Below are positions 1-64,000 of a stretch of 64,000 nucleotides of DNA, in pieces. Positions within the stretch are counted from its first letter, which is position 1. The number at the start of each line of letters is the position of its first letter. The notes beneath the pieces were generated by a model. The model did no database searches, was not told the origin of the DNA, and saw only the letters and a list, made by a program, of their open reading frames with translations. Origin of the DNA: Minisyncoccota bacterium (GTDB lineage: Bacteria; Patescibacteriota; Microgenomatia; UBA1400; PJMF01); contig VFLK01000033.1 in NCBI GenBank assembly GCA_009885085.1, positions 7,135-71,134 on the forward strand, in the 5' to 3' direction. A program made the position numbers and the translations under genes.

Positions 1-135
1 AAAGATCGCTAAAAAAACGAATAAATATTTTTACGATACCATGTTACAATACTATGACAAACATTATAAAGACGCTTATCCGTCATTTATAAGAACCATT
101 ATTAAATATATTCTTGTCATCAAAAAAGGAGCACT

Positions 136-588
136 ATGAGCCACCAAAACGGATTTGCTGTTCAGCAATTAAGAACTCAAAACTTAGTAAAAGGAGTTGA
201 ATCTCTTTCAGGATTTGTTGCAGCTGTTATTGCAAACATGTTAATTCCTCAATTGTTAATTAAATATGTTTATGACCCAACAACTTTAACTGTAGCTCCT
301 CCAATCTTTGAATTCTTACCATTAGTAACTTACGGATTAGCACTTTTGTATTTCGTATTCGCTATGGTTGGAAATTTTATGAGAGAAAGAAATGCTAGAT
401 CTATGCAAAAAGAGATGTTACTTTCATCATGTTGCACAGATGGATCATGCGCTAATTGTAAAGATGAAGAAATTTCTGAAACAGAATTAAAAGAACTTGA
501 AAAAATTGTTGACAAAGCATTAAAGCCAACAAAAAAAGCTACCAAAAAAGTCGCAGCTAAGAAAAGTCCAGCTAAGAAAACCAAATAA
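136..588 (+). CDS. small hypothetical membrane protein with a Cys-rich motif (CCTDGSCANC) and a lysine-rich histone-H1-like C-terminal tail
   Basis: 150-aa ORF with hydrophobic segments, then C-x-C cluster and KK(A/P)-rich tail; no family recognised. Confidence 0.45.
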   Translation: MSHQNGFAVQQLRTQNLVKGVESLSGFVAAVIANMLIPQLLIKYVYDPTTLTVAPPIFEFLPLVTYGLALLYFVFAMVGNFMRERNARSMQKEMLLSSCCTDGSCANCKDEEISETELKELEKIVDKALKPTKKATKKVAAKKSPAKKTK

Positions 589-616
589 TTTTCTTTTACT
601 ACATAAATAATTTATA

Positions 617-643
617 ATAGACTTGTTGCGAAACAAGTCTATT
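617..643 (+). terminator. perfect 11-bp inverted repeat hairpin (atagacttgtt-gcgaa-aacaagtctat) downstream of the 136..588 ORF
   Basis: stem-loop read directly; lacks a clean U-tract so terminator function is uncertain. Confidence 0.3.
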
Positions 644-822
644 AGGTTCTATGCGAAATAAGCTTTGTAGCAATTTTGACATATATTTGAGTAATTTTGA
701 AGGCACTTGCGTGCGATAGTAGCTTTGTCTACTTGAGTATGCAAGTAACACGCAAAATTGCCAAATAGATGTTAAAATGCTGTGAATGTTATTTCGCAAA
801 GAACCTAAAAATTAAAGGTCAC

Positions 823-1914
823 ATGAAAATTGGAATTGATTGCCGACTGGCCGGTTCAAAGCACGCAGGAATTGGTCGATACACAGAAAGTTTGATTCTT
901 AATTTATTAGATCTTCACTCAAAAAATGAATGGGTTTTATTTTTTTACGATAAAAACCAGGCCAAAGAAGTACTTAAAAATCACATCACTGACAAAAACG
1001 TAAAAATTATTATTGCTCCTGTAAGTCATTATTCTATAAAAGAACAAATCAAACTTCCTAAAATATTTAAATCGGCAAATTTAGACCTGCTTCATGTTCC
1101 TCATTTTAATATTCCAATTTTTTATAAAGGAAAATTAATTGTAACAATTCATGATTTGCTATGGCATGAATATAAAGGTGGAACTGCAACTACTCTAAGC
1201 CCAGTAAAATATTTTTTAAAATATTTTTTCTATAAAGTGATTACAAAAATTGCAGTAAGTAGAGCAATAAAAATAATTGTTCCGGCTCAAACAATTATGA
1301 ATACTGTTGCAAAATTTTATCCCTCAACCTTATCAAAAATTATTGTTATTAAAGAAGGTGGAAAAATTTGGAATAAAAAAATTGCACCTTCAAAAAAACT
1401 TAAAAAAACTCTTCTGTATGTCGGATCCTTATATCCTCATAAAAATATAAAAATAGTGTTGCGATCTTTAATTCATTTACAAGACTATAAATTATTAATT
1501 GTAGGCTCAAGAAATATTTTTAGGGATAAAGTAGAAACATTCATTAAATATGAAAACATTGAAAACAGAGTAACTTTTTTAGGTTTCTTAAATGATGAAA
1601 AACTATCAAAACTTTACACTCAAGTTACGGCTTTAGTTCAACCTTCACTTTCTGAGGGTTTTGGATTAACTGGAGTCGAAGCTATGGCACTTGGAACTCC
1701 AATTCTAGCCTCAAATATTCCAATATTCCAAGAAATATATCAAGATGTAGCCTATTACTTTAGTCCACATTCTGAATCATCTTTTTCAAGTGCTATTCAC
1801 GAACTCGAACGAGATGATAAGCAACGTATTAAAGCTGGAATAAAATTATCAAAAACTTATAGTTGGAAAAAAATGGCCCTAAAAACACTAGAGGTTTATA
1901 GTGACATTGAATAA
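823..1914 (+). CDS. glycosyltransferase family 1 (GT4-type)
   Basis: N-terminus MKIGIDCRLAGSKHAGIGRY and C-terminal EGFGLTGVEAMALGTPILASN are typical of GT4/GT1 retaining glycosyltransferases; start placed at the internal ATG 823 rather than the ORF-track 769. Confidence 0.8.
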   Translation: MKIGIDCRLAGSKHAGIGRYTESLILNLLDLHSKNEWVLFFYDKNQAKEVLKNHITDKNVKIIIAPVSHYSIKEQIKLPKIFKSANLDLLHVPHFNIPIFYKGKLIVTIHDLLWHEYKGGTATTLSPVKYFLKYFFYKVITKIAVSRAIKIIVPAQTIMNTVAKFYPSTLSKIIVIKEGGKIWNKKIAPSKKLKKTLLYVGSLYPHKNIKIVLRSLIHLQDYKLLIVGSRNIFRDKVETFIKYENIENRVTFLGFLNDEKLSKLYTQVTALVQPSLSEGFGLTGVEAMALGTPILASNIPIFQEIYQDVAYYFSPHSESSFSSAIHELERDDKQRIKAGIKLSKTYSWKKMALKTLEVYSDIE

Positions 1915-3127
1915 ATCTATTACACCAAAGATTGCCCTCGTTTACGATAGAGTTAACACTTCTTATGGAGGAGCTGAGCACGTTCTCAAAGCAATTGGAG
2001 AAATTTTCCCAGAGGCTCCGCTTTTCACTTCAGTCCATTCAAAGGAAATCGCCACCTGGGCAAATAAATTCAAAATATACGCAAGCTTTTTGCAAAAAAT
2101 TAAGTTTTTTAGGAAAAGACATCAATTATTAGCATCCTTAATGCCAACGGCATTTGAATCACTGAAACTTGATGATTATGACATTGTCATTTCAATTTCC
2201 AGTGCCGAAGCCAAAGGTGTTTTAACGAAACCCAATCAACTCCATATTTGCTACATGCTCACGCCAACAAGATATATTCATTCTCACAGAAAAAAATATT
2301 TATCATCTAAAAAAATTTTGCGTTGGCCGATAGTAAACCAACTAGCTAACACAATGCTTAATTATTTAAAATGGTGGGACAAGGCAGCAGTTTATAGACC
2401 AGACATGATCATTCCGATTTCAAATTTAATCAAAAATAGAATTAAAGAATTTTATGCAATCGATTCGGAAGCTGTGATTTATCCTCCCGCTAACGTTGCC
2501 CCAAGAAAAGCTACTCTAAAAACCGCCCACCCAAAAAAAATCGATTTTCCTTTCTACCTTAGCATTTCTAGATTGGTTGACTATAAAAGAGTCGATTTAA
2601 GCATTAAACCAGCTCTCAAACTTGATAAAAACTTGGTTGTTGTAGGAACTGGAGTTCAGGAAAATGAGCTAAAAGAGATTGCTCAAAACCAGTGGACTGA
2701 AAAACTAACTGGAGAAACGATTGATGCATTATTAAAAAGAGCAAAAAAACAAAAAACAAAAATTATCTTTACCAAAGATTTGTCTGAATTAGACGTAAAT
2801 TTTCTATTAACAAACTGTAAAGCAGTAATTATGCCGGGAGAAGAGGATTTTGGAATAACTGGACTTGAGGCAAGTATTTTTGGCAAACCTGTGATAGTAT
2901 TTTATATTAGTGGTGTTTCTGAGCTGCTTGAAAATGGGATTGATTCTATTTTTATTAAGGAAGAAACAGAAGCAGAGGTGATAAGAGCAATAAATAAATT
3001 GGAAAGCACAAACTTTAATACTCGTCTCATCTTATCAAAAGCAAAATATCACAGCGTAGAGAAATTTAAGAAACAATTTGAAAAAAAAGTACTTGATAGT
3101 TGGAAACACTTTAATTTAAACAGCTGA
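1901..3127 (+). CDS. glycosyltransferase family 1 (GT4-type), second copy
   Basis: IALVYDRVNTSYGGAEHV N-terminus and EEDFGITGLEASIFGKPVI motif; GTG start overlaps the upstream gene. Confidence 0.7.
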   Translation: MTLNKSITPKIALVYDRVNTSYGGAEHVLKAIGEIFPEAPLFTSVHSKEIATWANKFKIYASFLQKIKFFRKRHQLLASLMPTAFESLKLDDYDIVISISSAEAKGVLTKPNQLHICYMLTPTRYIHSHRKKYLSSKKILRWPIVNQLANTMLNYLKWWDKAAVYRPDMIIPISNLIKNRIKEFYAIDSEAVIYPPANVAPRKATLKTAHPKKIDFPFYLSISRLVDYKRVDLSIKPALKLDKNLVVVGTGVQENELKEIAQNQWTEKLTGETIDALLKRAKKQKTKIIFTKDLSELDVNFLLTNCKAVIMPGEEDFGITGLEASIFGKPVIVFYISGVSELLENGIDSIFIKEETEAEVIRAINKLESTNFNTRLILSKAKYHSVEKFKKQFEKKVLDSWKHFNLNS

Positions 3128-3136
3128 AAGGACCTT

Positions 3137-4240
3137 ATGTCTAACCTAGATCATGTATATGCCGTAATTCTAGCCGGTGGTGGCGGAACAAGACTTTGGC
3201 CAAAATCTAGAATTAATACTCCTAAGCAATTCTTAAAACTGCTTGGAAAAGAAACAATGATTCAGATCACAGCCTCAAGGATCACCAATCTTGTACCTTG
3301 GAAAAGAGTGATTGTTGTTACAAACGAACTCTATAAAGATGAAGTTCGTAAACAACTCCCTCAAGTCCCAAGCGAAAACATCATTTCAGAACCAACCAAA
3401 AGAGACACTGCTTTGGCAATGCTCGTTGGTACACTTTATGCAAAATCTAAAGATCCAGAAGCAGTGATTATTAACTTAGCCTCAGATCATGTTGTGCCCA
3501 ACCATGTTGAATTTACCAGAGTAATGAAGCTGGCAGCAAAAACTGCTCAAGAGAATGACTATTTAGTTACGGTGGGAATCTCTCCAACTAGACCTTCCAC
3601 CGGGTTTGGATACATAAGAACTGGTAATGACTTAGAGAAATTAGATCGAGGTCTTTCTCTATTTAAAGTCGATAGTTTTACCGAAAAACCAAATGAAGCA
3701 ACCGCAAGAGGTTTTATATCTACCGGAAAATACTACTGGAATGCAAATATGTATGTTTGGTCGGCAACAGTTTTGGAAAGAGCTTTTCAAACTCACATGC
3801 ATACTATGTACGAGTTAACCAGTAAACTTTCTAGTTTAAACTCAAAAGATTTTCACGCTTCACTTAAAGCAATTTACGATCAAGCTGAATCAATATCTAT
3901 TGATTACGCAATTTCTGAAAAGGCCACCAACCTTGTATTAATTCCTGGAGATTTTGGCTGGGATGATGTTGGCGACTGGAAAGTTGTCTACGATCTAGAA
4001 AAAAAGGATTCTAAAGGCAATGTTGTAATCGGAGACCATGAGCCAAAGAATGTGATCATGGTAGATTCCAATAACAACTTGATTCATACAAACGGAAGAC
4101 TGATTAGTTTGGTGGGTGTAGAAGACCTGATAATTATTGACACAGAAGAAATTCTGATGATAATGCCTAAATCAAAGAGTCAAGACATTAAAAAAATAGT
4201 TAATAAATTAGAGGAAGAGAAAAAAGAGGAATATTTATAA
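3137..4240 (+). CDS. mannose-1-phosphate guanylyltransferase-like sugar nucleotidyltransferase
   Basis: AVILAGGGGTRLWPKSR...PKQF nucleotidyltransferase signature, ManC/CpsB-like length. Confidence 0.8.
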   Translation: MSNLDHVYAVILAGGGGTRLWPKSRINTPKQFLKLLGKETMIQITASRITNLVPWKRVIVVTNELYKDEVRKQLPQVPSENIISEPTKRDTALAMLVGTLYAKSKDPEAVIINLASDHVVPNHVEFTRVMKLAAKTAQENDYLVTVGISPTRPSTGFGYIRTGNDLEKLDRGLSLFKVDSFTEKPNEATARGFISTGKYYWNANMYVWSATVLERAFQTHMHTMYELTSKLSSLNSKDFHASLKAIYDQAESISIDYAISEKATNLVLIPGDFGWDDVGDWKVVYDLEKKDSKGNVVIGDHEPKNVIMVDSNNNLIHTNGRLISLVGVEDLIIIDTEEILMIMPKSKSQDIKKIVNKLEEEKKEEYL

Positions 4241-4242
4241 TC

Positions 4243-4863
4243 ATGAATTACGCCCAACAAAAAAGAATACTTGATGTAGCGTCAGCCTTAGTTCTTTGCA
4301 TAGTATTTTTACCAATTTGGTTTATTGTTCCTATCATGATTTATCTTGATTCAGGATTGCCAATAATTTTTAAACATAAAAGACTCGGACTTAATGGCAA
4401 AGAGTTTTATCTATATAAATTTAGATCCATGGTTCCAGATGCCGATGACATTCTCCATAAACGTAATAAAAGAATGTTAGCTAGATTTAGAAAAGGAGAC
4501 TGGAAAATTAAAAATGATCCAAGAATTACTAAACTTGGTAAAGCATTAAGGTCATTAACAATTGATGAATTTCCACAAATTTATAACGTACTTAAAGGTG
4601 AGATGAGTATGATTGGACCAAGAGCTTATGTGGAAAAAGAGTTTAATGAGCAAACCAAAAAATACCCAGAAACTAAAAAATATAAGGCTATTATTCTTTC
4701 TGTTAAACCAGGAATTACTGGTCCTTGGCAAACTTCAGGTAGAAATGAAATTCCTTTTAATATTCGTGCAAAAATGGATGCTGACTATGCAAGCAAGAAA
4801 TCAATTCGTCGAGATTTGCTCATAATGTTAAAAACACCCAAGGCAATGATTTCAAAGTGGTAA
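4243..4863 (+). CDS. bacterial sugar transferase (undecaprenyl-phosphate sugar-1-phosphate transferase, WbaP/PglC C-terminal-domain type)
   Basis: single N-terminal TM helix, KFRSM and PQIYNVLKGEMSMIGPRA motifs. Confidence 0.85.
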   Translation: MNYAQQKRILDVASALVLCIVFLPIWFIVPIMIYLDSGLPIIFKHKRLGLNGKEFYLYKFRSMVPDADDILHKRNKRMLARFRKGDWKIKNDPRITKLGKALRSLTIDEFPQIYNVLKGEMSMIGPRAYVEKEFNEQTKKYPETKKYKAIILSVKPGITGPWQTSGRNEIPFNIRAKMDADYASKKSIRRDLLIMLKTPKAMISKW

Positions 4864-4894
4864 TCTATACCAATTTTTTGCTATACTACCAATT

Positions 4895-6922
4895 ATGCTA
4901 AATAAGAATGTTGTTCAAGACACAGCTGAAAATGCATCTAACTCAAAAATAGGGCCTGTTGATGTTGCTAAAAAAGAAACCATAAAAATTGAGGCCAAAG
5001 CGGCCATGAAAAAAACAAGTTTTAAATCGAAAGTTTCTGCATACTTTGCTAATCATCCAAAAATGAAACCAATCTTAATATCAGTCGGAATATTTTTTCT
5101 GCTATTAATTTCTGTCACTTCAGTTCTAGGATTCAAAACTTACAAAACCGTTGTTGAGATTAAAGACAAAGCAAACGTTCTCCAAGTCAAAGCAATGGAA
5201 ACATACGATCTGTTTAAAGCTCAAAATCTCCCAGCAGTTCAAGAAAATCTCAACCAAATTGATAAAGAGCTAGCAGAAACAAAAGATATGTACTCGCAGT
5301 TAGCTTTTTACTCCTACGTGCCTTTTGCTAAAAACTACTACAATGATGGACTTCATGGATTTAATGCCGCTCAATCAGGACTTTCGGCAGGGAAAAAATC
5401 AGTTGAAGCGATTATACCATATGCTGATGTTTTGGGATTTTCAGGTGAAGGAACATTCACAGGTGGCACCACAGAAGACAGATTGAAAGTGATTCTAGAA
5501 ACCTTAGATAAAATTTCTCCAATTCTTGATGACATAGCAAATAACTTAAAAACTGTTGAATCAGAATTAGCATTAATCAATCCTCAAAGATATCCAGAAA
5601 CTCTAAAAGAATTTGAAGTTAGATCAAACATTGTCAAAGCCCAAGAATTAAGTTCAGGAGCTGTTTTGGCACTAACCGAATACAGACCAGTTATTGAAGA
5701 ATTACCAAGCGTAGCTGGAGCAGGGGGCGTAAGAAAAAAATACTTAATATTATTTCAAAATGACAATGAGCTAAGACCAACTGGTGGATTCTTAACTGCC
5801 TATGCTGTGATTAATGTTGAAAATGGAAAAGTCGAGGCAGAATCATCTAACGATATTTATGAACTCGATCAATTGTTTTCCAAAAAAATCCCTATCCCTG
5901 CAGAGCTCGGTAGATATTTAACCACAGAAAAATATTGGCACTTAAGAGATATGAATGTTTCTCCTGATTTAAAATTATCGATGGATGTGTTCTTCGAAAA
6001 TTACTCAACTGTGCCAAATCAAGCAAAGGAAGTAGATGGAATTATTACAATAGATACTCATTTCTTGACCAATCTAATGAAAGTCTTAGGACCAGTTGAA
6101 GTCCCAGGATATGGAACTTTCAGCGCAGAAAATGATCCAAGATGTGACTGTCCTCAGATAATCTACGTTCTTTCCGAAATTATTACCCGTCCAACTCCTT
6201 ATTTAAGAAACGATAGAAAAGGAATACTTGGTCCGCTGATGAGATCATTACTTACCAAAGCTTACACCGCCCCTAAGCAAACATGGCCAGAATTATTTCA
6301 AACAGGTTTTGATAGTATCCAGAACAGACACGCTCAATTTTACTTTATTGACGAAAAAGCTCAAGCTGCCGCTGAACTTGCTAATGTAGCTGGAAGAATG
6401 AATCCTCCAAGTGATGGCTCAGATTTCTTAGCAATCATTAATTCAAATTTGGGTGGTGCAAAATCTAATTTATTTATTGATTATGATGTTGTTCAAACTG
6501 TTTCAGCTCCTGAAAACGGAATGCTAGAAAAAACCGTTGAAATTACTTACAGAAATACTCATAAAGCAGACAACTGCAATCTTGAAGCAGGAAAGTTATG
6601 TTTAAATTCAACTTTGAGAGACTGGACAAGACTTTATGTTCCAGAAGGCTCTGAGTTGCTCACTTCACAAGGTTTCTTGGAAGATGCTAAAACTTACACA
6701 GAAAATGGTTTTACAGTCATCGATGGCTTCTTCACGCTTGAACCAATGGCAACAGCGAAATTGAAGTTTATCTATAAAGTTCCATATGCTGATAATGTAA
6801 ATTATAAAGTCGAAATATGGAAACAAGGCGGAATAGAACAATTTGAAACTCTGATGGATGTTACTGGCGGACAAGAAAAAATTACTGTCCAAAGGGACAC
6901 CACCTACGAGACTTTCTTTTAA
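4895..6922 (+). CDS. large membrane-anchored extracytoplasmic protein of unknown function (possibly DUF4012-like, cell-envelope polysaccharide associated)
   Basis: 675 aa, one TM helix near residues 60-80 and the rest predicted outside; sits in the polysaccharide cluster; family assignment is tentative. Confidence 0.4.
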   Translation: MLNKNVVQDTAENASNSKIGPVDVAKKETIKIEAKAAMKKTSFKSKVSAYFANHPKMKPILISVGIFFLLLISVTSVLGFKTYKTVVEIKDKANVLQVKAMETYDLFKAQNLPAVQENLNQIDKELAETKDMYSQLAFYSYVPFAKNYYNDGLHGFNAAQSGLSAGKKSVEAIIPYADVLGFSGEGTFTGGTTEDRLKVILETLDKISPILDDIANNLKTVESELALINPQRYPETLKEFEVRSNIVKAQELSSGAVLALTEYRPVIEELPSVAGAGGVRKKYLILFQNDNELRPTGGFLTAYAVINVENGKVEAESSNDIYELDQLFSKKIPIPAELGRYLTTEKYWHLRDMNVSPDLKLSMDVFFENYSTVPNQAKEVDGIITIDTHFLTNLMKVLGPVEVPGYGTFSAENDPRCDCPQIIYVLSEIITRPTPYLRNDRKGILGPLMRSLLTKAYTAPKQTWPELFQTGFDSIQNRHAQFYFIDEKAQAAAELANVAGRMNPPSDGSDFLAIINSNLGGAKSNLFIDYDVVQTVSAPENGMLEKTVEITYRNTHKADNCNLEAGKLCLNSTLRDWTRLYVPEGSELLTSQGFLEDAKTYTENGFTVIDGFFTLEPMATAKLKFIYKVPYADNVNYKVEIWKQGGIEQFETLMDVTGGQEKITVQRDTTYETFF

Positions 6923-7023
6923 GATCAACGCTAACTTGAAAATTACAATTCCTGCAGAAACTTAAGATAAAACCTGTTATATATTTAGTTGCAGGCTCGG
7001 TCAAATATTATCGACCTAAAAAT

Positions 7024-7566
7024 ATGAAATCAAACACCTTCTCTACAAAGGGCATTGTTTTAAAAAGAGTCAACGTTGGCGAAACTGACCGAATAATAAA
7101 CTTACTCACTCAAGAATATGGCAAAATGACTTGTGTGGCCAAAGGAGTGAGAAAACTTAAATCAAGTAATCGGGCATACTTGGAACCAGGGAACTTAATT
7201 AAAGCTTTCATGATTCAAACTAAATCGCTTCCATTGTTAACTCAGGCAACACTCATCGATGACTGCTCAAGAATGAAACAAACATTGGGATCTTTTCGAC
7301 AACTATCGCAAATGTTAGAAATATTTGAAAAACTTTTTGTCGAACAAGAACTTGAACCAGAGATATTTGCGAAAGCGCTGGAATTGAGGAAAAAAATATC
7401 TTCTAGCACAGCCTCTGGCTCTTATATAAAAGAAGCATTAACTGAAATAATTACTGGCTTAGGATTTCAAGACCCCAAAGATTCGAAGTATCTGACAATT
7501 ACTGACTATATTTCGGCCCTTTCGGACAGAAAAATGAAGAGCTTTGATTATCTTAATGTTAAATAA
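7024..7566 (+). CDS. recO: short DNA repair protein RecO-like
   Basis: N-terminus GIVLKRVNVGETDRIINLLTQEYGKMTCVAKGVRKLKSS matches the RecO OB-fold N-domain; only 180 aa. Confidence 0.55.
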   Translation: MKSNTFSTKGIVLKRVNVGETDRIINLLTQEYGKMTCVAKGVRKLKSSNRAYLEPGNLIKAFMIQTKSLPLLTQATLIDDCSRMKQTLGSFRQLSQMLEIFEKLFVEQELEPEIFAKALELRKKISSSTASGSYIKEALTEIITGLGFQDPKDSKYLTITDYISALSDRKMKSFDYLNVK

Positions 7567-7639
7567 TTGAATATAAAAACCTGACACAAGGTGAATCGCT
7601 CTAGCGAGAGAAGGTAGCCTGGGCTATAATAACTTTCAT

Positions 7640-9070
7640 ATGCCTGAAGAAAACAATAAATTGAAATCACAACCAACACTTGAAGAAATTGTAAGTCTAT
7701 CTAAAAGACGCGGATTTGTATTCCAAACATCAGCAATTTATGGTGGACTTGCCAATTCATATGACTACGGGCCACTTGGAGTAGAACTTCTTAGAAATAT
7801 TAAAAACGAGTGGTGGCGAGAATTTATCAACAAACGAGCAGACATGGTGGGAATTGATTCCCAAATCTTGCTTCATCCAAAAACTTGGGTTGCTTCGGGA
7901 CATGTAGGTTCCTTTAGTGATCCTTTAGTCGATGATGTAGTTACCAAAAAACGCTACCGAGCCGATCATTTAATTGAAGAATGGGTTGAACGACAACTCA
8001 AAAAAGGGAAAGAGGAATGGAACGGATTTGTTGTTGAAAATTTAAGTCTTGAAGAAATGGCAAAATTTATTAGTGACAATCAAATCTTGAGTCCTGACGG
8101 AAATAAAATTACTGAACCAAAATCTTTCAATCTTCTTTTTGAAACTGAGATTGGCACCATTGCCGGCGAAAAAACAATCATTTATTTGCGTGGAGAAACC
8201 GCCCAAGGAATATTCACAAATTTTAGTCAAGTTTTAGATTCTACTAGAGTTCAACTACCTTTCGGCATTGGTCAGATAGGGAAAAGCTTTAGAAATGAAA
8301 TTACCACCGGGCAATTTATCTTTAGAACGCTCGAGCTTGAGCAAGCAGAAATTGAATACTTTTTTAATCCAAATAATCAAGATTGGCATGAACTCATGGA
8401 AACTTGGAAACAGCAAATGATGAGTTTTGCAGTAAATACACTGGGTATAAAAACTGAGAATTTAAGATGGCGAAGGCATTCAGATAGCGAAAGAAGTTTT
8501 TATAGCAAAGACACCTATGATTTAGATTACAACTTCTCATTTGGTTGGAAAGAACTTTGGGGAGTTGCCTACAGAACTGACTATGATTTGAAACAACACA
8601 TGGAATTTTCAGGTCAATCACTCGAATATAGAGATCCATTCTCTGGCGAAGTTTTTGTACCACACGTTATGGAACCGGCACTCGGTATTGGCAGAGCTCT
8701 CTTGATGGTATTAACCGATGCTTATTACAAGGATGAAGAAAAAAATCGTATAGTTCTAAAACTTAAGCCATCTTTGGCTCCATATAAAGCCGCAATTTTT
8801 CCATTAGTTAAAAATAAACCAGAAATTGTTTCCCAAGCTCAAGAATTATTTAATTTGCTTGGTCAGAAGTTCTCCTGTACTTGGGATGCAAGAGGAAATA
8901 TTGGCAAAAGATACTTAACTCAAGATGAAATTGGTACTCCATTCTGTATCACAGTTGATTATCAAACTTTAGAAGACAAAACAGTGACTATTAGAGATAG
9001 AGATACTACCGAACAGACTAGAATGCCAATTGAGAAACTTGAAAGCTATATTGAATCCATGATAAAGTAA
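7640..9070 (+). CDS. glyQS: glycyl-tRNA synthetase (class II, dimeric GlyQS type)
   Basis: RRGFVFQTSAIYGGLANSYDYGPLGVELLRNIKNEWW N-terminus is diagnostic of GlyRS. Confidence 0.85.
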   Translation: MPEENNKLKSQPTLEEIVSLSKRRGFVFQTSAIYGGLANSYDYGPLGVELLRNIKNEWWREFINKRADMVGIDSQILLHPKTWVASGHVGSFSDPLVDDVVTKKRYRADHLIEEWVERQLKKGKEEWNGFVVENLSLEEMAKFISDNQILSPDGNKITEPKSFNLLFETEIGTIAGEKTIIYLRGETAQGIFTNFSQVLDSTRVQLPFGIGQIGKSFRNEITTGQFIFRTLELEQAEIEYFFNPNNQDWHELMETWKQQMMSFAVNTLGIKTENLRWRRHSDSERSFYSKDTYDLDYNFSFGWKELWGVAYRTDYDLKQHMEFSGQSLEYRDPFSGEVFVPHVMEPALGIGRALLMVLTDAYYKDEEKNRIVLKLKPSLAPYKAAIFPLVKNKPEIVSQAQELFNLLGQKFSCTWDARGNIGKRYLTQDEIGTPFCITVDYQTLEDKTVTIRDRDTTEQTRMPIEKLESYIESMIK

Positions 9071-9076
9071 GGTTCT

Positions 9077-9889
9077 ATGAAAAATCTGAAAATCCCTAAT
9101 AAAAAAGTTCTTACGATTATTGGTGTGATTTTATTAGTTGTTGGCATAGGATTATTTGTTAAATCTCGATCAAAAGACACTGTTGTCGCTGAGGCTCCAA
9201 AGCTTAAAAAGACTAAAATTACCGAACCATTAAATATTATTGACGTCAGCGAAAGACCATATGTTGTAATTTCGCCAAATACAGATGGCAAAAACATTAC
9301 CGTGGCGGTCAACACTATAAAGAAGGATGCGTCAGCAGTTGATTACGAACTTGAATACCAGGCTGGTTCTTTATTGCAGGGTGTTTTTGGTTCAATTGAT
9401 CTAACTAAACTTCCAGCAAGTACAAAACAGCTTTTGGGCAGTTGCAGCGCCGGTGGTGCCTGTACATATCATGAAGATGTAAAGGGCGGTCACTTAACTA
9501 CTAGATTTAACGGCAAAGAAAATTATGCATTAAAATCTGAGTGGAAATATATTGAAAATAAGACAGGTGAAGATTCTCTGAGTTCTACAGATGCTAAATT
9601 TCAAATTAATTCAAAGGAACTCAAAGCTGCAAAACTAGCGGTTGTTTTTAATACTCCTGGATATCCAGAAAAGCTTGATGGAACTATTAATTCCGATCCT
9701 TATTCATTACAAACCATTCCAGTAGTTTCTGGTAAAGCTACTCTAACCATGAGATCCAAAGAAGAAGGCAAGTTGGTAATCTTAGGCTGGAACGGTACCA
9801 AGTGGACAGAGTTTGCCGGCGAAGTTGATGGTAAATCCATTACAGCTGAAGTAGATTTAATGGAACTTTATGTTGTTGTCAGTAAATAA
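9077..9889 (+). CDS. hypothetical membrane-anchored/secreted protein
   Basis: N-terminal TM or signal-anchor (VLTIIGVILLVVGIGLFV); no family recognised. Confidence 0.4.
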   Translation: MKNLKIPNKKVLTIIGVILLVVGIGLFVKSRSKDTVVAEAPKLKKTKITEPLNIIDVSERPYVVISPNTDGKNITVAVNTIKKDASAVDYELEYQAGSLLQGVFGSIDLTKLPASTKQLLGSCSAGGACTYHEDVKGGHLTTRFNGKENYALKSEWKYIENKTGEDSLSSTDAKFQINSKELKAAKLAVVFNTPGYPEKLDGTINSDPYSLQTIPVVSGKATLTMRSKEEGKLVILGWNGTKWTEFAGEVDGKSITAEVDLMELYVVVSK

Positions 9890-9911
9890 ATTGGCGGCAA
9901 CTAAATTTGGA

Positions 9912-10814
9912 TCAGAATTTAAATTCTTCTTTAATAAAATTTCTAAGATCTTCTTTAAGTTCAGACTTGCTGTTGGCGACTACCAAGTTTGCCTTTAACC
10001 AACCCAAAACATTGCCACCATCTAGATAGACTCCAGTTGGCGTATAGATACAAACGTTGTTCTTTTGAGCTAATGTCGTAGCAGAATCGGTAATGTAGTA
10101 TTCTCCACTATTAGCGTTTGGTTTCTGATCAGCAATAATATCAAAAATCTCTGGTGTAAAAATATATTTACTAATGTTAGCTAAATTTGATGGGGCAGTT
10201 CCAGGTTCTGGTTTTTCTACCAAATTATTCAAGTACGTAAATCCATTTTCTTTTTTGACAACTGCAATACCGTACTTATGCAACTCATTCTCAGGCTTTG
10301 CAATGCAGGTAACGAGTCCTTTTGAGTTGGAACTGTTGTATAACTCGATCATTGCCTTAGTTTCATTTTTTCCATCAGCATTAAATATAAAATCATCCCC
10401 CATGTAAACCAAAAAAGATTCTTCGTTCTCCACATGTTTTTTTGCTAGCTCAACAGGAATAGCCGTTCCATATCTGTCTGTTAATTTCTGAGTAATAAAT
10501 CTAAATTGGATTTTTTCACCAAACTCATTTTGACCATGCAAAGACAATTTGTCTTTATATTCCTCATACTTTCCCATTTTAATTAAATGCTCTTTTATTG
10601 ATTGAAATTCAGTGTAATAATTCTCGACCAATCTGCCTTCACTTTCCTTGACGACAAAGATGATTTCCTCGATCCCAGCAGCAATACAATCTTCAACGAT
10701 GTAATCAATAATAGGACGATTTAATATCGGTAACATTTCCTTTTGGATAGTTTTTGTAATTGGCAAGAATCTTGTTCCAAAACCTGCGCAAGTTATAACT
10801 GCTTTTTTTATCAT
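9912..10814 (-). CDS. galU: UTP-glucose-1-phosphate uridylyltransferase
   Basis: KAVITCAGFGTRFLPITKTIQKEMLPI signature. Confidence 0.85.
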   Translation of the reverse strand: MIKKAVITCAGFGTRFLPITKTIQKEMLPILNRPIIDYIVEDCIAAGIEEIIFVVKESEGRLVENYYTEFQSIKEHLIKMGKYEEYKDKLSLHGQNEFGEKIQFRFITQKLTDRYGTAIPVELAKKHVENEESFLVYMGDDFIFNADGKNETKAMIELYNSSNSKGLVTCIAKPENELHKYGIAVVKKENGFTYLNNLVEKPEPGTAPSNLANISKYIFTPEIFDIIADQKPNANSGEYYITDSATTLAQKNNVCIYTPTGVYLDGGNVLGWLKANLVVANSKSELKEDLRNFIKEEFKF

Positions 10815-11082
10815 AATGTGCGTAAGTATACCTCAAGGATAGAACTTTAACCACTAAAAATATACAGAAATTCGCACAATGATCCTACTTGCTGGACATT
10901 AGTAACTGTGATAATTTAATGAAGCTGTGGAATGTAGTGAAAATCTACAACTGTGCCGCAACGGTGTATTTTGATATTTTTCAAAATAAGTCCGATCTTC
11001 AGCAAATATTTTATTGACGAGCATCAAAATTGTGATTATTTATTTAGCCTTTGTACTAATAAAATAAACACCCGAAAAAATG

Positions 11083-11108
11083 CTCCCTTAATTGGGAGTT
11101 TTTATTTT
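11083..11108 (+). terminator. rho-independent terminator-like hairpin ctccc-ttaatt-gggag followed by TTTTTATTTT
   Basis: read directly; sits in the intergenic region with no + strand gene upstream, so it may end a short sRNA or be bidirectional for galU. Confidence 0.4.
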
Positions 11109-11195
11109 CTTCAGTAATCTAGCGGCACAGAATTTCCAGAAGCAAAAGCAATTGAACAGATTGCCTGTAAAAATATATTCTTGGAAAGGAATAGT

Positions 11196-11915
11196 ATGCT
11201 AGAAAAAACTGAATCACTCGATATGTATCACCAGTTTAATGGAGAAAATCCGCTAGGATCTTTCAAAATTGAAGATGTTCTTCAAATAACTGGATTAAAT
11301 ACTTTTCTTGATGAAATGAATGCTTTATTTAAAGAATCAAGTCCTTTTCTCAATCAAGTGTCCCTTTTGTTTACTCACTATAGAAGACAGCTTGCATCCT
11401 TGCGTATTGAGATGCTAAATAATTTAGCCGCAAAACAATTACTTCAAGATTTTGGAGTAGCGGGCATTGGAATAGATGATAAGGGAAATGCTGACTCTCT
11501 GATCACTCAACAAATATTATCAGTCCATGGTAAATTAGTTGTTAATTTAGAAACAACTTCCATAGAACTTCCAAGTTCTGTGGCTAAATTCACCACGTTC
11601 ATTGTCGCTGTTCAAAAAGAAATAATTCGGATTTTAGTAGATTCACAAAAATCTATTTCTGCTGAAATAGAAGCAAAAGAAACTGAAGAAACAAAAGTAG
11701 ATAATCATCTATCTAGTCATACAAATACACACCATCGTTTGGCATCTGAATCGATCCAAGTTTCAAGACAAGCTCAAGAAAAAAGAAAAAAAGCAACACA
11801 TATTGAAAAAGAAAGTGCACACAATCAATTAAAAACTTTATTTTCTTATCTAAAAAACATCTTTAATCCAGTTGCTATGGGAACTCGAGAATTCATGTCA
11901 ATGACTGCGCAATAG
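11196..11915 (+). CDS. hypothetical protein
   Basis: ORF 11181..11915; the second ATG at 11196 has a GGAAAGGA Shine-Dalgarno-like sequence; no family recognised. Confidence 0.45.
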   Translation: MLEKTESLDMYHQFNGENPLGSFKIEDVLQITGLNTFLDEMNALFKESSPFLNQVSLLFTHYRRQLASLRIEMLNNLAAKQLLQDFGVAGIGIDDKGNADSLITQQILSVHGKLVVNLETTSIELPSSVAKFTTFIVAVQKEIIRILVDSQKSISAEIEAKETEETKVDNHLSSHTNTHHRLASESIQVSRQAQEKRKKATHIEKESAHNQLKTLFSYLKNIFNPVAMGTREFMSMTAQ

Positions 11916-11947
11916 AACTTAAGTAAATTATAATACTCTGTTTGTTT

Positions 11948-11977
11948 AAAAAAACTCCCAACTGGGAGTTTTTTTAA
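11948..11977. terminator. bidirectional intrinsic terminator (A-run, ctccca-ac-tgggag, T-run)
   Basis: hairpin flanked by AAAAAAA and TTTTTTT; same gggagttttt core as the 11083 hairpin. Confidence 0.6.
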
Positions 11978-12094
11978 CTTCTATAGGCCTCACTATTTAG
12001 CTTGTTTCGGTTATTCTTAGTCTTTACAACTTACTTGAAGTGTTAGATACTTTCATCCAGATAGTGGGAAAGATTGGTAAATAAGCCTTAGAAT

Positions 12095-12529
12095 ATGTTT
12101 ATAGGAAAATTTTATCACAGTTTAGAGGAGAAAGGCAGAATTTCTTTACCACAGAAATTCAGACGAGAAAGCAACTCCTGGATAGTAACCAGGGGACTAG
12201 ACGGAGGACTCTTTATATTCAAAGAAGAAGACTTCGAAAAAGAAATTGCTAAATTCGAGTCACGCACATTCACAAAGAAAAATAACCGCGACTTTATAAG
12301 ATTGATGACTAATGAAGCACAGGCAATCAAGCCAGACAAAACAGGTCGAGTACAACTGCCCGAGTACTTGATAGAGTTTGCCAAATTAAAAAAATCTATC
12401 GTCGTTGTTGGAAGTCTTTCCCGTCTAGAAGTATGGGATAGGGATCTATACCACAACTACATAGATGGCATCGAAGACAAAACTGAGGAAATTGCCGAGC
12501 AACTAGAAGAAGGAACTACGATGATTTAG
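12095..12529 (+). CDS. mraZ: transcriptional regulator MraZ
   Basis: MFIGKFYHSLEEKGRISLPQKFR N-terminus; first gene of the dcw cluster. Confidence 0.85.
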   Translation: MFIGKFYHSLEEKGRISLPQKFRRESNSWIVTRGLDGGLFIFKEEDFEKEIAKFESRTFTKKNNRDFIRLMTNEAQAIKPDKTGRVQLPEYLIEFAKLKKSIVVVGSLSRLEVWDRDLYHNYIDGIEDKTEEIAEQLEEGTTMI

Positions 12530-12534
12530 TTTTT

Positions 12535-12599
12535 AAATAAATGTCATAAATGCGAACATTCAGGACTTGTTCCTGCGAGAGCATTTAAGATGTTTATTT
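12535..12599 (+). promoter_or_regulatory. long imperfect nested stem-loop between mraZ and rsmH
   Basis: arms aaataaatgtcataaatgc / gcatttaagatgtttattt (17/19) with an inner hairpin cagga-cttgt-tcctg. Confidence 0.3.
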
Positions 12600-12628
12600 A
12601 AAAAAACTAAATCAAAATAAAAGATACT

Positions 12629-13564
12629 ATGACAGAAAACGCACACATCACAGTTTTACTAGAGGAAGCTACAGAAGCCCTTCTCGTTAAAAAAGATCAT
12701 TGGTACATTGACGCAACTTTCGGCAAGGGTGGACACACTCAAAAGATCTTAAATGCAGGTGGAAAAGTCATTGCTTTCGACATGGATAAGGATGCAATCT
12801 CAGCAGGCAATGAATTATTTGCTTCAGCAATAAAACCTGGCAACTTAATCTTAATCAGAGAAAACTTTGCTCAAATTTCACCAGTCATTCAGTCACTAAA
12901 GGAAGATGGACAAATAAACCAAATCGATGGAGTACTATTCGATTTTGGAACAAGTACCGAGCAATTAAAATCTGAAGACCGAGGTTTTAGTTTCGAGGGA
13001 GACGGACCATTAGATATGAGAATGGACGATCGATTAGGTGTCCAAGCCAAAGATTTGCTCGCACTAATTCCAGCTGACCAACTCGAAGAGCTTTTCAGAG
13101 ATTTGGGAGGCGAAACAGATGCAAGAAGAATTGCTAGGACTATCAAAAGCAGTCCAGTTCCGATCACTACAACGAGACAATTAAGCGACCTAATTTTAAA
13201 AATTAGTGGCAAACAAAGAGGAAAACTTCATCCAGCAACAAAAGTTTTCCAAGCACTGCGAATTGCGGTTAATACAGAGCTAGAAAATATAATGATGGGC
13301 TTGCCTCAAGCATTAGAAGTACTAGCTAAAAAAGGCAGAATTGTAACTATAGCTTTTCATGAGGGCGAAGACAGAGAAGTTAAAACTACATTCAAATTAT
13401 GGGAAGAAGAAAATAAGGGTGAAAGTCTTACTAAAAAACCTGTAGTTCCAACTGCAGAAGAAATTAAAAATAATCCTAGATCCAGAAGCGCAAAAATGAG
13501 GATCTTCGAAAAAAATACTTCGGATCAACAAATATTGGACCAACAAACAAATGAAATTGAATAA
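12629..13564 (+). CDS. rsmH: 16S rRNA (cytosine1402-N4)-methyltransferase RsmH (MraW)
   Basis: HITVLLEEA...IDATFGKGGHT signature and position after mraZ. Confidence 0.85.
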   Translation: MTENAHITVLLEEATEALLVKKDHWYIDATFGKGGHTQKILNAGGKVIAFDMDKDAISAGNELFASAIKPGNLILIRENFAQISPVIQSLKEDGQINQIDGVLFDFGTSTEQLKSEDRGFSFEGDGPLDMRMDDRLGVQAKDLLALIPADQLEELFRDLGGETDARRIARTIKSSPVPITTTRQLSDLILKISGKQRGKLHPATKVFQALRIAVNTELENIMMGLPQALEVLAKKGRIVTIAFHEGEDREVKTTFKLWEEENKGESLTKKPVVPTAEEIKNNPRSRSAKMRIFEKNTSDQQILDQQTNEIE

Positions 13565-13838
13565 AACAAAACTCTACTACATAACTTTAATAACTATTCT
13601 TGGAATAAAAGTTGTAATGACTATTTTTGAAGGAGGCCTTTCATCTCACCACGGAGTTAAAATTGCTCAACTTAAACTTCAAAAAAATAATTTAATGCAG
13701 GAACAATTAAAGTTGACAACGAAGTTATCTCAAAAAAATTCTATTTCACATGTAATAAGTGATCAAGATCTTGCTCAATTTCATAGCATTGGTGATACTA
13801 TAATCATCACGACTAATAATGAAGTTGCTTCAAGATAA
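13551..13838 (+). CDS. ftsL: cell division protein FtsL-like (small bitopic coiled-coil protein)
   Basis: 95 aa, N-terminal TM helix, located between rsmH and ftsI. Confidence 0.55.
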   Translation: MKLNKTKLYYITLITILGIKVVMTIFEGGLSSHHGVKIAQLKLQKNNLMQEQLKLTTKLSQKNSISHVISDQDLAQFHSIGDTIIITTNNEVASR

Positions 13839-15608
13839 ATGATTCGAATATCAAAAAATAGATCCGTAAATCCCGAAATTTCAGAAACTAGAGGAAAAGT
13901 AGTTTTGATAATGATATATGTGGGATTTATAGCAATTATTTCCAGACTATTTTTCTGGCAAATTATTAAGAGCGATACGCTTCAACAGGAAGCAGAAGAT
14001 CAATATAGACGCTCCGAAACGCTTACTGGAAACAGAGGCAGTATTTTTACTTCAGAAGGATTTGCGCTGGCCACCAATAGCAGAGTTTATACCTTATTTG
14101 CCCAACCTCACCTAATTGAGGACGATCCAGCAAATATTTCCAAACTTCTTTTACCTTACTTATTAAATGAACTAGATGAATATAAAGATGCCAGTGATAG
14201 CGCATCCAAAGAAGAAATTGCCGATAATTTTGAGTCTCAAATTCAAACTAGACTGGAAAAAAAAGATAGCAAATGGATTAGTTTAAAAGCTAACATTTCC
14301 GAGGATACAAAAAATCAAATAGAAAACCTTAACATCTTTGCCTTAGGTTTTGATCCTCATTTAAAAAGATATTATCCAGAAGCATCCATGGCAGCACATT
14401 TAACTGGCTTTGTAGGAAAAGATGAAAATGGAACTGACATTGGTTACTTTGGAATTGAGGGAGCTCTAGAAAAAGAGTTAAAAGCTAGATCTACTCAGAA
14501 TACAGTGATAACAGATGCGCTCGGTCTGCAATTAAGTGGACATAATTCAATTAATGACAGCCTTATCGATGGGCGTAACGTGACCACGACAATTAGAAGA
14601 GACATGCAATATCTTATTGAAGAAGAAATTGAATCAGCAGTAAAAAAATATGGAGCTAGATCTGGCGAAGTTATAGTTATGGATCCAAAAACTGGAAAAA
14701 TTTTAGGATTAGCAGCATATCCTGATTATTCTCAGGCAGAATTTTATAAAACTGATCCGCAATTTCACAAAAACCCAAGTCTTAGTAATTTATATGAACC
14801 GGGCAGTACATTTAAGGCTGTGACAGTGTCTGCAGGAATAGAAGAAGGTTTAATCACTCCTGACACGATATGCACCAACTGTGATGCGCCTAGAAGGTTC
14901 GGACAGTACACCATTAAAACTTGGAATGATGTCTATAATCCAGAAATTACGATGACAGATGCTCTGGCAAAATCTGATAATATTGCCATGATTTTTGTAG
15001 CCGAGAAATTAGGAATTGATAAATTTAAAGATTATCTTCATAAATTTGGAGTTGGAGAAGAATTGAAAATTGACTTACAAGAAGATAGATCAACACCTTT
15101 CCCAGATCAATGGGGCGATGTTAAACTCGCCACTACTTCATTTGGACAAGGTTTAGTCGTAAATACCATGCAAGTTTTGAGAGTTTTTGCAACTATTGCC
15201 AATGGCGGAGTAATGATGAGACCAACAATTATTGATAACGTAAAAAATCCAACTACGGGTGAAGTTATTGTTAATCAGCCGATCGAAGAGCGAACAGTCA
15301 TCTCGAAAAAAACTGCCGATGCTGTCACCAAAATGTTAATTTCTGCTGCCGAACATGGAGAAGCCCAATGGATTGCTTCCAAGACTTATGTCACTGCCGG
15401 AAAGACTGGAACTTCTCAAGTTGTTACCGAAAATGGCTATGACAATGATAAAACTATCGCTAGCTTCGTAGGATTTACTCCTCCAGAAAATCCAAAATTT
15501 GTTATGATTACAAAGTTAGTGGAACCTACAGTCTCTCCATGGGCCGCAGAAACAGCTGCTCCTCTCTGGTATAAGATTGCAAATAAACTAAACTTACTTT
15601 TAAACTAG
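13839..15608 (+). CDS. ftsI: penicillin-binding protein / peptidoglycan D,D-transpeptidase FtsI
   Basis: STFK, SDN and KTGT motifs present. Confidence 0.85.
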   Translation: MIRISKNRSVNPEISETRGKVVLIMIYVGFIAIISRLFFWQIIKSDTLQQEAEDQYRRSETLTGNRGSIFTSEGFALATNSRVYTLFAQPHLIEDDPANISKLLLPYLLNELDEYKDASDSASKEEIADNFESQIQTRLEKKDSKWISLKANISEDTKNQIENLNIFALGFDPHLKRYYPEASMAAHLTGFVGKDENGTDIGYFGIEGALEKELKARSTQNTVITDALGLQLSGHNSINDSLIDGRNVTTTIRRDMQYLIEEEIESAVKKYGARSGEVIVMDPKTGKILGLAAYPDYSQAEFYKTDPQFHKNPSLSNLYEPGSTFKAVTVSAGIEEGLITPDTICTNCDAPRRFGQYTIKTWNDVYNPEITMTDALAKSDNIAMIFVAEKLGIDKFKDYLHKFGVGEELKIDLQEDRSTPFPDQWGDVKLATTSFGQGLVVNTMQVLRVFATIANGGVMMRPTIIDNVKNPTTGEVIVNQPIEERTVISKKTADAVTKMLISAAEHGEAQWIASKTYVTAGKTGTSQVVTENGYDNDKTIASFVGFTPPENPKFVMITKLVEPTVSPWAAETAAPLWYKIANKLNLLLN

Positions 15609-15628
15609 GTTCTATATATAATAAGACT

Positions 15629-16897
15629 ATGATTAAAAACATTATCTACAAATTAAAAAGACCTTATCATTTTATTAAAACTGGTCTGCTTAATGGATTA
15701 GTTGCAGAAATCAAATATAAATTCCCAGCCAAAAAACTCAAGATTATTACTATCACAGGCACAGATGGAAAAACAACATCCTCAACTCTTTTGTATCATG
15801 TTTTAAAAACAGCAAATAAAAAAGTTGGCTTACTTTCAACAGTGGCAGCCTATATGGGTAAAAAATCAATCGATACCGGCTTTCATGTCACTTCTCCTCA
15901 ACCATCAGATTTACAAAAGTTTATGAGACAAATGGTAGACAAAAACTACGAATATTTAGTACTAGAAGTAACCTCTCATGGTAACTATCAGTTCAGAAAT
16001 TGGGGAATTAAACCTGTGATTTCTGGATTAACTAATATTGCCAACGAACATTTAGATTATCACCTTAATTATGAAGAATATCTAAATGCTAAATCTGGAA
16101 TATTGTCAAAAGCACCAGTAGCCGTTATCAATGCTGACGATCGCTCTTATCCAATTCTGATAAAAAAATTATCAAATACAAATCTAATCACCTATTCCAA
16201 ACAAACTCCACTAGATCCAAAGGTACAGTCAATTATCGAGAAAGTTTTCCCTGAAGATTACAATCAAATGAATGCAAAATTAGTTTATGCACTTGCGAAA
16301 TCTTTAAATGTCAGTGATTCTGATTATATTGCAGGCTTAAAAACTTTTACTGGTGTCCCAGGAAGAATGGAAATTGTCAAAAATACTTCGGTAAATAGCA
16401 CCAGTAAAAATGTCAACATAATTGTCGATTTTGCACACACGCCTCAAGGTCTTCGATCTGTGTTACGAACTATCAAAGAAAAGATCGAAAAAAATGGCTC
16501 AAAAGGAAGATTAATTGCAGTTTTTGGATGTGCCGGTAGAAGAGATAAAGGCAAGCGTCCAGAAATGGGCAAGATTGGTGTCGAAGTTGCAGATCTTTCT
16601 ATTTTTACTGCCGAAGATCCTCGAAACGAAGATATTTGGTCAATTATTAGACAGATGAAAGAGCAACTAACAACGGGGCACAATAAAATAATTTCAATTG
16701 CTGAACGCGGGGAGGCAATCGAGTATGCTCTCACCAAACTAGCAAAACCAGGAGACACTGTTGTGGTGCTTGGAAAAGGGCACGAAGAAAGCATGAATTA
16801 TAACGGAGTAGAATATCCATGGAACGACATAAAGGCTATTGAGCAAATACTAAAAGGCGAACATCCAAGAGTAAGAGGTAATAGTGAAAATGCATAA
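15629..16897 (+). CDS. murE: Mur ligase, most likely UDP-MurNAc-L-Ala-D-Glu:diamino acid ligase MurE (short form)
   Basis: ITITGTDGKTTSS P-loop, DFAHTP motif (MurE-like rather than the MurF DSYNANP) and position after ftsI. Confidence 0.6.
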   Translation: MIKNIIYKLKRPYHFIKTGLLNGLVAEIKYKFPAKKLKIITITGTDGKTTSSTLLYHVLKTANKKVGLLSTVAAYMGKKSIDTGFHVTSPQPSDLQKFMRQMVDKNYEYLVLEVTSHGNYQFRNWGIKPVISGLTNIANEHLDYHLNYEEYLNAKSGILSKAPVAVINADDRSYPILIKKLSNTNLITYSKQTPLDPKVQSIIEKVFPEDYNQMNAKLVYALAKSLNVSDSDYIAGLKTFTGVPGRMEIVKNTSVNSTSKNVNIIVDFAHTPQGLRSVLRTIKEKIEKNGSKGRLIAVFGCAGRRDKGKRPEMGKIGVEVADLSIFTAEDPRNEDIWSIIRQMKEQLTTGHNKIISIAERGEAIEYALTKLAKPGDTVVVLGKGHEESMNYNGVEYPWNDIKAIEQILKGEHPRVRGNSENA

Positions 16898-17870
16898 AGT
16901 TGTTAGCTTAGGAGGTGGAACTGGAACTTTTCCAGTTGTTACTGCGCTAAAAGCTCTTAGAACAGATATTTCTGCCGTCATCTCAGTTTCTGATTCAGGC
17001 GGATCAACCGGAAGAATTAGAGATGAGTTCGGTTTTCAACCAGTTGGTGATTTAAGACAATCATTGGCAGCACTCGCGAATAAAGAACGACAAGAATGGA
17101 TTCAAAAAATTCTGCTTTATAGATTTTCAAAAGGATCTGGTTTAAAAGGTCATAACTTGGGCAACCTAATTTTAACTGCATTACAAGATATGACTGACAA
17201 TACCACTGAATCTCTAGAAATTGCAGAAAAAATATTTCATTTGGATGGTGCAGTAATCCCAGTTACAGCAAGTAATGTTAACCTAAAAATTCACTACGCT
17301 GATGGCACATCTGTTATCGGAGAACACATCTTAGATCATCAAGAAGAAAATCCTAAAAAAATTGAAAAAATAAGTTTAACTCCAGAATGCAAATTAAATC
17401 CACCAGCTCAAAAAGCATACTTAAATGCTGATTTAATAATCATTGGCCCTGGAGATCATTACGCCAGTATACTTTCAACATTAGTTGTTGATGGTACAAA
17501 AAAAGCCTTTAAAGAATCAAAAGCAAAAATAATGTACATCTCCAACTTGATGACAAGAAGAACCCAAACTCATGGAATGACTATTTCGAATCATCTAGAT
17601 CAAATTGAAGATGCAATTGGTAAAAAAGTTGATTTTATTCTAATTAATGATTCAACAATTCCAGAAAAAATTCTTGATATTTATGCCAAAGAAGAAGAAT
17701 TTCCAGTCAAAGATGACCTTAACGGAGATAAAAGAATAATTCGAGCAGAGTTGTTATTAGATAAAATTGTTTTTAAAAATGAAGATGACAACGTTTATAG
17801 ATCATATCTAAGACATGATGCAAAAAAACTTGAGTCAGTCTTGAAAAAAGTATTAAAACAACAAAGTTAA
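16884..17870 (+). CDS. YvcK/CofD-family protein (UPF0052, gluconeogenesis factor-like)
   Basis: VVSLGGGTGTFPVVTAL...VISVSDSGGSTGRIRDEFGFQPVGDLRQSLAAL matches the YvcK/CofD signature. Confidence 0.7.
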   Translation: MKMHKVVSLGGGTGTFPVVTALKALRTDISAVISVSDSGGSTGRIRDEFGFQPVGDLRQSLAALANKERQEWIQKILLYRFSKGSGLKGHNLGNLILTALQDMTDNTTESLEIAEKIFHLDGAVIPVTASNVNLKIHYADGTSVIGEHILDHQEENPKKIEKISLTPECKLNPPAQKAYLNADLIIIGPGDHYASILSTLVVDGTKKAFKESKAKIMYISNLMTRRTQTHGMTISNHLDQIEDAIGKKVDFILINDSTIPEKILDIYAKEEEFPVKDDLNGDKRIIRAELLLDKIVFKNEDDNVYRSYLRHDAKKLESVLKKVLKQQS

Positions 17871-17872
17871 TA

Positions 17873-19294
17873 ATGAAAATTCTTGAATTCAAAAGTTTTT
17901 TTCTTGTAGGAATCAAAGGTGTCGCCATGACGGCTATGGCACAACTCCTCACAGATGCTCAAAAAGAAGTATCTGGAAGTGATGTTGAAGAAGATTTTGT
18001 GACAAAAGATATTCTAAAAAAATTAGACTTAAAAATAATGGTTGGTTTTAATTCTGAAATTCCAGATGATGTTGATTGTGTAATTTATACTGCCGCTCAT
18101 GAAGGAAAATTTAATCCTCAAGTGATCGGTGCTGAAAAAAGAAAAATCAAAACTTACTCCCATGCAGAAGCTCAAGCTGAGTTTTTTAATTTAAAAAAAG
18201 GTATCGCCGTATGTGGCGTAGGTGGTAAATCCACAGTCTCTGCTATGATTAGCTGGATTCTTACAAAATCAGGCGCGGAACCTTCATTTGCAGTTGGAGT
18301 AGGTAATATTCCCGGACTTGATAAAACTGCTCAATGGGATACAGATACAGATATATTTGTAGCAGAAGCTGACGAATACGTGACTGATCCAAGTGCACCT
18401 CAAAGAAATGAAGAAATTACTCCCAGGTTCTCATTTTTAGAACCTTTTATCACAGTATGCACCAACCTAAAATTTGATCATCCAGACGTTTATAAAAATT
18501 TTGAGCATACTAAAGAAGTCTTTTTCAAGTTCTTTAATCAAATTGACAGCAATGGTTTTTTGATTATAAATTACAAAGATCTTGAGCATAAACCAACAAC
18601 TTCGGCAGAAACTACGCTCACATTTGGCGAAAATCCTAAGGCCGATTTCAGTTATAAAGCAGTTGAAAAAAATATTGAGCCTGGAACTAATGTCGGATTA
18701 TTAACATATAAAAATCTTGAATACAAAATTATTTTAAAAGTTCCTGGTTCGTATAATTTAGAAAATGCTGTGGCTGCCATCGCTGCCTGCAGCACAGTAG
18801 ACATACCAATTTTTGAATCTCTAAATGCGTTAGAATCATTTAATTCTACTCAAAGAAGATTTGAATTAATTGGTACCAAAAATGGGGTTACTTATTACGA
18901 TGATTATGCACACCATCCAAATGAAGTCAAATCTGTCATCGAAGCTTTAAATAAATGGTATCCAGACTCTAGAAAAATAGTTGTGTTCCAACCTCACACA
19001 TATTCCAGAACCAAAAATCTTTTGACAGAATTTATAGACTCATTCGAAGTAAGTGACAGTAAAACTGAGATATTATTACTAGATATTTTTTCATCTGCCA
19101 GAGAAAAATATGATTCCACAATTAGCAGTAATGATATTGTAAAGGGTGTTCAATCCAAGTTTAAAAATATCAAAATTTCTAATCTAGAGACGATTCACAA
19201 CCTAAGCGTGTACTTTGAAAATAATTTAAATCCTGGCGATGTTGTGCTAACAATTGGAGCTGGAGACATATATAAGGTGCATATCTTGATATAA
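17873..19294 (+). CDS. murC: UDP-N-acetylmuramate-L-alanine ligase MurC
   Basis: GIKGVAMTAMAQLL...VSGSD N-domain, GVGGKST P-loop, DDYAHHPNEV motif. Confidence 0.75.
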   Translation: MKILEFKSFFLVGIKGVAMTAMAQLLTDAQKEVSGSDVEEDFVTKDILKKLDLKIMVGFNSEIPDDVDCVIYTAAHEGKFNPQVIGAEKRKIKTYSHAEAQAEFFNLKKGIAVCGVGGKSTVSAMISWILTKSGAEPSFAVGVGNIPGLDKTAQWDTDTDIFVAEADEYVTDPSAPQRNEEITPRFSFLEPFITVCTNLKFDHPDVYKNFEHTKEVFFKFFNQIDSNGFLIINYKDLEHKPTTSAETTLTFGENPKADFSYKAVEKNIEPGTNVGLLTYKNLEYKIILKVPGSYNLENAVAAIAACSTVDIPIFESLNALESFNSTQRRFELIGTKNGVTYYDDYAHHPNEVKSVIEALNKWYPDSRKIVVFQPHTYSRTKNLLTEFIDSFEVSDSKTEILLLDIFSSAREKYDSTISSNDIVKGVQSKFKNIKISNLETIHNLSVYFENNLNPGDVVLTIGAGDIYKVHILI

Positions 19295-19301
19295 TTACAT
19301 T

Positions 19302-20417
19302 ATGGATAATTTATATACTAAGCTAAAAGCCGAATTTCCAAATCTAGAATTTAATCAAGAAGTTCTTTTGGCAAATTACACCACTGTAAAAATTGGTGGA
19401 CCAGCCGAAGTATTCTGCGAGACAAAAACGTCCCAAGAATTTGTAAAGTTAGTTGAATTTGCAGTCAAAAATAATATCCCACAGACTGTTCTTGGTTGGG
19501 GAGCAAACACTTTAATTTCCGACGAGGGCATACGAGGACTGGTCATAAAAAACAGCGCCAAAAATATTACTGTTCTTGAAGACGAAATGACACCACCGGC
19601 TGATGAAAAAACTTCCAACGCCGATGATCAAGAGATTGAATCCAGATGGCATTCAAACAAAGACAAAGGCAGCTTTAAATACGAATTTTCCGATCTTGAT
19701 TATGATGAGTCAGAATTTCCTATAGTTTTTGTAGAAATTGATTCGGGAGTTTCACTTCCATTTGCAATAAATTCATTAATAGATCAAGGTATAACAGGCC
19801 TGCAATGGTATTCTAGAATTCCTGCAACTCTTGGTGGCGCCATTTATAATAATGTTCATGGAGGCACTCATTTTATCTCTGAAGTAGTTGAATCAGTGAC
19901 AGTTGTCGACGAAAAAGGCGATCTAAAAGTGATCGGAAAATCGCAACTCAATGCTGGGTATGACGTTTCCAGATTTCACAGCAACAATGAGATTATAATT
20001 TCAATCAAACTCAAGCTTCACCTTGGAGACAAAGAAAAAGCCAAAAATGTCGCTAGAGAATGGGCCACCAGAAAGGCAGTCCAACCACAAAAATCTCTTG
20101 GATGCGTTTTTCAAAATATATCCAATGAACAAAAAGAAGAGCTTAAATTTCCTACAACTAGCGTTGGATACATTGTCGAACATATTTTGAATAAAAAGAA
20201 TTTTCAAGTTGGAGATGCCAAGGTCTCTGACAAGCATGCCGCTTTTATCGAAAATGTAGGTCAAGCAACAGCCAGAGATTATTTAGAAATTATTAAAATA
20301 ATCATTGAAGAAACGAAAAATAAAACAGGTATTACTCTCAAACCTGAAATATTTTTCCTTGGATTTAAAAAGCAAGACTTAGAAGGAATTGTAGATTTAA
20401 GAGGAATTGTAGCTTAA
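19302..20417 (+). CDS. murB: UDP-N-acetylenolpyruvoylglucosamine reductase MurB, with an acidic insertion
   Basis: NYTTVKIGGPAEVF...VLGWGANTLISDEGIRGLVIK FAD-binding N-domain; about 50-aa D/E-rich insert near residues 95-145. Confidence 0.8.
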   Translation: MDNLYTKLKAEFPNLEFNQEVLLANYTTVKIGGPAEVFCETKTSQEFVKLVEFAVKNNIPQTVLGWGANTLISDEGIRGLVIKNSAKNITVLEDEMTPPADEKTSNADDQEIESRWHSNKDKGSFKYEFSDLDYDESEFPIVFVEIDSGVSLPFAINSLIDQGITGLQWYSRIPATLGGAIYNNVHGGTHFISEVVESVTVVDEKGDLKVIGKSQLNAGYDVSRFHSNNEIIISIKLKLHLGDKEKAKNVAREWATRKAVQPQKSLGCVFQNISNEQKEELKFPTTSVGYIVEHILNKKNFQVGDAKVSDKHAAFIENVGQATARDYLEIIKIIIEETKNKTGITLKPEIFFLGFKKQDLEGIVDLRGIVA

Positions 20418-20429
20418 GAAAGATTTGAT

Positions 20430-21746
20430 ATGACTGAATTTCACGTTACTGGAGGAACTCCTCTTCATGGATCAGTTAGAATTGGTGGTGCTAAGAATGC
20501 GTCATATAAATTGATGATAGCTTCTTTGCTCGCCGATACAGAATCAAGATTACTAAATTTCTCAAAAATAAGTGATGTGGAATTGGTTGCAGAAATAATT
20601 TCATATCTAGGAGCAGGTGTAAGTAAGGCAGGAGAAAGAGCAATTTTTATTGATCCAAAAGGTCTAAATTCATTTCAAATAGATAAAAATCATGGTGAGC
20701 AAGGCAGATTCTCAACCATGTTTATTCCAGCACTACTTACAAAATTTGGAGAAGCTAGAGTTCCAGCACCCGGTGGTGACAAAATTGGCGCACGCCCACT
20801 CGATAGACACTTTGAAGGACTTGAGGCTCTTGGCGCAACGGTAACTTTGGAAGATGGAATGTACGTTGCCAAAACTAAAGGCTTGGTCGGCAATACTTAC
20901 AAATTTTCAAAAAATAGCCATACGGGTACCGAAACTTTAATAATGGCAGCGGTCAAGGCAAAAGGAAAAACTATCTTAGAAAACGCTGCTCTAGAACCAG
21001 AGATTGATGACTTGATTTCTTACTTAAATGAAATGGGTGCAAAAGTTACAAGACTACCAAATAGAGTCATCGAAATTGAAGGAGTTGAGAAATTAACTGG
21101 AGCAATCCACAAAATTATCCCCGATAGAAACGAAGCTGTCAGTTATGCTTGCGCTGCGATTGCAACGCAGGGCGATGTCACGATTGAAAATGCTAGACCA
21201 GAACACCTTACAGAATTCTTAAAAAAACTTGACGAAATTGGAGCTGGTTTTGAAGTTGGAAATTATGGAATGAGATTTTATTACAAAGGTCCTCTCAAAG
21301 CCACAAATATTACCACTTCTATCGAGCCTGGCTTTATGACTGATTGGCAACCACTGATGGCAACTGTCCTAACTCAGTGTGAAGGCACAAGTATTCTTCA
21401 TGAAACAATCATGGCAAACAGATTTCAATATGTTGAAGAACTAGCTCAAATGGGGGCAAAAATTGAAAAGTTCAACCCTGAAGTTTCAAATCCAGAAGAA
21501 ACTTATAACTTTGATACTAAAGATGATAAAGAAGAGTACAGGCATGCAATCAAAATTCATGGCAAAACTCCGCTAACTGCTGGAGAATTTGAAGTCAAAG
21601 ACTTAAGACATGGCGCAACTTTAATATTAGCTGCTATGGCTGCAAAAGGAACTACAATTATTAGAAACATTGAACACGTTGATAGAGGATATGAGTCACT
21701 TGACGAAAGATTGAAATCAATGGGTGCAAAGATCGTCAGAAAGTAA
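20430..21746 (+). CDS. murA: UDP-N-acetylglucosamine 1-carboxyvinyltransferase MurA
   Basis: FHVTGGTPLHGSVRIGGAKNASYKLMIASLLA N-terminus. Confidence 0.9.
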   Translation: MTEFHVTGGTPLHGSVRIGGAKNASYKLMIASLLADTESRLLNFSKISDVELVAEIISYLGAGVSKAGERAIFIDPKGLNSFQIDKNHGEQGRFSTMFIPALLTKFGEARVPAPGGDKIGARPLDRHFEGLEALGATVTLEDGMYVAKTKGLVGNTYKFSKNSHTGTETLIMAAVKAKGKTILENAALEPEIDDLISYLNEMGAKVTRLPNRVIEIEGVEKLTGAIHKIIPDRNEAVSYACAAIATQGDVTIENARPEHLTEFLKKLDEIGAGFEVGNYGMRFYYKGPLKATNITTSIEPGFMTDWQPLMATVLTQCEGTSILHETIMANRFQYVEELAQMGAKIEKFNPEVSNPEETYNFDTKDDKEEYRHAIKIHGKTPLTAGEFEVKDLRHGATLILAAMAAKGTTIIRNIEHVDRGYESLDERLKSMGAKIVRK

Positions 21747-21760
21747 TAGAATTAACCAAT

Positions 21761-22804
21761 ATGAATTCCCTTGCACTACTTTTAAGTATTCTTATTCTAT
21801 CTTTTATCGTAACTAGCATTGCAATTATTCCATTCATCAATCTTCTCTACAAAATAAAATTTCAACGCGCTCAACAAGAATCTAGAGACACTTTTGGAGT
21901 GTTAACACCGATATTTAATAAATTCCATAAATCAAAAGCCGGAGTTCCAGTCGGTGGTGGATTACTAGTTATCGCTGTAGTTACTGTTCTATTTATAGTG
22001 TTATTTCCCTTGATTGAATATTCCGGAGTTGATCTCACTAGCAACTACGCAAAAATTCATTCCGAAATAAACATTATTTTCTTTACATTTTTGTCGTTTG
22101 GACTTTTAGGTCTTTATGATGATATTAAGAAGTTCTTCAATTTCAAAATAAAAGGTCTTTTTGGTCTAAGAATGAAACACAAATTTATTTTTGAAATTAT
22201 TCTTTCCTCTGCGGTTGCTGTAATGTTATATTCTCATCTTGGAATCTCCATTCTTCATGTACCATTTATTGGAACCTTTGATTTAGGCATATTTTTTATT
22301 CCTTTCGCAACATTTACAATTGTTTCTTTTGCAAATGCGGTTAACATCTCAGATGGATTAGACGGTTTAGCTGCAGGCTCACTGATGATTTCTTTATTTG
22401 GATTATGGTTTTTATCTTCAGCTATTCTCGACGTGCCAGTATCAATTTTCTTGGCTCTTTTTATTGGCTCACTTATTTCATTTTTATATTTTAACGTTTT
22501 CCCAGCAAGAATTTTTATGGGTGATGTGGGCTCTTTAGCCTTTGGCGCAACTTTAGCAGTAGTTGGATTGCTTTTGGGCAAGGTAATTGCTTTAGTTGTA
22601 ATTAGCTTTATCTTTGTCCTTGAAATTTCAACTTCGCTACTCCAACTTCTCTCAAAAAAGTTTTTAAAGAGAAAGATATTTCCAGCAGCACCAATTCATT
22701 TAAGTTTGCAAAAATTAGGCTGGGAAGAACCAAAAATTGTTCAAAGAGCTTGGTTGTTACAAATAATGCTAACCATATTTGGTGTTTGGCTAGCTGTTCT
22801 CTAA
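21761..22804 (+). CDS. mraY: phospho-N-acetylmuramoyl-pentapeptide transferase MraY
   Basis: NAVNISDGLDGLAAG motif, polytopic membrane protein. Confidence 0.9.
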   Translation: MNSLALLLSILILSFIVTSIAIIPFINLLYKIKFQRAQQESRDTFGVLTPIFNKFHKSKAGVPVGGGLLVIAVVTVLFIVLFPLIEYSGVDLTSNYAKIHSEINIIFFTFLSFGLLGLYDDIKKFFNFKIKGLFGLRMKHKFIFEIILSSAVAVMLYSHLGISILHVPFIGTFDLGIFFIPFATFTIVSFANAVNISDGLDGLAAGSLMISLFGLWFLSSAILDVPVSIFLALFIGSLISFLYFNVFPARIFMGDVGSLAFGATLAVVGLLLGKVIALVVISFIFVLEISTSLLQLLSKKFLKRKIFPAAPIHLSLQKLGWEEPKIVQRAWLLQIMLTIFGVWLAVL

Positions 22805-22806
22805 GC

Positions 22807-22850
22807 CAGGAACTCATGCACGGCAAATCAGGAACTCATGCACAGTAAAT
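22807..22850. repeat. tandem 22-bp duplication (caggaactcatgcacggcaaat / caggaactcatgcacagtaaat) spanning the annotated ftsW start codon
   Basis: two adjacent near-identical 22-mers read directly; only the second copy's ATG (22838) is in frame with ftsW. Confidence 0.8.
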
Positions 22851-23920
22851 TAGAATCTCCGCCCAAAAATTACCTTGTTTTGTTCGTGGTAACCTTAATA
22901 ATGAGCTTGCTTGGCTTATTATTCGTTTTCGAAGCTTCTACAGCTGAGAGCTTTTTACTATTTGGCAACCAATATCATTTTTTAATACAACATGGCATTG
23001 GACTAGTTTTTGGTTTAATTGTACTTGGTATTGCGACCATGATTCCCTCTCAATTTTGGATCAAGAGCTCTTTAATTTGGTATATTTTGGGCCTGAGTTT
23101 ATTACTGCTAGTTTTTGTCCCTGGGTTAGGAATTGAGCTAAACGGGGCAAGGAGATGGATATCAATTGGTAGTGCAAGATTTCAATCGATAGAGTTTTTT
23201 AAATTTGGATTAATTGCCTTTTTTGCAAATTGGCTTAGCAAACATCAAAAATTTCCACCTTTTTTATTTTTGACAGGTTTACCAGCACTACTAGTTATTT
23301 TGCAGCCAGATCTTGGCTCACTTTTACTTCTGTTAGCAATAGCAGGTAGCATGTATTTTGTTGCTGGAGGAGATATAAAAAAGATTTTGGGATTATTATC
23401 AATCGGTATTCCAATACTAATTATGATAATTATTTTTTCTCCATACAGATTGAAACGCCTAACTACATTTATAAATCCAGAATCAGATCCGCTTGGTGCT
23501 AGTTTTCACATTAGGCAAATTACTTTGGCATTGGGTCGAGGTGGCTGGACTGGACAAGGAATTGGCAACTCAAACCAAAAATATTCCTATATTCCAGAAG
23601 CTAGCACCGACTCAATTTTTTCTATAATTGCTGAAGAAATTGGATTTCTAGGATCATTAGCAATTTTTAGTTTGTTTATAATTTACTTTTACAATGCAAA
23701 TAAAATAGTTTCTGACTCGAAAAAAACTAAATCTATTAAATTGCTAGGCTTTGGAATTATAATCTGGATAGGGATACAAGTAATACTTAATTTGAGCGCT
23801 GTTGTAGGATTGGTACCTCTCACTGGAGTACCACTTCCATTTTTCTCATATGGAAGATCAGCTCTAGTAATGTTACTCTTTGCGACAGGTATCTTAATAA
23901 GAATTGGTAAAGAAACGTAA
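22838..23920 (+). CDS. ftsW: SEDS-family peptidoglycan glycosyltransferase FtsW
   Basis: multi-TM, PDLGSLLLLLAIAGSMYFVAGG motif, position between mraY and murG. Confidence 0.8.
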   Translation: MHSKLESPPKNYLVLFVVTLIMSLLGLLFVFEASTAESFLLFGNQYHFLIQHGIGLVFGLIVLGIATMIPSQFWIKSSLIWYILGLSLLLLVFVPGLGIELNGARRWISIGSARFQSIEFFKFGLIAFFANWLSKHQKFPPFLFLTGLPALLVILQPDLGSLLLLLAIAGSMYFVAGGDIKKILGLLSIGIPILIMIIIFSPYRLKRLTTFINPESDPLGASFHIRQITLALGRGGWTGQGIGNSNQKYSYIPEASTDSIFSIIAEEIGFLGSLAIFSLFIIYFYNANKIVSDSKKTKSIKLLGFGIIIWIGIQVILNLSAVVGLVPLTGVPLPFFSYGRSALVMLLFATGILIRIGKET

Positions 23921-23934
23921 ATTAAAGGCATTAA

Positions 23935-25062
23935 ATGAAAATATTAATCACTGGGGGACACCTAACACCAGCACTAGCTTTCATCGATTTTATTAACAAA
24001 AATCATCCAGAAGACAAAATCATTTTTCTTGGCAGGACTCACACACAAAATAAAACTAAGCAAGAATCTAGAGAAAAACAAGAAACTGCAAAAAAAGGTG
24101 TTCTTTTTATTCCATTCAAATCAATTAAACTTTCAAGAAATAACATTTTTGAAAAATTAAAAGTCGCGCCTTTATTAATTGCCTCTACGCTTAGAGCAAT
24201 AGTTATTCTTGGCAAAAATAAACCGAATATATTTGTTTCATTTGGAGGTTATCTGGCAGTTCCGGTTACATTTGCTGCATGGATTATGAGGGTGCCAATA
24301 GTAACTCACGAACAAACAAGAACGGCTGGAATTGCTAATAGATTAATCTCAAAGTTTGCAGATAAAATCGCAGTTTCATATGAAGATACCATTAAATATT
24401 TTCCTGCTAACAGAACATTATTTACTGGAAACTTAATTAGAAAAAATGTACTAAATACAAATAACTCCAGACCAAAATGGATTGAGAAAAAACTAAAAAA
24501 TCCTGTGCTTTATGTAACTGGAGGCAGTCAAGGATCTGAGGTAATTAATCACACTATTTCGCAAATCATAAAAGTATTAACTAGAGACTGGACTGTAATA
24601 CATCAATGTGGAAACTCAACCAAATCAAGAAATTACAAAAAAGAATTAACTCAAGAAAAAGATCACCTTCCGATGAGTAATAGAAATAATTATTATATTA
24701 GAGAATGGCTCAATGAAGAAGAACTTTCATGGATCTATTCAAATACTAAAATCATTGTTTCAAGGGCTGGTGCTAATACCACAGAAGAAATTGCTATAAA
24801 AGGAATTCCATCTGTTTTAATTCCACTACCATTTTCACACAATGATGAACAATTAAAAAATGCTCAAGCACTATCTAACAAAAGCCAAGCGATTTTATTA
24901 GAACAGAAATTTTTAAATCCAAAAACCTTGCTTGAAAGCATAGAACTAATCAATAAATACAGTAAAAAGTTTTCTAGAAATCTGGAAATGGTTTCTAAGT
25001 CACTTAATTCTGAAATCAAATTATATGAGCTGGTAAAAAAGGTTGTTGATAAAAATGCTTAA
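23935..25062 (+). CDS. murG: UDP-GlcNAc:lipid I N-acetylglucosaminyltransferase MurG
   Basis: MKILITGGHLTPALAF N-terminus and YVTGGSQGS motif. Confidence 0.85.
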   Translation: MKILITGGHLTPALAFIDFINKNHPEDKIIFLGRTHTQNKTKQESREKQETAKKGVLFIPFKSIKLSRNNIFEKLKVAPLLIASTLRAIVILGKNKPNIFVSFGGYLAVPVTFAAWIMRVPIVTHEQTRTAGIANRLISKFADKIAVSYEDTIKYFPANRTLFTGNLIRKNVLNTNNSRPKWIEKKLKNPVLYVTGGSQGSEVINHTISQIIKVLTRDWTVIHQCGNSTKSRNYKKELTQEKDHLPMSNRNNYYIREWLNEEELSWIYSNTKIIVSRAGANTTEEIAIKGIPSVLIPLPFSHNDEQLKNAQALSNKSQAILLEQKFLNPKTLLESIELINKYSKKFSRNLEMVSKSLNSEIKLYELVKKVVDKNA

Positions 25063-25726
25063 ATTAAAAAAGATATTTTTTTTAGTTTTTTGGCCAATTA
25101 CGATATTTTTTTTGTTTATATTTGTATTTAAAATTGGTGTGATTAATTGCCAAGTTGCTGAAAATAATTGCAGCCAAGAACTTTATCAAAAACTCGAAGT
25201 CCTAAAAGGGAAATCTTTGTTCTTTGTAAATATTGATGAGGAACTAGCTAACAATGAAATTAGTACCGAAACTATTCTTCTTCAAAATTACCAAAAAACA
25301 TTTCCCGGAACTATATTACTTGAGTTTTCTGAAGAAAAAGTAGCATATCAACTAATTACAGAAGAGAATCAGTTATTTATTAGTGAGTTTGGAAACGTTT
25401 TACCAAGCAATCAAAACGTTAATGGTCTGCCACAAGTGAGTTGGAATTCAACATTAAGCGACGAATCACATTCTAAAATAATAAAAATCTTGGACAGCGT
25501 CAAAGGCACAAATTTTACTATTAATAATATTTCCAGATTAAATAACCAAGAAATTAGAATTGATATTAAAGATAATCCTCAAATAATAATTGATGAAGAC
25601 TCAATAGACTCAAAAGTTGGTATACTAGTTACACTACTAAACTCACGAGAAATAAAAGAATACGAAGAGCCTATTAAAGAGATTGATCTGCGTTTTAATT
25701 TACCAGTACTACGCACAGCTCAATAA
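25043..25726 (+). CDS. ftsQ: cell division protein FtsQ/DivIB-like (bitopic, POTRA-type)
   Basis: N-terminal TM helix then extracytoplasmic domain; position between murG and ftsA. Confidence 0.55.
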   Translation: MLIKMLKLKKIFFLVFWPITIFFLFIFVFKIGVINCQVAENNCSQELYQKLEVLKGKSLFFVNIDEELANNEISTETILLQNYQKTFPGTILLEFSEEKVAYQLITEENQLFISEFGNVLPSNQNVNGLPQVSWNSTLSDESHSKIIKILDSVKGTNFTINNISRLNNQEIRIDIKDNPQIIIDEDSIDSKVGILVTLLNSREIKEYEEPIKEIDLRFNLPVLRTAQ

Positions 25727-25728
25727 AT

Positions 25729-27060
25729 TTGATATTCTATAGAAACTATATGCCACAAAACAGAATTGTTACCGCCATTGATGTTGGAACTGACAAGTGT
25801 GTTAGTCTGATTGCATCAATTGAAGAAGCAACGCAAACACTCAGAGTTATGGGTGTTTCCGCAGTCCCATCAAGAGGAATGAAACGCAGTCAAATAATTG
25901 ATCTAGAAAAAGTGCTCGAAACAATTACTGAAAGCCTTGATGGAGCAGAAAGAATGGCAGGACTTGATGTAAAAAGTGCATATGTTTCAATTTCTGGAAC
26001 TCACATATCATCTCAAAATTCAAAAGGTGTAGTGGCCGTTGCCTCTCCAAATAAAGAAATAATACCTGAGGATGTAGATCGAGTTATTGAAGCTGCAAGA
26101 GCTGTTTCATTGTCGTCTGACAGAGAAATTATTCACGTAATTCCAAAAGATTTTAGAGTTGATTCGCAAACTGGTATTAAAGATCCAATTGGAATGACAG
26201 GCGTCAGGCTTGAATCTGAAGCTCATATCATTACTGGTTTATCAACATCACTTAGAAATATGGAAAAGTGCATTAATGATCTCGGTCTAAACGTTGATGC
26301 ATTTATTTTTTCAGGCCTAGCATCTGCCGATGTAGTCATTTCTGAAACTGAAAAAGAACTTGGAGTGGCAGTCGTAGATATTGGAGCAGGCTCAACTTCA
26401 CTTTGTGTTTATGTTGATGGATCACTAGAATATTCTGCATCTCTTCCCGTTGGAGCAAGACATATTACTCAAGATATTGCTTTGGGTTGTAAAATTAGTC
26501 TAGACACCGCTGAAAAACTTAAAATTGCTCTCTCAAAAGAAGCTTTTAAACCTTTGGCTCCGATCTCAGGTGAATCAAAACAAGATTTTAGTGCAAGAAA
26601 GAAAAAGGCTGATCAACTGAAATTGTCAGATTTTGATAGTACCTCAACAGAAACAGAAACATTGTCAAAAATGGAAGTTGTCGAAAAAATTATGCTTCCA
26701 AGAATGCAAGAGATTTTTTCTCTGATTGGTGATCATCTTAAAAAAGAAAACTTATTCCCACTTATTCCTGCTGGAATAGTAATTACAGGTGGTGGTGCCG
26801 AAACAACAAAGATTGTTGAAGTTGCTAAGCGCGAATTAAATCTTTCTGCCAGAATTGGAAAACCAGTAGAACTCGAAGGCCTGACATCAGATATTAAAAA
26901 ACCTGGATTCGCAACCAGCATCGGACTGCTTCAATATGGCAAGAGAGAAGGTGGCGGCACAGTTGCCAGAAGTTTTAACTTTGGATCAATTTTTAAAGGA
27001 TTTTCTCTAGGTTCATTTACTAAAATGTTCAGTAAACTCTTCAAGTCTTTAATGCCCTAA
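25729..27060 (+). CDS. ftsA: cell division protein FtsA
   Basis: IVTAIDVGTDKCVSLIAS actin-fold N-terminus; alternative start at 25750. Confidence 0.85.
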   Translation: MIFYRNYMPQNRIVTAIDVGTDKCVSLIASIEEATQTLRVMGVSAVPSRGMKRSQIIDLEKVLETITESLDGAERMAGLDVKSAYVSISGTHISSQNSKGVVAVASPNKEIIPEDVDRVIEAARAVSLSSDREIIHVIPKDFRVDSQTGIKDPIGMTGVRLESEAHIITGLSTSLRNMEKCINDLGLNVDAFIFSGLASADVVISETEKELGVAVVDIGAGSTSLCVYVDGSLEYSASLPVGARHITQDIALGCKISLDTAEKLKIALSKEAFKPLAPISGESKQDFSARKKKADQLKLSDFDSTSTETETLSKMEVVEKIMLPRMQEIFSLIGDHLKKENLFPLIPAGIVITGGGAETTKIVEVAKRELNLSARIGKPVELEGLTSDIKKPGFATSIGLLQYGKREGGGTVARSFNFGSIFKGFSLGSFTKMFSKLFKSLMP

Positions 27061-27138
27061 ATTGCACTTGATGTTCGCTTCAACTTAGTGATACACTTTG
27101 TCATTAAGAGTACTAGTCTATACAATCGAGATTATCAT

Positions 27139-28482
27139 ATGGCACTTGTTAAACCCACAAACACAACTTTCGCAAAAATTAAAGTTATCGGTGTCGGTGG
27201 TGGTGGTGGAAATGCTGTTAACTCGATGATCGACTCTGAACAAATACATGGCGTTGAGTTTATTGCAGTTAATACTGATGCTCAGGCACTTCTAACTTCC
27301 AAAGCAGAAACTAAACTACAAATTGGCACAAATTTTACCAAGGGTTTGGGATCTGGAGCAGACCCTGAAGTTGGTAGAACTGCTGCCGAAGAATCATACG
27401 ACAAACTCAAAGATTTGCTTTTCGATACTGACATGGTTTTTATTACCGCTGGCATGGGTGGTGGCACTGGAACTGGTGCTTCATCGATAATCGCTGAGAT
27501 TGCACGTGAAGCCGGTGCATTAACTGTTGCTGTCGTTACAAAACCATTTGCATTTGAAGGTAAAAAAAGAATGGCAACAGCTGAAGAAGGTGTCGCCAGT
27601 CTTAAAGACACCGTCGATACATTGATTATCATTCCCAACCAAAGATTGATGGATGTGGTTGATAAAAAAATGACCTTTCTTGATGCTTTTAGGTTGGCTG
27701 ATAATGTTCTTGGCCAAGGTGTCCAAGGAATTTCCGATCTAATCACAGTTCCAGGACTTATTAATGTAGATTTCGCTGATGTTAAAACCATTATGTCTGA
27801 ATCTGGCTCGGCTTTAATGGGTATTGGAGAAGCTAGTGGAGAAAATAGAGCTGCAACTGCAGCAAGAATGGCAATCGCCTCGCCACTATTGGAAATTTCT
27901 ATAGATGGAGCCAAAGGCATCCTCTACAACATTATTGGTGGACCTGACATGGCCATGAGTGAAGTTTCAGATGCTTCGACAATTATTGCCAACGCTGCAG
28001 ATCCTGAAGCAAATATAATCTTTGGAGCTACGATCGACGAAACGATGGGGACAAAGATCAAAATTAGTGTGATCGCCACCGGGTTTGATAGTGATGATTT
28101 AAAATTACCTTCAAATAGACCTCTATTTGGCGCATATGGCAGAGACTCAAGAAATAGATTTAAACAGGAAGCAGAAGAGAAAAAAGAACCAGCTGCTTTA
28201 AAATATGACAGAACTCCAACCGGATTTACTCAACCTCTTTCGACAGCCCAAATTTCATCAACCAAAAATGATGAAGTTACTGAGCCTTTTGTAAAATCTC
28301 AAGCTTTTGGAGACAGAGTAAACAATAACACTGGCTTTAGAGCAGTCAATCCTTTGATTGAAAAATCTGATGATGACTCTGATACTAAATCAAAACCAGA
28401 AGAAAAAAAGAAGTCTATCTTAAGCGCATTTGAGGATGAGTTCGAAATTCCAGCTTTTTTAAGAAGAAATAAAAAAAGCTAA
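27139..28482 (+). CDS. ftsZ: cell division GTPase FtsZ
   Basis: [15 protein letters not shown] and GGGTGTGA tubulin signature, conserved C-terminal EIPAFLRR peptide; start chosen at the internal ATG (the ORF-track 27088 start is also possible). Confidence 0.9.
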
Positions 28483-28494
28483 TTTTAATCTTTT

Positions 28495-28586
28495 TATGAT
28501 TTGTTGTAACGTTAATTAGTTTCGCTAGATTTAGCGAATAATTGTAAATCAACGCTCCACAAGATTAACTTATACAACAAATCATA
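28495..28586. repeat. 14-bp perfect inverted repeat (tatgatttgttgta ... tacaacaaatcata) with 64-nt spacer containing an inner hairpin, downstream of ftsZ
   Basis: read directly. Confidence 0.6.
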
Positions 28587-28652
28587 AAATTTATTAACTC
28601 TATTTCTCACAAAAAAAATCTGAAATGTTCTATAATAAATAGAATTAGAGTG

Positions 28653-28726
28653 CGGGTATAGTTCATCGGTAGAATGCTAGCTTCCCAAGCTGGATAGAGG
28701 AGTTCGACTCTCCTTACCCGCTCCAA
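28653..28726 (+). tRNA. tRNA-Gly (anticodon CCC), CCA encoded
   Basis: manual cloverleaf: acceptor gcgggta/tacccgc, D-arm gttc/gaat, anticodon stem ctagc/gctgg, loop ttCCCaa, T-arm aggag-ttcgact-ctcct, discriminator t, CCA; TATAAT at about 28632 upstream. Confidence 0.85.
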
Positions 28727-28777
28727 ATGTTCAAAGTTCATAAGAAAATTACTAGGAAATTACATAAAATAACAATT

Positions 28778-29167
28778 ATGTACAAAAAACTATTAAAACT
28801 TGCCGCATGGAAAAAGATACTTATTGCTGTGGTTTTAGGGCTAATTACATTTGTTGGTTGGTTCGTATACGAAATTACTACTGATGAACCACCTAATTTC
28901 TTTCCCTTAAATGATGTCCAAGCAGAGTATAGAGGAAATAATGTTCAATGGAAAGAAGACCACAGTAATTCTAACTTTTTTAGCATAACAATTGGAAAAA
29001 GTAATATTGACCTGGAATCTTATATAGGTAAAAAAGTCAAAAACCTGTTTGAGCACCTAATAATATGGCGACTCCTACAGGCACTGATATGGAAAGATTG
29101 TCATAAAAGACTAGGCCAGTTCTGGCCAATCCAATTTCTCCTGCAACAACCAAACCAAAACAAGTGA
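28778..29167 (+). CDS. small hypothetical membrane-anchored protein immediately 3' of tRNA-Gly
   Basis: ORF 28727..29167 abuts the tRNA; internal ATG 28778 followed by TM helix ILIAVVLGLITFVGWFVY; no family recognised. Confidence 0.35.
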   Translation: MYKKLLKLAAWKKILIAVVLGLITFVGWFVYEITTDEPPNFFPLNDVQAEYRGNNVQWKEDHSNSNFFSITIGKSNIDLESYIGKKVKNLFEHLIIWRLLQALIWKDCHKRLGQFWPIQFLLQQPNQNK

Positions 29168-29317
29168 TCAGAAATATGACCAATTTTATTGTTGGGCTTA
29201 TCATTGTTTCTCTCCCATCTCCCGACCAAGGATCTGAGGTTTCTTGAAGATTAAATCGACTCTTCTACAGAATTTGTAAAATGTCGATTCACTCTCCAAG
29301 ATATTTGCATTATACAT

Positions 29318-29357
29318 CAATGATAAATAGGAAATCGTTATTTATCATTGTTATAAT
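29318..29357 (+). promoter_or_regulatory. perfect 12-bp palindrome (caatgataaata-N8-tatttatcattg) abutting a TATAAT -10 box; candidate operator and promoter of the downstream four-gene operon
   Basis: palindrome 29318..29350 and TATAAT 29352..29357 read directly; about 160-nt leader to the 29518 start. Confidence 0.4.
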
Positions 29358-29517
29358 CAAAAAATGCCAACCTCAATCTAAGTTTTTATCCAACTTCCTC
29401 ACCAATTCCAGCTTTCCAAAATGAGCTGACAAAATATAAAATCTCCAAGGATACTATCCAATATTCACTTTACACATCTTATTTACTTCCAGTCATAAAA
29501 AGTGTAGTTTTAAATAT

Positions 29518-31893
29518 ATGATATTAAATGATGCTAGAAATGTTGACCATCAATGGAATAGAAATTCAACAAAACAAGAAATTCTTGCTTCTGAAAAAGA
29601 TGATGCAGATATTATTGGCAATATATTGGAATTTACAGCAGATACAAAAATATTTTTAGCACACCTACGATATTCAAACGAAGAAGTTCTAAAAAAAATT
29701 GGCATCAAAACAAAAGACCAAATAGATGCTTGGACATCCTTCGTATATTCATCTATAGAATTATTTCACGGCCTAGCTACAAAAGGAAAAGGTGAATGGG
29801 GTATGACTTGGGGTTTAACAGCAAAAGATCCCAAAGATATTGAAAAGCTTCAAAATAAAGTCATAAACAGTATTGTTTATGAAACACTCAGAGATGTACA
29901 GCCTGGAAAAGAAAAACCAGCTATAAAATATGAGTACAAAACTAATAAAGATGGTAGCTTAAAGTCGGTTGAACCACTAGCTGACTCAAGACGTGACCCC
30001 ATTACCTTTCGCGTACTCAGAGGTGGGCCACCCCCACTAGATTTTATAGATATAAACATATCGATGAGTACAATTATTTCCTCAAATGCAAATACTGATA
30101 ACAAAGATATTAATCCGTTGGACATAATTCCCTGGAAAGGAATTATGGATGGCAACGAAAAAATACTTGAAATGCTTAAAACAATAACCGGTATCAAAAT
30201 TGGACCACCAAGATATCTTAAGGACTGGCATGAAGAGCCAGACGACGATGAAAATCATAAAACTGACAGAACAGGAGAATTTTTCAAACCTGATGTTTTG
30301 ATTGGCAAAGGTGATAAAAATTGGCGACTAACAAAATTTGGCAATGACGCAAGAATCATGATGTTGGCTGAGTATGGTGATAAGTTTGGAAGATCTGCTG
30401 CTATTAATGTTTCATTTGCTCAGCATGCCTCTGGAGATGGATTGGAGTTAATGGGCAGCGAATCAGCAAAAAAAGAAGACATGAAATCTGCCTATGACCA
30501 GACTCTTAAAAAACCAGAAATAAGAGAACTTTTAGACGAAAATGGCAAAGCAGAATCAGTCGAGGCACTTGAGTTAATTGGAGAATTTGAACCTCAAGTA
30601 TTGCCTTTCCATACACTCTTGTCTGCTAAATTTGGTCGGTTTGGGTTGGGTGACATGAGACAACAAATTGAGAGAAGAATTGCGGCAACCCAGTTTCAAA
30701 GTAAAGTCATGGCAAAATTTGGAGCAAGAGTTGATGCTATAAGAATACAAGTTGGAATTAAGTTAGACCCTGAGTTGACGGAGGCTTCCAGAAAAACAGT
30801 CAAACAAATCAAGGGAAAAGGTGTTGAAAAAATGAATGGATCTCTTTTAAATGCTATGGCACATCATCTGCATGCGGGCGAATCATGCGGCGTAATGATA
30901 CAACCAATAGAAGGTAGAACAACTCTCGTAACTGTGGGCAATAAGGTTTGGGAAAAATGGGAAAATGTCTGTGATAAATTTTCAAATGATGATCAAATAG
31001 ATAGGTTAAGAGCCTATCCAAGTATGAAAAATGGCATAAAAGTTATTAGGGATAGATTAAAAAACCTTCAATGGCTTCCAGATAGCAACGAACTTGATGA
31101 CTCAGAAACAAGCATGTGGCTAAATGAAAATATTCCAATAATAAAAAATATATTTTCTTTTGACAATGAACTTAGAAATCAGATTGAGCCGATCAGAAAT
31201 TCTGTAACAAACAGTGTAAATGAAATAACTGATGTTGATTCATTTTTAAAGAAAGTAAGAAATAAAAGCGGCGGTGTAGTCACAAATAAAAATGCCGAGT
31301 GGGACCTGAGTAGCATGACAAACAAAATGAACTTAATTATTACAAAAGCAAAAATGAATCCTAATACTCCTTTTTCAAAACTTATAATCCAAATTGATGA
31401 GACATTTAAAAATAGCAGTCAAAATGAATATCAAACAGAAGAATTTAGTAATAAAATTAAATCTCTAAACATCGCTGGAAAATTTTATCCGCTTAGAACT
31501 TTTTCACTAAATGTAAACCATGATCCAACAAGATCAAAAATAAATACAATTTTTCTTGCATGTGACCAACAAAAACTAGATGGTTTTGACTGGATACTTT
31601 CGGACACCGAACACAATGAAGAAGGATTTATCAAATCATTTGAAGCTGAGTTTGAAGACACTGCTAGTAGTATGGGAAACGTAGGTGATTTCTTTATTGA
31701 AGCTGGCAAAGACCCAAACCTAACTGCTCCTGCAATAAGTAGAGATTTGGGATTTCTAGCAGTCGTAGAAGGATGGGCAGTAAATCACACACCTAACACT
31801 GCTGCTGCAGCAAGGTCACAAATTTTTCGATCAGGGTTGCTTGAACCAGCAGACTCTGTTGGAACCGCCGTAGTCTTTCAAACAGCAACCTAA
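29518..31893 (+). CDS. large hypothetical protein (791 aa), first gene of the tRNA-Gly-adjacent operon; no TM, no P-loop, no recognisable domain
   Basis: long uninterrupted ORF; HHLHAGESCG His/Cys cluster; ends at a single TAA that is in frame with the next ORF. Confidence 0.6.
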   Translation: MILNDARNVDHQWNRNSTKQEILASEKDDADIIGNILEFTADTKIFLAHLRYSNEEVLKKIGIKTKDQIDAWTSFVYSSIELFHGLATKGKGEWGMTWGLTAKDPKDIEKLQNKVINSIVYETLRDVQPGKEKPAIKYEYKTNKDGSLKSVEPLADSRRDPITFRVLRGGPPPLDFIDINISMSTIISSNANTDNKDINPLDIIPWKGIMDGNEKILEMLKTITGIKIGPPRYLKDWHEEPDDDENHKTDRTGEFFKPDVLIGKGDKNWRLTKFGNDARIMMLAEYGDKFGRSAAINVSFAQHASGDGLELMGSESAKKEDMKSAYDQTLKKPEIRELLDENGKAESVEALELIGEFEPQVLPFHTLLSAKFGRFGLGDMRQQIERRIAATQFQSKVMAKFGARVDAIRIQVGIKLDPELTEASRKTVKQIKGKGVEKMNGSLLNAMAHHLHAGESCGVMIQPIEGRTTLVTVGNKVWEKWENVCDKFSNDDQIDRLRAYPSMKNGIKVIRDRLKNLQWLPDSNELDDSETSMWLNENIPIIKNIFSFDNELRNQIEPIRNSVTNSVNEITDVDSFLKKVRNKSGGVVTNKNAEWDLSSMTNKMNLIITKAKMNPNTPFSKLIIQIDETFKNSSQNEYQTEEFSNKIKSLNIAGKFYPLRTFSLNVNHDPTRSKINTIFLACDQQKLDGFDWILSDTEHNEEGFIKSFEAEFEDTASSMGNVGDFFIEAGKDPNLTAPAISRDLGFLAVVEGWAVNHTPNTAAAARSQIFRSGLLEPADSVGTAVVFQTAT

Positions 31894-31899
31894 GCTGGA

Positions 31900-32613
31900 G
31901 TGCCAGGACTTGGTGCAATGGGAAACAGCATGGCCATCGCTGACACCAGAGAAACATCTGGACTCAAGGAATCACTTGATCATCCTGCAAAAATGATGGA
32001 TGTATTATTGCCATGGTTGAGAGGAAATGAAAATGTAAAAACTGCTTTTAAAAATTTTCTTGGAGTAAACTTAGACATAGGTAACGAAAAAACAAAAGAA
32101 GAAAAGAATAATCGCAAAAAATTATCACTCTTTCAAAAAATGCTTTCTGAAGATGATTTTGCCTGTTTTAACGACAATAACTCAGAAAAAATTGTTAGAA
32201 GAAATGATTTAAGAATCTGGGGACCAAAAAGAGATGAAGAAAAAAGATTAACAGCTAGTGATTTAAGCGTCAGATATAAACATCATCTAGAGGGAGAACT
32301 TTTATTTGATATGTGGAATCAATTTATAGATGCAGTTGATCAAAATAAAGTAAAAATTGATGATAGAACAAAAGAATCTATCAAAAAATTTAACGGAACG
32401 GGTTTTAAAGAAATGTGGGGAGCAATGATAAAGTTTAGAGCTTTAGACATGCAACATCAAACCGCAAAAGCAAATCTGATCATGAGACTGTGGTTAAATC
32501 CCCATGATCACGATGAGTCTTCGTGGGAAATTTATGTAAGACAATTTAACACTGCAAGAGAATCCTATCGAAACATGGAAAAGGTATTTTCAGTTTTTGG
32601 GAAAGAATACTAA
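31900..32613 (+). CDS. hypothetical protein (237 aa), in the same frame as the upstream ORF and separated from it by one TAA plus two codons; possible C-terminal extension or split gene
   Basis: GTG 31900 (or ATG 31918) start; no convincing spaced SD; frame identity with 29518..31893 computed from coordinates. Confidence 0.5.
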   Translation: MPGLGAMGNSMAIADTRETSGLKESLDHPAKMMDVLLPWLRGNENVKTAFKNFLGVNLDIGNEKTKEEKNNRKKLSLFQKMLSEDDFACFNDNNSEKIVRRNDLRIWGPKRDEEKRLTASDLSVRYKHHLEGELLFDMWNQFIDAVDQNKVKIDDRTKESIKKFNGTGFKEMWGAMIKFRALDMQHQTAKANLIMRLWLNPHDHDESSWEIYVRQFNTARESYRNMEKVFSVFGKEY

Positions 32614-32615
32614 TC

Positions 32616-34739
32616 ATGATTTACGAACCTGATGGCTCATTATCTAACCTAACACTTCCAAGAGATGAAGTGTTAATTGCAATCTATGAAAAACAGAATG
32701 AAGCTTTATTCCTAATTCTTGGAGCTGACAAACCACCAATATTCACTAAAGAATTTGCCGCCAAAGAGTTAGCAATTCAACCACAAGAAACTCCAGGATT
32801 ACTAAAAAGAATTTGGTTTGAAAAGGATGAAAAAAATAAGACGTATAAATTGTGCGGTGTAGGGAAGTGGGGAGGTCAAAATTCAAAACTTGCAGAAATA
32901 TCTATAAATCTTGATATGGAAGAAGCAAATCGACTAATGAGTCTAGCTTCTAATAATAGAATTGAAGAGATAAACTCCTTATCAAATAATTCTGAATTAG
33001 CAAAAACCCCAAAAATTGAAAATTACAGAAAAATGCTAGAAGAAGCTGAAAAAATATTTTTTGCAATGCTAACAGATTATTCTGGAAAAATTGTAGTTGA
33101 TGAAACTGAAAGTGAAAAAAGTAAAAAAAGCTCTGAAGTAAAAAAGGATACGGCGCCTTTAGACACAATTGATGTTCAAATCATGCCAACTGAGAAAACT
33201 GATAAAAAAGATCTACTAAACAAATTAGCTGAAACTATGGAGCTTCGGGTGTTATTTTTAAATAGAAATAACAACGAAATTTCTTACGCTGATATATCCG
33301 AAGTTATAAAATTATTAGTAAATCCAGAAAATGTTGAAAAATATTTTAATAATTTAGGAATTGGCTCAGATGTCATTAGTGAAAAGGAACATTTTGAAAA
33401 TGAACTAAAAAAAATGACGAATGAGTATGCCAGCGGAAAAGTTAAAAACTTGCAAACAATTTTGGAAACAAGAAAACAAAATCAGCTCCAAACAATTTCG
33501 CAGATGATTAATACAATTGTTGAACAAATACCAATGCTTGCTAAAAGTCCAAAAACTTTTGACATTATAAAAAATGCTATGGATCTTGATAATGACTTAG
33601 CCGAGCAACTTGTCAAAGAATATAACGAAACTTCCACAATATCATTTGAAACTGTTTTCGATAATCTCGAAGGTGCAACTGAGTTATTTGAAGCAAAAGT
33701 ATTAGAAATAATTCTAGCAGATTATGAGGATCAAATTAATTCGCTAAAAATTGAATTTAATAAAATAATAGCTTCGCAGACAATCTCAAGGTGTATTGAG
33801 TGGGCCCAACCTCCTTTTTCTACTCCAGTTGATTCAAATATTCAACTCAACGTAGATCCTACTTTATTAGATCAAGCAATTAAATTTTCGTTTAGTCCAG
33901 AAAAGTGGGATATTAATTTAGTTACTTATGCACTAAATAACACTAGACATTCAGATGGCGAAATTGGAAGTAAAATACCAGGCAATAATATTTCAGGACT
34001 ACGAAAAACTAGAGAGAAATTAGATGACTATTTAAAACAGATGGTTGAAAAAAGTAATACGGAAAGTTTTGGTGCTCAATTTAAAGCCTGGATGAAAAAA
34101 TACAGCGATGGAAATATTAACCCAGATTATTACTTATTAAGTTTTACCTCGGTTTTAAAAACACCTTGGAAAAAACTTGAAGAAGAAATCTGGAAAAAAA
34201 CAATGGCCGAGTGGTTAAAATCAAATAAAGAAAAACTAAAAGCCATTGTTACTAACGAACTTAGTAAAAAAGGTGGCGCAATAGATGAAATCAAAAGTCA
34301 TGATAAAGCGATAGCAAAATCAACTGAAATATGGTTTAAATGGCGTCATGAATTGAAAAAAATATTACAAGAAAAATCACTAAATGCTCAAACGGATGTT
34401 GATATTCTAGTTGACTGGTCGCTAAAACAACAATACCCTGACGATAGAATGAAAACAAAAACAAATGAAGTTGCAATTGATTGGGATAAGGACAAAGAAC
34501 TGATAGAAAAACTTAAAGTTGATCATCTAAGAATTTGGAATATAATTTTTCACACCAGAAATATTGCCAAAAGTCTCAACTTAGGTATAGACACAAATGT
34601 TGTTCAATGGCTAAAAAGAATTTCTTTTCAAGCAAAAATGAGCAATCATTATGGATCAGATACTTTTCTCACAAGCGAAGGTGTGGAGTGGAGAGAAAAT
34701 ATTGAGGCCAAAGCCAAAGAAACAACTTCACAAAAATGA
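32616..34739 (+). CDS. large hypothetical protein (707 aa), K/E-rich and probably mostly alpha-helical, no TM or P-loop
   Basis: starts 2 nt after the upstream stop; stop overlaps the next start (ATGA). Confidence 0.6.
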   Translation: MIYEPDGSLSNLTLPRDEVLIAIYEKQNEALFLILGADKPPIFTKEFAAKELAIQPQETPGLLKRIWFEKDEKNKTYKLCGVGKWGGQNSKLAEISINLDMEEANRLMSLASNNRIEEINSLSNNSELAKTPKIENYRKMLEEAEKIFFAMLTDYSGKIVVDETESEKSKKSSEVKKDTAPLDTIDVQIMPTEKTDKKDLLNKLAETMELRVLFLNRNNNEISYADISEVIKLLVNPENVEKYFNNLGIGSDVISEKEHFENELKKMTNEYASGKVKNLQTILETRKQNQLQTISQMINTIVEQIPMLAKSPKTFDIIKNAMDLDNDLAEQLVKEYNETSTISFETVFDNLEGATELFEAKVLEIILADYEDQINSLKIEFNKIIASQTISRCIEWAQPPFSTPVDSNIQLNVDPTLLDQAIKFSFSPEKWDINLVTYALNNTRHSDGEIGSKIPGNNISGLRKTREKLDDYLKQMVEKSNTESFGAQFKAWMKKYSDGNINPDYYLLSFTSVLKTPWKKLEEEIWKKTMAEWLKSNKEKLKAIVTNELSKKGGAIDEIKSHDKAIAKSTEIWFKWRHELKKILQEKSLNAQTDVDILVDWSLKQQYPDDRMKTKTNEVAIDWDKDKELIEKLKVDHLRIWNIIFHTRNIAKSLNLGIDTNVVQWLKRISFQAKMSNHYGSDTFLTSEGVEWRENIEAKAKETTSQK

Positions 34740-37207
34740 TAAGTCGAGAAACAAGCAAACCACAATCCCGCAACGATTTTCTATCGATTCCTGGTCTTGA
34801 TGAAAGAGCACAAGCAACAATTTTTGCCAAAGAAATAGAATTATTGCCTCCAAGAATGCGAAATTATATTGCTATTTTGATGCGAGAAAATAGCAGAGCT
34901 GGCATATTTAAAAAAAGACAATCTGAAGAAAATCTTACAGCACTACTTGAGCCAGCTAGAGAACTGATTAGTTTGTTACATATAACTGAAAATATGCCAG
35001 AGGTTGTGGAAAACCTCCATATCAGGTGGGCAAAAATTATTGAAACTCAACCATATAATGAAAAAACAAGACGAAGAGATATAAGAGAAATATGGTTAGA
35101 TATAATTGAAAAAGGTGTTAAAACCGCGCAAACAACATTTATCTGCAGAGAAATTAGAGACCGAATGATCTCCAGAAGCTATCTCGATAAACCCAGTCAG
35201 GCAATTTCCAAATTTGATACAGAAATACTAAATAAATTAGCTGCCTGGTGCTATGAAGCCCAAGGAGATAAATATAAAGTTGAAAATGGTTACCAGCTAT
35301 TTAAAGAAGATTTGGGAAAAATACTAGAAATTTCACAAGATACTGGCATATCGGCAGAAAATTATTTTAATCACAGAGACAAATCCATAATGCCATGGTT
35401 TTTTATGCTGTTGGTTGGTGATAATTCTGAATTTAGTAAATTCATGTATGAAAAAATAGGCAATAAAGAATCAATGAGACCACACATAAACCTTGGAGTG
35501 ACAGGTATTGATATAGCATTAGGCGAGAATGGACTTGAAGAAAGACCAGACGATCTTTACAAACGTCTTGCTGATCTTTTATATCCTGACGGCTATCCAG
35601 AAGGAATTAAAGGAAAAATTAAAAATTCAGAACAAAGAAGTATTTTTATTGAGAAAGGCAGCGAACTTAAGTGTAAAGTAGCAGACCCAGGTTCAGACTC
35701 ATATGAAAGAGCTTATATCAAAAAGGAAATTGAAATCCTAAAAACTGATTTCCAAGATGATGGCATAGAAATGCACGACAATTTTGGCTATGAAAAACCA
35801 GCTCTTTTTATGTCCTTAGATATTAATTTAATGTCTGATCTCATGGGAATAACTGGTAGCTGGACCAAGTGGCTTGAAGCAATGGCCCATATTAGAGAAC
35901 AAGAAACAACTTGCAACATACCAATTTCTCCAGATGAAGCATTAACTTTGATGAACTGGGATTTAGAGTCTGATTTAAAAAATAAAATCCTCACAAAAGC
36001 AATGCTGATTGCTCATTTCAATAGAGCTGCTGGCTTAGAACAACATCACGGCTATGGAGGAAATAAAAATATTTATAATGATCAATTTTGGGCTAGACTA
36101 GCTTACAATTTATCATTGCCAGAAAATAAAGATGGAGCTCACACTTTGACTCCAGAAATATTAGCTAAAATTTCAGAATCTTCTCAGGACGAAGAAGAAA
36201 TGGCGCAAAAACTTGGATTCTTACTCTCTGGCAGAGTTACTACAATTAATCTCAGTGTGATGGGTGCAAATAGAACTGGAAAAGATGAACAAGCAAGTAC
36301 GATGGAAAGTTCTTCGTATGCAGTCACAGAATCTTGCAGAGCTTATGGCCTTTATGAGCAAGGAAAAGATCCTAAGCCAACAGTTGCTTCTGGACATTCC
36401 ATGGGTGCTCAAATTTTAGAAAGAGCTTTGTTACTTTTGCCTCAAAGTGTAAGAAATTGGGTTGACTTTCTTTCCGTAACTGGAGTCTATACAAGTGAAA
36501 TGAGTGCAATGTCTTTTCTTAAAAAAGGAATGAATAAACTTCACCCATTATTAATTAAACTTGTAACAAATAAGAACATTACTAAACAACAGTTGGGGAA
36601 ATTTATGTCAGGCGCTGGAGAAATCTTACCAATTAAAAAAATAATACTAAAAGGCGCCACCTATTCTCAAGCCAGAACACCAATGGATTTCAAGATTGGA
36701 TTACCAATTGCAGCGGCGCATGAAATAAGTTTGAATTCAGCTCCAGAATATTTATTAGGACAAATGGGAGCAATTGATAACAGCAAAGATAGACATTCAT
36801 TTGATGAACTTGCGTCAACAATATCTACATTTGGTAAAGACATGGTAACAAGAACGGTTGGACGAATTGATTCTGTCCTACATCCTGGAAAATCAATGAG
36901 GGCTCTAAAAAATTCAGACAAAAATATTAGAATAAAAGATTTTGATAAAATGACTATTCCTGAAATGGTTAAGTGGGTAAATGAGACTGAAGTGAATACT
37001 GGTGAACCAATTGAAGTTATCCTGGCTAAAGTTCCACACTACATACAAACGACTGAACTAGGTAGATGGTTGATTAGATTGCAACACATGAAAAAACTAA
37101 AATTACATACTTATGGATATAGAAAAAAAGGTGAAAATTCAGAAGCAACTCAAAATATCAGCAATACAACAAGATCAATTACCGAATTATTTATGGGGAG
37201 AAATTAA
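34736..37207 (+). CDS. large hypothetical protein (823 aa) with a GHSMG (GxSxG nucleophile-elbow-like) motif; candidate serine hydrolase or acyltransferase domain
   Basis: ATGA overlap with the upstream gene; GHSMG encoded at 36392..36406 in frame. Confidence 0.55.
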   Translation: MISRETSKPQSRNDFLSIPGLDERAQATIFAKEIELLPPRMRNYIAILMRENSRAGIFKKRQSEENLTALLEPARELISLLHITENMPEVVENLHIRWAKIIETQPYNEKTRRRDIREIWLDIIEKGVKTAQTTFICREIRDRMISRSYLDKPSQAISKFDTEILNKLAAWCYEAQGDKYKVENGYQLFKEDLGKILEISQDTGISAENYFNHRDKSIMPWFFMLLVGDNSEFSKFMYEKIGNKESMRPHINLGVTGIDIALGENGLEERPDDLYKRLADLLYPDGYPEGIKGKIKNSEQRSIFIEKGSELKCKVADPGSDSYERAYIKKEIEILKTDFQDDGIEMHDNFGYEKPALFMSLDINLMSDLMGITGSWTKWLEAMAHIREQETTCNIPISPDEALTLMNWDLESDLKNKILTKAMLIAHFNRAAGLEQHHGYGGNKNIYNDQFWARLAYNLSLPENKDGAHTLTPEILAKISESSQDEEEMAQKLGFLLSGRVTTINLSVMGANRTGKDEQASTMESSSYAVTESCRAYGLYEQGKDPKPTVASGHSMGAQILERALLLLPQSVRNWVDFLSVTGVYTSEMSAMSFLKKGMNKLHPLLIKLVTNKNITKQQLGKFMSGAGEILPIKKIILKGATYSQARTPMDFKIGLPIAAAHEISLNSAPEYLLGQMGAIDNSKDRHSFDELASTISTFGKDMVTRTVGRIDSVLHPGKSMRALKNSDKNIRIKDFDKMTIPEMVKWVNETEVNTGEPIEVILAKVPHYIQTTELGRWLIRLQHMKKLKLHTYGYRKKGENSEATQNISNTTRSITELFMGRN

Positions 37208-37225
37208 GAGTTAATTATCTATTTG

Positions 37226-37234
37226 TGATATAAT
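37226..37234 (+). promoter_or_regulatory. extended -10 promoter element TGaTATAAT for the ileS leader
   Basis: read directly; TSS would fall near 37241. Confidence 0.4.
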
Positions 37235-37240
37235 ATTCCA

Positions 37241-37575
37241 AAATCCGCTTGAGTTCTGCCACATAATGTGGATATCACAGAACAAGGTGAGGGAAGAACA
37301 TTTTGATGTTTTGTTAATTAGCTCAAAAAAAAGCCTGATAACAAAACAAAAAATAACTAGATCTCTCCGGGTAAGCCCGTAATTGCTGCAAACAAGAGAT
37401 TTGGTTTTTAAATCGCAACTTTTTATGCCCAAAGCATAATAAATTGCATTTCTTCCAAATAAATAGAGGTGGTACCGCCACACTCAACATAAAGTTGAAT
37501 TGAAGGCCCTCTTATAACTAGTTTAAATCGTGCGTCGTGCGTATGAAATGAGCTAGTTATAAGTGGGCTTTTTTG
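37241..37575 (+). ncRNA. T-box riboswitch leader of ileS
   Basis: AUC specifier followed by A at 37274..37277; T-box consensus match AAAUAGAGGUGGUACCGCC at 37461..37479; antiterminator pairing AGAGG/CCUCU and GCC/GGC; 15-bp terminator stem 37507..37521 / 37553..37567 followed by CTTTTTT, overlapping the antiterminator 3' strand. Confidence 0.7.
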
Positions 37576-37597
37576 TAGCAAGAATAACAAAGGAAAC

Positions 37598-40495
37598 ATG
37601 CCTAAACTAAAAGAAATGCCTCTCAGACCAAATTTAGCTGAACTCGAAGAATCAGTTCTTGAATATTGGCAAAAAAATAAATCTTTCGAAAAATCTGTCG
37701 AAATGAGAGATAAAAGTAAGTCCTATGTTTTTTATGATGGACCTCCATTTGCCACTGGTTTGCCACATTATGGTCATCTGCTTGGCAGTACTTCCAAAGA
37801 CGTGGTGCCTAGATACTGGACCATGAAGGGCTATCGAGTTGAGAGAGTCTGGGGCTGGGATTGTCACGGTCTTCCAATCGAGAACATGATAGAGAAACAA
37901 CTGGATATCAAAGGCGGTAAAAAGGGGATTGAAGCTCTTGGAATCGATAAATTTAATCAGGCATGTCATACCGAGGTTTTACGTTTAGATGGTGCATGGA
38001 AAACGATCATCGATCGCCTGGGTCGTTGGGTCGATTTTGAAAATAATTATAAAACCATGGACACAACCTACATGGAATCAGTTTGGTGGGGTTTTAAACA
38101 ATTAGTTGATAAAGATTTAGTTTATCAAGGCAAAAAAATTGTGATGTACTGTCCACGTTGCTCGACACCATTGTCAAACTTCGAGATCGCCATGGACAAC
38201 TCATACGAAGATGTAGAGGATTTTTCAGTCTATATTAAATTTAAAATAGTAGAAAAAGACCTGACTTCAAAAAATAGCAATGAATATCTCATAGCCTGGA
38301 CCACAACACCTTGGACTCTTCCAGGAAATGTCGGTTTAGCAGTCAATTCAAAAGCAGATTATGTTCAGGTTGAATACGTTTCACAGGAAACAAAAGAAAC
38401 CGAACTACTTTGGGTAGCCAAAGATTTAGTTGAAAAAGTTTTTGAAAACAAAGAATACACCGTTCAAAAAACCGTTAAAGGCAGTGAATTAGTAGGCAAA
38501 CACTATCAACCACTTTTTGATTACATAAATTCAGATACAGACGGCGCAAAAAATAAACCAAATGCCTGGTCAGTTTTAGATGCTAATTTTGTCAGTATGG
38601 AAGATGGTACTGGAATCGTTCACACCGCGGCAATTTTTGGAGAAGATGACTATGCTCTGGCTCTCGAAAAAGATTTGCCATTAATTCCAACTCTTAGTGA
38701 TGAAGGAAAATTCTTACCTTTTGTAGAAATAGTTGCTGGTAAATTTTACAAAAGTGCAGAAAAACCAATCAACGCAGATCTAACCAAACGTGGGCTCATG
38801 TTTAAAGAAGGTAAAATTACTCACTCATATCCATTCTGTTATCGTTGCTCAACACCACTTTATTACAATGCAGTTCCAGCCTGGTATATCAATGTTCAAA
38901 AACTAAAAAATGAGTTACTTAAGCAAAATGAAAAAATGAATTGGTACCCTGAGTATCTGAAGGAAGGCCGTTTTGGTAAAGGCCTGGAAACTGCACCGGA
39001 TTGGAATATTTCCAGATCTAGGTATTGGGGTACTCCTATGCCAGTCTGGATTTCTAATGATGAGCTAAAAGGAGAAACCAAAGTCGGTGGCTATAAAAAA
39101 CTTAGAGTTATCGAATCAGTAGCAGAACTAAAAAAATGGGCAGTCGATCCAAAGCAAGTGGAAAATTTAACCGATCTTCATCGAGAATTTTTAGATAATT
39201 TAGAAGTTTGGATTGATGATGACAAAACAATTAAGGGAAGTAGAATACCTGAGGTTTTTGACTGTTGGGTTGAGTCAGGTTCAATGCCGTTTGCTTCAAA
39301 ACATTATCCATTTGAAAATAAAGAAGAGTTTGAAAGTACATATCCCGCTCAATTCGTCAGTGAATATATTGCCCAAACCAGAGCTTGGTTCTATACCATG
39401 CACGTTATCTCAGTTGGAATTTTTGGTAAAAATGCAGTTGAAAATACATTGACGACTGGGACCATTTTGGCAGAAGACGGCAATAAAATGAGTAAGTCAA
39501 AGAAAAACTACCCAGATCCAATGCTACTGATAAATGAGTATGGAGTTGATAGTTTAAGACTTTATCTCATGAGTTCAACTGTGATGAAATCTGAAAACTT
39601 GAATTTTAGCGAACGAGAAGTATCTGATATTCGTAAAAAAGTTTTCTTGATCTGGTGGAATATGTTTGCTTTCTACAAGTTATACGCAAAAAAAGACTCT
39701 AAAGTTTCTTTAACCGAAGTTCCAACCTCTGATGATGTGATGGACAAATGGGTCTTGAGCAGACTCAATACCTTAATTAAAGATGTGACTGAGTATATGG
39801 ATGACTACAATCTCATCAAAGCAAGTCGAGAACTAATGAATTTTGTAGATGAATTGTCTACCTGGTATCTTAGAAGAAGTCGAGATCGCTTGCGTAACTC
39901 TTCAAGCCCATCTTTAACTGTGTTCGGATATGTTTTAGTCAAGCTATCACAATTATTTGCTCCAATAACTCCATTTTTTAGTGAAACTATGTGGCACAAT
40001 TTAGTTGATGACAAAACCAGTGTGCATCATACAGATTGGCCAATTGTTGATGAAAATTTAATTCATAAAACACTTGAAGACAAAATGGATAATGTAAGAA
40101 AAGTAGTTGAAAAAACTCTTTCACTTAGAAGTGAGGCAGGAATCAAGGTTCGTCAACCATTAGCAAAAATTACATGTTTCGTGACCGGAGACTCACCTAA
40201 AGAAAATTTGTTGGAAGTTCTTGCTGACGAAGTTAATGTCAAAAAAGTAGAGTGGAAAAGAACAACTGAAACTTTGCGAGTAATTCTAGATACAGATCTT
40301 ACTGACGAATTAAAATCCGAAGGTGATGCAAGAGAACTGATGAGAAATATTCAAAAATTAAGAAAAAAAGCTGGCCTTCAAGTAAATGACGCTATAACTG
40401 TAGAAGTTCCAGAGTGGCCAAAGAAATGGGAAACTGAAATTGAAAAAAAGACAGGATCCAAACTTGTCAAAGGAAATGAGCTGAAAATAGTTTAG
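37598..40495 (+). CDS. ileS: isoleucyl-tRNA synthetase
   Basis: PPFATGLPHYGHLLG (HIGH) ... WDCHGLPIE and KMSKS (GNKMSKSKKN) motifs, 965 aa. Confidence 0.9.
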   Translation: MPKLKEMPLRPNLAELEESVLEYWQKNKSFEKSVEMRDKSKSYVFYDGPPFATGLPHYGHLLGSTSKDVVPRYWTMKGYRVERVWGWDCHGLPIENMIEKQLDIKGGKKGIEALGIDKFNQACHTEVLRLDGAWKTIIDRLGRWVDFENNYKTMDTTYMESVWWGFKQLVDKDLVYQGKKIVMYCPRCSTPLSNFEIAMDNSYEDVEDFSVYIKFKIVEKDLTSKNSNEYLIAWTTTPWTLPGNVGLAVNSKADYVQVEYVSQETKETELLWVAKDLVEKVFENKEYTVQKTVKGSELVGKHYQPLFDYINSDTDGAKNKPNAWSVLDANFVSMEDGTGIVHTAAIFGEDDYALALEKDLPLIPTLSDEGKFLPFVEIVAGKFYKSAEKPINADLTKRGLMFKEGKITHSYPFCYRCSTPLYYNAVPAWYINVQKLKNELLKQNEKMNWYPEYLKEGRFGKGLETAPDWNISRSRYWGTPMPVWISNDELKGETKVGGYKKLRVIESVAELKKWAVDPKQVENLTDLHREFLDNLEVWIDDDKTIKGSRIPEVFDCWVESGSMPFASKHYPFENKEEFESTYPAQFVSEYIAQTRAWFYTMHVISVGIFGKNAVENTLTTGTILAEDGNKMSKSKKNYPDPMLLINEYGVDSLRLYLMSSTVMKSENLNFSEREVSDIRKKVFLIWWNMFAFYKLYAKKDSKVSLTEVPTSDDVMDKWVLSRLNTLIKDVTEYMDDYNLIKASRELMNFVDELSTWYLRRSRDRLRNSSSPSLTVFGYVLVKLSQLFAPITPFFSETMWHNLVDDKTSVHHTDWPIVDENLIHKTLEDKMDNVRKVVEKTLSLRSEAGIKVRQPLAKITCFVTGDSPKENLLEVLADEVNVKKVEWKRTTETLRVILDTDLTDELKSEGDARELMRNIQKLRKKAGLQVNDAITVEVPEWPKKWETEIEKKTGSKLVKGNELKIV

Positions 40496-40509
40496 TATAT
40501 TATTGGCTT

Positions 40510-41574
40510 ATGAAATACTGGTTGATTCCTTTAGTAATCTTGATTCTCAGTTTGCTCAGCATTCTGACTTTATCTAGTATTGCCCCAGCGCTTGCGCCTA
40601 AGCAATTAATCTTTTTTATGGTCGGGTTTAGCGTATTTTTCTTAATATCAAAAATTCAATTTAGAAGACTCTTAAAGTTAGGACTAATTTTTTACATCAT
40701 TAATATTGGCCTGCTTGTTGCAGTTTTGCTGTTAGCACCGATTACTAGAGGATCGACTCGTTGGATTGATATCGGAGGTCTTTTCACAATCCAACCGTCA
40801 CAACTTGCTATTCTAGCAACCAGTCTGTTTTTGATTAATTTCTTTAAAAAAAGGTCACTGACCAACATTAAAAACTTGTTTCTATTTTTACTTTATACTG
40901 CAATTCCAGGAGTGCTTATTTTGATTGAGCCAGATTTGGGGACTACAATTGTTTACTTAATATCAATTGCAGTCATTATTTTTCTTTCAAGAACAAAATT
41001 TCGTCATATCGCACCATTGATACTTATAGGAATTGCTGGCATTATTTTTTCCTGGTATTTTGTTTTTCAGCCTTATCAAAAATCTAGAGTTACCTCTTTC
41101 ATTTCACCAGCTGAAGATCAAGATGCTAGCTACAATGCTCAACAGTCATTAATTGCCGCTGGATCTGGAAAACTTACCGGAAAAGGCTTAGGACAAGGGA
41201 TTCAATCTCATCTTCGATTTCTTCCAGAAAGACAAACAGATTTTGTATTCGCTTCGTTCGCAGAAGAATTTGGCTTCGTTGGATCAGCTCTACTAATTTC
41301 CTTATATTTTGTCCTCATAACCGCCATGATATCTACCGCTGAAAAATCACATGAAAAGACTGAAAAATATTTTTGTTATGTGGTTGCAATAATGACCACT
41401 TTTCAGATTGGAGTTAACATTGGAATGAATATTGGAATTTTACCAATTACAGGCATAACATTACCATTTATTTCCTATGGTGGGAGCTCAATTCTTTCAC
41501 TTATTGGTATGCTTGGAATTGTCCAATCGATTCGTATTCACCAGAAGCAAAAAGTAAGCCTACATTTGTCTTAG
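40510..41574 (+). CDS. SEDS-family protein (RodA/FtsW paralogue)
   Basis: multi-TM, IEPDLGTTIVYL motif; second SEDS gene in the window, outside the dcw cluster. Confidence 0.75.
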   Translation: MKYWLIPLVILILSLLSILTLSSIAPALAPKQLIFFMVGFSVFFLISKIQFRRLLKLGLIFYIINIGLLVAVLLLAPITRGSTRWIDIGGLFTIQPSQLAILATSLFLINFFKKRSLTNIKNLFLFLLYTAIPGVLILIEPDLGTTIVYLISIAVIIFLSRTKFRHIAPLILIGIAGIIFSWYFVFQPYQKSRVTSFISPAEDQDASYNAQQSLIAAGSGKLTGKGLGQGIQSHLRFLPERQTDFVFASFAEEFGFVGSALLISLYFVLITAMISTAEKSHEKTEKYFCYVVAIMTTFQIGVNIGMNIGILPITGITLPFISYGGSSILSLIGMLGIVQSIRIHQKQKVSLHLS

Positions 41575-41826
41575 TCCTAGATTGTTAATTTATCTTATAA
41601 CTGCAGCCTTTTAATTTGAGTTTAAATTTACATGATTTATCTTGACTTTTACATCTACATGTAGTAAACTATAGGACATATAGTCACGTAATTATTCGTG
41701 GCTATTTGTTGTGCAATTTGTTTCCTAACAAATGCGTTAGAACTAATAAATTCACGACAGCACATTAACAATAAAGGCAAGGATAAATTAATCGGAAGTG
41801 GTTGAAGGTTGTAGATTACGATCTAT

Positions 41827-41876
41827 GTTTCCCTCCCTTCTGGACAGAATAATTTCTGTTTAGTGGAGAGGGAAAC
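41827..41876. repeat. 9-bp inverted repeat hairpin (gtttccctc ... gagggaaac) upstream of the GC-richer lipoprotein gene
   Basis: read directly. Confidence 0.5.
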
Positions 41877-42025
41877 AAATGAAGAAATTCCAAAAAAAAT
41901 AACAAAGAAAAGAGGAAATAAAAAAAATATAACCGTAAGAAGGCTAATGACTTCATGTCTGCCTGGCATATTCAACCTTTCCAGCAACTGCAGAGTTGGT
42001 AAGGACTTCAATAAGGAAAAAGAAA

Positions 42026-42517
42026 ATGAACACAAAGAAACTCTTGTTCTTTTTGGCGCTTTTGGTCATCTTGACCGCATGCGCTCCCGTTATCTCTGCT
42101 GAGCACCAACAGAATCTTCAAGTCTGGGACGGCTATTACGTCTTTGAGTTAGGTGTCGATGCATGCCCAAACACAATGACTATTGCAGTCGGAGATAAAA
42201 AAGTTGATGCTATCCTAATCGCAGGATTTCCAGAAGGATTTGCTGTTAATACGGGGAATGTCAGCTATCGCGTAACAGATGGTGTGCTGACTACTCATGA
42301 TAACGATACCGAAGAAGATTTCCCGCTCGAACAGGGATACGTGATCACCGAGAAAAATACCGGTATCATGAACTGCAACGGAAGCAATGGGGTCTGGCAT
42401 TACGACATTGGTCAACTGAAAGTTGAGATTGTGTTTAATCACAATAAGAATATATATTCTTTATCTCAACCCCTCCCTTTCGCCCCGCTAGTATTTATCG
42501 ATGTATATCGATACTGA
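42026..42517 (+). CDS. putative lipoprotein (signal peptide LLFFLALLVILTAC with lipobox), encoded in a locally GC-richer segment
   Basis: ORF 41996..42517 with internal ATG before a classic lipoprotein signal; noticeably higher G+C than flanks by eye. Confidence 0.55.
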   Translation: MNTKKLLFFLALLVILTACAPVISAEHQQNLQVWDGYYVFELGVDACPNTMTIAVGDKKVDAILIAGFPEGFAVNTGNVSYRVTDGVLTTHDNDTEEDFPLEQGYVITEKNTGIMNCNGSNGVWHYDIGQLKVEIVFNHNKNIYSLSQPLPFAPLVFIDVYRY

Positions 42518-42656
42518 TGAGTCCTAAAGGACGAAATACTAATTTAAATATTTTGTTACTGTGTCTTGAAGGAGTACGGTGCGCACACCTCCTTCGCCAA
42601 ATCTGGTGTTTCGTGATATAATCATTATTCAGTTTATTTAGCAAAATAGGGAAGAT

Positions 42657-42974
42657 ATGTCATACGCAATAATTCAATTAGTCGGCAAACAATTTAGAGT
42701 AGAAGAAGGTAAGACTTTTACTACTGACAGAATTACAGATAAAGAAATTGGAGACTCATTTAAAGTCACCGATGTTCTTTTAGTTGCAGACGAAAAATCA
42801 AGTACAGTTGGTACACCAATCGTTAAAGGAGCTGAAGTAACTCTTAAGCTTATCGAAAACGGTAGAGGTGAGAAATTAAGAGTCGTTAAATACAAATCAA
42901 AGTCTAGATATAGAAAAATAACTGGTCACAAACAACACGAAAGTACACTCGAGGTAGTGAAGATAAAAGCATAA
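42657..42974 (+). CDS. rplU: 50S ribosomal protein L21
   Basis: MSYAIIQLVGKQFRVEEGK N-terminus. Confidence 0.9.
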   Translation: MSYAIIQLVGKQFRVEEGKTFTTDRITDKEIGDSFKVTDVLLVADEKSSTVGTPIVKGAEVTLKLIENGRGEKLRVVKYKSKSRYRKITGHKQHESTLEVVKIKA

Positions 42975-43022
42975 GCTTTCTTTAATTTTGATGTAGTTTT
43001 ACTAGCACCTTTAAAATCATCT

Positions 43023-44186
43023 ATGCAAAAATACTACGTTCAACTCGGCAACACTCCAGAATTATCAATTCAAGAACTCGGCGCAATTTTAGGATCTAAA
43101 AATGTCCTAAGAGTTGCCTCTCATCTTGGTTTTGTAGAACTTAAAGATGACAAAGCTGCAGTCGAATTAATAGATTCTTTGGGTGGATCAGTAAAAATCA
43201 TCAAAGAAATCTCCAAAATTGAAGATCCTTCAGTTGAGAATATCATCGAGATGGTATCCGAGCATTTACTTCAAAAAGAAGATAAAAAAATTCATTTTGG
43301 TTTTTCTGAATATGGTCGCGATCATTTACCAAAAATTGATTATTTTCAAATTAAATCTAAACTTGAAAGAAGCGGCAAATCCGCAAGATTTGTTGAGGGC
43401 TCTAGATTAGGATTATCCGCTGCACTCTTAATTCATAAAAAAAGAATCGTTGAAATTTACATTGTCCAAACTGCTGATGGCGTATTTATGGGCGAAACAT
43501 TAGCTACCCAAAATATTGATCTCTGGACACTTAAAGATAGAAGCAAGCCATACTTTGACAAGAAAAAAGGTATGTTGCCACCAAAAGTTGCTAAGATGAT
43601 GCTAAATCTTGCCTTGGGTGATAATCCACCAGTTGCAGGTAGAAAAAATGTTCTCTTAGATCCATTTGTTGGAACCGGTACTGTTTTAATCGAGGCATTA
43701 CTAGAAAAGAAGGTTGACGTTATTGGCTCTGATATTGATCCTCTTTCTGTTCAGGGTACAAAGCAGAATATTGAATGGCTTAAAACTGAGTTCAAAATTA
43801 CTAACGATTGTAAAGTCATGATGTTTGATGCTACAAGAATTCCAATCCAAAATAGCGAAATTCAATACATTGTTACCGAACCTTTTTTGGGAAAACCAAG
43901 ACCTAATCCAAGTAAATTGCCTTTAATCTTCAAAGGATTACTAAAAATGTATTTAGGTGCTTTTAAACACTGGACTACTTTCTTAGCAGACGGAGCATCC
44001 GTTGTAATTGTATTCCCATTAGTAAGTTTTAAAACTAAAAATGATAAATTGATCGAGTATAATCTAGATAAGTTGATTGACAAATTAACTTCCCTCGGGT
44101 ACACTACTTTATCTAAACCCGTTTTATATCATCGCCCAAACGCAGTGGTTCAAAGACAGATTTATAGATTTAGGTTCAATAAATAA
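43023..44186 (+). CDS. putative SAM-dependent RNA methyltransferase (THUMP/Trm11-RlmL-like, N2-guanine or N6-adenine class)
   Basis: LLDPFVGTGTVLIEA motif I and VTEPFLG (D/N-P-P-Y/F-like) motif IV; inserted between rplU and rpmA. Confidence 0.5.
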   Translation: MQKYYVQLGNTPELSIQELGAILGSKNVLRVASHLGFVELKDDKAAVELIDSLGGSVKIIKEISKIEDPSVENIIEMVSEHLLQKEDKKIHFGFSEYGRDHLPKIDYFQIKSKLERSGKSARFVEGSRLGLSAALLIHKKRIVEIYIVQTADGVFMGETLATQNIDLWTLKDRSKPYFDKKKGMLPPKVAKMMLNLALGDNPPVAGRKNVLLDPFVGTGTVLIEALLEKKVDVIGSDIDPLSVQGTKQNIEWLKTEFKITNDCKVMMFDATRIPIQNSEIQYIVTEPFLGKPRPNPSKLPLIFKGLLKMYLGAFKHWTTFLADGASVVIVFPLVSFKTKNDKLIEYNLDKLIDKLTSLGYTTLSKPVLYHRPNAVVQRQIYRFRFNK

Positions 44187-44198
44187 GGAAAATAAACA

Positions 44199-44456
44199 AT
44201 GTCACACGTCAAAGCAGGTGGTAAAGTCGCACAACAAGCACAAGGCAAACGCCACGGTAAAAGACTCGGTCTTAAGAAATTTGGTGGCGAAAAAGTTATC
44301 GTCGGAAATATCATTTTAAGACAAAGAGGTGCAAAATATAAACCTGGAAAAGGTGTTGGTATGGGCAAAGACCACACAATTTTCGCTATGATTGACGGCG
44401 CAGTTAAATTTTCCAAAAAGTTTGGTCGCACAGTCGCCAACGTGATAAATTCTTAA
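44199..44456 (+). CDS. rpmA: 50S ribosomal protein L27
   Basis: [44 protein letters not shown] conserved core. Confidence 0.9.
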
Positions 44457-44514
44457 TATATACATCTAGAATTTACACTCTCATGTTTCACGCAATTTCT
44501 GGTATACTTTCAGT

Positions 44515-45378
44515 ATGAAAGCTCAAGAAGTTAAGTTAATCCAGACTGAAGTTCTCCAAACCAATCCTTTTCAACCTAGGGATAAAATTCATAAAGAAGA
44601 TCTTGAAGATCTAGTTAAATCAATAAAAATTCATGGAATCATCGAGCCATTAGTAGTTGCTCACACGCCCGCTGGTTACCAAATAATTGCTGGTGAACGA
44701 CGTTGGAGAGCCGCTCAAATAGCTGGACTCAAAGAAGTTCCAGTTCTTATCAAAGAAACCACACCAAAAGGCATGCTTGAAATGGCCATAGTCGAAAATC
44801 TACAACGCGTTAACTTGACCGCCATCGAAAGAGCCCAATCTTTCCAAAGACTTAACCAAAATTTCAATCTAAATGTTGGAGAAATAGCCGAGAGATTAGG
44901 CAAATCTTCATCTTATGTCAGCAACTCGCTAAAATTGTTAGATCTCCCAGACGCTATCAAGGATGGAATGCTTGGTAAACAGATCTCTGAAGGCCACGCA
45001 CGCGCTATTTCAGGTATTCAAGATGTGAATACTATGTTGCAAGTTTACAAACAAGTTCTCAAGGAAAACGCATCAGTCAGAAGGGCAGAAGAGCTGGCAA
45101 GATTAGCCAAAAGTAAAACAGGTCAAACTAGAGTTTTCAAACCACATACTGTGGTTTATCAAATTGACGACAAAGAAATTGAAGTATTCGAAAATAAAAT
45201 TAAGAGATATCTAGGCGCCAAAGCAAAACTCAAACTTCACAGAACTGCAAAACAGACCAAAGTCAGCTTTATCATTAAAGGTGACGTTGAAGATACACAA
45301 AAAGGTTTAGAAAAAATTATTGATATGCTTGACAGAGCTATTAAAGATAAAAAATTAGAAAAAGAAGTTAATAGTTAA
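44515..45378 (+). CDS. parB: ParB/Spo0J-family DNA-binding protein (no adjacent parA)
   Basis: GIIEPLVVAHTPAGYQIIAGERRWRAAQIAGLKEVPV ParB box. Confidence 0.8.
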   Translation: MKAQEVKLIQTEVLQTNPFQPRDKIHKEDLEDLVKSIKIHGIIEPLVVAHTPAGYQIIAGERRWRAAQIAGLKEVPVLIKETTPKGMLEMAIVENLQRVNLTAIERAQSFQRLNQNFNLNVGEIAERLGKSSSYVSNSLKLLDLPDAIKDGMLGKQISEGHARAISGIQDVNTMLQVYKQVLKENASVRRAEELARLAKSKTGQTRVFKPHTVVYQIDDKEIEVFENKIKRYLGAKAKLKLHRTAKQTKVSFIIKGDVEDTQKGLEKIIDMLDRAIKDKKLEKEVNS

Positions 45379-45943
45379 CTCTATCAATCTTTCCAATTTG
45401 GTTCATTGGCCAATATCTAAAAAATGCCTTGCCTACGATTTCTGATTTATCTACTGGACCCCAAACTCTAGAATCACTTGAATGAGAACGATTGTCCCCC
45501 AAAGCGAAATATTCATTTGGACCGATCGTCACAGTTCTTCCGCTAATAAATTTTCCTTCAATAGTTTCATAATCACTTGGAAGATAGGGCTCATTTAGCT
45601 TAGTTCCATTTACATATACATTTTTATCATGAACTGCAACAGTTTCGCCTGGAACGGCAATAATGCGCTTAATAAAATCGCAACCCGTTCCTGTTGGACA
45701 ACCAGCTTCTGGAGGAGCATGAAAGACAATTACATCGCCTCTTTTTGGTTCCCCAGTACGATAACTAATTTTATCTGTAAGTACGTAATCACCAGACTTA
45801 AATGTAGGCACCATTGAAGATCCATTGACCTGATGAGGTTGCATAAAAAATAAGTAAATTATCAAGAAAAAAGATAGTCCGATGACTGCAGTCTCAATCA
45901 GATCCAAAAAAAAGCCACTAACAGATTTCACGATACTATTCAT
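45368..45943 (-). CDS. lepB: signal peptidase I
   Basis: GSSMVPT catalytic Ser box, GDNRSHSSDSRVWGPV box. Confidence 0.85.
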   Translation of the reverse strand: MNSIVKSVSGFFLDLIETAVIGLSFFLIIYLFFMQPHQVNGSSMVPTFKSGDYVLTDKISYRTGEPKRGDVIVFHAPPEAGCPTGTGCDFIKRIIAVPGETVAVHDKNVYVNGTKLNEPYLPSDYETIEGKFISGRTVTIGPNEYFALGDNRSHSSDSRVWGPVDKSEIVGKAFFRYWPMNQIGKIDRVNY

Positions 45944-46017
45944 ATGGTTGGATTATGAGGACTAAAGGCCTTAGTTTCAAGGACTAAAGTCTGACTTATT
46001 TATAGTAGAATAAATGT

Positions 46018-47238
46018 ATGGGATATACAAAAAATACTGTATCTGGATTTAGTTGGCAAACCATTCTAAAAGCTCTTACCGCTGTAATTACACTTGCTAA
46101 AATCATGGTGATTGCCAGAATTTTAAGTCCACAAGACTTTGGACTCTTTTCTTTGATCGCTATCGCCCTAGGACTTGCTGAATCAACGACACAAACAGGC
46201 GTCAATATTACTATTTTACAATCAAAAAGATCAATTGGATATTTTATTGATACCGCCTGGGTAATTGCAATTACAAGAGGTCTAATTATCGGAATCATCA
46301 TGGTATTAATGGGTTTTGGAATGAGTAATTACTATGATGAACCGAGACTTAGAATTCTTATTTCAATAGCAGCATTGATTCCAATTGTAAAAGGCTTTAT
46401 TAACCCTAGCATTATTTCCTTACATAAAAATTTAGAGTTTTTAAAAGATAGCGCCTACAAATTATCCTTATTAGCAGTGGAAGCAGTATTTGCTGTCATC
46501 TTTGCCGTAATCTTCAAAGATGTAATCGCATTAATATTTTCCATGCTGGCAGCAGGAATATTTGAAGTACTAATATCATTCTTGCTCTTCAAAGAAAAAC
46601 CAAGATTTGAGTTCATTCCCAGCAGAGCCAAAGTAATCTTTTCGAATACCAAAGGCCTAAGTATCTCGGCAGCGCTTTCATATTTGAATGAAAATATAGA
46701 TGACTTTCTATTAGGAAAAATTGTTGGTACTCATGATCTTGGACTGTATCATAATGCCTATAGTTTGGGTCACAAAGCTAATTATGAGTTTGCAAAATCA
46801 ATTAATCACAGCACTCTACCAATTTTTTCCAAAATTGCAGACGATAAAGAAAGGTTAAAAAGAGCCTTTTTCAGATCTATGGCAGTCACAATTATAATTG
46901 TGACTGGAATATCTCTTCCACTTTTCATTGCTCCAGAATTCATAGTTAATTTAATCTTGGGAGAAAAATGGCTTCAGATAGTTCCAAATTTATATCTTTT
47001 TGTCATTGCTGGAATTCTTCAAAGTATCTCAATAATTTTTTACACAGTTTTTTATGCAAAAAAGAGATATACAGCATTAAATATCCACCTTGCTTTTACG
47101 TTATTAATTCTAGTAGCAATGATACAAATTCTAAGCAAACATAGCGGTATTATGGGAGCTGGACAAGCTCTAGTAATAAGTAGAGCAGTAACCTTGCCTT
47201 TACTTATCTACGAAACTATAAAAATATTTAGAAAATAA
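46018..47238 (+). CDS. polysaccharide biosynthesis protein / oligosaccharide flippase (Wzx-like, MOP superfamily)
   Basis: 406 aa, about 12 hydrophobic segments, typical flippase architecture. Confidence 0.55.
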   Translation: MGYTKNTVSGFSWQTILKALTAVITLAKIMVIARILSPQDFGLFSLIAIALGLAESTTQTGVNITILQSKRSIGYFIDTAWVIAITRGLIIGIIMVLMGFGMSNYYDEPRLRILISIAALIPIVKGFINPSIISLHKNLEFLKDSAYKLSLLAVEAVFAVIFAVIFKDVIALIFSMLAAGIFEVLISFLLFKEKPRFEFIPSRAKVIFSNTKGLSISAALSYLNENIDDFLLGKIVGTHDLGLYHNAYSLGHKANYEFAKSINHSTLPIFSKIADDKERLKRAFFRSMAVTIIIVTGISLPLFIAPEFIVNLILGEKWLQIVPNLYLFVIAGILQSISIIFYTVFYAKKRYTALNIHLAFTLLILVAMIQILSKHSGIMGAGQALVISRAVTLPLLIYETIKIFRK

Positions 47239-47241
47239 CAA

Positions 47242-48057
47242 ATGGATAAAATAATTTCACTCACAATTGTAATTATTACCCACAGAAATGACGCTAGATT
47301 TATTTCTACTTTAAAATCTGCACAAATTGCTCAAAATATAATAGTCGTGGACAACAAGAGTAATAATGATTGGGAAAAATTAAAAAGAGATTTTAATTTT
47401 GAATTAATTTCACGTGAAAAAGAGATTTCAAATTTTGCAAAAGCTAGGAATGAAGTCTTAAAAGTTGTTCAAACAGAGTGGGTATTTTTTCTTGATAGCG
47501 ATGAAACTCTGGGCGCCTCAACTGCGATCATTCAATCCAATCATGACAAAATTTCAAACATTATCAACCAAAACTTATTTGATGGTGTATCTATTATAAG
47601 AAGAGATATTTTTCTGGGCAAAGAGCTTATGTTTGGTGAAGCTGGAAATACGATCATTATAAGAATGTTTAAAGTAAAAAATGGTAAGTTCAAAAGAAAT
47701 GTTCATGAAATTGCTCAAATAAATGGAAGGTTAGGAGGATCAGAAATAATTGTTTCACACTTTTCACACACTGATATATCTGAATTCATGAGTTCTATTG
47801 CCACATATTCTCAAATGGCTTCTCTAAATGAACTAGTCAGCAAAGAAAATAATAAAGAAGGCAAGGTAGTCAACATACTAAAAATGATCTTTTTTCCACC
47901 GCTCAAATTTCTTCAAAATTATTTTTTAAAACTTGGATTTCTAGACGGATACAGAGGTCTAGTTTATGCAACTATAATGAGTTTACATTCATTATTTGTA
48001 AGAGTTTTTTATTTTGAAAACAATAATGTGGAAATTAATAATGAACCCAAGGCTTAG
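47242..48057 (+). CDS. glycosyltransferase family 2
   Basis: ISLTIVIITHRND...VVDNKSNND and D-x-D-like FLDSDE motif. Confidence 0.6.
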   Translation: MDKIISLTIVIITHRNDARFISTLKSAQIAQNIIVVDNKSNNDWEKLKRDFNFELISREKEISNFAKARNEVLKVVQTEWVFFLDSDETLGASTAIIQSNHDKISNIINQNLFDGVSIIRRDIFLGKELMFGEAGNTIIIRMFKVKNGKFKRNVHEIAQINGRLGGSEIIVSHFSHTDISEFMSSIATYSQMASLNELVSKENNKEGKVVNILKMIFFPPLKFLQNYFLKLGFLDGYRGLVYATIMSLHSLFVRVFYFENNNVEINNEPKA

Positions 48058-49270
48058 AAAAATTCTACTATGGACTTTTGTTGGACTACTAGCTCTGGGC
48101 CAGTTTCAAAGAATTGAGCTGGGAGGAAGTTTCACGGGAATCAACGTGTATTTTCACGATATTTTCATTTTTATCTGGCTGGTTGGTTTCGTATTAACAG
48201 AAAAAATTAATTTAAAATTTAGTAAAACTTCCTTAAAGAAAATTGTGTCTAGTTTTAAAATTGAATCAATTTTTATAGGAATTAGTATTACTGGAATTGC
48301 TCTTAATGTTCTAATCAATAATGATTGGGTTTCTCTATTGTATGTGCTTAGATTTGGCTCCTACATTTTGTTTTTTCTTTCATTAAGATATCTGGTAACA
48401 AAAAAACAGATAAGAGCATCAGACATTAGATTTAAGTTTTTTGGAGCTGGAGCCATTATTCTATTCCTGGGATTTTTGCAACTCATACTGATCAAAGACA
48501 CAAGATTTCTAGCAATACTCGGATGGGATGACCATTTCAATAGATTGATTAGCACCATTTTTGATCCTGGATTTACGGGACTTATTTTTGTAATTACTCT
48601 TATGTTTTTTTACTCACTTTCCAAAATCGATCATAACTTCAAAATTTTTGAAGGCAAACTTATCAATTCAATTATAAGTTTATGGTTTTTAGTAGGAATT
48701 GCATTAACATTTTCGAGAGCCTCATATCTGGCATTATTCGTTGCGTTATTATCACTGGGAGTTTTAAATAGGAAGGTAATTGCTACTTCAATTTTCAAAA
48801 TAGTATTTTTTGTGTTTATTATTTTATTGATACCCAAGCCCGGTGGTGAAGGCGTAGACTTATCTAGAACCTCAACAATTACCGCTAGAAGATCTGCTAT
48901 TGCGTATCAACTAGACTCTGTAACACCAAAAACTTTGCTTATTGGGAATGGCTTATTTTCAAAACAAAATAGATTGGCACAAAATGGACTGGCGCAAAAT
49001 AGATTAGAAACAAATGAGTTTATCCCAAGCCACTCCAGAATGCCTGACAATTTCTTAGTTAATCTTTTACTTTCCACAGGTCAAATTGGCACGGCCATAG
49101 CAATTTTTATTATATTTAAATGGGTAATTAAAATCTCTAAACAAGATCCTGAGCTCGGTTCAGCGATAATTGCTACATTAGTTCACGCGCAATTCAGTAA
49201 TTCAATATTTCAACCGTTTATATTGCTAATGTTATTAGGTGGAATTGCTAGTTTAAAATCTAAAGCTTAA
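48014..49270 (+). CDS. O-antigen ligase/polymerase-like polytopic membrane protein
   Basis: 418 aa, many TM helices with a large loop near the C-terminus, downstream of flippase and GT2. Confidence 0.5.
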   Translation: MKTIMWKLIMNPRLRKILLWTFVGLLALGQFQRIELGGSFTGINVYFHDIFIFIWLVGFVLTEKINLKFSKTSLKKIVSSFKIESIFIGISITGIALNVLINNDWVSLLYVLRFGSYILFFLSLRYLVTKKQIRASDIRFKFFGAGAIILFLGFLQLILIKDTRFLAILGWDDHFNRLISTIFDPGFTGLIFVITLMFFYSLSKIDHNFKIFEGKLINSIISLWFLVGIALTFSRASYLALFVALLSLGVLNRKVIATSIFKIVFFVFIILLIPKPGGEGVDLSRTSTITARRSAIAYQLDSVTPKTLLIGNGLFSKQNRLAQNGLAQNRLETNEFIPSHSRMPDNFLVNLLLSTGQIGTAIAIFIIFKWVIKISKQDPELGSAIIATLVHAQFSNSIFQPFILLMLLGGIASLKSKA

Positions 49271-49297
49271 AGTTATAAACTAGATCAATTTTTGTTG
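49228..49297. repeat. 70-bp direct repeat, copy 1 (3' end of the ligase-like gene plus downstream)
   Basis: about 64/70 identical to 49630..49699. Confidence 0.8.
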
Positions 49298-49361
49298 ACA
49301 AAGGTAATGATAACAGTGTATATTCAAGTCTTATTAAAATTATTTATTTAAGGAACTTAAT

Positions 49362-49631
49362 ATGCAAAAGGAAGTGGAAGAAGAAGACTATGAAACAAAA
49401 AGCGATAATGAAAAAAGAAAAGAAGAAAAAAAGAGCGATTTTTTTATTAAATTTGATGAACGGAATCCTAAAGAAAAACAAAGGGTTTCACAGCAAATAG
49501 GGTTTAAATTTAGTGGAAAAGAAAAAAGAAGAAAAGGGATAAGGTTAGATCAGAATATAGAAACACAGCAACTGAATGACGATGGCGACTCAATAGTTCA
49601 TGAAACCGATGATCATGATATCAGTTATTAA
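49362..49631 (+). CDS. small highly charged (K/E/D-rich) hypothetical protein lying between the 70-bp direct repeats
   Basis: 89-aa ORF; stop codon abuts repeat copy 2. Confidence 0.35.
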   Translation: MQKEVEEEDYETKSDNEKRKEEKKSDFFIKFDERNPKEKQRVSQQIGFKFSGKEKRRKGIRLDQNIETQQLNDDGDSIVHETDDHDISY

Positions 49632-49699
49632 TGTTATCAGGTGAAATTGCTAGCTAAAAATCTAAAGCTTAAAGCTATAAACTAGATCAATTTTTGTAG
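49630..49699. repeat. 70-bp direct repeat, copy 2 (supplies the last about 12 codons of the minus-strand gene 49662..50456)
   Basis: aligned by eye with copy 1. Confidence 0.8.
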
Positions 49700-50456
49700 A
49701 GTTTTTAGCTTTGTCCTCAGCATGCACTTCAATTTTATTTTCCCCCTCAACTAGAAGAATGCTGTGCTCAAATAGACCCTCGTCATTTGGAAATACAACT
49801 CGATTATTTATATAAATTTTAGCACCGACATCTGTTTTTCCCTTGAGATTTATTGATTGTTTTGCCCTGGACTCAAATGACGTGCCGTCAGCAGGTTCTA
49901 AGATTTCTAAACTTGGTGCTTGAGTGTCCAATAAAGTATTGTAATCTCTAGTTGCGGCCGACTCATTTTCAGCCTTATCAACGCTGTACGCTGCAATTAT
50001 ATTTTCACCTTCATCTAAAATTATTCCAATTTCGAATGATCCATCTTCATTGATTTTTATCGAGTCATCTTTTCTTCCATTGAGAACCAAAATTAAATCG
50101 CTTTCTGGTTCTCCAAAACCTGTAACCTTTATATTGGCGCTACTTGTTGCAGCGGGTGGAGCTGAAAGAATTGGAACCTGAGGAGCTATCATATCTGCTT
50201 GTTGAAAAGGAGTAGAGGAATCAAAAAAATCTCCCGTCAATTTAAAAAAACCTGGAATAATAATAAAAACAAAGGCAAGTAACACCACGATTGCAATGAC
50301 AACTATCGTAATGGTTTGATGTACCACCTTCTTTTTTTCACTATTCATCCTACGAGAATAAACTCCAGATGGAGTATTCTTATAGCTTGAGGTATTTAAA
50401 ATTCTTGATATAGGGTTAATTCTGCGTCTGATTTTTGACATGCCTAAAGTATACAT
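49662..50456 (-). CDS. hypothetical membrane-anchored protein with two repeated beta-rich (Ig-like) segments
   Basis: N-terminal TM helix (ITIVVIAIVVLLAFVFIIIPGFF), internal repeat (...GENIIAAYSVDKAENES / ...GENKIEVHAEDKAKNST). Confidence 0.45.
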   Translation of the reverse strand: MYTLGMSKIRRRINPISRILNTSSYKNTPSGVYSRRMNSEKKKVVHQTITIVVIAIVVLLAFVFIIIPGFFKLTGDFFDSSTPFQQADMIAPQVPILSAPPAATSSANIKVTGFGEPESDLILVLNGRKDDSIKINEDGSFEIGIILDEGENIIAAYSVDKAENESAATRDYNTLLDTQAPSLEILEPADGTSFESRAKQSINLKGKTDVGAKIYINNRVVFPNDEGLFEHSILLVEGENKIEVHAEDKAKNSTKIDLVYSFKL

Positions 50457-50578
50457 CTATTGTTTGGAGTAAGGCAACTTGTGCTCTAAGATAGCTTCTT
50501 CAACTTGTACCCCCAGGCACCTTCTCTTGCTTTGAAATGGCCAAGGCCTGATGCTCTTGCTTTACAACTCGCCATGTT

Positions 50579-50654
50579 TGGAGCCGAAGGTGGGAGTCGA
50601 ACCCACGACCTATGGTTTACGATACCAGTGCTCTACCAACTGAGCTACTTCGGC
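50579..50654 (-). tRNA. tRNA-Thr (anticodon CGT), CCA encoded
   Basis: manual cloverleaf on the reverse complement: acceptor gccgaag/cttcggc, D-arm gctc/gagc, anticodon loop atCGTaa, T-arm gtggg-ttcgact-cccac, discriminator t, CCA. Confidence 0.85.
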
Positions 50655-50668
50655 GAATATAATCCGCA

Positions 50669-51394
50669 CTATAGCCTAGATTTTATCACTGGAAGCTTGA
50701 GTTCTGTTAACGGAAATATTAAATTTGGATCAGTTCCAATTACTTGTTTATTAAGCTCATATATTTCTGACCAGATCATAGGATCTGAATAATTTTCAAA
50801 AGCTATTTTCCAAACAGAATCTCCTGGCTTAACAATATAAGATTCTGTATCTGCCCAATCACGATCGTCGCTCTTGATTCCGTCAGAATTCAAAATCTTT
50901 TTGTTTATAATATTTAAATTGGCATTTATTAAAATTACTTGTCCAATTTGAAGATATTGACCATGCTTAAAATTATTTAGTTTTTCTATTTCAAGATATC
51001 TACTTCCACTTCCAAAAAATTTTTCTGCAATCTTCCAAGAAGAGTCGCCTAGCTGAGCTACATAACTTGAAGCATCCTCAGTTTGCATTTCATCGACTTT
51101 TTCAGCGACCTTATCATAAACTTTATCTTCCTGAATCGTGTTTGCTTTATTAATTTTTTCGATTGATGATTCAAAAGAATCAAAACCTACTTGAGTGCTG
51201 GCAGCTTCGTTTGTAATTTTTCCTTGTGATCTTTGCTTTATTAAAGAATTTAAAAGCAAATTAAACGCAATCATAATCACAATTAGAAAACCAAGTAAAA
51301 ATATTATTAGGGTAGATTTATCCTTAATAAATTTGATAAGATTTTTGAGGTTCAATTCTGTCATATTAATGCAAATATAACAGAGTAAGTACAA
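50669..51394 (-). CDS. LysM-domain membrane protein (two LysM-like repeats)
   Basis: GDSVWKIA...YELN and GDSSWKIA...LEIEKLN LysM-like segments; likely true start at 51364 (MTELN...) before a TM helix. Confidence 0.55.
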   Translation of the reverse strand: MYLLCYICINMTELNLKNLIKFIKDKSTLIIFLLGFLIVIMIAFNLLLNSLIKQRSQGKITNEAASTQVGFDSFESSIEKINKANTIQEDKVYDKVAEKVDEMQTEDASSYVAQLGDSSWKIAEKFFGSGSRYLEIEKLNNFKHGQYLQIGQVILINANLNIINKKILNSDGIKSDDRDWADTESYIVKPGDSVWKIAFENYSDPMIWSEIYELNKQVIGTDPNLIFPLTELKLPVIKSRL

Positions 51395-51450
51395 CTACCA
51401 CAAGGTGTATTTTTCTAGTACAATCGCATTCAGTCTTTGAAAGGGCACAA

Positions 51451-52359
51451 ATGAAAAAAAAGCTAAGCATCTACTCACTTTACATTGTTATAGCGGCAAT
51501 TCTTTGGGGAGTTGATGGAATATTAAGACGTAATCTTTTTATTTTACCTCCAATTATTATTGTTTTTTATGAACATTTAATTGGTTTACTAATTATCACA
51601 CCTTTAATTCCTTCACTTTTAAAAAAAGAAAAATTAACAAGAAACGAATGGCTTTCAATTATTTTAGTAAGTCTACTCAGTGGTTTACTTGGAACTTTGT
51701 GGTTCACAACAGCACTGGCAAAAACTAACTTTATTTCTTTTTCAGTAGTGTTTTTGCTCCAAAAATTGCAACCAATTTTTACAATCACCACGGCTAGTAT
51801 TTTTCTAAAAGAAAAAGTCAACAAAAAATATATTTCCTGGGCATTACTAGCATTTATAAGTGCATATTTTGTGACATTTAAAAATGGCATTATTAATTTT
51901 CAAACTGGCGAAGGCACAATTACGGCAGCGTTATTTGCGCTTGCAGCTGCCTTTGCATGGGGAAGTTCAACAACATTTTCTAGATATACCTTAGTCAATC
52001 ATTCTAATACTTTAATTACTGGCCTAAGATTTTTCTTTACAACCCTGTTTGCATTAGTTGCAGTATTTCTACTAAAACTTGATTCTCAATTAATGGTGAT
52101 TAATTTTCAACAGCTTTCACAACTAACAACTATTGCTCTCTCAACTGGACTAGTTGCTCTTTGGATATATTACAAAGGCTTGAAGCACACCCAAGCAAAA
52201 ATTTCGACAATACTTGAGCTGGCTTTTCCTATGACCGCTGTTTTTATAGACGTGGTAATTTATAAAAATATTCTTTCGATTAGCCAATATTTGGCAGCTG
52301 GAGTTTTGATTTTTGCAATTTATAAAATTTCCAACTTGAATAAAGAAATTTCTAAATAG
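51451..52359 (+). CDS. DMT/EamA-like polytopic transporter
   Basis: 302 aa, about 10 TM helices in two halves. Confidence 0.45.
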   Translation: MKKKLSIYSLYIVIAAILWGVDGILRRNLFILPPIIIVFYEHLIGLLIITPLIPSLLKKEKLTRNEWLSIILVSLLSGLLGTLWFTTALAKTNFISFSVVFLLQKLQPIFTITTASIFLKEKVNKKYISWALLAFISAYFVTFKNGIINFQTGEGTITAALFALAAAFAWGSSTTFSRYTLVNHSNTLITGLRFFFTTLFALVAVFLLKLDSQLMVINFQQLSQLTTIALSTGLVALWIYYKGLKHTQAKISTILELAFPMTAVFIDVVIYKNILSISQYLAAGVLIFAIYKISNLNKEISK

Positions 52360-52729
52360 AATTGTTTGCAATTTCAATGTCTTTTTTGATTTGAAAAACT
52401 AAAGAATTTACATCTGTAAAAATCATTGCCCCACGGATAAATTTTAATATAGAAACCGTTATTTCTTTGCCATAAATATCTGCATGAAAATCTAGAATAT
52501 GTAGTTCCAAAGAATTTTTAGTTTCATTGGCGATTGTTTTTGGACCATAAAAAAGCACGGCCAAATATTTTTTTTCAGGAGCATCCTCAATAGTTACCTC
52601 AGCAGAGTAGACACCTGTGTCCCATTCGGAATTAAATAGATTTTGATCAAGATTGGCGGTAGGAATCCCAATTTTTCTGCCTAACTTAAGTCCCTCAATA
52701 ACTTTACCTTTAAAAATTTGATTTTTCAT
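52352..52729 (-). CDS. monofunctional riboflavin kinase domain protein
   Basis: GKVIEGLKLGRKIGIPTANL matches the riboflavin kinase (RibF C-domain) signature. Confidence 0.6.
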   Translation of the reverse strand: MKNQIFKGKVIEGLKLGRKIGIPTANLDQNLFNSEWDTGVYSAEVTIEDAPEKKYLAVLFYGPKTIANETKNSLELHILDFHADIYGKEITVSILKFIRGAMIFTDVNSLVFQIKKDIEIANNSI

Positions 52730-52761
52730 ATAATATTTTAGTTGTTCTATAATACATTATT

Positions 52762-53079
52762 ATGTCATCAAAATTTGCTGAAAAAATATATGCTCAGCTT
52801 CGAAAAGTTCCCAAAGGGAAAGTTACTACCTACAAAGAGTTAGCAAAAAGTATTGGGTCTAATGTATATCGAGCTGTGGGTAGTGCGCTTCGTGATAATC
52901 CATATGCTCCTCAAGTTCCTTGCCATAGAGTTGTTAGCTCAAATGGGAAGATTGGTGGTTTTAAAGGTTTCAAGACTGGCAAAACAATTGATGATAAAAT
53001 AAAAATGCTTAATGATGAGGGAGTGGAAATCAAATCAGGTAAATTAATAAATTTTGATAAGAAAATATTTAGGTTTTAA
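52762..53079 (+). CDS. methylated-DNA-protein-cysteine methyltransferase (MGMT/Ogt) C-terminal domain only
   Basis: VPCHRVVSSNGKIGGF active-site PCHR motif; 105 aa. Confidence 0.75.
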   Translation: MSSKFAEKIYAQLRKVPKGKVTTYKELAKSIGSNVYRAVGSALRDNPYAPQVPCHRVVSSNGKIGGFKGFKTGKTIDDKIKMLNDEGVEIKSGKLINFDKKIFRF

Positions 53080-53082
53080 ATT

Positions 53083-53505
53083 ATGCATTCATCAGAAACA
53101 AAAATCACACAACCCATTACGTTTGAGGATCAAAAAAAGTTATTTGAAAAAACAGATCCAAAAGATGATCTACAAAAATTTGTAGCTTATGATGCGACGT
53201 ACCACGAAGAAATGATTCACAGTATCCACAAAGATAGTGAACTATTATGGGTAAGAACAGCCCAATTTCTTAAGCTTGCTTTTATACTTGATAGCTATAT
53301 AGATGAGTATGCAGCTGAAATTTCTAAAGAACAGCAAGGATCAATAGAAAGATTTCTAAAATTCGTTGTGAATCCAACCTTTGTTCAAAGAATTAGAACT
53401 GAAAAATCAGATATTGAAGAGGCATTACTAGTTTTAGAAGCACTGGGCATAGATGTTAGCATACAAAGAAAACAACTTGAAGAAACTTGGCCAAAAATAA
53501 TTTAA
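53083..53505 (+). CDS. hypothetical protein
   Basis: 140-aa ORF, no family recognised. Confidence 0.35.
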   Translation: MHSSETKITQPITFEDQKKLFEKTDPKDDLQKFVAYDATYHEEMIHSIHKDSELLWVRTAQFLKLAFILDSYIDEYAAEISKEQQGSIERFLKFVVNPTFVQRIRTEKSDIEEALLVLEALGIDVSIQRKQLEETWPKII

Positions 53506-53647
53506 TTATTAAATAATTAACTGGAAACAAAAACATGCTAGAAATTTACACTAATGATATAGGTCATGAGTTAGAACTTCAAGCTTTAATGAAAACAGCG
53601 CAACTAGAAAAACTTATTATTAAATGGATTATTGATAAAAGGTAAGC

Positions 53648-54079
53648 ATGCGCAAGGGCATCGATTATATAGGCAACACTACTGTTTATTTTTGTCATGA
53701 TGGTAAAGGTAATTTTTTATTAAGTAAACGCAGTGAGAAAGCTAGAGATGAACAAGGCACCTGGGATCCAGGTGGTGGCGCAATTGAATTTGGAGATAGT
53801 GTTATTGAAACTCTTTACCGTGAAATTAAGGAAGAGTATTTTGCGGATGTGTTAGAGCAGGAATTTCTTGGATATATGGATGTGCATCGAGAATCAAAAG
53901 GTAAAAAAACTCATTGGATCGCACTGGTTTTTAAAGTATTGGTTAATAGAGAACAGGTGAAAAATGGTGAACCAAATAAATTTGATGAAATCGGTTGGTT
54001 TAAGTTAGATAACTTACCTAGCCCACTTCACTCTCAATTTCCTTATGCGTTGAAGGAATTTGCTCACAAACTAAAATAA
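53648..54079 (+). CDS. NUDIX hydrolase
   Basis: Nudix box GGGAIEFGDSVIETLYREIKEEY. Confidence 0.75.
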   Translation: MRKGIDYIGNTTVYFCHDGKGNFLLSKRSEKARDEQGTWDPGGGAIEFGDSVIETLYREIKEEYFADVLEQEFLGYMDVHRESKGKKTHWIALVFKVLVNREQVKNGEPNKFDEIGWFKLDNLPSPLHSQFPYALKEFAHKLK

Positions 54080-54140
54080 TATATTTGCATGCTATTCACT
54101 TATAAAAATATAGTGATTAGAAGATGAAAACAAACCTATT

Positions 54141-54395
54141 TTGGTTTATAATATAGGAATGAAATATCCCATACCAAAGACTTTATATAAATACTTTTGG
54201 GGCGACAATTTAGATGAACTTTGCTGGCAAGACCATCAAAAATACATTACTCAGACACTGTTAGAAAAAGGAGATAGAGAAGCAACTAGTTGGCTTTTGA
54301 GCATGTCTGATAAATCCCAATTATTAAAGCAACTTCCAGAATTAAAGCTAAGTATTAAATCAAAAAACTTCTGGCAGATATATTTATCAGCATGA
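54141..54395 (+). CDS. small hypothetical protein, 4-nt overlap with the downstream nucleotidyltransferase (candidate antitoxin partner)
   Basis: 84-aa ORF; operon arrangement only. Confidence 0.3.
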   Translation: MVYNIGMKYPIPKTLYKYFWGDNLDELCWQDHQKYITQTLLEKGDREATSWLLSMSDKSQLLKQLPELKLSIKSKNFWQIYLSA

Positions 54396-55021
54396 AAATA
54401 TACGCCCAAACTTTACCCATTAGAACCAAATGCATAGTTGAAATTTTTCAGAAAGAAAAACCCGATTTTTTAAATGACTTTTATTTGTCTGGCGGAACAG
54501 CATTAGCTTTACAACTAGGTCACAGAGAATCAGAAGATTTAGATTTTTTTAGTAAAGATTTCTTTAATCCTAGTAGATTACAACTTAAGCTTGAAAAATA
54601 TGGAAAACTAAATGACTTGGAGTTATCAGAAGGGACTTTAAATACTTATTTAAACGGAGCAAAACTTCAATTTTTAGAATATCCCTATGCATTGGTTAAA
54701 AATCATTTTGATTGGCAAGGAATAAAACTAAGCTCAATAGAAGATATTGCCTGTACCAAACTGCATACTATCAGCATGAGAGGAAGTAAAAAAGATTTTG
54801 TTGACTTGTTCTTTATTTTACAAAGTTTTTCATTAGATGATCTTTTTAAAATGTTGAAAAGAAAATATGTAATCTCTGATTTTAGTCAAACTCATATTTT
54901 GAAATCACTAGTTTACTTTGAAGACGCAAATTCTCAACCAATGCCTAGAATGCACAAACTAGTAAGTTGGGATGAAATTAAAGAGACAATCATCAAAAAA
55001 GTTAAAGACTTGGTGCTTTAG
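54392..55021 (+). CDS. AbiEii-like nucleotidyltransferase (type IV TA toxin family)
   Basis: LSGGTALALQLGHRESEDLDFF resembles the GGTAL...R.SEDLDF N-terminal motif of AbiEii/DUF1814 proteins. Confidence 0.5.
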   Translation: MKIYAQTLPIRTKCIVEIFQKEKPDFLNDFYLSGGTALALQLGHRESEDLDFFSKDFFNPSRLQLKLEKYGKLNDLELSEGTLNTYLNGAKLQFLEYPYALVKNHFDWQGIKLSSIEDIACTKLHTISMRGSKKDFVDLFFILQSFSLDDLFKMLKRKYVISDFSQTHILKSLVYFEDANSQPMPRMHKLVSWDEIKETIIKKVKDLVL

Positions 55022-55030
55022 CAAAAAAAA

Positions 55031-55056
55031 GAACCCCTGAGGGTTCCTTTTTTATA
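55031..55056 (+). terminator. intrinsic terminator gaaccc-ctga-gggttc followed by TTTTTTAT
   Basis: read directly downstream of 54392..55021. Confidence 0.6.
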
Positions 55057-55060
55057 TTTT

Positions 55061-55078
55061 GCGAGCTCGATCGGACTC
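55061..55078. repeat. 18-nt exact direct copy of the 3' end (acceptor and T-arm) of tRNA-Asp; att-like
   Basis: gcgagctcgatcggactc identical to 55274..55291. Confidence 0.75.
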
Positions 55079-55094
55079 ACGATTCGCTACTATT

Positions 55095-55272
55095 TTTATC
55101 TACTGAAGGAAGCTCACAAGGTGAATTGCGAAGCAAGAGAAGGTGCCCTGGGGTACATGCACTAGGGTGACTCGCGCAGTGCGCTCGTGCGCCCGTCGCG
55201 AACAAGGCCACGACCACAATGTGAACTCAATATAAATAAAATAAACGCCTATCAGGCGTTTATTTTATTTAT
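55095..55272 (+). ncRNA. candidate small structured RNA or element remnant: GC-rich 190-bp segment between the tRNA-Asp partial copy and tRNA-Asp, ending in a bidirectional terminator
   Basis: G+C much higher than genome by eye; 5' part shares a roughly 45-nt motif with 7577..7621; terminator aaacgcct-atc-aggcgttt flanked by A and T runs at 55245..55272. Confidence 0.3.
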
Positions 55273-55274
55273 AG

Positions 55275-55347
55275 CGAGCTCGATCGGACTCGAACCGACG
55301 ATCTTCTCCGTGACAGGGAGACATGTTAACCACTACACCACGAGCCC
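55275..55347 (-). tRNA. tRNA-Asp (anticodon GTC), no encoded CCA
   Basis: manual cloverleaf on the reverse complement: acceptor gggctcg/cgagctc (one G-U), anticodon stem tctcc/ggaga, loop ctGTCac, T-arm gtcgg-ttcgagt-ccgat. Confidence 0.8.
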
Positions 55348-55454
55348 ATTTTCTTAAATTTTACTTTTGTCGAAACTCAATTATACTTCAAACTACTTAC
55401 TTTACCAAGACTTAACTCTATAGTAAGATACAACTGTACAAAAAAGGAGAAAAT

Positions 55455-56042
55455 ATGTCACTTATACCAGCACTATTAATCGCAGGGGTAGTAATCGCAG
55501 CTTATGTAATCTCGATATACAACTCTCTACAAATTCTAAAAACTCAAATTGTAGCCAGTATTCAAGAAATCGGTAACCAGCTTAAACGTCAAGCATCTTT
55601 AATTCCAAACCTTCAAGCCTCTGTTAAAGGCTTGATGAAACAAGAAAAAACTATTTTCAAAATGCTTACTGATGCTAGAAAAAACATCGAAACAGCTCAA
55701 GAATCTGGAAAAGTTGCTGATATCGAAAAAGCAATTCAAAGTGTTCAATCTTTGGTTCCACAAATTTCAATTGCCATCGAAGATAATCCAGAATTAAAAA
55801 GCAATGAAGCTGTTTCAAAACTTATGAATGAACTAACAGACACTGCTGATAAACTAATGTACTCAAGAAGATCAGTTATTGATCTTTCACAGGCATATAA
55901 TCAAAAATTAGTTGTCTTCCCATCTTCATTAGTTGCTAATATCTTTGGCTTCAAGGAAGAAAAAGGCCTCGCAACTGCTATGACAGGAAGTCATATCGAA
56001 GTCAGTGCCGCCGAAATGGAAGACGTAAAAGTTGACCTATAA
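55455..56042 (+). CDS. lemA: LemA-family protein
   Basis: N-terminal TM helix and SIYNSLQ...LKRQASLIPNL LemA signature; upstream of htpX as commonly seen. Confidence 0.65.
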   Translation: MSLIPALLIAGVVIAAYVISIYNSLQILKTQIVASIQEIGNQLKRQASLIPNLQASVKGLMKQEKTIFKMLTDARKNIETAQESGKVADIEKAIQSVQSLVPQISIAIEDNPELKSNEAVSKLMNELTDTADKLMYSRRSVIDLSQAYNQKLVVFPSSLVANIFGFKEEKGLATAMTGSHIEVSAAEMEDVKVDL

Positions 56043-56066
56043 ACCAGCGTTTTAGAAAATACTCAA

Positions 56067-56975
56067 ATGACACACTATCAATTGATAGAAAGTAACAAGA
56101 GAAAATCAATCTTTGTTATCTTCTTCTTCATCGTCTTTATACTTTCAGCGGCCTATCTTATGGCCTATGGTCTAGGATATAGCATGGATATCGTTGGAAT
56201 AGCTCTCATTTTCTCGGGAGTGATGTCATTTACTTCATATTGGTATTCCGACAAAATAATCTTAGGAATTTCTGGAGCTCATGAGGCAAGTAGAGAAAAG
56301 TATTTTGACTTTTATACTGTTGCCGAAAACTTAGCTGCCTCCAAGCAAATGCCCAAACCTAAACTTTATGTCATGGAAGACACCGCAATGAATGCTTTCG
56401 CCACCGGTAGAGATCCGGAGCATGCAGTTATTTGTGCCACCACCGGGCTCCTCGCACAGCTAAACAGATCGGAACTAGAAGGTGTGATTGGTCACGAACT
56501 TTCTCATATCAGCAACTACGACATTAGACTAATGTCGATCGTGACAATTTTAGTTGGTTTTATTGCCTTACTTTCAGATTGGATGCTGAGAATGACTTTC
56601 TGGGGTAAAAAAAGAAGCAGTGATAGAGAAGGTGGCCAACTCCAAATTATTATTTTTGCAATTGGTTTAATTTTAGCAATTCTGTCTCCTTTAATTGCCA
56701 AACTCATTCAGTTAGCAATTTCCAGAAAAAGAGAGTTTTTAGCCGATTCATCCTCTGTCGGTTTTACAAAAAATCCTCAGGGTTTGATTAACGCTCTTCA
56801 AAAAATTTCACAAGACAAAGAGCCTCTGGAAGCAGCAAATAAGGCAACCGCTCATCTTTATATTAGTAATCCATTAAAAAATCTGCCAAAAGGTTTATTC
56901 ACTAATATGTTTGCCACACATCCACCAATTGAGGAAAGATTGATCGCACTAAGAGCAGTGGTCGGATCTAAATAA
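56067..56975 (+). CDS. htpX: zinc metalloprotease HtpX (M48)
   Basis: HEXXH as GHELSHI, polytopic N-terminus. Confidence 0.8.
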   Translation: MTHYQLIESNKRKSIFVIFFFIVFILSAAYLMAYGLGYSMDIVGIALIFSGVMSFTSYWYSDKIILGISGAHEASREKYFDFYTVAENLAASKQMPKPKLYVMEDTAMNAFATGRDPEHAVICATTGLLAQLNRSELEGVIGHELSHISNYDIRLMSIVTILVGFIALLSDWMLRMTFWGKKRSSDREGGQLQIIIFAIGLILAILSPLIAKLIQLAISRKREFLADSSSVGFTKNPQGLINALQKISQDKEPLEAANKATAHLYISNPLKNLPKGLFTNMFATHPPIEERLIALRAVVGSK

Positions 56976-56995
56976 TCAGGTACAATAAGAAAGTC

Positions 56996-57301
56996 ATGTC
57001 AAATAAGATTACAACAGCTCAGATCAAGCATATTGCAGATCTAGCTTCTATTCCCATTTCTGAAAAAGAAGAAAACAGCCTCAGAGACGCCTTTGAGGAA
57101 ACACTTGACGTTATCTCAGAACTTCAATCGGTAGATGTAACTGGAGTTGAACCAACTCACCAAGTCACTGGATTTGAAAATGTTTTACGTGAAGATATTG
57201 TCAACGAAGAAAATATGTTTTCACAGGCCGATGCATTGAAAAATTCCAAACATACATATGATGGTTATTTTGTTGTACCGCGGATTATAGATGAAAAATA
57301 A
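56996..57301 (+). CDS. gatC: Asp/Glu-tRNA amidotransferase subunit C
   Basis: about 100 aa, precedes gatA; KHIADLASIPISEKE start. Confidence 0.7.
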   Translation: MSNKITTAQIKHIADLASIPISEKEENSLRDAFEETLDVISELQSVDVTGVEPTHQVTGFENVLREDIVNEENMFSQADALKNSKHTYDGYFVVPRIIDEK

Positions 57302-58679
57302 AATGAACCATAAACTAACTCTCAAACAAACCCTTGATAAATTAAAAGGCAACGAACTAACTCTTGATGAGCTTTATTCAGACATTAACCAGAGCATCAG
57401 CGAGCAAAATAAAGAGTTAAATGTCTATCTAACTCTAGACGAAAAATCACTAGAAAAAGCAAAAGCGGCAGCAACCTCACCTTTGATGGGAGTTCCAATT
57501 GCCGTTAAAGATAACTACTGCACAAAAGATCTAAGAACCACAGCCTCATCTCTAGTGCTTGAGGATTTTATCCCAACTTACGAATCAACAGTTAGCAAAA
57601 AATTAAAAAAGGCCGGTGGTGTCGTAATTGGCAAAACCAACATGGACGCTTGGGCTCATGGCTCATCAACAGAAACCTCACAATATGGTCGTACACTTAA
57701 TCCTAGAAACACAGATTACTTGCCCGGTGGTTCTTCCGGTGGTAGCGCCGCAGCCGTTGCTGCAAATATGTGCATTGCTGCTTTAGGAACTGAAACTGCA
57801 GGATCTATCAGACAACCAGCCGCTTGGTGCGGAGTAGTAGGTTTAAAACCAACTTATGGTCGTTGTAGTAGATATGGAATCGTTGCAATGTGTTCATCCA
57901 CTGACTCACCAGGTCCAATTACAAAAACGGTAGAAGACTCTGCGATTCTATTAAATTATATTGCTGGACACGATCCACTAGAAGGCACTACAGCTACTCT
58001 TGAAGTCCCAGATTTTACAAAATCCCTTGATAAGGGTGTGGAAGGTATGAAAATTGGCTATCTTTATAAAGATTTAAAAGGCTTAGAAGAAATTAGATCA
58101 ATCTTTTCTGAGCAAATGGAAGTCTTCAAAAAACTTGGTGCAACCGTAGACGTCGTTGATGCTATGGATCCAAAACATGGAGTGAGTATTTATACTATCG
58201 TTCAGCGAGGTGAAGTTAGTAGTAATTTAGGAAGATATGACGGCATTAGATATGGGAACGACAGATCATTTTTTGGTGATGAAGCCAAAAGAAGAGTCAT
58301 GTTAGGCACTTATACCTTGTCCAAAGGATATGCTGATCAATACTACAATACTGCTCAAAAAGTCAGAACTTTGTATATTAAGGATTATGAACGTCTATTC
58401 AAAGAATATGATGTTTTAGTTGCTCCAACTTCTCCTTGGTACGCCAAAAAAATTGGCGCAACTGAGGGTGCTGCTATGTTTGGAGAGCTTGAGGATTTGT
58501 TAATCGAAGCTAGTTCGCTCAGCGGTTTGCCGGGTATTTCAATTCCTTGTTACAAAGATGAAAAAACAAATTTATATTTGGGTATGAATATCATTGCCCC
58601 TATGTATCGCGAAGATTTAGTCATACAGGTAGCTGACGCATACGAAAAAGCTACCAAATGGAACTCTTGGAGAAAATAA
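57291..58679 (+). CDS. gatA: Asp/Glu-tRNA amidotransferase subunit A (amidase)
   Basis: GVPIAVKDNYCTKD amidase signature, GGSSGGSAAAVA. Confidence 0.9.
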   Translation: MKNKMNHKLTLKQTLDKLKGNELTLDELYSDINQSISEQNKELNVYLTLDEKSLEKAKAAATSPLMGVPIAVKDNYCTKDLRTTASSLVLEDFIPTYESTVSKKLKKAGGVVIGKTNMDAWAHGSSTETSQYGRTLNPRNTDYLPGGSSGGSAAAVAANMCIAALGTETAGSIRQPAAWCGVVGLKPTYGRCSRYGIVAMCSSTDSPGPITKTVEDSAILLNYIAGHDPLEGTTATLEVPDFTKSLDKGVEGMKIGYLYKDLKGLEEIRSIFSEQMEVFKKLGATVDVVDAMDPKHGVSIYTIVQRGEVSSNLGRYDGIRYGNDRSFFGDEAKRRVMLGTYTLSKGYADQYYNTAQKVRTLYIKDYERLFKEYDVLVAPTSPWYAKKIGATEGAAMFGELEDLLIEASSLSGLPGISIPCYKDEKTNLYLGMNIIAPMYREDLVIQVADAYEKATKWNSWRK

Positions 58680-58680
58680 T

Positions 58681-60090
58681 ATGAAAACCGATAACACAAA
58701 TAAAAATAAATATTCTTTGGTTTGTGGTCTAGAAATTCACGCCGAGCTTAAGACGAACTCTAAGTTGTTTTGTGGCTGTAAAAATGACCCATTTGGAGCT
58801 GAGAAACCAAATATCTACACTTGTCCAACTTGTTTAGGTATGCCCGGAGGTTCGCCAGTAGCTAACAAAAAAGCCATTGAGTGGACAATTAAAGTTGGTT
58901 TGGCACTTGGCTGTAAAATCAATTTATTCTCTAAATTTGATCGAAAGAATTATTTTTACCCAGATCTGCCAAAATCTTACCAAATTAGCCAATATGATCT
59001 GCCTTTTTGTTATGATGGTGTTTTAGAAACCTCTTTTGGTCCAGTGGGAATTACCAGAATTCATCTAGAAGAAGATACTGGGAAGCTATTACACAAAACT
59101 ATAGAGAAGGTGAATTCCGCAGGAAGAGAAGCTGGCCTGGGCCATGGAAAACAAGTAAGTCTAATAGATTTCAATAGAAGTAGCGTTCCTTTGATGGAAA
59201 TAGTGACTGAGCCAGATATACATAGCGCTGAACAGGCCAAAGAATACGCCAAAGAAATTCGAAAAATTCTTAAATATTTAGACGTCGCTGACTGCGACAT
59301 GGATCAAGGTGGTATGAGACTTGAGGCCAACATTTCTTTGGCTCCAATCGATAAAAATAATCCAAGTTCAAAACTTAGCAAACTCCCAAATTATAAAGTT
59401 GAAGTGAAAAACATCAACTCTTTTAGATTTATGGAACAAGCTATTGATTTTGAAATGGGCAGACAGGCTGAGATTCTTAATGATGGTAAAGTTCCTACTC
59501 AGGAAACTAGAGGTTGGAACTCTGTGAAATCCATTACTTTTTCGCAGCGTACTAAAGAAGATTCTGAAGACTACAGATACTTCCCAGATCCAGATCTACC
59601 ACCAATTAGATATTCACGTGAAAATATAGAGGCTATGAGAGCTGAGTTACCTGAGCTTCCAGCTCAGAAATCGAAGCGTTGGGCAACAGAATACGGTGTA
59701 GAAGAAAGATATTCCAAACAACTGATTTCACATGAAATATTTGCTAATTGGCTTGAAGAATCGTTCAAAATTTGTGTAAAAGAAAAAATTGAGCCAAATA
59801 AATTTGCTGGAGCATTAATCAATAAGAATATTAGAGTTTCACATGTAATGTCGTCAATTATCGCTGTTGAAGAATTCAAAAAATTGTCTCAAACTGATGA
59901 AGTAGCTGACGATGAAATTATCTCAGTTATCACAGATGTTATATCTCAAAATAATGATGCTGTTATTAAATTCAAATCAGGAGACACTAAAGTAATTGGA
60001 TTTTTCATTGGTCAAACTATGAGAAAACTTGGTAAGAAAGTTGATAACAAAAAACTTGGAGAGCTGCTACTAAATGAACTTAAAAAATAA
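58681..60090 (+). CDS. gatB: Asp/Glu-tRNA amidotransferase subunit B
   Basis: YSLVCGLEIHAELKTNSKLFCGC N-terminus. Confidence 0.9.
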   Translation: MKTDNTNKNKYSLVCGLEIHAELKTNSKLFCGCKNDPFGAEKPNIYTCPTCLGMPGGSPVANKKAIEWTIKVGLALGCKINLFSKFDRKNYFYPDLPKSYQISQYDLPFCYDGVLETSFGPVGITRIHLEEDTGKLLHKTIEKVNSAGREAGLGHGKQVSLIDFNRSSVPLMEIVTEPDIHSAEQAKEYAKEIRKILKYLDVADCDMDQGGMRLEANISLAPIDKNNPSSKLSKLPNYKVEVKNINSFRFMEQAIDFEMGRQAEILNDGKVPTQETRGWNSVKSITFSQRTKEDSEDYRYFPDPDLPPIRYSRENIEAMRAELPELPAQKSKRWATEYGVEERYSKQLISHEIFANWLEESFKICVKEKIEPNKFAGALINKNIRVSHVMSSIIAVEEFKKLSQTDEVADDEIISVITDVISQNNDAVIKFKSGDTKVIGFFIGQTMRKLGKKVDNKKLGELLLNELKK

Positions 60091-63000
60091 ATTTGTCCAT
60101 CTACATGTTCACACAGAATATTCTTTGTTAGATGGTTTATGCAAGTTACCTGACCTCATTAATCAAGTTCAAGAAAATGGTCAACATGCTATAGCTGTTA
60201 CTGATCATGGTGCGATGTATGGTGCTTTGCATTTTTATAACGCTTGTAGAAAAGCTGAAATTAAACCAATTGTTGGTGTCGAAATCTATCTAGCCAAGAA
60301 CTCAATGAAGGACAAGCAGTCTAAAATGGGCTCAGATCAATTTCATTTGACTCTTTTGGCCAAAAGTTTTAAAGGCTACCAGAACATTAATAGATTGGTA
60401 ACGATCGCCAACTTTGAAGGTTTCTCATATAAGCCACGTATCGACGAAGAAACTCTTTTTAAATATTCTGAAGATATTATTTGTTTGAGTGGCTGTATGA
60501 GTAGTATGTTTAACAGACTGCTTCGTGACGGTAAACTTGAAGAAGCTGAAGCAAAATTCAAACTCTATAAGGAAAAGTTTCCAGGCAGATTCTATGTCGA
60601 AATTCAAAAACATCCTCAAATCCATGAGCTCGACAGTCTAACAAAATTGCAAGTAGAAATGGCTCGAAAACTAGATTTGCCATTAGTGGCTACCAACGAT
60701 GTTCACTATGTGCGCCAAGAAGATTCGATTGCTCAAGACGCGCTACTTTGCGTTCAAACGAGAAAACTAATCGACGATACCAAACGCATGACCATGATGG
60801 ATTCACCGGACTTCTATTTAAGATCTACCGAAGAAATGATTGAACTATTCAAAGATTATCCTGACGCAATTGAGAATACTGTAAAAATTGCTGATGAGTG
60901 CAACTTAGAAATTCCAACAGGTCAATTAATTTTTCCTGAATATCCGATTCCAAAAGGAGAAACTTTGGCTTCGGTCCTCAAAGATATGGCTTATAAAGGG
61001 GCAAAGAAAAAGTTTGGCAAAGTCACTCCCGAAATTGAAAAAAGACTTGATTACGAATTAAAAATTATTAATGACAAAGGCTATGCCGCTTATTTTTTGA
61101 TTACCCAAGATTTTGTTAACTGGTCAAAAGAAAATGGCATCACTGTAGGTCCAGGAAGAGGTTCTGCCGCTGGCTCTCTTGTTTCATATTGTATTGGAAT
61201 TACGACTATTGATCCTCTGTTTCACGGTCTAGCATTTGAGCGTTTTCTAAATCCTCAACGTCCAACTCCTCCTGATATTGATCTAGATTTTGCTGACACT
61301 AAACGCGATCAAGTTATTAAATATGTTTCTGATAAATATGGTAACGACCACGTGGCTCACGTGATTACTTTTGGAAAAATGGAAGCTAGAGTTTCTATCA
61401 GAGATATTGGCAGAGTTCTTGGTATGCCATATGAAGATCCTGATAAAATTGCTAAATTAATTCCCAACGATCCTGGCAAAAAAACCTCATTAAAAAAGGC
61501 GATCGAAACTGTTCCTGAACTAGCTGAATACTACAAACAACCTAAGTTCAAAAAATTGATTGATTTAGCTATGAAAGTTGAAGGCTCAATTCGTCATTCA
61601 TCCGTTCATGCAGCCGCAATTATCATTACTGATAAACCACTGCCGGATTATGTTGCGATCCAAAAAGATTCAAAGTCAGGAAAAACGATCACCCAATACG
61701 ATATGTATGCTCTTGACTGTAATATTGATGATGATGCAATTGGCTTACTTAAATTTGACTTTTTGGGACTAAGAAACTTGAGTATTATTAATAGCGCGCT
61801 TCAATTGATTGAAGCAAATAAAAAGATAAAACTAGACATCGATAAATTACCTTTGGACGATAAAAAAACTTACAAACTTTTATCATCTGGCGACACATTT
61901 GGAGTCTTTCAACTTGAATCTGCCGGCATGAGACGTGTAGCTAGAACTTTGAAACCAAATAAATTTTCTGATATTACAGCTATGGTGGCTTTGTATCGTC
62001 CTGGTCCAATGGATCTTATTCCAACTTTTATTGAAGGCAAACACAATCCTAAATCCATTAAATATCCTGATGAATCTTTGAAACCAATACTTGAAGAAAC
62101 ATATGGAGTCATGGTTTACCAAGAGCAGATTTTATTAATGGCAAATTTAATGGCAGGCTATACCTTAGGTGAAGCTGACATTTTACGTCGTGCTATCGGT
62201 AAAAAAAAGAAAAAACTCCTAGACGAAAATAAACGAAGATTTATCGACCAATCTGTTGTCAAAGGTTATAAAATTGAAGTTGCAGAAAAAGTCTGGGGCT
62301 TTATTGAAGCTTTTGCTAACTACGGTTTTAACAAAGCTCATGCGGCAAGTTACGCCATGATTGCTTATCAAACTGCATATCTTAAAGCAAACTATCCAGT
62401 TGAGTACATGACTGCATTAATGAGTGTTGAATCTGCTTCTCATTCGATTAATCGTGATATTAAAATTTCAGTTGGAGTTGAATCACTCAAGAAAATGGGC
62501 ATCAACATTTATCCTCCAGAAATCAATAAATCTACAGATGACTTCATAATTGAAAAAGACAAAAAATCATTAGAGGGTTTGGCTATTAGATTCGGCTTAA
62601 ACGCCATTAAACATGTTGGTTCCAAAGCAATTGAAAACATCATGGAAATTAAAAAAGCAGCTGGAGAATTCACTTCGTTAACTCAATTTATAAATAAATC
62701 AGATAGTAGAAAAGTCAATAAAACCACATTAGAGGTGCTGATTAAAGCAGGTGTGATGGATAGGTTTGGCAACCGAGCTAGCATGCTTGAAGGATTAGAA
62801 AAAATTCGTGCCACCGCTTCTCAATTGCAATCAGATGTTGATGGCCAAGACTCACTATTTGGCGATGTCTCTTCTGCCGATGAAACACTTGAGGACACTT
62901 TTCCAGAACTTCCAGAATATCCTCAGCAAGAACTACTTTCATTTGAAAAAGAACTCTTAGGACTATACCTAACAGACCATCCATTGGCCCATCAACTCAA

Positions 63001-63538
63001 GGCAGTTTCCAAAGATGCCACGAAAAAAATTGAAGATCTTGACGCCACTATTCATAATGAGAAAGTATTCTTATTTGGCGGAATCCTAACCAATGTCAGA
63101 AATATTTCTACTAAAAAATCAGGCAAACCTATGGCTTTTGCAAAACTTGAAGATGAAACTGGATCTATTGATGTTGTAATTTTCCCTAAAACATTTGAAC
63201 AGTACTCAAATGTCATTCATGACGATGCAGTGCTCTTGGTGAAAGCAAAAGTTGATGAAAGAGACGGCGAACTCCAGCTTTTGGTAGAAAAAATAAGCGT
63301 TCCTTCAGAAGAGGACATGTTCCATGAGGGCTCATCACTTCACAAAGAAATTTTTGTACCTAGAAAAACTTCCAAAGAAACCTTACAAAAACTTGGCGAA
63401 CTTTTAAAAGCTCATAAAGGTTCTCAAACTGTAATTGTGTTAATTCCTAATGGTGCTAAACCTCAAAAAATGTTGCTTCCATATGGCGTTGCGTGGGATG
63501 AGGAACTTGAAAAAAAGATCGCAGCTTTACTAAATTAG
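60074..63538 (+). CDS. dnaE: DNA polymerase III alpha subunit
   Basis: PHP domain FVHLHVHTEYSLLDG, 1154 aa. Confidence 0.9.
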   Translation: MNLKNKFVHLHVHTEYSLLDGLCKLPDLINQVQENGQHAIAVTDHGAMYGALHFYNACRKAEIKPIVGVEIYLAKNSMKDKQSKMGSDQFHLTLLAKSFKGYQNINRLVTIANFEGFSYKPRIDEETLFKYSEDIICLSGCMSSMFNRLLRDGKLEEAEAKFKLYKEKFPGRFYVEIQKHPQIHELDSLTKLQVEMARKLDLPLVATNDVHYVRQEDSIAQDALLCVQTRKLIDDTKRMTMMDSPDFYLRSTEEMIELFKDYPDAIENTVKIADECNLEIPTGQLIFPEYPIPKGETLASVLKDMAYKGAKKKFGKVTPEIEKRLDYELKIINDKGYAAYFLITQDFVNWSKENGITVGPGRGSAAGSLVSYCIGITTIDPLFHGLAFERFLNPQRPTPPDIDLDFADTKRDQVIKYVSDKYGNDHVAHVITFGKMEARVSIRDIGRVLGMPYEDPDKIAKLIPNDPGKKTSLKKAIETVPELAEYYKQPKFKKLIDLAMKVEGSIRHSSVHAAAIIITDKPLPDYVAIQKDSKSGKTITQYDMYALDCNIDDDAIGLLKFDFLGLRNLSIINSALQLIEANKKIKLDIDKLPLDDKKTYKLLSSGDTFGVFQLESAGMRRVARTLKPNKFSDITAMVALYRPGPMDLIPTFIEGKHNPKSIKYPDESLKPILEETYGVMVYQEQILLMANLMAGYTLGEADILRRAIGKKKKKLLDENKRRFIDQSVVKGYKIEVAEKVWGFIEAFANYGFNKAHAASYAMIAYQTAYLKANYPVEYMTALMSVESASHSINRDIKISVGVESLKKMGINIYPPEINKSTDDFIIEKDKKSLEGLAIRFGLNAIKHVGSKAIENIMEIKKAAGEFTSLTQFINKSDSRKVNKTTLEVLIKAGVMDRFGNRASMLEGLEKIRATASQLQSDVDGQDSLFGDVSSADETLEDTFPELPEYPQQELLSFEKELLGLYLTDHPLAHQLKAVSKDATKKIEDLDATIHNEKVFLFGGILTNVRNISTKKSGKPMAFAKLEDETGSIDVVIFPKTFEQYSNVIHDDAVLLVKAKVDERDGELQLLVEKISVPSEEDMFHEGSSLHKEIFVPRKTSKETLQKLGELLKAHKGSQTVIVLIPNGAKPQKMLLPYGVAWDEELEKKIAALLN

Positions 63539-63577
63539 AGATTACATTTACTCAAAATAACGCTATAATACTCTTCC

Positions 63578-64000
63578 ATGAGCATCCATGGAAAAATTAC
63601 CCCAAATAAAAATACTAAGTTTGTCTTCGTTTCTGGCGGAGTCCTTTCAGGTCTTGGAAAAGGCATCACTGCCGCTTCCTTAGGACTCTTACTTAAAAAC
63701 CGTGGTTATAGCATAACAAACATTAAATGCGAAAACTATTTAAACATTGATTCTGGCAATATTAACCCAATAGAACATGGAGACGTATTTCTTTGTGAAG
63801 ATGGCCTCGAGGCAGACCTTGATTTAGGCTCATACGAGCGTTTCTTGGGCGAAGAAGTTGGTCATAAAAACTTTGTGACTTTGGGACAAATCTATTCAAC
63901 TGTAATTGAAAAAACTAAAAATCTGGCCTACAACGGCGCAACTGTTGATGCATGGCTCTACATTCCTCAGGAAGCTATAAAACGCATCAGAGAAGCAGGA
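63578..64000 (+). CDS. pyrG: CTP synthase, 5' portion (runs off the window)
   Basis: translated by hand: MSIHGKITPNKNTKFVFVSGGVLSGLGKGITAASLG...DLDLGSYERFLG matches the PyrG N-terminal synthetase domain; absent from the ORF track because no stop falls inside the window. Confidence 0.8.
   Translation, partial: MSIHGKITPNKNTKFVFVSGGVLSGLGKGITAASLGLLLKNRGYSITNIKCENYLNIDSGNINPIEHGDVFLCEDGLEADLDLGSYERFLGEEVGHKNFVTLGQIYSTVIEKTKNLAYNGATVDAWLYIPQEAIKRIREAG

What the first reader, a model, noticed from the sequence alone, without database searches (positions are those of the whole stretch)
36392..36406. GHSMG nucleophile-elbow-like motif in the 823-aa protein
G-H-S-M-G is the classic GxSxG pentapeptide of alpha/beta-hydrolases, lipases, thioesterases and acyltransferases (the AT-domain GHSxG). 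It is the only enzyme-like signature I can see in the four-gene block. It hints that the system has hydrolytic or acyl-transfer chemistry, as in lipase-type effectors or patatin-like defence proteins. I did not identify a downstream Asp/His triad.
Basis: partly seen in the sequence, partly recalled or inferred. Interest (0 to 1): 0.5.

Follow-up and report, generated by a model that had tools for sequence, protein, structure and literature searches.

The report
Orphan serine hydrolase in CPR cassette
The GHSMG motif is the real active-site "nucleophile elbow" of a previously unrecognised, very rare alpha/beta-hydrolase enzyme carried on an accessory gene cassette in a tiny-celled (CPR/Patescibacteria) bacterium; the enzyme class is ordinary, while its substrate and the cassette's role remain unknown.

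The parts
34736..37207 (+). 823-aa two-domain protein: N-terminal helical domain plus C-terminal alpha/beta-hydrolase
   Evidence: ORF; dN/dS 0.18 against the L001 ortholog; AF2 model pLDDT 74.1, pTM 0.79. No signal peptide or TM segment (max Kyte-Doolittle 19-residue window 1.18).
34793..35485 (+). N-terminal all-helical domain (residues ~20-250), specific to this family
   Evidence: Helices 21-242 in the model. Least conserved part of the family (18% mean pairwise identity), but with invariant E125, Y173, F189, G228 and P249. No family or PDB sequence match.
35501..35695 (+). Low-confidence insert (residues ~256-320), largely deleted in most distant relatives
   Evidence: pLDDT below 50; mostly gapped in P0004-P0009.
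35798..37120 (+). alpha/beta-hydrolase domain (residues ~355-795): eight core strands (357-364, 390-397, 432-437, 501-506, 549-554, 576-581, 704-709, 760-764)
36047..36061 (+). Oxyanion-hole loop H438-G439-Y440-G441-G442, directly after strand 432-437 (beta3 position)
   Evidence: Family pattern [HA]-G-[FY]-G-[GAS] with G439 and G441 invariant. In P0007 the Pfam Abhydrolase_6 match starts at residue 456 (profile position 2) and covers HGFGA at 459.
36392..36406 (+). Nucleophile elbow G553-H-S555-M-G557; Ser555 codon TCC at 36398-36400
   Evidence: H554, S555 and M556 invariant in 9 of 9 sequences. Strand 549-554, then Ser, then helix 556-567; pLDDT about 90. hhalign puts S555 in register with the catalytic Ser94 of P. 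fluorescens esterase (not significant).
36506..36835 (+). Helical cap/lid inserted between strands 576-581 and 704-709 (residues ~591-700), with invariant His662 (36719-36721)
   Evidence: Helices 593-700; H662 invariant. The position equals that of the cap domain in capped alpha/beta-hydrolases (established knowledge of the fold).
36869..36871 (+). Asp712, candidate catalytic acid, in G-R-I-D-S-V-L after strand 704-709
   Evidence: G709, D712 and L715 invariant; pLDDT about 88.
37037..37039 (+). His768, candidate catalytic base, in P-H-Y after strand 760-764
   Evidence: H768 and Y769 invariant, followed by invariant G776-R777; pLDDT about 92.
29518..32613 (+). First cassette gene: ~1031-aa protein of unknown fold, here read as 791-aa and 237-aa ORFs in one frame split by TAA at 31891-31893
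   Evidence: A single 1031-aa ORF in L001 (TCT Ser at the stop position) and a single 946-aa ORF in L007. Homologous to the L007 946-aa protein, phmmer E 2e-39 and tblastn 3e-36. dN/dS 0.125. AF2 model failed, pLDDT 33.6.
32616..34739 (+). Second cassette gene: 707-aa charged, soluble protein of unknown function; its stop overlaps the start of the hydrolase gene (ATGA)
   Evidence: ORF; 77% identical ortholog in L001, dN/dS 0.22. ATGA overlap at 34736-34739. Not detectably related to the 560-aa gene at the same position in L007 (hhalign probability 0.4%).
28652..28725 (+). tRNA-Gly(CCC) after ftsZ: the conserved left landmark of the variable region that holds the cassette
   Evidence: ARAGORN and Rfam. 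The same tRNA follows ftsZ in L001, L013, L014, L015 and L018.

Best explanation
GHSMG is the nucleophile elbow of a catalytically competent serine alpha/beta-hydrolase that forms the C-terminal ~440 residues of a soluble 823-aa protein. Shown: Ser555 sits on the sharp turn between a core strand and a helix. Asp712 follows the next-to-last core strand and His768 the last, which is the canonical Ser-Asp-His order. An H-G-Y-G-G loop after the third strand occupies the oxyanion-hole position, and a ~110-residue helical cap carrying invariant His662 is inserted where substrate-pocket caps sit. All these residues are invariant in a family that is otherwise only 20-31% identical. Inferred from the chemistry of the superfamily: His768, oriented by Asp712, activates Ser555 to attack an ester, thioester or amide carbonyl. 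The backbone NH groups of Met556 and Tyr440 stabilise the oxyanion. The acyl-enzyme is then resolved by water (hydrolysis) or by an acceptor (acyl transfer). My commitment on substrate, which is inference only: a lipid-like or aryl carboxylic ester handled inside the cell or at the inner membrane face. I base this on the nearest solved folds being aryl esterases, phospholipase A PlaF and monoglyceride lipases, on the lipase-like family consensus GHSMGGQ, and on the absence of a signal peptide. In a CPR bacterium, which as a group lacks complete lipid synthesis and is rich in lysolipids, this could be acquired-lipid remodelling. The gene is the last of a translationally coupled three-gene accessory cassette (1031 aa, 707 aa, 823 aa) sitting in a variable region after tRNA-Gly(CCC) between ftsZ and ileS. 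The large first protein co-occurs with the hydrolase in a distant lineage too, so the two probably work together. Sub-claim confidences: active Ser-Asp-His alpha/beta-hydrolase about 0.9; esterase/lipase on a lipid-like substrate about 0.35; functional partnership with the 1031-aa protein about 0.5.
Against: No curated model (Pfam, NCBIfam, PADLOC, PHROGs) reaches threshold on the window protein, and sequence-only links to alpha/beta-hydrolases are individually non-significant. The tools did not expose model coordinates, so the Ser-His-Asp distances were not measured; the triad rests on topology plus invariance. The alignment behind the model has only 9 sequences. Nothing measured here discriminates esterase/lipase from thioesterase, S33-type peptidase or MetX-like acyltransferase, all of which appear among the structural hits. 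Four of the eight family lineages (L004, L008, L009, L011) show no homolog of the 1031-aa partner within 10 kb, and two (L003, L010) have a different, unrelated 1085-aa divergent neighbour. The enzyme therefore does not strictly need this partner. The middle gene is not demonstrably conserved. The lipid-remodelling idea rests on general CPR biology, not on this genome.
Confidence: 0.85

Rival explanations
1. Same fold and triad, but a different reaction class. The protein could be an alpha/beta-fold acyltransferase (like homoserine O-acetyltransferase MetX or deacetylcephalosporin C acetyltransferase, which also have large helical lids), a thioesterase, or an S33-type aminopeptidase, rather than a lipid or aryl esterase.
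Confidence: 0.3
2. The cassette is a conflict system, either anti-phage defence or an antagonistic/host-directed toxin. In this reading the alpha/beta-hydrolase is a lipolytic effector, and the 1031-aa and 707-aa proteins act as sensor, regulator or immunity components.
For: The cassette is accessory: absent from 80 related genomes and inserted in a variable region after a tRNA gene. The family is extremely rare and patchy, about 11 sequences among ~15 billion. The cassette's synonymous divergence from L001 (dS 0.5-0.7) is 2-3 times lower than that of the flanking ftsZ and ileS (1.5-1.7), which is compatible with more recent exchange. The partners are large orphan proteins.
Against: No PADLOC, PHROG or Pfam hit to any defence, toxin or immunity family. 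No NTPase, nuclease or sensor motif was found. No integrase or other mobility gene is present in the cassette. No relatives were found on viral contigs. There is no signal peptide or secretion-related neighbour. Homologs in other lineages sit among cell-envelope sugar, sortase/pilin and housekeeping genes, not in defence islands.
Confidence: 0.25
3. The motif belongs to a FabD-like acyltransferase (AT) domain or a patatin-like phospholipase, the other GxSxG folds named by the first reader.
For: GHSxG is the AT-domain signature, and GxSxG also occurs in patatins (established knowledge). That is the only support.
Confidence: 0.02
4. The motif is a chance GxSxG, or the domain is a dead pseudo-enzyme used as a scaffold.
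For: The bare pattern has about a 20% chance of occurring in this protein. A second GxSxG in the neighbouring 791-aa ORF is clearly chance. No curated family recognises the protein.
Against: The Ser and both its neighbours, the Asp, the His and the oxyanion glycines are all among only 26 invariant positions at 20-31% identity. Pseudo-enzymes typically lose these residues. The elbow region is the most conserved segment and is nearly 100% identical to the 85%-identical ortholog.
Confidence: 0.04

Closest known systems
Capped Abhydrolase_1/6-type carboxylesterases and aryl esterases (e.g. Burkholderia cenocepacia putative aryl esterase 4x00; Pseudomonas fluorescens esterase 1va4)
   Different: Only 10-15% sequence identity, and below every Pfam gathering score. 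The core is expanded to about 440 residues with long helical insertions, and it is preceded by a ~230-residue helical domain and a disordered insert that these ~270-residue enzymes lack. Substrate unknown.
Lipolytic alpha/beta-hydrolases: phospholipase A PlaF (6i8w), Acinetobacter Lip1 (4opm), monoglyceride lipases and ABHD6 (7ots, 6eic, 7l4w)
   Different: PlaF is membrane-anchored, whereas this protein has no TM segment. No significant sequence relationship. Lipolytic activity here is an inference, not a test.
PGAP1-like / DUF676-type GHSMGG serine esterases (Pfam PF07819)
   Same: Two members give weak PGAP1 hits centred on the elbow (E 6.6e-3 and 0.027). Same GHSMGG-type motif.
   Different: Scores of 14.6-16.7 bits are below the 24.3-bit gathering score, and the window protein itself gives no hit. 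The match covers only about 50-70 residues.
Alpha/beta-fold acyltransferases with large lids (homoserine O-acetyltransferase MetX, 5w8o/6iog; DAC acetyltransferase 2vat)
   Same: Foldseek E 1.4e-4 to 7e-4 over 400-450 aligned columns. Same triad, with a large helical lid between beta6 and beta7.
   Different: No methionine or cephalosporin pathway context. TM normalised to the target is lower (0.42-0.51) than for the esterases. No sequence similarity.

Membership tests
alpha/beta-hydrolase fold superfamily | Central, mostly parallel eight-stranded sheet flanked by helices | tested here: met
alpha/beta-hydrolase fold superfamily | Nucleophile in a Sm-x-Nu-x-Sm 'elbow' on the tight turn between strand beta5 and the following helix | tested here: met
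   G553-H-S555-M-G557; strand 549-554, Ser555, helix 556-567. H-S-M invariant in 9 of 9.
alpha/beta-hydrolase fold superfamily | Catalytic acid after strand beta7 and catalytic His after strand beta8, in the sequence order Nu-acid-His | tested here: met
   D712 three residues after strand 704-709, and H768 four residues after strand 760-764; both invariant.
alpha/beta-hydrolase fold superfamily | Triad side chains within hydrogen-bonding distance in three dimensions | not testable with these tools
   Model coordinates are not exposed, so no distances could be measured.
alpha/beta-hydrolase fold superfamily | Oxyanion-hole loop (HG-x type) directly after strand beta3 | tested here: met
   H438-G439-Y440-G441-G442 after strand 432-437; family pattern [HA]-G-[FY]-G-[GAS]. 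The Pfam Abhydrolase_6 alignment of P0007 starts at this loop.
Pfam Abhydrolase_6 (PF12697) / Abhydrolase_1 (PF00561) / Hydrolase_4 (PF12146) / PGAP1 (PF07819) | Score at or above the curated gathering threshold | tested here: not met
   The window protein has no hit at E<=1. The best member, P0008, scores 22.8 bits against a 26.3 cut-off for Abhydrolase_6 and 16.7 against 24.3 for PGAP1. I file it in the superfamily by fold, not in any of these sequence families.
Patatin-like phospholipases | Patatin fold with a Ser-Asp dyad (GxSxG plus DGA/G) and a Gly-rich oxyanion motif; Pfam Patatin match | tested here: not met
   No Pfam hit to any family in the window protein, and no patatin model among the member hits. 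No patatin among the top structural matches. A His-containing triad in alpha/beta-hydrolase topology is present instead.
FabD-like acyltransferase (AT) domains | GHSxG on the FabD fold with a ferredoxin-like subdomain and a Ser-His dyad; Pfam Acyl_transf_1 match | tested here: not met
Known anti-phage defence systems (PADLOC-DB v2) | A match of any cassette protein to a defence-system model | tested here: not met
   Only a Cas8g model at E 0.45 on the 707-aa protein, which is noise. A weak, sub-threshold BrxC/D Pfam hit on 33 residues of the 237-aa ORF (17.4 bits against 22.2).

The most novel reading that the evidence does not exclude
The 1031-aa, 707-aa and 823-aa genes form a new, horizontally exchanged CPR-specific conflict or host-interaction module. 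In it an orphan giant protein targets or regulates a lipolytic alpha/beta-hydrolase effector, for example to attack or harvest host or competitor membrane lipids, or to trigger abortive infection. It would be unrelated in sequence to any catalogued defence or effector system.
Probability: 0.2. Interest if true: 0.6.

Novelty: new member of a known kind. Interest (0 to 1): 0.3.

Why it matters
It turns one of four 'hypothetical' ORFs into a protein with a defined fold, a named catalytic Ser/Asp/His and an oxyanion loop. That makes it directly testable by an S555A mutant, serine-hydrolase probes and ester or lipid substrate panels. It also defines a tiny, previously unannotated alpha/beta-hydrolase family, so far seen only in CPR-like metagenomic contigs, that current family databases miss. 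CPR bacteria are thought to depend on lipids taken from other cells, so a cytoplasmic lipase-like enzyme on an accessory cassette is a reasonable candidate for lipid remodelling or for an interaction factor, though that link is unproven. For a specialist the enzyme class itself is unsurprising.

Tried and rejected
1. Curated libraries on all cassette proteins (Pfam, NCBIfam, PADLOC, PHROGs, PDB sequences) gave nothing at or above threshold.

2. Word-indexed homology searches returned only the self hit and the 84% ortholog, even with profile queries.

3. Pattern scans of the public collections with the family alignment found no relatives: GTDB genomes, IMG/VR and JGI metagenomes. The 9-sequence alignment was too divergent to make patterns from.

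5. AF2 of the 1031-aa partner failed (pLDDT 33.6), so no fold search was run on it.

6. The AFDB50 fold library was unavailable.

7. The middle genes (707 aa here, 560 aa in L007) show no detectable homology. The 1085-aa divergent neighbour found in L003 and L010 is unrelated to the 1031-aa partner.

8. I considered a terminal inverted repeat flanking the cassette (29494-29514 / 37407-37427; 17 of 21 complementary; 1 of 40 shuffles reached this). The downstream arm is not conserved in L001, so I rejected it as a mobile-element end.

9. Promoter and terminator scans across the cassette were at background level.

10. I considered the GESCG in the 791-aa ORF as a second active site and rejected it, because it is not conserved in L007.
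Full report
**Observation**

Window 36392-36406 reads GGA CAT TCC ATG GGT, which is G553-H554-S555-M556-G557. It is in frame with the 823-aa ORF 34736..37207 on the + strand.

As a bare pattern this is weak. The expectation from composition is 0.23 GxSxG per protein of this size, and 20% of shuffles contain one. The 51 long ORFs of the window (19,111 residues) contain eight GxSxG, including ones in MurG and FtsA. It is not conserved in that protein's distant homolog, so it serves as a built-in example of a chance hit.

**Who else has it**

No curated library recognises the protein or its neighbours. This holds for Pfam, NCBIfam, PADLOC, PHROGs and PDB sequences.

- The word-indexed search finds only the self hit and one 84%-identical ortholog from a Candidatus Woesebacteria MAG, GCA_018000035.1.
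- An exhaustive HMMER pass over 1.84 billion cluster representatives finds eight clusters in all. The seven non-self ones are 23-31% identical and 674-832 aa long.
- Those clusters stand for about 11 distinct sequences among roughly 15 billion, and none carries a name.
- Pattern scans of GTDB genomes, IMG/VR and JGI metagenome contigs add nothing.

**The decisive alignment**

In the nine-sequence alignment only 26 of 823 positions are invariant. Several of them are catalytic-type residues:

- H554-S555-M556, giving the family pattern [GTM]-H-S-M-[GSM].
- D712, within G-x-x-D-x-[VI]-L.
- H768-Y769.
- G439 and G441, within [HA]-G-[FY]-G-[GAS].
- H662.

The elbow-to-next-strand segment is the most conserved part of the family, at 34% mean pairwise identity against 18% for the N-terminal domain. 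It is also nearly 100% identical between the two Woesebacteria orthologs, which are 85% identical overall.

**Structure**

AlphaFold2 on this alignment gives a usable model, with mean pLDDT 74.1, pTM 0.79, and 88-92 at the catalytic elements. The layout is as follows:

| Element | Residues |
|---|---|
| All-helical N-terminal domain | ~20-250 |
| Low-confidence insert, largely absent from most distant relatives | ~256-320 |
| Eight-stranded alpha/beta core | ~355-795 |

Within the core, four features stand out:

- Ser555 lies exactly on the turn between strand 549-554 and helix 556-567.
- The H438-G-Y-G-G loop follows strand 432-437.
- A block of helices at 593-700 is inserted between strands 576-581 and 704-709, which is the cap position.
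- D712 follows strand 704-709, and H768 follows strand 760-764.

This is the canonical alpha/beta-hydrolase order (established knowledge of the fold): oxyanion loop after beta3, nucleophile after beta5, acid after beta7 and His after beta8.

**Fold searches**

- Foldseek against the PDB gives 63 hits at E<=1e-3. The 50 listed are alpha/beta-hydrolase-fold proteins or fusions containing one, including esterases, monoglyceride lipases, haloperoxidases and MetX-type acetyltransferases.
- The viral structure library returns only generic giant-virus alpha/beta-hydrolases.
- No FabD-like or patatin-like structure appears among the top hits.

**Independent sequence-level hints**

These agree with the fold but are sub-threshold. 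Two members hit Pfam Abhydrolase_6 (best 1.6e-4; 22.8 bits against a 26.3-bit cut-off), PGAP1 and Hydrolase_4. In P0007 the Abhydrolase_6 match spans both the HG loop (residue 459) and the elbow (residue 572). A PDB profile search aligns the elbow with 'igHSMGGq' of a triacylglycerol lipase at E 0.58.

**What I could not do**

The tools do not expose model coordinates. The triad therefore rests on topology plus invariance, not on measured distances.

**Context**

The organism is a CPR/Patescibacteria bacterium. The gene order in the window is:

- murA-mraY-ftsW-murG-ftsQ-ftsA-ftsZ
- tRNA-Gly(CCC) at 28652-28725
- a 146-aa ORF
- the 791-aa and 237-aa ORFs, then the 707-aa gene, then the 823-aa gene
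- a weak T-box-like leader
- ileS, then rodA

The 791- and 237-aa ORFs are one gene. They share a frame and are separated only by a TAA at 31891-31893. The ortholog in L001 reads TCT (Ser) at that position and encodes a single 1031-aa protein, and a 25%-identical homolog in L007 is a single 946-aa ORF spanning both parts. The part after the stop still shows purifying selection. So this is a three-gene cassette, not a four-gene block.

The genes are tightly packed, and the 707- and 823-aa genes overlap by ATGA. All three are under purifying selection, with dN/dS of 0.13-0.22. None has a signal peptide or a TM-grade hydrophobic segment.

**The cassette is accessory**

I anchored on FtsZ and fetched 80 related Patescibacteria genomes.

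- 68 have ileS directly downstream of ftsZ on the same strand. The median gap is 722 bp, 32 gaps are 500 bp or less, and the maximum is 6.5 kb. Here the gap is 9,116 bp.
- None of the 80 has a tblastn hit to any cassette protein.
- The tRNA-Gly(CCC) after ftsZ is conserved in the close relatives checked, while what follows it varies. L013, at 95% FtsZ identity, carries an unrelated membrane protein there.
- DNA homology with L001 runs through ftsZ and the tRNA, breaks for about 660 bp, then resumes just upstream of the cassette and continues into ileS and rodA.
- Synonymous divergence of the cassette genes (dS 0.49-0.70) is two to three times lower than that of the flanking ftsZ (1.49) and ileS (1.69). 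This is compatible with more recent exchange of the cassette, but it is not proof.
- No integrase or other mobility gene is present. A flanking 21-nt inverted repeat is not conserved in L001.

**Partners across the family**

- L007 repeats the co-directional order of large protein, middle protein and hydrolase. Its large protein is homologous to the window's (E 2e-39), but its middle protein is not detectably related.
- L003 and L010 instead share a different 1085-aa protein transcribed divergently from the hydrolase gene (36% identity, E 1.5e-38). It is unrelated to the 1031-aa partner.
- L004, L008, L009 and L011 show neither partner. Their neighbours are sugar-nucleotide epimerases and glycosyltransferases, sortase and pilin-like genes, dockerin proteins or housekeeping genes.
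- AF2 of the 1031-aa partner failed at pLDDT 33.6, so its function remains unknown.

**Mechanism**

*Shown:* a canonical, fully conserved Ser-Asp-His and oxyanion apparatus on an alpha/beta-hydrolase fold with a helical cap.

*Inferred from superfamily chemistry:* His768 and Asp712 activate Ser555. An acyl-enzyme forms, with the oxyanion held by the backbone NH groups of Met556 and Tyr440. Deacylation is by water or by an acceptor.

*Inferred more weakly (about 0.35):* a lipid-like or aryl ester substrate handled intracellularly. The basis is the nearest folds, the lipase-like GHSMGGQ consensus and the lack of an export signal. [quoted passage not shown]

*Alternatives not excluded:* acyltransferase, thioesterase or S33 peptidase chemistry (about 0.3), and an effector role in a new conflict module (about 0.25).

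*Rejected:* a chance motif or pseudo-enzyme, a FabD-type AT domain, and patatin.

**Verdict**

The protein is a new, very rare sequence family within a very well-known enzyme superfamily, so I classify it as a new member of a known kind. It sits on an accessory three-gene cassette of otherwise opaque giant proteins. Interest is modest at 0.3. The enzyme class is ordinary. The open part is what the cassette does, and that is now testable through Ser555.

Noticed in passing
window 31891-31893 (between ORFs 29518-31893 and 31900-32613): An in-frame TAA splits what is a single 1031-aa protein in the ortholog (TCT Ser in L001) and a single 946-aa protein in L007. The downstream 237-aa part is still under purifying selection. 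It could be a very recent nonsense mutation, an assembly or sequencing error, or a tolerated split.
   Followed up: partly
window 28652-28725, and L001, L013, L014, L015, L018: tRNA-Gly(CCC) immediately after ftsZ is conserved in related Patescibacteria. The stretch between it and ileS is a variable-cargo hotspot: the median ftsZ-ileS gap is 722 bp in 68 genomes, up to 6.5 kb, and 9.1 kb here. Even the window and L001 differ just after the tRNA (a 146-aa orphan ORF here, a DUF1801 gene in L001).
   Followed up: yes
window 29518-37207 against flanks 27088-28482 and 37598-40495: Synonymous divergence from the L001 orthologs is 0.49-0.70 for the three cassette genes but 1.49 for ftsZ and 1.69 for ileS. 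This suggests the cassette was exchanged or recombined between the two lineages more recently than the flanks diverged, or that the Nei-Gojobori estimate is biased by composition.
   Followed up: partly
window 37281-37514 (+), with hairpin 37503-37571: A T-box-leader-like match upstream of ileS (Rfam RF00230, 24 bits against a gathering score of 93, E 0.044), overlapped at its 3' end by a 32-nt imperfect hairpin that could be its terminator/antiterminator. Sub-threshold, so possibly a divergent CPR T-box.
   Followed up: no
L003:43-3300 (-) and L010:1-924 (-): In two other lineages the hydrolase homolog is transcribed divergently from a ~1085-aa orphan protein. The two copies are homologous to each other (36% identity, E 1.5e-38) and unrelated to the window's 1031-aa partner, so this is a second recurrent giant-protein neighbour of the family.
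   Followed up: partly
It is replaced by LRAQG in the L007 homolog, so it is a chance occurrence.
   Followed up: yes
window 29494-29514 and 37407-37427: A 21-nt inverted repeat (17 of 21 complementary) brackets the cassette, and only 1 of 40 shuffles reached this level. The downstream arm is not conserved in L001, so it is probably chance or a lineage-specific relic.
   Followed up: yes
window 28492-28508 and 28573-28589: A perfect 17-nt inverted repeat with 64 nt between the arms, starting 10 nt after the ftsZ stop codon and ending before the tRNA-Gly. Function unknown.
   Followed up: no
L016-L092 record titles: Many GTDB records whose FtsZ is 66-80% identical to this CPR FtsZ, with the same ftsZ-ileS-rodA synteny, are titled 'uncultured Pseudomonadales bacterium'. 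One is titled 'Vitreimonas', one 'Limisphaerales' and one 'Methylococcaceae'. These titles look like mislabelled Patescibacteria MAGs.
   Followed up: no

What the first reader, a model, noticed from the sequence alone, without database searches (positions are those of the whole stretch)
37241..37575. Complete T-box riboswitch controlling ileS
The sequence shows an extended -10 (TGaTATAAT), a Stem-I-like region with the AUC Ile codon followed by A (37274..37277), a T-box consensus (AAAUAGAGGUGGUACCGCC versus AAUUAGGGUGGNACCGCG) with the UGGU bulge that pairs with tRNA NCCA, an antiterminator (AGAGG/CCUCU, GCC/GGC), and a mutually exclusive 15-bp terminator with a U-tract 24 nt before the ileS ATG. 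T-boxes are the hallmark aaRS control in Firmicutes and relatives. Its presence in this reduced genome indicates retained tRNA-charging-responsive attenuation, while glyQS here has only a 70-nt leader with no T-box.
Basis: partly seen in the sequence, partly recalled or inferred. Interest (0 to 1): 0.5.

Follow-up and report, generated by a model that had tools for sequence, protein, structure and literature searches.

The report
Short-stem T-box riboswitch before ileS
The leader of the isoleucyl-tRNA synthetase gene in this candidate-phyla-radiation bacterium is a real tRNA-sensing T-box riboswitch, but an unusual one: it has a short tRNA-decoding arm of the kind known from actinobacterial translational T-boxes, yet it ends in a transcription terminator, and the standard Rfam model does not detect it.

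Summary
Rfam RF00230 gives only 24 bits against a gathering score of 93, and it mis-aligns Stem I.

The support comes from comparison. The organism is a Patescibacteria (CPR) member of the Microgenomates/Pacebacteria group. 53 of 81 sources (the window plus 80 related ileS loci) carry one homologous leader upstream of ileS. A covariance model built without the window or its close relatives hits the window at 45.6 bits (E about 1e-11). On a sequence-only alignment 89% of cells are paired, against 68% in shuffles, and 23 of 26 pairs change on both sides.

The architecture is not the canonical long Stem I. The window has a 6-bp lower helix, the specifier AUAUCA in a side bulge, and a 5-bp apical hairpin, with no room for the elbow-binding platform. 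A Stem II S-turn and Stem IIA/B follow. This matches published Class IV; most relatives match Class III. Those classes are described as mostly translational, but here the platform is a roughly 30-bp terminator plus U6 that leaves the SD free, and 41 of 50 relatives are built the same way.

The tRNA-Ile partner could not be checked. I rate it a new variant of a known kind.

The parts
37226..37234 (+). Extended -10 promoter element TGaTATAAT. The inferred transcription start is near 37241, 3-4 nt before the first paired base of the leader.
   Evidence: Read. TGnTAnnnT lies 10-40 nt upstream of the leader in 34 of 50 homologous leaders, against 7.5% of random 63-nt windows. The simple -35/-10 scan found no -35 match here.
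37245..37287 (+). Stem I domain. The K-turn-like base has C-stem C37245-C37246 / G37286-G37287, a bulge GCUU, and G37251 A37252 opposite A37284 A37285. The lower helix is 37253-37258 / 37278-37283. The apical mini-hairpin is 37259-37271 (CCACA-UAA-UGUGG).
   Evidence: The MFE fold reproduces the helices and leaves AUAUCA unpaired. The apical helix covaries among the six close relatives: CCACA/UGUGG, CCAAUUU/AAAUUGG, CCAAC/GUUGG, UCAGCC/GGCUGA. The K-turn C-stem and Stem I covary across 53 leaders (81% and 91% paired, every pair with changes on both sides).
37272..37277 (+). Specifier side bulge AUAUCA: Ile codon AUC (37274-37276) followed by the conserved purine A37277.
   Evidence: AUC is invariant in alignment A1. 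It sits in an NNAUCA apical loop of a 5-8 bp hairpin in about 40 of 51 relatives, and AUC ranks first of all 64 triplets in that test. It sits in the same side bulge in all six window-type leaders.
37289..37367 (+). Stem II. The base helix is 37289-37293 / 37363-37367. The S-turn strands are AAGAAC 37294-37299 and AACUAGAU 37355-37362. The distal helices are 37300-37304 / 37350-37354 and 37308-37316 / 37339-37347.
   Evidence: The base helix is 98% paired, and all 5 pairs change on both sides in both the 20 and the 53 sequences. AGAA and UAGA are invariant.
37368..37388 (+). Stem IIA (C37368-G37370 / C37377-G37379, loop GUAAGC) plus the downstream UAAUUGCUG. G37375 C37376 with G37385 C37386 is a candidate Stem IIB pseudoknot.
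   Evidence: It aligns to the IIA/B part of the Rfam T-box consensus. IIA is 100% paired in 51 sequences, and the loop GC and downstream GC are invariant. The pseudoknot cannot be tested by covariation because both sides are invariant.
37399..37460 (+). Stem III, enlarged. The outer helix is 37399-37404 / 37455-37460 and the inner helices are 37415-37418 / 37444-37447 and 37424-37428 / 37434-37438.
   Evidence: The outer helix is 100% paired in the relatives that have it, with two pairs changed on both sides. Rfam aligns it as Stem III with a 43-nt insertion. Many compact relatives lack it.
37461..37512 (+). T-box sequence and antiterminator. A1 is 37465-69 / 37508-12, the bulge UGGUACC is 37470-76, A2 is 37477-79 / 37505-07, and an inserted hairpin UCAAC/GUUGA lies at 37484-37498.
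   Evidence: It is the unconstrained MFE of 37461-37513 (-11.3 kcal/mol). GGUGG-ACC is invariant. A1 and A2 are 93% paired, and A2 shows GC/AU/UA/CG exchanges at every position.
37506..37574 (+). Intrinsic terminator. The hairpin 37506-37568 has a 5' strand that reuses the 3' strands of A2 and A1. The U-tract is 37569-37574.
   Evidence: Energy -38.9 kcal/mol, z = -9.2. The terminator state of the 3' domain is -50.3 kcal/mol, against -34.4 with the antiterminator enforced. Three pairs show compensatory changes against L003/L004/L006. 41 of 50 homologous leaders have an equivalent hairpin plus U-tract that overlaps the antiterminator.
37590..37594 (+). SD-like AAGGA. It lies outside and downstream of the terminator hairpin.
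   Evidence: Read. It is 16 nt beyond the U-tract, so the alternative hairpin does not sequester it.
37598..40495 (+). ileS, the regulated gene: a type-2 (eukaryote-like) isoleucyl-tRNA synthetase of 965 aa.
   Evidence: TIGR00392 at 843.8 bits. Pfam tRNA-synt_1, Anticodon_1 and DUF5915. 726 bits to cytoplasmic IleRS against 282 bits to S. aureus 1FFY.

Best explanation
Window 37241-37575 is the 5' leader of ileS and works as a tRNA-Ile-sensing T-box riboswitch that controls transcription read-through. Transcription starts just after the extended -10 at 37226-37234. The decoding module then folds. It consists of a K-turn-like base, a short Stem I that presents AUC-A in a side bulge between two helices, a Stem II with a purine-rich S-turn, and the Stem IIA/B element. 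By analogy with the solved actinobacterial ileS T-boxes, Stem I and the Stem II S-turn together clamp the anticodon GAU of tRNA-Ile without touching the tRNA elbow. If the bound tRNA is uncharged, its 3' NCCA end pairs with UGGU in the 7-nt bulge (37470-37473) and stabilises the weak antiterminator (about -11 kcal/mol). RNA polymerase then reads through into ileS. If the tRNA is charged or absent, the roughly 30-bp terminator forms. It reuses the 3' strands of the antiterminator, is about 16 kcal/mol more stable, and is followed by U6, so transcription stops 23 nt before the start codon. Shown here: all the sequence elements, the mutually exclusive folds, their conservation and covariation in 53 leaders, exclusive placement upstream of ileS, and the SD lying outside the hairpin. 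Inferred: tRNA binding itself, the elbow-independent binding mode, and termination in vivo.
For: The elements were read directly. The RF00230 local hit aligns Stem IIA, Stem III, the T-box and the antiterminator well. There is one homologous leader per locus in 53 of 81 sources, always on the ileS strand and upstream of it. Model R1, built without the window and its five closest relatives, scores the window at 45.6 bits, E = 1.3e-11, and finds nothing else in the 64 kb. On the MAFFT-only alignment 89.3% of cells are paired against 67.6% in shuffles and 30-52% in slid controls, and 23 of 26 pairs change on both sides. On 53 sequences the figures are 92.9% and 24 of 26. AUC is invariant and always loop-presented. 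Both the antiterminator and the terminator conformations are supported in the subclade. 41 of 50 leaders have a terminator plus U-tract. The promoter is conserved. The downstream gene is IleRS. The architecture matches the published Class IV description (PMC10482949).
Against: RF00230 does not reach its gathering score (24 bits against 93). No tRNA-Ile gene could be examined, so neither the anticodon nor the discriminator match is verified. The literature states that transcriptional T-boxes generally need the elbow-binding platform for fast tRNA capture (PMC7583486), and this leader lacks it. The K-turn is imperfect in the window, with A.A in place of A.G and only a 2-bp C-stem. The Stem IIB pseudoknot is unproven. 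The whole-leader MFE pairs the Stem II 5' strand differently from the comparative model. No experiment of any kind bears on it.
Confidence: 0.85

Rival explanations
1. It is a translational T-box, like the actinobacterial Class III/IV ileS leaders. On this reading the alternative hairpin acts mainly by blocking ribosome access rather than by terminating transcription.
For: The Stem I type, the enlarged Stem III and the insertion in helix A2 are all features that the review links to translational T-boxes (PMC7583486; PMC10482949). One relative, L019, has no U-tract and its hairpin covers AGAGGA 8 nt before the AUG. In a few relatives the U-tract abuts the AUG.
Against: In the window the hairpin ends at 37568 and is followed by U6. 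The SD-like AAGGA (37590-94) and the AUG (37598) lie 16-24 nt beyond it and are not paired in either fold. 41 of 50 relatives have hairpin-plus-U-tract platforms, often 20-70 nt or more from the start codon. In L003 and L004 the start of ileS is more than 400 nt away.
Confidence: 0.07
2. It is a canonical Class I T-box, complete with a long Stem I and elbow-binding platform, as the reader's wording 'complete T-box' implies.
For: The 3' half matches the RF00230 consensus. Stem II with an S-turn and Stem IIA/B are also Class I features.
Against: Only 12 nt separate the -10 box from the leader's first helix, and the upstream ORF ends at 37207, so there is no room for a long Stem I. Stem I spans 31 nt and its apical part is a 5-bp helix with a UAA triloop. 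RF00230 scores 24 bits and mis-assigns Stem I. None of 16 relatives reaches the gathering score.
Confidence: 0.03
3. It is a decayed or non-switching relic. The hairpin would simply be the terminator of the upstream operon, or a constitutive attenuator, and the T-box-like motifs would no longer bind tRNA.
For: The genome is reduced. The K-turn is imperfect. Rfam scores it low. No tRNA partner was verified.
Against: All functional nucleotides are invariant across relatives with as little as about 50% IleRS identity: AUC-A, the AGAA/UAGA S-turn, GGUGGNACC and the CC that pairs with GG. All six helices are maintained by compensatory changes, which indicates purifying selection on the switch. A conserved promoter sits between the upstream gene and the leader.
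Confidence: 0.04
4. The region encodes the 90-aa minus-strand ORF at 37211-37483, and the apparent RNA structure is incidental.
For: the ORF listing reports a 90-aa GTG ORF on the minus strand.
Against: The closest relatives differ from the window by indels that are not multiples of three. Their longest stop-free minus-strand stretches are only 58-79 aa and do not span the region. The substitution pattern is that of paired RNA columns.
Confidence: 0.01

Closest known systems
Class IV T-box (Actinomyces odontolyticus ileS type; classification in PMC10482949, after Sherwood et al. 2015)
   Same: It regulates ileS and carries the specifier AUC. Stem I is of intermediate length with no elbow-binding double-T-loop platform. 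[quoted passage not shown] A Stem II with an S-turn and Stem IIA/B follow.
   Different: The actinobacterial members are described as mostly translational, acting through an SD sequestrator. The window has an intrinsic terminator with U6 and a free SD. The host is Patescibacteria, not Actinobacteria. I could not align it to an actinobacterial sequence because none was available to the tools.
Class III T-box (Nocardia farcinica and Mycobacterium tuberculosis ileS; PDB 6UFM and 6UFG as cited in PMC7583486)
   Same: [quoted passage not shown] The spacing from codon to S-turn in L034 (U19 to A41) is the same as the U17 to A39 spacing reported for N. farcinica. The window shares everything except the loop topology.
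   Different: The window has a 13-nt hairpin inserted at the 5' side of the loop, which turns the apical loop into a side bulge. The expression platform is a terminator rather than a sequestrator. Many relatives lack Stem III altogether.
Class I T-box (Bacillus subtilis tyrS type; Rfam RF00230)
   Same: It has a T-box sequence with the UGGN bulge, antiterminator/terminator competition, transcriptional control, a K-turn, a Stem II S-turn and Stem IIA/B.
   Different: It has no long Stem I, no AG bulge and no distal loop platform. It scores 24 bits against RF00230's gathering score of 93.

Membership tests
T-box leader (general; RF00230) | A specifier codon for the amino acid of the regulated gene, followed by a purine and displayed unpaired in Stem I | tested here: met
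   AUC-A at 37274-37277 lies in an unpaired 6-nt bulge upstream of ileS. It is invariant in the relatives and always loop-presented.
T-box leader (general; RF00230) | A conserved T-box sequence that forms an antiterminator with a 7-nt bulge UGGNACC | tested here: met
   AGAGG-UGGUACC-GCC...GGC-CCUCU at 37465-37512. It is the MFE of the truncated leader. A1 and A2 covary.
T-box leader (general; RF00230) | A mutually exclusive, more stable terminator or sequestrator that shares the antiterminator's 3' strand | tested here: met
   The terminator 37506-37568 reuses 37505-37512. Energies are -50.3 against -34.4 kcal/mol, with z = -9.2. 41 of 50 relatives are the same.
T-box leader (general; RF00230) | Reaches the Rfam RF00230 gathering score | tested here: not met
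   There is no hit at the gathering score. The permissive local scan gives 24 bits against 93. None of 16 relatives passes either. The model expects a long Stem I.
T-box leader (general; RF00230) | A K-turn (GA motif) at the base of Stem I | tested here: inconclusive
   The window has GA opposite AA, with a 2-bp C-stem and a 4-nt bulge. Relatives mostly have GA/GA with a 3-bp C-stem that covaries (UGC/GCA, AGC/GCU, GCC/GGC, ACC/GGU). The three-dimensional kink cannot be shown from sequence.
T-box leader (general; RF00230) | A cognate tRNA with a matching anticodon (GAU) and a discriminator base that pairs with the N of UGGN (A73 for UGGU) | not testable with these tools
   No tRNA-Ile gene lies in the window or in the 80 loci. 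Look-ups meant to extend the contig found nothing.
T-box leader (general; RF00230) | Read-through that depends on uncharged tRNA | not testable with these tools
   This needs in vitro transcription or in vivo reporters.
Class I/II T-box | A long Stem I with a distal interdigitated double T-loop platform that stacks on the tRNA elbow | tested here: not met
   Stem I is 37253-37283 (31 nt), and its distal part is a 5-bp helix with a UAA triloop. The promoter sits 12 nt upstream, which leaves no room for more.
Class IV T-box (PMC10482949) | [quoted passage not shown] | tested here: met
   Lower helix 37253-58 / 37278-83, upper helix 37259-63 / 37267-71, and the bulge AUAUCA 37272-77 on the 3' side only. 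The upper helix covaries in six relatives.
Class III/IV T-box (PMC10482949) | A Stem II domain with an S-turn, followed by the Stem IIA/B pseudoknot | tested here: met
   The Stem II base helix is 98% paired with all pairs covarying. AGAA and UAGA are invariant. IIA is 100% paired. The IIB pairing itself is inconclusive because the GC/GC positions are invariant.
Class III/IV T-box (PMC10482949) | Regulation of translation initiation by SD sequestration (stated as 'mostly', so not strictly defining) | tested here: not met
   The hairpin is followed by U6, and the SD and AUG lie outside it.
Class III T-box (PMC10482949) | The Specifier in a penta- or hexanucleotide apical loop of a short Stem I | tested here: not met
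   This is not met in the window, which has a side bulge plus an apical hairpin. It is met in about 40 of 51 relatives.

The most novel reading that the evidence does not exclude
Patescibacteria (CPR) ileS leaders form a large, so far unannotated lineage of platform-less (Class III/IV-type) T-boxes that act through intrinsic transcription terminators. If so, fast co-transcriptional capture of tRNA does not need the Stem I elbow contact, contrary to the current kinetic argument for why transcriptional T-boxes keep a long Stem I. It would also extend T-boxes to the CPR. From my own knowledge, that fits phylogenies that place CPR within Terrabacteria, next to the other T-box-bearing phyla.
Probability: 0.55. 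Interest if true: 0.65.

Novelty: new variant of a known kind. Interest (0 to 1): 0.5.

Why it matters
T-boxes are textbook riboswitches and antibiotic targets. Current reviews divide them into transcriptional ones, which need a long Stem I to grab the tRNA elbow quickly, and translational ones with a short Stem I, found mostly in Actinobacteria. This leader and about 50 relatives combine the short, elbow-independent decoding module with a transcription terminator. They do so in a superphylum where the searchable literature reports no T-box and where Rfam-based annotation does not detect them. That gives a natural test of whether the elbow contact is really required for kinetic control. It also gives compact (about 120-135 nt) natural transcriptional T-boxes for structural and engineering work. 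Finally, it shows that these very reduced, host-dependent bacteria still sense tRNA-Ile charging directly.

Tried and rejected
1. Rfam at the gathering score, on the window and on 16 relatives, gave no T-box hit. This shows a limit of the model rather than absence of the element.
2. I accepted the Rfam local alignment only for the 3' half. Its Stem I assignment, which would make AAA-G the specifier, is rejected because it actually lies on the Stem II 5' strand (one search compared).
3. The whole-leader MFE pairs GGGAAGA with the 3' strand of Stem III, not with UCUCUC. I rejected this in favour of the covariation-supported Stem II base.
4. The consensus terminator scan found nothing, because it allows loops of only 3-8 nt.
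5. I searched for tRNA-Ile in the window and in all 80 loci and found none. Extending the contig by exact-protein look-up returned nothing on record.
6. The Stem IIB pseudoknot cannot be tested by covariation, because the candidate GC/GC pairs are invariant and the flanking position does not covary.
7. I checked whether the terminator apex, which is identical in the window, L001 and L002, is a dispersed repeat. It occurs once in the window.
8. Literature searches for T-box together with Patescibacteria, CPR, Saccharibacteria or Microgenomates gave no papers. Sherwood 2015 and Vitreschak 2008 are not held, so statements about them come second-hand from PMC7583486 and PMC10482949.
9. I found no printed actinobacterial ileS T-box sequence to align against.
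10. The minus-strand 90-aa ORF was rejected.

Full report
**What is there.**
- Extended -10 TGaTATAAT at 37226-37234.
- AUC at 37274-37276, followed by A37277.
- AAAUAGAGGUGGUACCGCC at 37461-37479.
- An antiterminator: AGAGG 37465-69 / CCUCU 37508-12 and GCC 37477-79 / GGC 37505-07, around the 7-nt bulge UGGUACC.
- A hairpin 37506-37568 that reuses the antiterminator's 3' strands, followed by U6 (37569-37574), 23 nt before the ATG.

The downstream gene is isoleucyl-tRNA synthetase (TIGR00392, 844 bits) of the type-2, eukaryote-like kind.

**The proposed test fails, but for an informative reason.** Rfam RF00230 gives no hit at its gathering score. A permissive scan of 37100-37700 gives 24 bits against a threshold of 93, E = 0.0027. 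In that alignment the 3' half matches the consensus well (Stem IIA, Stem III with a 43-nt insertion, the T-box, the antiterminator). The model's long Stem I, however, is forced onto what turns out to be the 5' strand of Stem II.

**Organism and relatives.** The IleRS protein retrieved 80 loci from the species-level genome collection, all Patescibacteria/CPR. They are mostly Microgenomates-group (Pacebacteria, Gottesmanbacteria, Woesebacteria), at 50-88% identity. About 50 of them carry GGUGGNACC roughly 100-170 nt upstream of ileS.

**Stem I is short.**
- In about 40 of 51 leaders AUC lies in an NNAUCA apical loop of a 5-8 bp hairpin whose stem sequence varies freely. Among all 64 triplets AUC ranks first in this test.
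- In the window and its five closest relatives (L001-L004, L006), a 9-20-nt hairpin is inserted at the 5' side of that loop. The specifier (AUAUCA, 37272-37277) therefore becomes a side bulge between a 6-bp lower helix (37253-58 / 37278-83) and a 5-bp upper helix (37259-63 / 37267-71).
- The upper helix covaries: CCACA/UGUGG, CCAAUUU/AAAUUGG, CCAAC/GUUGG, UCAGCC/GGCUGA.
- The promoter lies only about 12 nt upstream of the first helix and is itself conserved (TGnTAnnnT in 34 of 50 leaders against a 7.5% background). There is no room for a long Stem I or an elbow-binding platform.

**The rest of the decoding module.**
- Stem I rests on a K-turn-like GA motif whose 3-bp closing stem covaries (UGC/GCA, AGC/GCU, GGC/GCC, GCC/GGC, ACC/GGU, AUC/GAU).
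- Stem II follows directly. Its 5-bp base helix (37289-93 / 37363-67) is 98% paired, with changes on both sides at every position.
- Invariant AGAA (5' strand) and UAGA (3' strand) form the S-turn region.
- The near-invariant CCGGGUAAGCCCGUAA-AGC element is Stem IIA plus the candidate IIB pairing.

**Formal tests.**
- On a MAFFT-only alignment of 20 compact relatives, which excludes the window's subclade, 89.3% of cells form standard pairs. Column shuffles give 67.6% and slid controls 30-52%. 23 of 26 pairs change on both sides.
- A covariance model built from that alignment (R1) hits the window at 37244-37434 with 45.6 bits, E = 1.3e-11, and hits the T-box/antiterminator at 37442-37512. The hit is split because the model has no Stem III. 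The next hit in the 64 kb is 9.6 bits, E = 0.28.
- R1 finds exactly one element in 53 of 81 sources, always upstream of ileS on its strand. On that alignment 92.9% of cells are paired and 24 of 26 pairs covary. This alignment is fitted to the model, so it leans towards the structure.

**The switch.**
- Folding 37461-37513 without constraints gives exactly the antiterminator (-11.3 kcal/mol).
- With the downstream sequence added, the terminator wins: -50.3 against -34.4 kcal/mol with the antiterminator enforced.
- The terminator hairpin is about 30 bp, -38.9 kcal/mol, z = -9.2, and shows three compensatory pairs against L003/L004/L006.
- The SD-like AAGGA (37590-94) and the AUG lie beyond the U-tract and are unpaired in both states. 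The platform is therefore a transcription terminator, not an SD sequestrator.
- 41 of 50 homologous leaders likewise have a stable hairpin that overlaps the antiterminator and ends at a U-tract. L019 is a likely translational exception.

**Comparison with what is known.**
- PMC10482949 defines four T-box classes. Class III (N. farcinica ileS) has a short Stem I without the platform and the Specifier in a 5-6-nt apical loop. [quoted passage not shown] Both need Stem II, and both "mostly regulate translation initiation".
- The window fits Class IV. Most relatives fit Class III.
- The review PMC7583486 states that transcriptional T-boxes generally require the long, platform-bearing Stem I for fast tRNA capture. 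It adds that translational ones often carry insertions in Stem III and helix A2.
- The window has both insertions (Stem III 37399-37460; A2 hairpin 37484-37498) and yet ends in a terminator.
- TBDB applied its short-Stem-I model only to Actinobacteria and to class I hits with a truncated Stem I (PMC7778990).
- Earlier surveys list T-boxes in Firmicutes, Actinobacteria, Chloroflexi, Deinococcus-Thermus and a few delta-proteobacteria (PMC2494555).
- No held paper links T-boxes to Patescibacteria/CPR. Absence from this library is not proof of absence from the literature.

**Limits.**
- No tRNA-Ile gene was available, so the anticodon and discriminator matches are inferred. From general knowledge, bacterial tRNA-Ile(GAU) has A73, which would pair with the U of UGGU.
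- The six-sequence subclade alignment represents only about two independent lineages.
- The K-turn and the pseudoknot are sequence-level inferences.
- No experiment bears on termination or tRNA response.

**Verdict.** This is a real T-box that is Ile-specific and most likely transcriptional, with a Class IV-type short Stem I, in a CPR bacterium. It is a new variant of a known kind, of moderate interest.

Noticed in passing
window 10911-11009 (+): An AdoCbl-II (cobalamin) riboswitch aptamer, RF01689, at 41.7 bits against a gathering score of 36.5. It lies upstream of a 244-aa ORF (11181-11915, TTG start) that has no Pfam hit. This is a second riboswitch in this small genome, controlling an unknown gene.
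   Followed up: partly
L028, L029, L038, L061 (UGGA); L021, L031, L054 (UGGC): The variable base of the T-box bulge UGGN differs among the relatives. That predicts tRNA-Ile discriminator bases U73 or G73 in those lineages in place of the usual A73. This gives a ready-made covariation test between the riboswitch and its tRNA.
   Followed up: no
L019 2953-3003: This relative has the same decoding module but no U-tract. The alternative hairpin CCUCUAUACUAAUAUUAGAGG covers AGAGGA 8 nt before the AUG. It is therefore probably a translational version within the same clade.
   Followed up: partly
L035 2795-2916, L028 2810-2932, L034 2796-2929 and others: Many relatives have very compact leaders (about 120-135 nt to the end of the antiterminator) with no Stem III hairpin at all between Stem IIA/B and the T-box sequence. 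Stem III is normally considered part of the discriminator domain.
   Followed up: partly
L003 1365-1761; L004 about 2598-3000: In two close relatives an ORF of about 130 aa lies between the T-box terminator and ileS. There the riboswitch would control a two-gene unit.
   Followed up: no
window 37512-37568; L001 1888-1944; L002 2876-2932: The terminator hairpin, including its 31-nt apical part, is 100% identical in three genomes whose IleRS proteins are only 85-88% identical and whose leaders otherwise diverge. It is not repeated elsewhere in the window. The reason for this extra conservation is unexplained.
   Followed up: partly
L028 2949-2958, L044 1289-1298, L047 2952-2961, L048 2983-2994: In several relatives the terminator U-tract runs directly into the AUG and no Shine-Dalgarno sequence is present.
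   Followed up: no
L005, L007, L048, L051 (between Stem I and Stem II): An extra hairpin is inserted between Stem I and the 3' strand of the K-turn closing stem. This makes a three-way junction at the base of Stem I.
   Followed up: no
window 32616-34739 and 34736-37207 (+): Two large overlapping ORFs (707 and 823 aa) directly upstream of the ileS leader have no Pfam or NCBIfam match.
   Followed up: partly
window 37598-40495: The IleRS is the type-2, eukaryote-like form (726 bits to cytoplasmic IleRS against 282 bits to S. aureus type 1). From my own knowledge, actinobacterial IleRS is also type 2. The short-Stem-I T-box may therefore travel with this enzyme type.
   Followed up: partly
window 7567-7639: GlyRS (7640-9070, dimeric type) has only a 73-nt upstream gap. 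Neither Rfam nor the clade model finds a T-box there. ileS is the only T-box-controlled gene in this 64 kb.
   Followed up: yes

What the first reader, a model, noticed from the sequence alone, without database searches (positions are those of the whole stretch)
49228..49699. 70-bp direct repeats bracketing a 330-bp insert with a small acidic ORF between two convergent envelope genes
49228..49297 and 49630..49699 are about 91% identical direct repeats. Copy 1 contains the stop codon and 3' flank of the O-antigen-ligase-like gene. Copy 2 supplies the C-terminal about 12 codons and stop of the convergent minus-strand Ig-like protein gene. Between them is a K/E/D-rich 89-aa ORF (49362..49631). 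The architecture looks like an insertion by site-specific or homologous recombination using a roughly 70-bp att-like sequence, or like a small mobile cassette. It rewrote the 3' end of at least one flanking gene.
Basis: seen in the sequence. Interest (0 to 1): 0.55.

Follow-up and report, generated by a model that had tools for sequence, protein, structure and literature searches.

The report
Orphan gene inserted between overlapping genes
In one small-genome (Pacebacteria-like) bacterium, a 330-bp piece of DNA carrying a small orphan gene sits exactly where two convergent cell-envelope genes normally overlap, and 72 bp of that gene-end sequence is duplicated so both genes stay intact; the insertion is real and lineage-specific, but nothing shows it is an active mobile element.

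Summary
49227-49298 and 49629-49700 are 72-nt direct repeats, 66/72 identical. They are the only long, high-identity direct repeat in the 64-kb window. Seven related lineages have the empty site: the O-antigen-ligase-like and Ig-like genes abut directly (overlap 4-24 nt, once a 33-nt gap), with one copy of the 72-bp sequence and no gene between them. The window therefore carries a lineage-specific 402-bp gain (330 bp new, 72 bp duplicated). The duplication preserved both gene ends and did not rewrite them. At all six differences, copy 1 has the majority outgroup state and copy 2 the minority state. The 89-aa ORF is coding-like. It has an AAGGA ribosome-binding site and one of only two near-consensus promoter matches in the window, whose -35 spans the repeat/insert junction. 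It has no significant homologue in billions of proteins. No recombinase, terminal inverted repeats, further copies, or phage or plasmid matches were found. The insert is not a decayed copy of its flanks. Best reading (about 0.4): the product of a single-crossover (Campbell-type) integration of DNA carrying its own copy of the gene ends, now a tiny att-flanked remnant. A one-off illegitimate duplicative insertion is nearly as likely. Interest is modest.

The parts
48041..49270 (+). O-antigen-ligase/Wzy_C-like membrane protein gene. The ATG at 48041 matches the start used by relatives; the open frame reaches back to a TTG at 48014. Its last 14 codons and stop lie in repeat copy 1.
   Evidence: Wzy_C, E 4.2e-4, below Pfam's cut-off; homologues carry PF04932; start position by homology.
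49227..49298 (.). Direct repeat copy 1 (72 nt). It is the working 3' end of the ligase gene plus a displaced, unused copy of the Ig-like gene's last 12 codons (it would read ..STKIDLVYNFKL*). It has the majority outgroup state at all six positions where the copies differ.
49248..49283 (.). Imperfect 36-nt palindrome centred on AAGCTT inside copy 1. The outer 8-nt arms CTAGTTTA/TAAACTAG are perfect. It is weakened in copy 2 by the changes at repeat positions 25 and 27. Role unknown.
   Evidence: pair I1, 18-nt arms, 78% complementary; comparison with copy 2 read directly.
49295..49324 (+). Promoter-like site TTGACA-18 nt-TATATT (11/12 matches). The -35 hexamer is made of TTGA from the end of copy 1 plus CA from the insert. 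It ends 38 nt before the ORF's ATG.
   Evidence: only 2 sites with 11/12 or better in the whole window, both strands. Consensus match only; expression not shown.
49299..49628 (.). Inserted DNA, 330 bp, 29% G+C and 47% A. It is absent from every related locus and has no similarity elsewhere in the window.
49350..49354 (+). Shine-Dalgarno-like AAGGA, 7 nt before the ATG.
   Evidence: Read directly from the sequence.
49362..49631 (+). 89-aa orphan ORF (24 D+E, 19 K+R, calculated pI 5.1). Its stop codon is the first 3 nt of copy 2. It looks coding in this frame only. No significant homologue and no confident fold.
49629..49700 (.). Direct repeat copy 2 (72 nt). It is the working 3' end of the Ig-like gene plus a dead copy of the ligase end (G->E change and a premature TAA). 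It carries all six minority-state differences.
49662..50456 (-). Membrane-anchored Ig-like protein gene (Glucodextran_B and Big_6 domains). Its last 12 codons and stop lie in copy 2.

Best explanation
This is a lineage-specific 402-bp gain at the point where two convergent envelope genes overlap. Shown: the ancestral state is ligase gene and Ig-like gene tail to tail, sharing their last few bases, with one copy of the 72-bp sequence. In this genome 330 bp of unrelated DNA lies between two copies of that sequence. Copy 1 finishes the ligase gene and copy 2 finishes the Ig-like gene, so both proteins keep their normal C-termini and the two genes no longer overlap. Inferred mechanism: a single reciprocal crossover (Campbell-type integration) between the chromosome and a circular DNA that carried its own, slightly diverged copy of the 72-bp gene-end block. 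This is the arrangement known for tyrosine-integrase elements whose attP carries a 'replacement' 3' end for the target gene. Under this reading copy 2 is the incoming block and copy 1 the resident one. What remains today is a minimal att-flanked remnant, comparable to a CIME, with no recombination genes. Each repeat would be protected from deletion because it supplies a gene end. The surviving cargo is an 89-aa acidic, probably disordered orphan protein. It is presumably transcribed from a near-consensus promoter whose -35 box was completed at the junction. Its function is unknown.
For: Seven relatives have the empty site. L002/L008/L009, L003/L010 and L012 overlap by 24 nt, L011 by 6, L014 by 4 and L015 by 11. 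A JGI contig has a 33-nt gap (gene coordinates only; no DNA was returned for it). Gene order on both sides is the same. The homology boundaries are sharp: sequence left of copy 1 and right of copy 2 continues the relatives' sequence. The repeats are host gene-end sequence. At all six differences copy 1 has the state of 5-6 of the 6 outgroups. Copy 2 is closest to copy 1 (6 mismatches) and lies 11-17 from the outgroups, against 7-12 for copy 1. A 6:0 split has a two-sided binomial p of about 0.03 (my calculation), and it includes two changes in the part of copy 2 that is in use. That is expected if copy 2 arrived already diverged. Published basis: identity blocks between attL and attR can extend to about 250 bp when attP carries a replacement for the target gene's end (PMC10111431). 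Decayed elements can retain attL and attR without recombination genes (PMC5704250). Single crossover of circles carrying short homology leaves 109-950-bp duplications flanking the insert (PMC3240628). The gene looks real. An ORF of 89 aa or more arose in 31 of 5000 shuffles of the insert. The coding score is +0.27 per codon in frame against -0.47 to -1.41 in the other five frames. The promoter match is one of two in 64 kb.
Against: No integrase or other recombinase was found among the 46 ORFs scanned by Pfam. The presumed cell-division cluster at 13.8-28.5 kb, five small ORFs, the 1154-aa ORF at 60074-63538 and the rest of the genome were not scanned. A 330-bp insert is far smaller than any described att-flanked remnant and leaves almost no room for integrase arm sites. 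No attP-like copy of the block and no relative of the insert or ORF was found in viral contigs, phages or plasmids. As a substrate for RecA the two blocks share at most 22 uninterrupted identical bases (read). The 6:0 asymmetry is weak evidence. It could also arise if copy 1's unused part is now constrained as the promoter's upstream region. Only one genome carries the insertion, so nothing about mobility or selection can be measured.
Confidence: 0.4

Rival explanations
1. A one-off illegitimate duplicative insertion. Either a double-strand break with about 72-nt staggered ends was filled in and joined to a stray DNA fragment, or a replication template switch left the site, copied 330 nt elsewhere and re-entered 72 nt upstream. 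The repeats would then be a very long target-site duplication that was identical at first and has since drifted apart.
For: It is a single event in a single lineage, with no recombinase, no terminal inverted repeats, no other copies and no homologues anywhere. The same lineage shows other local duplication-type changes nearby: a 15-nt tandem expansion in the ligase gene and a second LysM domain in the neighbouring gene. Small suggestive junction features exist. One is a 10/11 inverted match between the copy 1/insert junction and sequence 5 nt beyond copy 2 (pair I7). The other is a set of 11-mers similar to the start of the repeat near both insert ends.
Against: To my knowledge no bacterial pathway is known to give about 70-bp target duplications; transposases and casposases give 2-15 bp. 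If both copies started identical, all six changes falling on copy 2 is unexpected. There are none in the 28 unused bases of copy 1 against 4 in the 33 unused bases of copy 2. From that rate about 3.4 changes would be expected in copy 1, Poisson p of about 0.03 (my calculation). The junction features were found post hoc and are near chance level in AT-rich DNA.
Confidence: 0.3
2. A local tandem duplication spanning the gene junction, followed by decay of the internal pseudogene fragments. From these an open reading frame arose de novo.
For: Tandem duplication is the simplest way to obtain two copies of a junction. The last 60 nt of the insert show a marginal resemblance to the 60 nt left of copy 1 (TCAATAGTTCA against TCAATATTTCA, in the same reading frame; 4.6% of null windows score as high).
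Against: The 330-bp insert scores no better against the 330 nt on either side than against random chunks of the window (28% and 52% of null chunks score as high). The adjacent 72 bp are still 92% identical, including their unused halves. Such unequal decay is not credible.
Confidence: 0.07
3. An active miniature mobile cassette (MITE-like, integron-cassette-like or trans-mobilised) that brings its own 72-bp recombination site.
For: The layout is repeat, small ORF, repeat. The repeat contains an imperfect palindrome.
Against: The repeat is the host's own gene-end sequence, present once in seven relatives. There are no other copies in the window. There are no terminal inverted repeats. I saw no attC-type core sites by eye. 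The ORF's cluster has a single member among about 15 billion sequences, and no significant homologue appeared among 1.84 billion cluster representatives.
Confidence: 0.05
4. An assembly artefact: a spurious duplication or a chimeric join in a metagenome-assembled contig.
For: The window comes from a metagenome-derived contig (P0001: NCBI, 80,635-bp contig). The left junction has no independent confirmation. No reads could be examined.
Against: Artefactual duplications are normally exact. These copies differ at 6 of 72 positions and share no identical run longer than 22 nt, too short to confuse common k-mer sizes. Collapse at a shared repeat would give one copy, not two. A separate Logan assembly reproduces copy 2 plus 16 nt of insert exactly. 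The insert carries a coding-like ORF with promoter and ribosome-binding site, and its third-position G+C (0.24) is close to that of the window's genes (0.26).
Confidence: 0.04
5. The insert is ancestral and was lost repeatedly in relatives by recombination between the repeats.
For: Direct repeats do promote precise deletion.
Against: Seven lineages lack it, and the three with codon-aligned genes are about equally distant from one another (4-fold-site differences 0.44-0.50). That would require many independent losses. The two copies are closer to each other than copy 2 is to any outgroup, so the duplication arose within this lineage.
Confidence: 0.02

Closest known systems
[quoted passage not shown]
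   Same: Direct repeats flank the inserted DNA and consist of the target gene's own 3' end, so the gene stays functional. The length (72 bp) is within the reported range of up to about 250 bp. A displaced, unused copy of a gene end is left behind. The in-use and displaced copies differ slightly.
   Different: No integrase was found and the insert is only 330 bp. The block restores the ends of two convergent, overlapping protein genes at once. No free or second copy of the block or the cargo is known. Membership is not established.
[quoted passage not shown]
   Same: Repeat-flanked DNA with no recombination genes, explained as decay after site-specific integration.
   Different: To my recollection described CIMEs are kilobases long and sit at sites used by known related ICEs or IMEs. 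Here no related functional element is known, and mobilisation cannot be tested.
Campbell-type single-crossover integration of a circular DNA through a short homologous segment (for example the 109-950-bp lacZ duplications in PMC3240628)
   Same: The topology is identical: homology block, inserted DNA, homology block.
   Different: That case needs RecA-type recombination on continuous homology. Here the blocks share at most 22 uninterrupted identical bases today, and the origin of a circle carrying this block is unexplained.
Target-site duplications made by transposases, casposases or Cas1-Cas2 (the last duplicates the CRISPR repeat when a spacer is inserted)
   Same: Target sequence is duplicated on both sides of newly inserted DNA.
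   Different: Those duplications are 2-15 bp, or one CRISPR repeat. There are no terminal inverted repeats, no transposase, no cas genes, no array and only a single copy.
Integron gene cassettes
   Same: A small single ORF is bounded by similar repeats of about 60-130 bp that contain imperfect palindromes.
   Different: The repeats here are native gene ends found once in relatives, not attC sites brought by the cassette. The ORF has its own promoter. No integron integrase or attI was found in the parts of the window that were scanned.

Membership tests
Site-specifically integrated element (att-flanked island or prophage remnant, CIME) | Direct repeats (attL/attR identity block) flank DNA that is absent from an uninterrupted attB in relatives | tested here: met
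   The 72-nt repeats are 92% identical. The uninterrupted single-copy site was found in seven related lineages.
Site-specifically integrated element (att-flanked island or prophage remnant, CIME) | The identity block restores the 3' end of the interrupted gene | tested here: met
   Copy 1 completes the ligase gene and copy 2 completes the Ig-like gene. Both C-termini match those of relatives.
Site-specifically integrated element (att-flanked island or prophage remnant, CIME) | An integrase gene within or next to the element, or for a CIME a known related element that uses the same att site | tested here: not met
   No recombinase domain was found in the 46 window ORFs scanned. No viral contig carries the block; the one partial hit, L013, is an unrelated phage tail protein. 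The rest of the genome could not be searched.
Site-specifically integrated element (att-flanked island or prophage remnant, CIME) | Excision to a circle with attP and restoration of attB | not testable with these tools
   This needs reads or PCR from the source sample.
Transposable element or MITE | Terminal inverted repeats and a short (2-15 bp) target-site duplication | tested here: not met
   The inverted-repeat scan of 49200-49720 finds no terminal pair at the insert ends. The duplication is 72 bp.
Transposable element or MITE | Multiple copies in the genome | tested here: not met
   There is no second copy of the insert or the repeat in the 64-kb window or in related loci. The ORF's cluster has one member among about 15 billion sequences. 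The remainder of the genome was covered only at protein level.
Integron gene cassette | An attC site brought by the cassette, and an integron integrase or attI nearby | tested here: not met
   The repeat is resident gene-end sequence present in all relatives. No integrase was found in the scanned ORFs.
Tandem duplication | The DNA between the repeats is homologous to the sequence flanking them | tested here: not met
   Local alignment of the insert against the 330 nt on each side scores no better than against random window chunks (28% and 52% of null chunks score as high). Only a marginal signal (4.6%) appears in the last 60 nt.
Protein-coding gene (for the 89-aa ORF) | Open frame longer than chance, frame-specific codon usage, and start signals | tested here: met
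   31 of 5000 shuffles reach 89 aa. The coding score is positive only in this frame, at about the 5th percentile of real-gene windows. There is a promoter-like site and an AAGGA.
Protein-coding gene (for the 89-aa ORF) | Conservation in other genomes, or evidence of expression | tested here: not met
   Only the ORF itself was found among 5.8 billion clusters. The weak hits among 1.84 billion representatives are inflated by internal repeats in the hit proteins, at least for the two examined, P0007 and P0010. There are no Pfam or NCBIfam hits, and the best PHROG hit has E 0.078. Expression is not testable here.

The most novel reading that the evidence does not exclude
The 402-bp unit (the 330-bp insert plus one 72-bp block) is a functional, ultra-small integrative cassette of candidate-phyla-radiation bacteria. 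It would be mobilised in trans by an integrase encoded elsewhere. It would target the shared tail of two convergent genes and carry replacement ends for them, delivering a promoter-equipped orphan gene. That would be a minimal form of site-specific gene delivery not yet described.
Probability: 0.05. Interest if true: 0.7.

Novelty: new member of a known kind. Interest (0 to 1): 0.3.

Why it matters
This is a clean before-and-after example of how a very compact genome (about 94% of the window lies in ORFs) can gain a gene at a place where two genes physically overlap. Duplicating the shared gene ends separates the two genes and makes room for a new, promoter-equipped orphan gene without damaging either neighbour. 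It also shows that a 72-bp gene-end block can behave as an att-like target in a Patescibacteria genome. The evidence comes from one genome and the mechanism is unresolved, so its value is as a documented case and a lead, not a discovery of a new system.

Tried and rejected
1. I looked for exact copies of the window's proteins in other assemblies. The ORF and the ligase (both start choices) are not on record. The Ig-like protein occurs only on a 989-bp Logan contig.

2. I searched for homologues of the 89-aa ORF. The word-indexed search found only the ORF itself. The exhaustive HMMER search gave four weak hits. I inspected two of them. P0007 is a 16-fold internal repeat whose single unit gives no BLASTP alignment. 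P0010 is a 2-fold repeat with 35% identity over 49 aa, and its library-wide score is summed over both repeats. P0008 and P0009 (2508 and 2194 aa, multiple matched stretches) were not inspected. I treat none of them as homology.

3. Searches of phages, plasmids and viral contigs with the insert DNA, the ORF and four versions of the repeat gave nothing. The single hit, L013, is a phage tail protein that shares the peptide LLGGIAS by chance.

4. Rfam found nothing in 49000-50000, and the repeat-to-repeat RNA fold is no more stable than shuffles (z = +1.0).

5. AlphaFold2 on the ORF gave a mean pLDDT of 59.8 and pTM of 0.30, so no fold search was attempted.

6. The tandem-duplication origin of the insert was rejected by alignment against null chunks.

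7. I first read the short ligase end as a window-specific 8-nt deletion shared by both copies, which would have dated the duplication. L015 and L014 have the same short form, so I withdrew that argument.

8. The motif ATGWTAWYAGK has 4 of its 5 window hits inside the feature. It was derived post hoc, and two of the hits are the repeat copies themselves, so I do not count it as evidence.

Full report
**1.
The repeat finder reports a single 72-nt direct repeat, 49227-49298 and 49629-49700, 66/72 identical and 402 nt apart. A 40-nt core occurs only at those two places, with none expected in 100 shuffles. Across the whole 64-kb window it is the only direct repeat of 30 nt or more above 77% identity.

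Copy 1 contains the last 14 codons, the TAA stop (49268-49270) and 28 nt of 3' flank of a plus-strand membrane protein. That protein has a weak Wzy_C (O-antigen ligase) match, and its homologues carry PF04932. Copy 2 contains the last 12 codons and the stop of a minus-strand Ig-like protein with Glucodextran_B and Big_6 domains. Read on the other strand, copy 1 would also encode the Ig-like tail (..STKIDLVYNFKL*). Copy 2 also holds a dead version of the ligase tail (GGT GAA ATT GCT AGC TAA). Both readings come directly.

Between the copies lie 330 bp (49299-49628) with an 89-aa ORF (49362-49631). The ORF's stop codon is the first three bases of copy 2.

**2. It is an insertion, and the empty site exists.**
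The window resembles a Pacebacteria/Patescibacteria genome: 35% G+C, and about 94% of it lies in ORFs. Its closest relatives are MAGs named Candidatus Pacebacteria and Patescibacteria.

In seven independent relatives the ligase and Ig-like genes are direct tail-to-tail neighbours, with one copy of the 72-bp sequence and nothing between them:

| Locus | Source | Arrangement |
|---|---|---|
| L002/L008/L009 | Ca. Pacebacteria CG_4_10_14_3_um_filter_34_15 | 24-nt overlap |
| L003/L010 | Patescibacteria MAG MM_PC_MetaG.mb.79 | 24-nt overlap |
| L012 | GCA_900089805.1 | 24-nt overlap |
| L011 | Logan SRR22387796 | 6-nt overlap |
| L014 | Logan SRR22387796 | 4-nt overlap |
| L015 | ENA ERZ23498652 | 11-nt overlap |
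| JGI 3300072015 | gene coordinates only, no DNA returned | 33-nt gap |

The surrounding gene order is conserved: signal peptidase, flippase, GT2, ligase, Ig-like, LysM.

In the DNA alignment, the sequence left of copy 1 and right of copy 2 continues the relatives' sequence. Homology stops sharply at 49298/49299 and at 49628/49629.

A pre-insertion site with copy 1's sequence would have an 11-nt overlap, the same as in L015. The window's ligase tail (..SLKSKA*) is of the same type as in L015 (..SLKTKA*) and L014 (..SLKQKV*). So the event did not rewrite either gene end. It duplicated them, and each gene kept one copy.

**3. Age and polarity.**
The three lineages with codon-aligned genes (the window, L002 and L003) are about equally distant from one another. 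Differences at 4-fold degenerate sites are 0.44-0.50. No closer relative of the window lineage exists in the collections. The best ligase homologue is 74% identical, and the window-type Ig-like protein is known only from the source contig and one Logan contig.

At all six positions where the copies differ, copy 1 has the state of 5-6 of the 6 outgroups and copy 2 has the minority state. Copy 2 is nearest to copy 1 (6 mismatches, against 11-17 to the outgroups). Copy 1 is 7-12 mismatches from the outgroups. The duplication therefore arose within this lineage, and every later or imported change is on copy 2. Four are in its dead ligase part, including a Leu-to-stop change. Two are in its working Ig-like part: one synonymous, and one N-to-S that L014 also has.

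A 6:0 split has a two-sided binomial p of about 0.03 (my calculation). The 28 unused bases of copy 1 show no change, against 4 changes in the 33 unused bases of copy 2.

**4. The insert and its ORF.**
The 330 bp have no similarity to the rest of the window or to related loci beyond short A-rich words. They have no Rfam match, no unusual RNA fold, and no hit in phages, plasmids or viral contigs.

They are not a decayed tandem copy of the neighbouring 330 nt: 28% and 52% of null chunks score as high. Only the last 60 nt show a marginal resemblance to the ligase sequence left of copy 1 (4.6% of null windows).

The ORF looks like a gene in several respects:
- An ORF this long arises in 31 of 5000 dinucleotide shuffles of the insert.
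- Its codon score is +0.27 per codon in frame, against -0.47 to -1.41 in the other five frames. That is about the 5th percentile of real-gene windows.
- Its third-position G+C (0.24) is close to that of the window's genes (0.26).
- An AAGGA lies 7 nt before the ATG.
- TTGACA-18-TATATT at 49295-49324 is one of only two matches of 11/12 or better in the entire window. Its -35 box is completed by the junction: TTGA from the repeat and CA from the insert.

The ORF is nevertheless an orphan. Only the ORF itself appears among 5.8 billion protein clusters. The exhaustive search found only repeat-inflated weak hits, at least for the two I inspected. No family matches it. The predicted structure is of low confidence (pLDDT 59.8).

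**5. What it is not.**
- **Transposon or MITE:** there are no terminal inverted repeats, the duplication is 72 bp, and there is a single copy.
- **Integron cassette:** the repeats are resident gene ends, not imported attC sites.
- **Assembly artefact (unlikely):** the copies differ at six positions and share no identical run over 22 nt. A repeat collapse would give one copy, not two. A second assembler reproduces the right junction exactly.
- **Ancestral structure lost in relatives:** that would need many independent losses, and it contradicts copy 2 being derived from a copy 1-like sequence.

No recombinase domain occurs in the 46 window ORFs scanned. The presumed cell-division cluster, a few small ORFs and the 1154-aa ORF at 60074-63538 were not scanned.

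**6. Most likely mechanism.**
The layout of block, insert, block is the product of one reciprocal crossover between the chromosome and a circle carrying a copy of the block.

Two published situations give exactly this. Tyrosine-integrase elements can have an attP that carries a replacement for the target gene's 3' end, with identity blocks up to about 250 bp (PMC10111431). Circles carrying short homology can integrate by single crossover, leaving 109-950-bp duplications (PMC3240628). Decay of such elements to att-flanked remnants without recombination genes is also known (CIMEs; PMC5704250).

This model explains why all differences sit on one copy, including its working half: that copy would have arrived already diverged. 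It also explains why both repeats survive, since each supplies a gene end. I put it at about 0.4.

Its weak points are the missing integrase, the extreme smallness of the insert and the absence of any related element.

A one-off illegitimate duplicative insertion (staggered break with fill-in, or a template switch) is nearly as likely, at about 0.3. It needs no missing partner. However, it invokes a 72-bp target duplication with, to my knowledge, no known bacterial precedent, and it does not predict the 6:0 asymmetry.

The remaining alternatives together are below 0.2.

**7. Verdict.**
The 'att-like recombination' reading is plausible but unproven. The 'mobile cassette' and 'rewrote the gene end' readings are not supported.

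This is a tidy example of gene gain at an overlapping gene pair in a very compact genome. It falls within known kinds of events. Interest is about 0.3.

Noticed in passing
window 48964-49005: A 15-nt tandem repeat (2.8 copies of ACAAAATAGATTGGC) lies inside the ligase gene. It encodes QNRLA-QNGLA-QNRLE and adds 10 residues to a loop that is short in relatives L002 and L003. This is a second lineage-specific duplication, 230 nt upstream of the repeat.
   Followed up: partly
window 50669-51394 (-): The LysM protein is 241 aa with two LysM domains. Its counterparts in relatives are 130-145 aa, and the Pfam record lists LysM once for them. A diverged internal repeat (50719-50747 and 50914-50942, 76% identical, 195 nt apart) suggests an older domain duplication.
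   Followed up: partly
window 50579-50654 (-): A tRNA-Thr (CGT) gene lies between the Ig-like and LysM genes, about 880 bp from copy 2. The Logan contig L001 ends inside it. It is not part of the repeat structure.
   Followed up: partly
window 54141-55021 and 55274-55347: A DUF6922 and AbiEii pair (a type IV toxin-antitoxin / abortive-infection pair) lies just upstream of tRNA-Asp. It may be a small accessory islet. I did not check whether relatives have it.
   Followed up: no
window 28727-37207: Five consecutive plus-strand ORFs (146, 791, 237, 707 and 823 aa) with no Pfam match start directly after tRNA-Gly (28652-28725).
   Followed up: no
L002, L003, L011, L012, L014, L015 and JGI 3300072015 (ligase/Ig-like junction): The length of the 3' overlap between the two convergent genes varies among lineages: 24, 24, 6, 24, 4 and 11 nt, and once a 33-nt gap. 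Indels in the ligase tail cause this, while the Ig-like tail stays nearly invariant.
   Followed up: yes
window 49229-49641: Four of the five window matches to ATGWTAWYAGK fall inside the feature, all on the plus strand. Two are at the starts of the repeat copies. The other two lie 8 nt and 3 nt inside the insert's left and right ends (10/11 identical to each other). The pattern was derived post hoc, so its meaning is unclear.
   Followed up: partly
window 49297-49307 and 49705-49715: GACAAAGGTAA at the copy 1/insert junction is a 10/11 inverted match of TTAGCTTTGTC, which lies 5 nt beyond copy 2. It could be a trace of template switching or simply chance in AT-rich DNA (pair I7).
   Followed up: no
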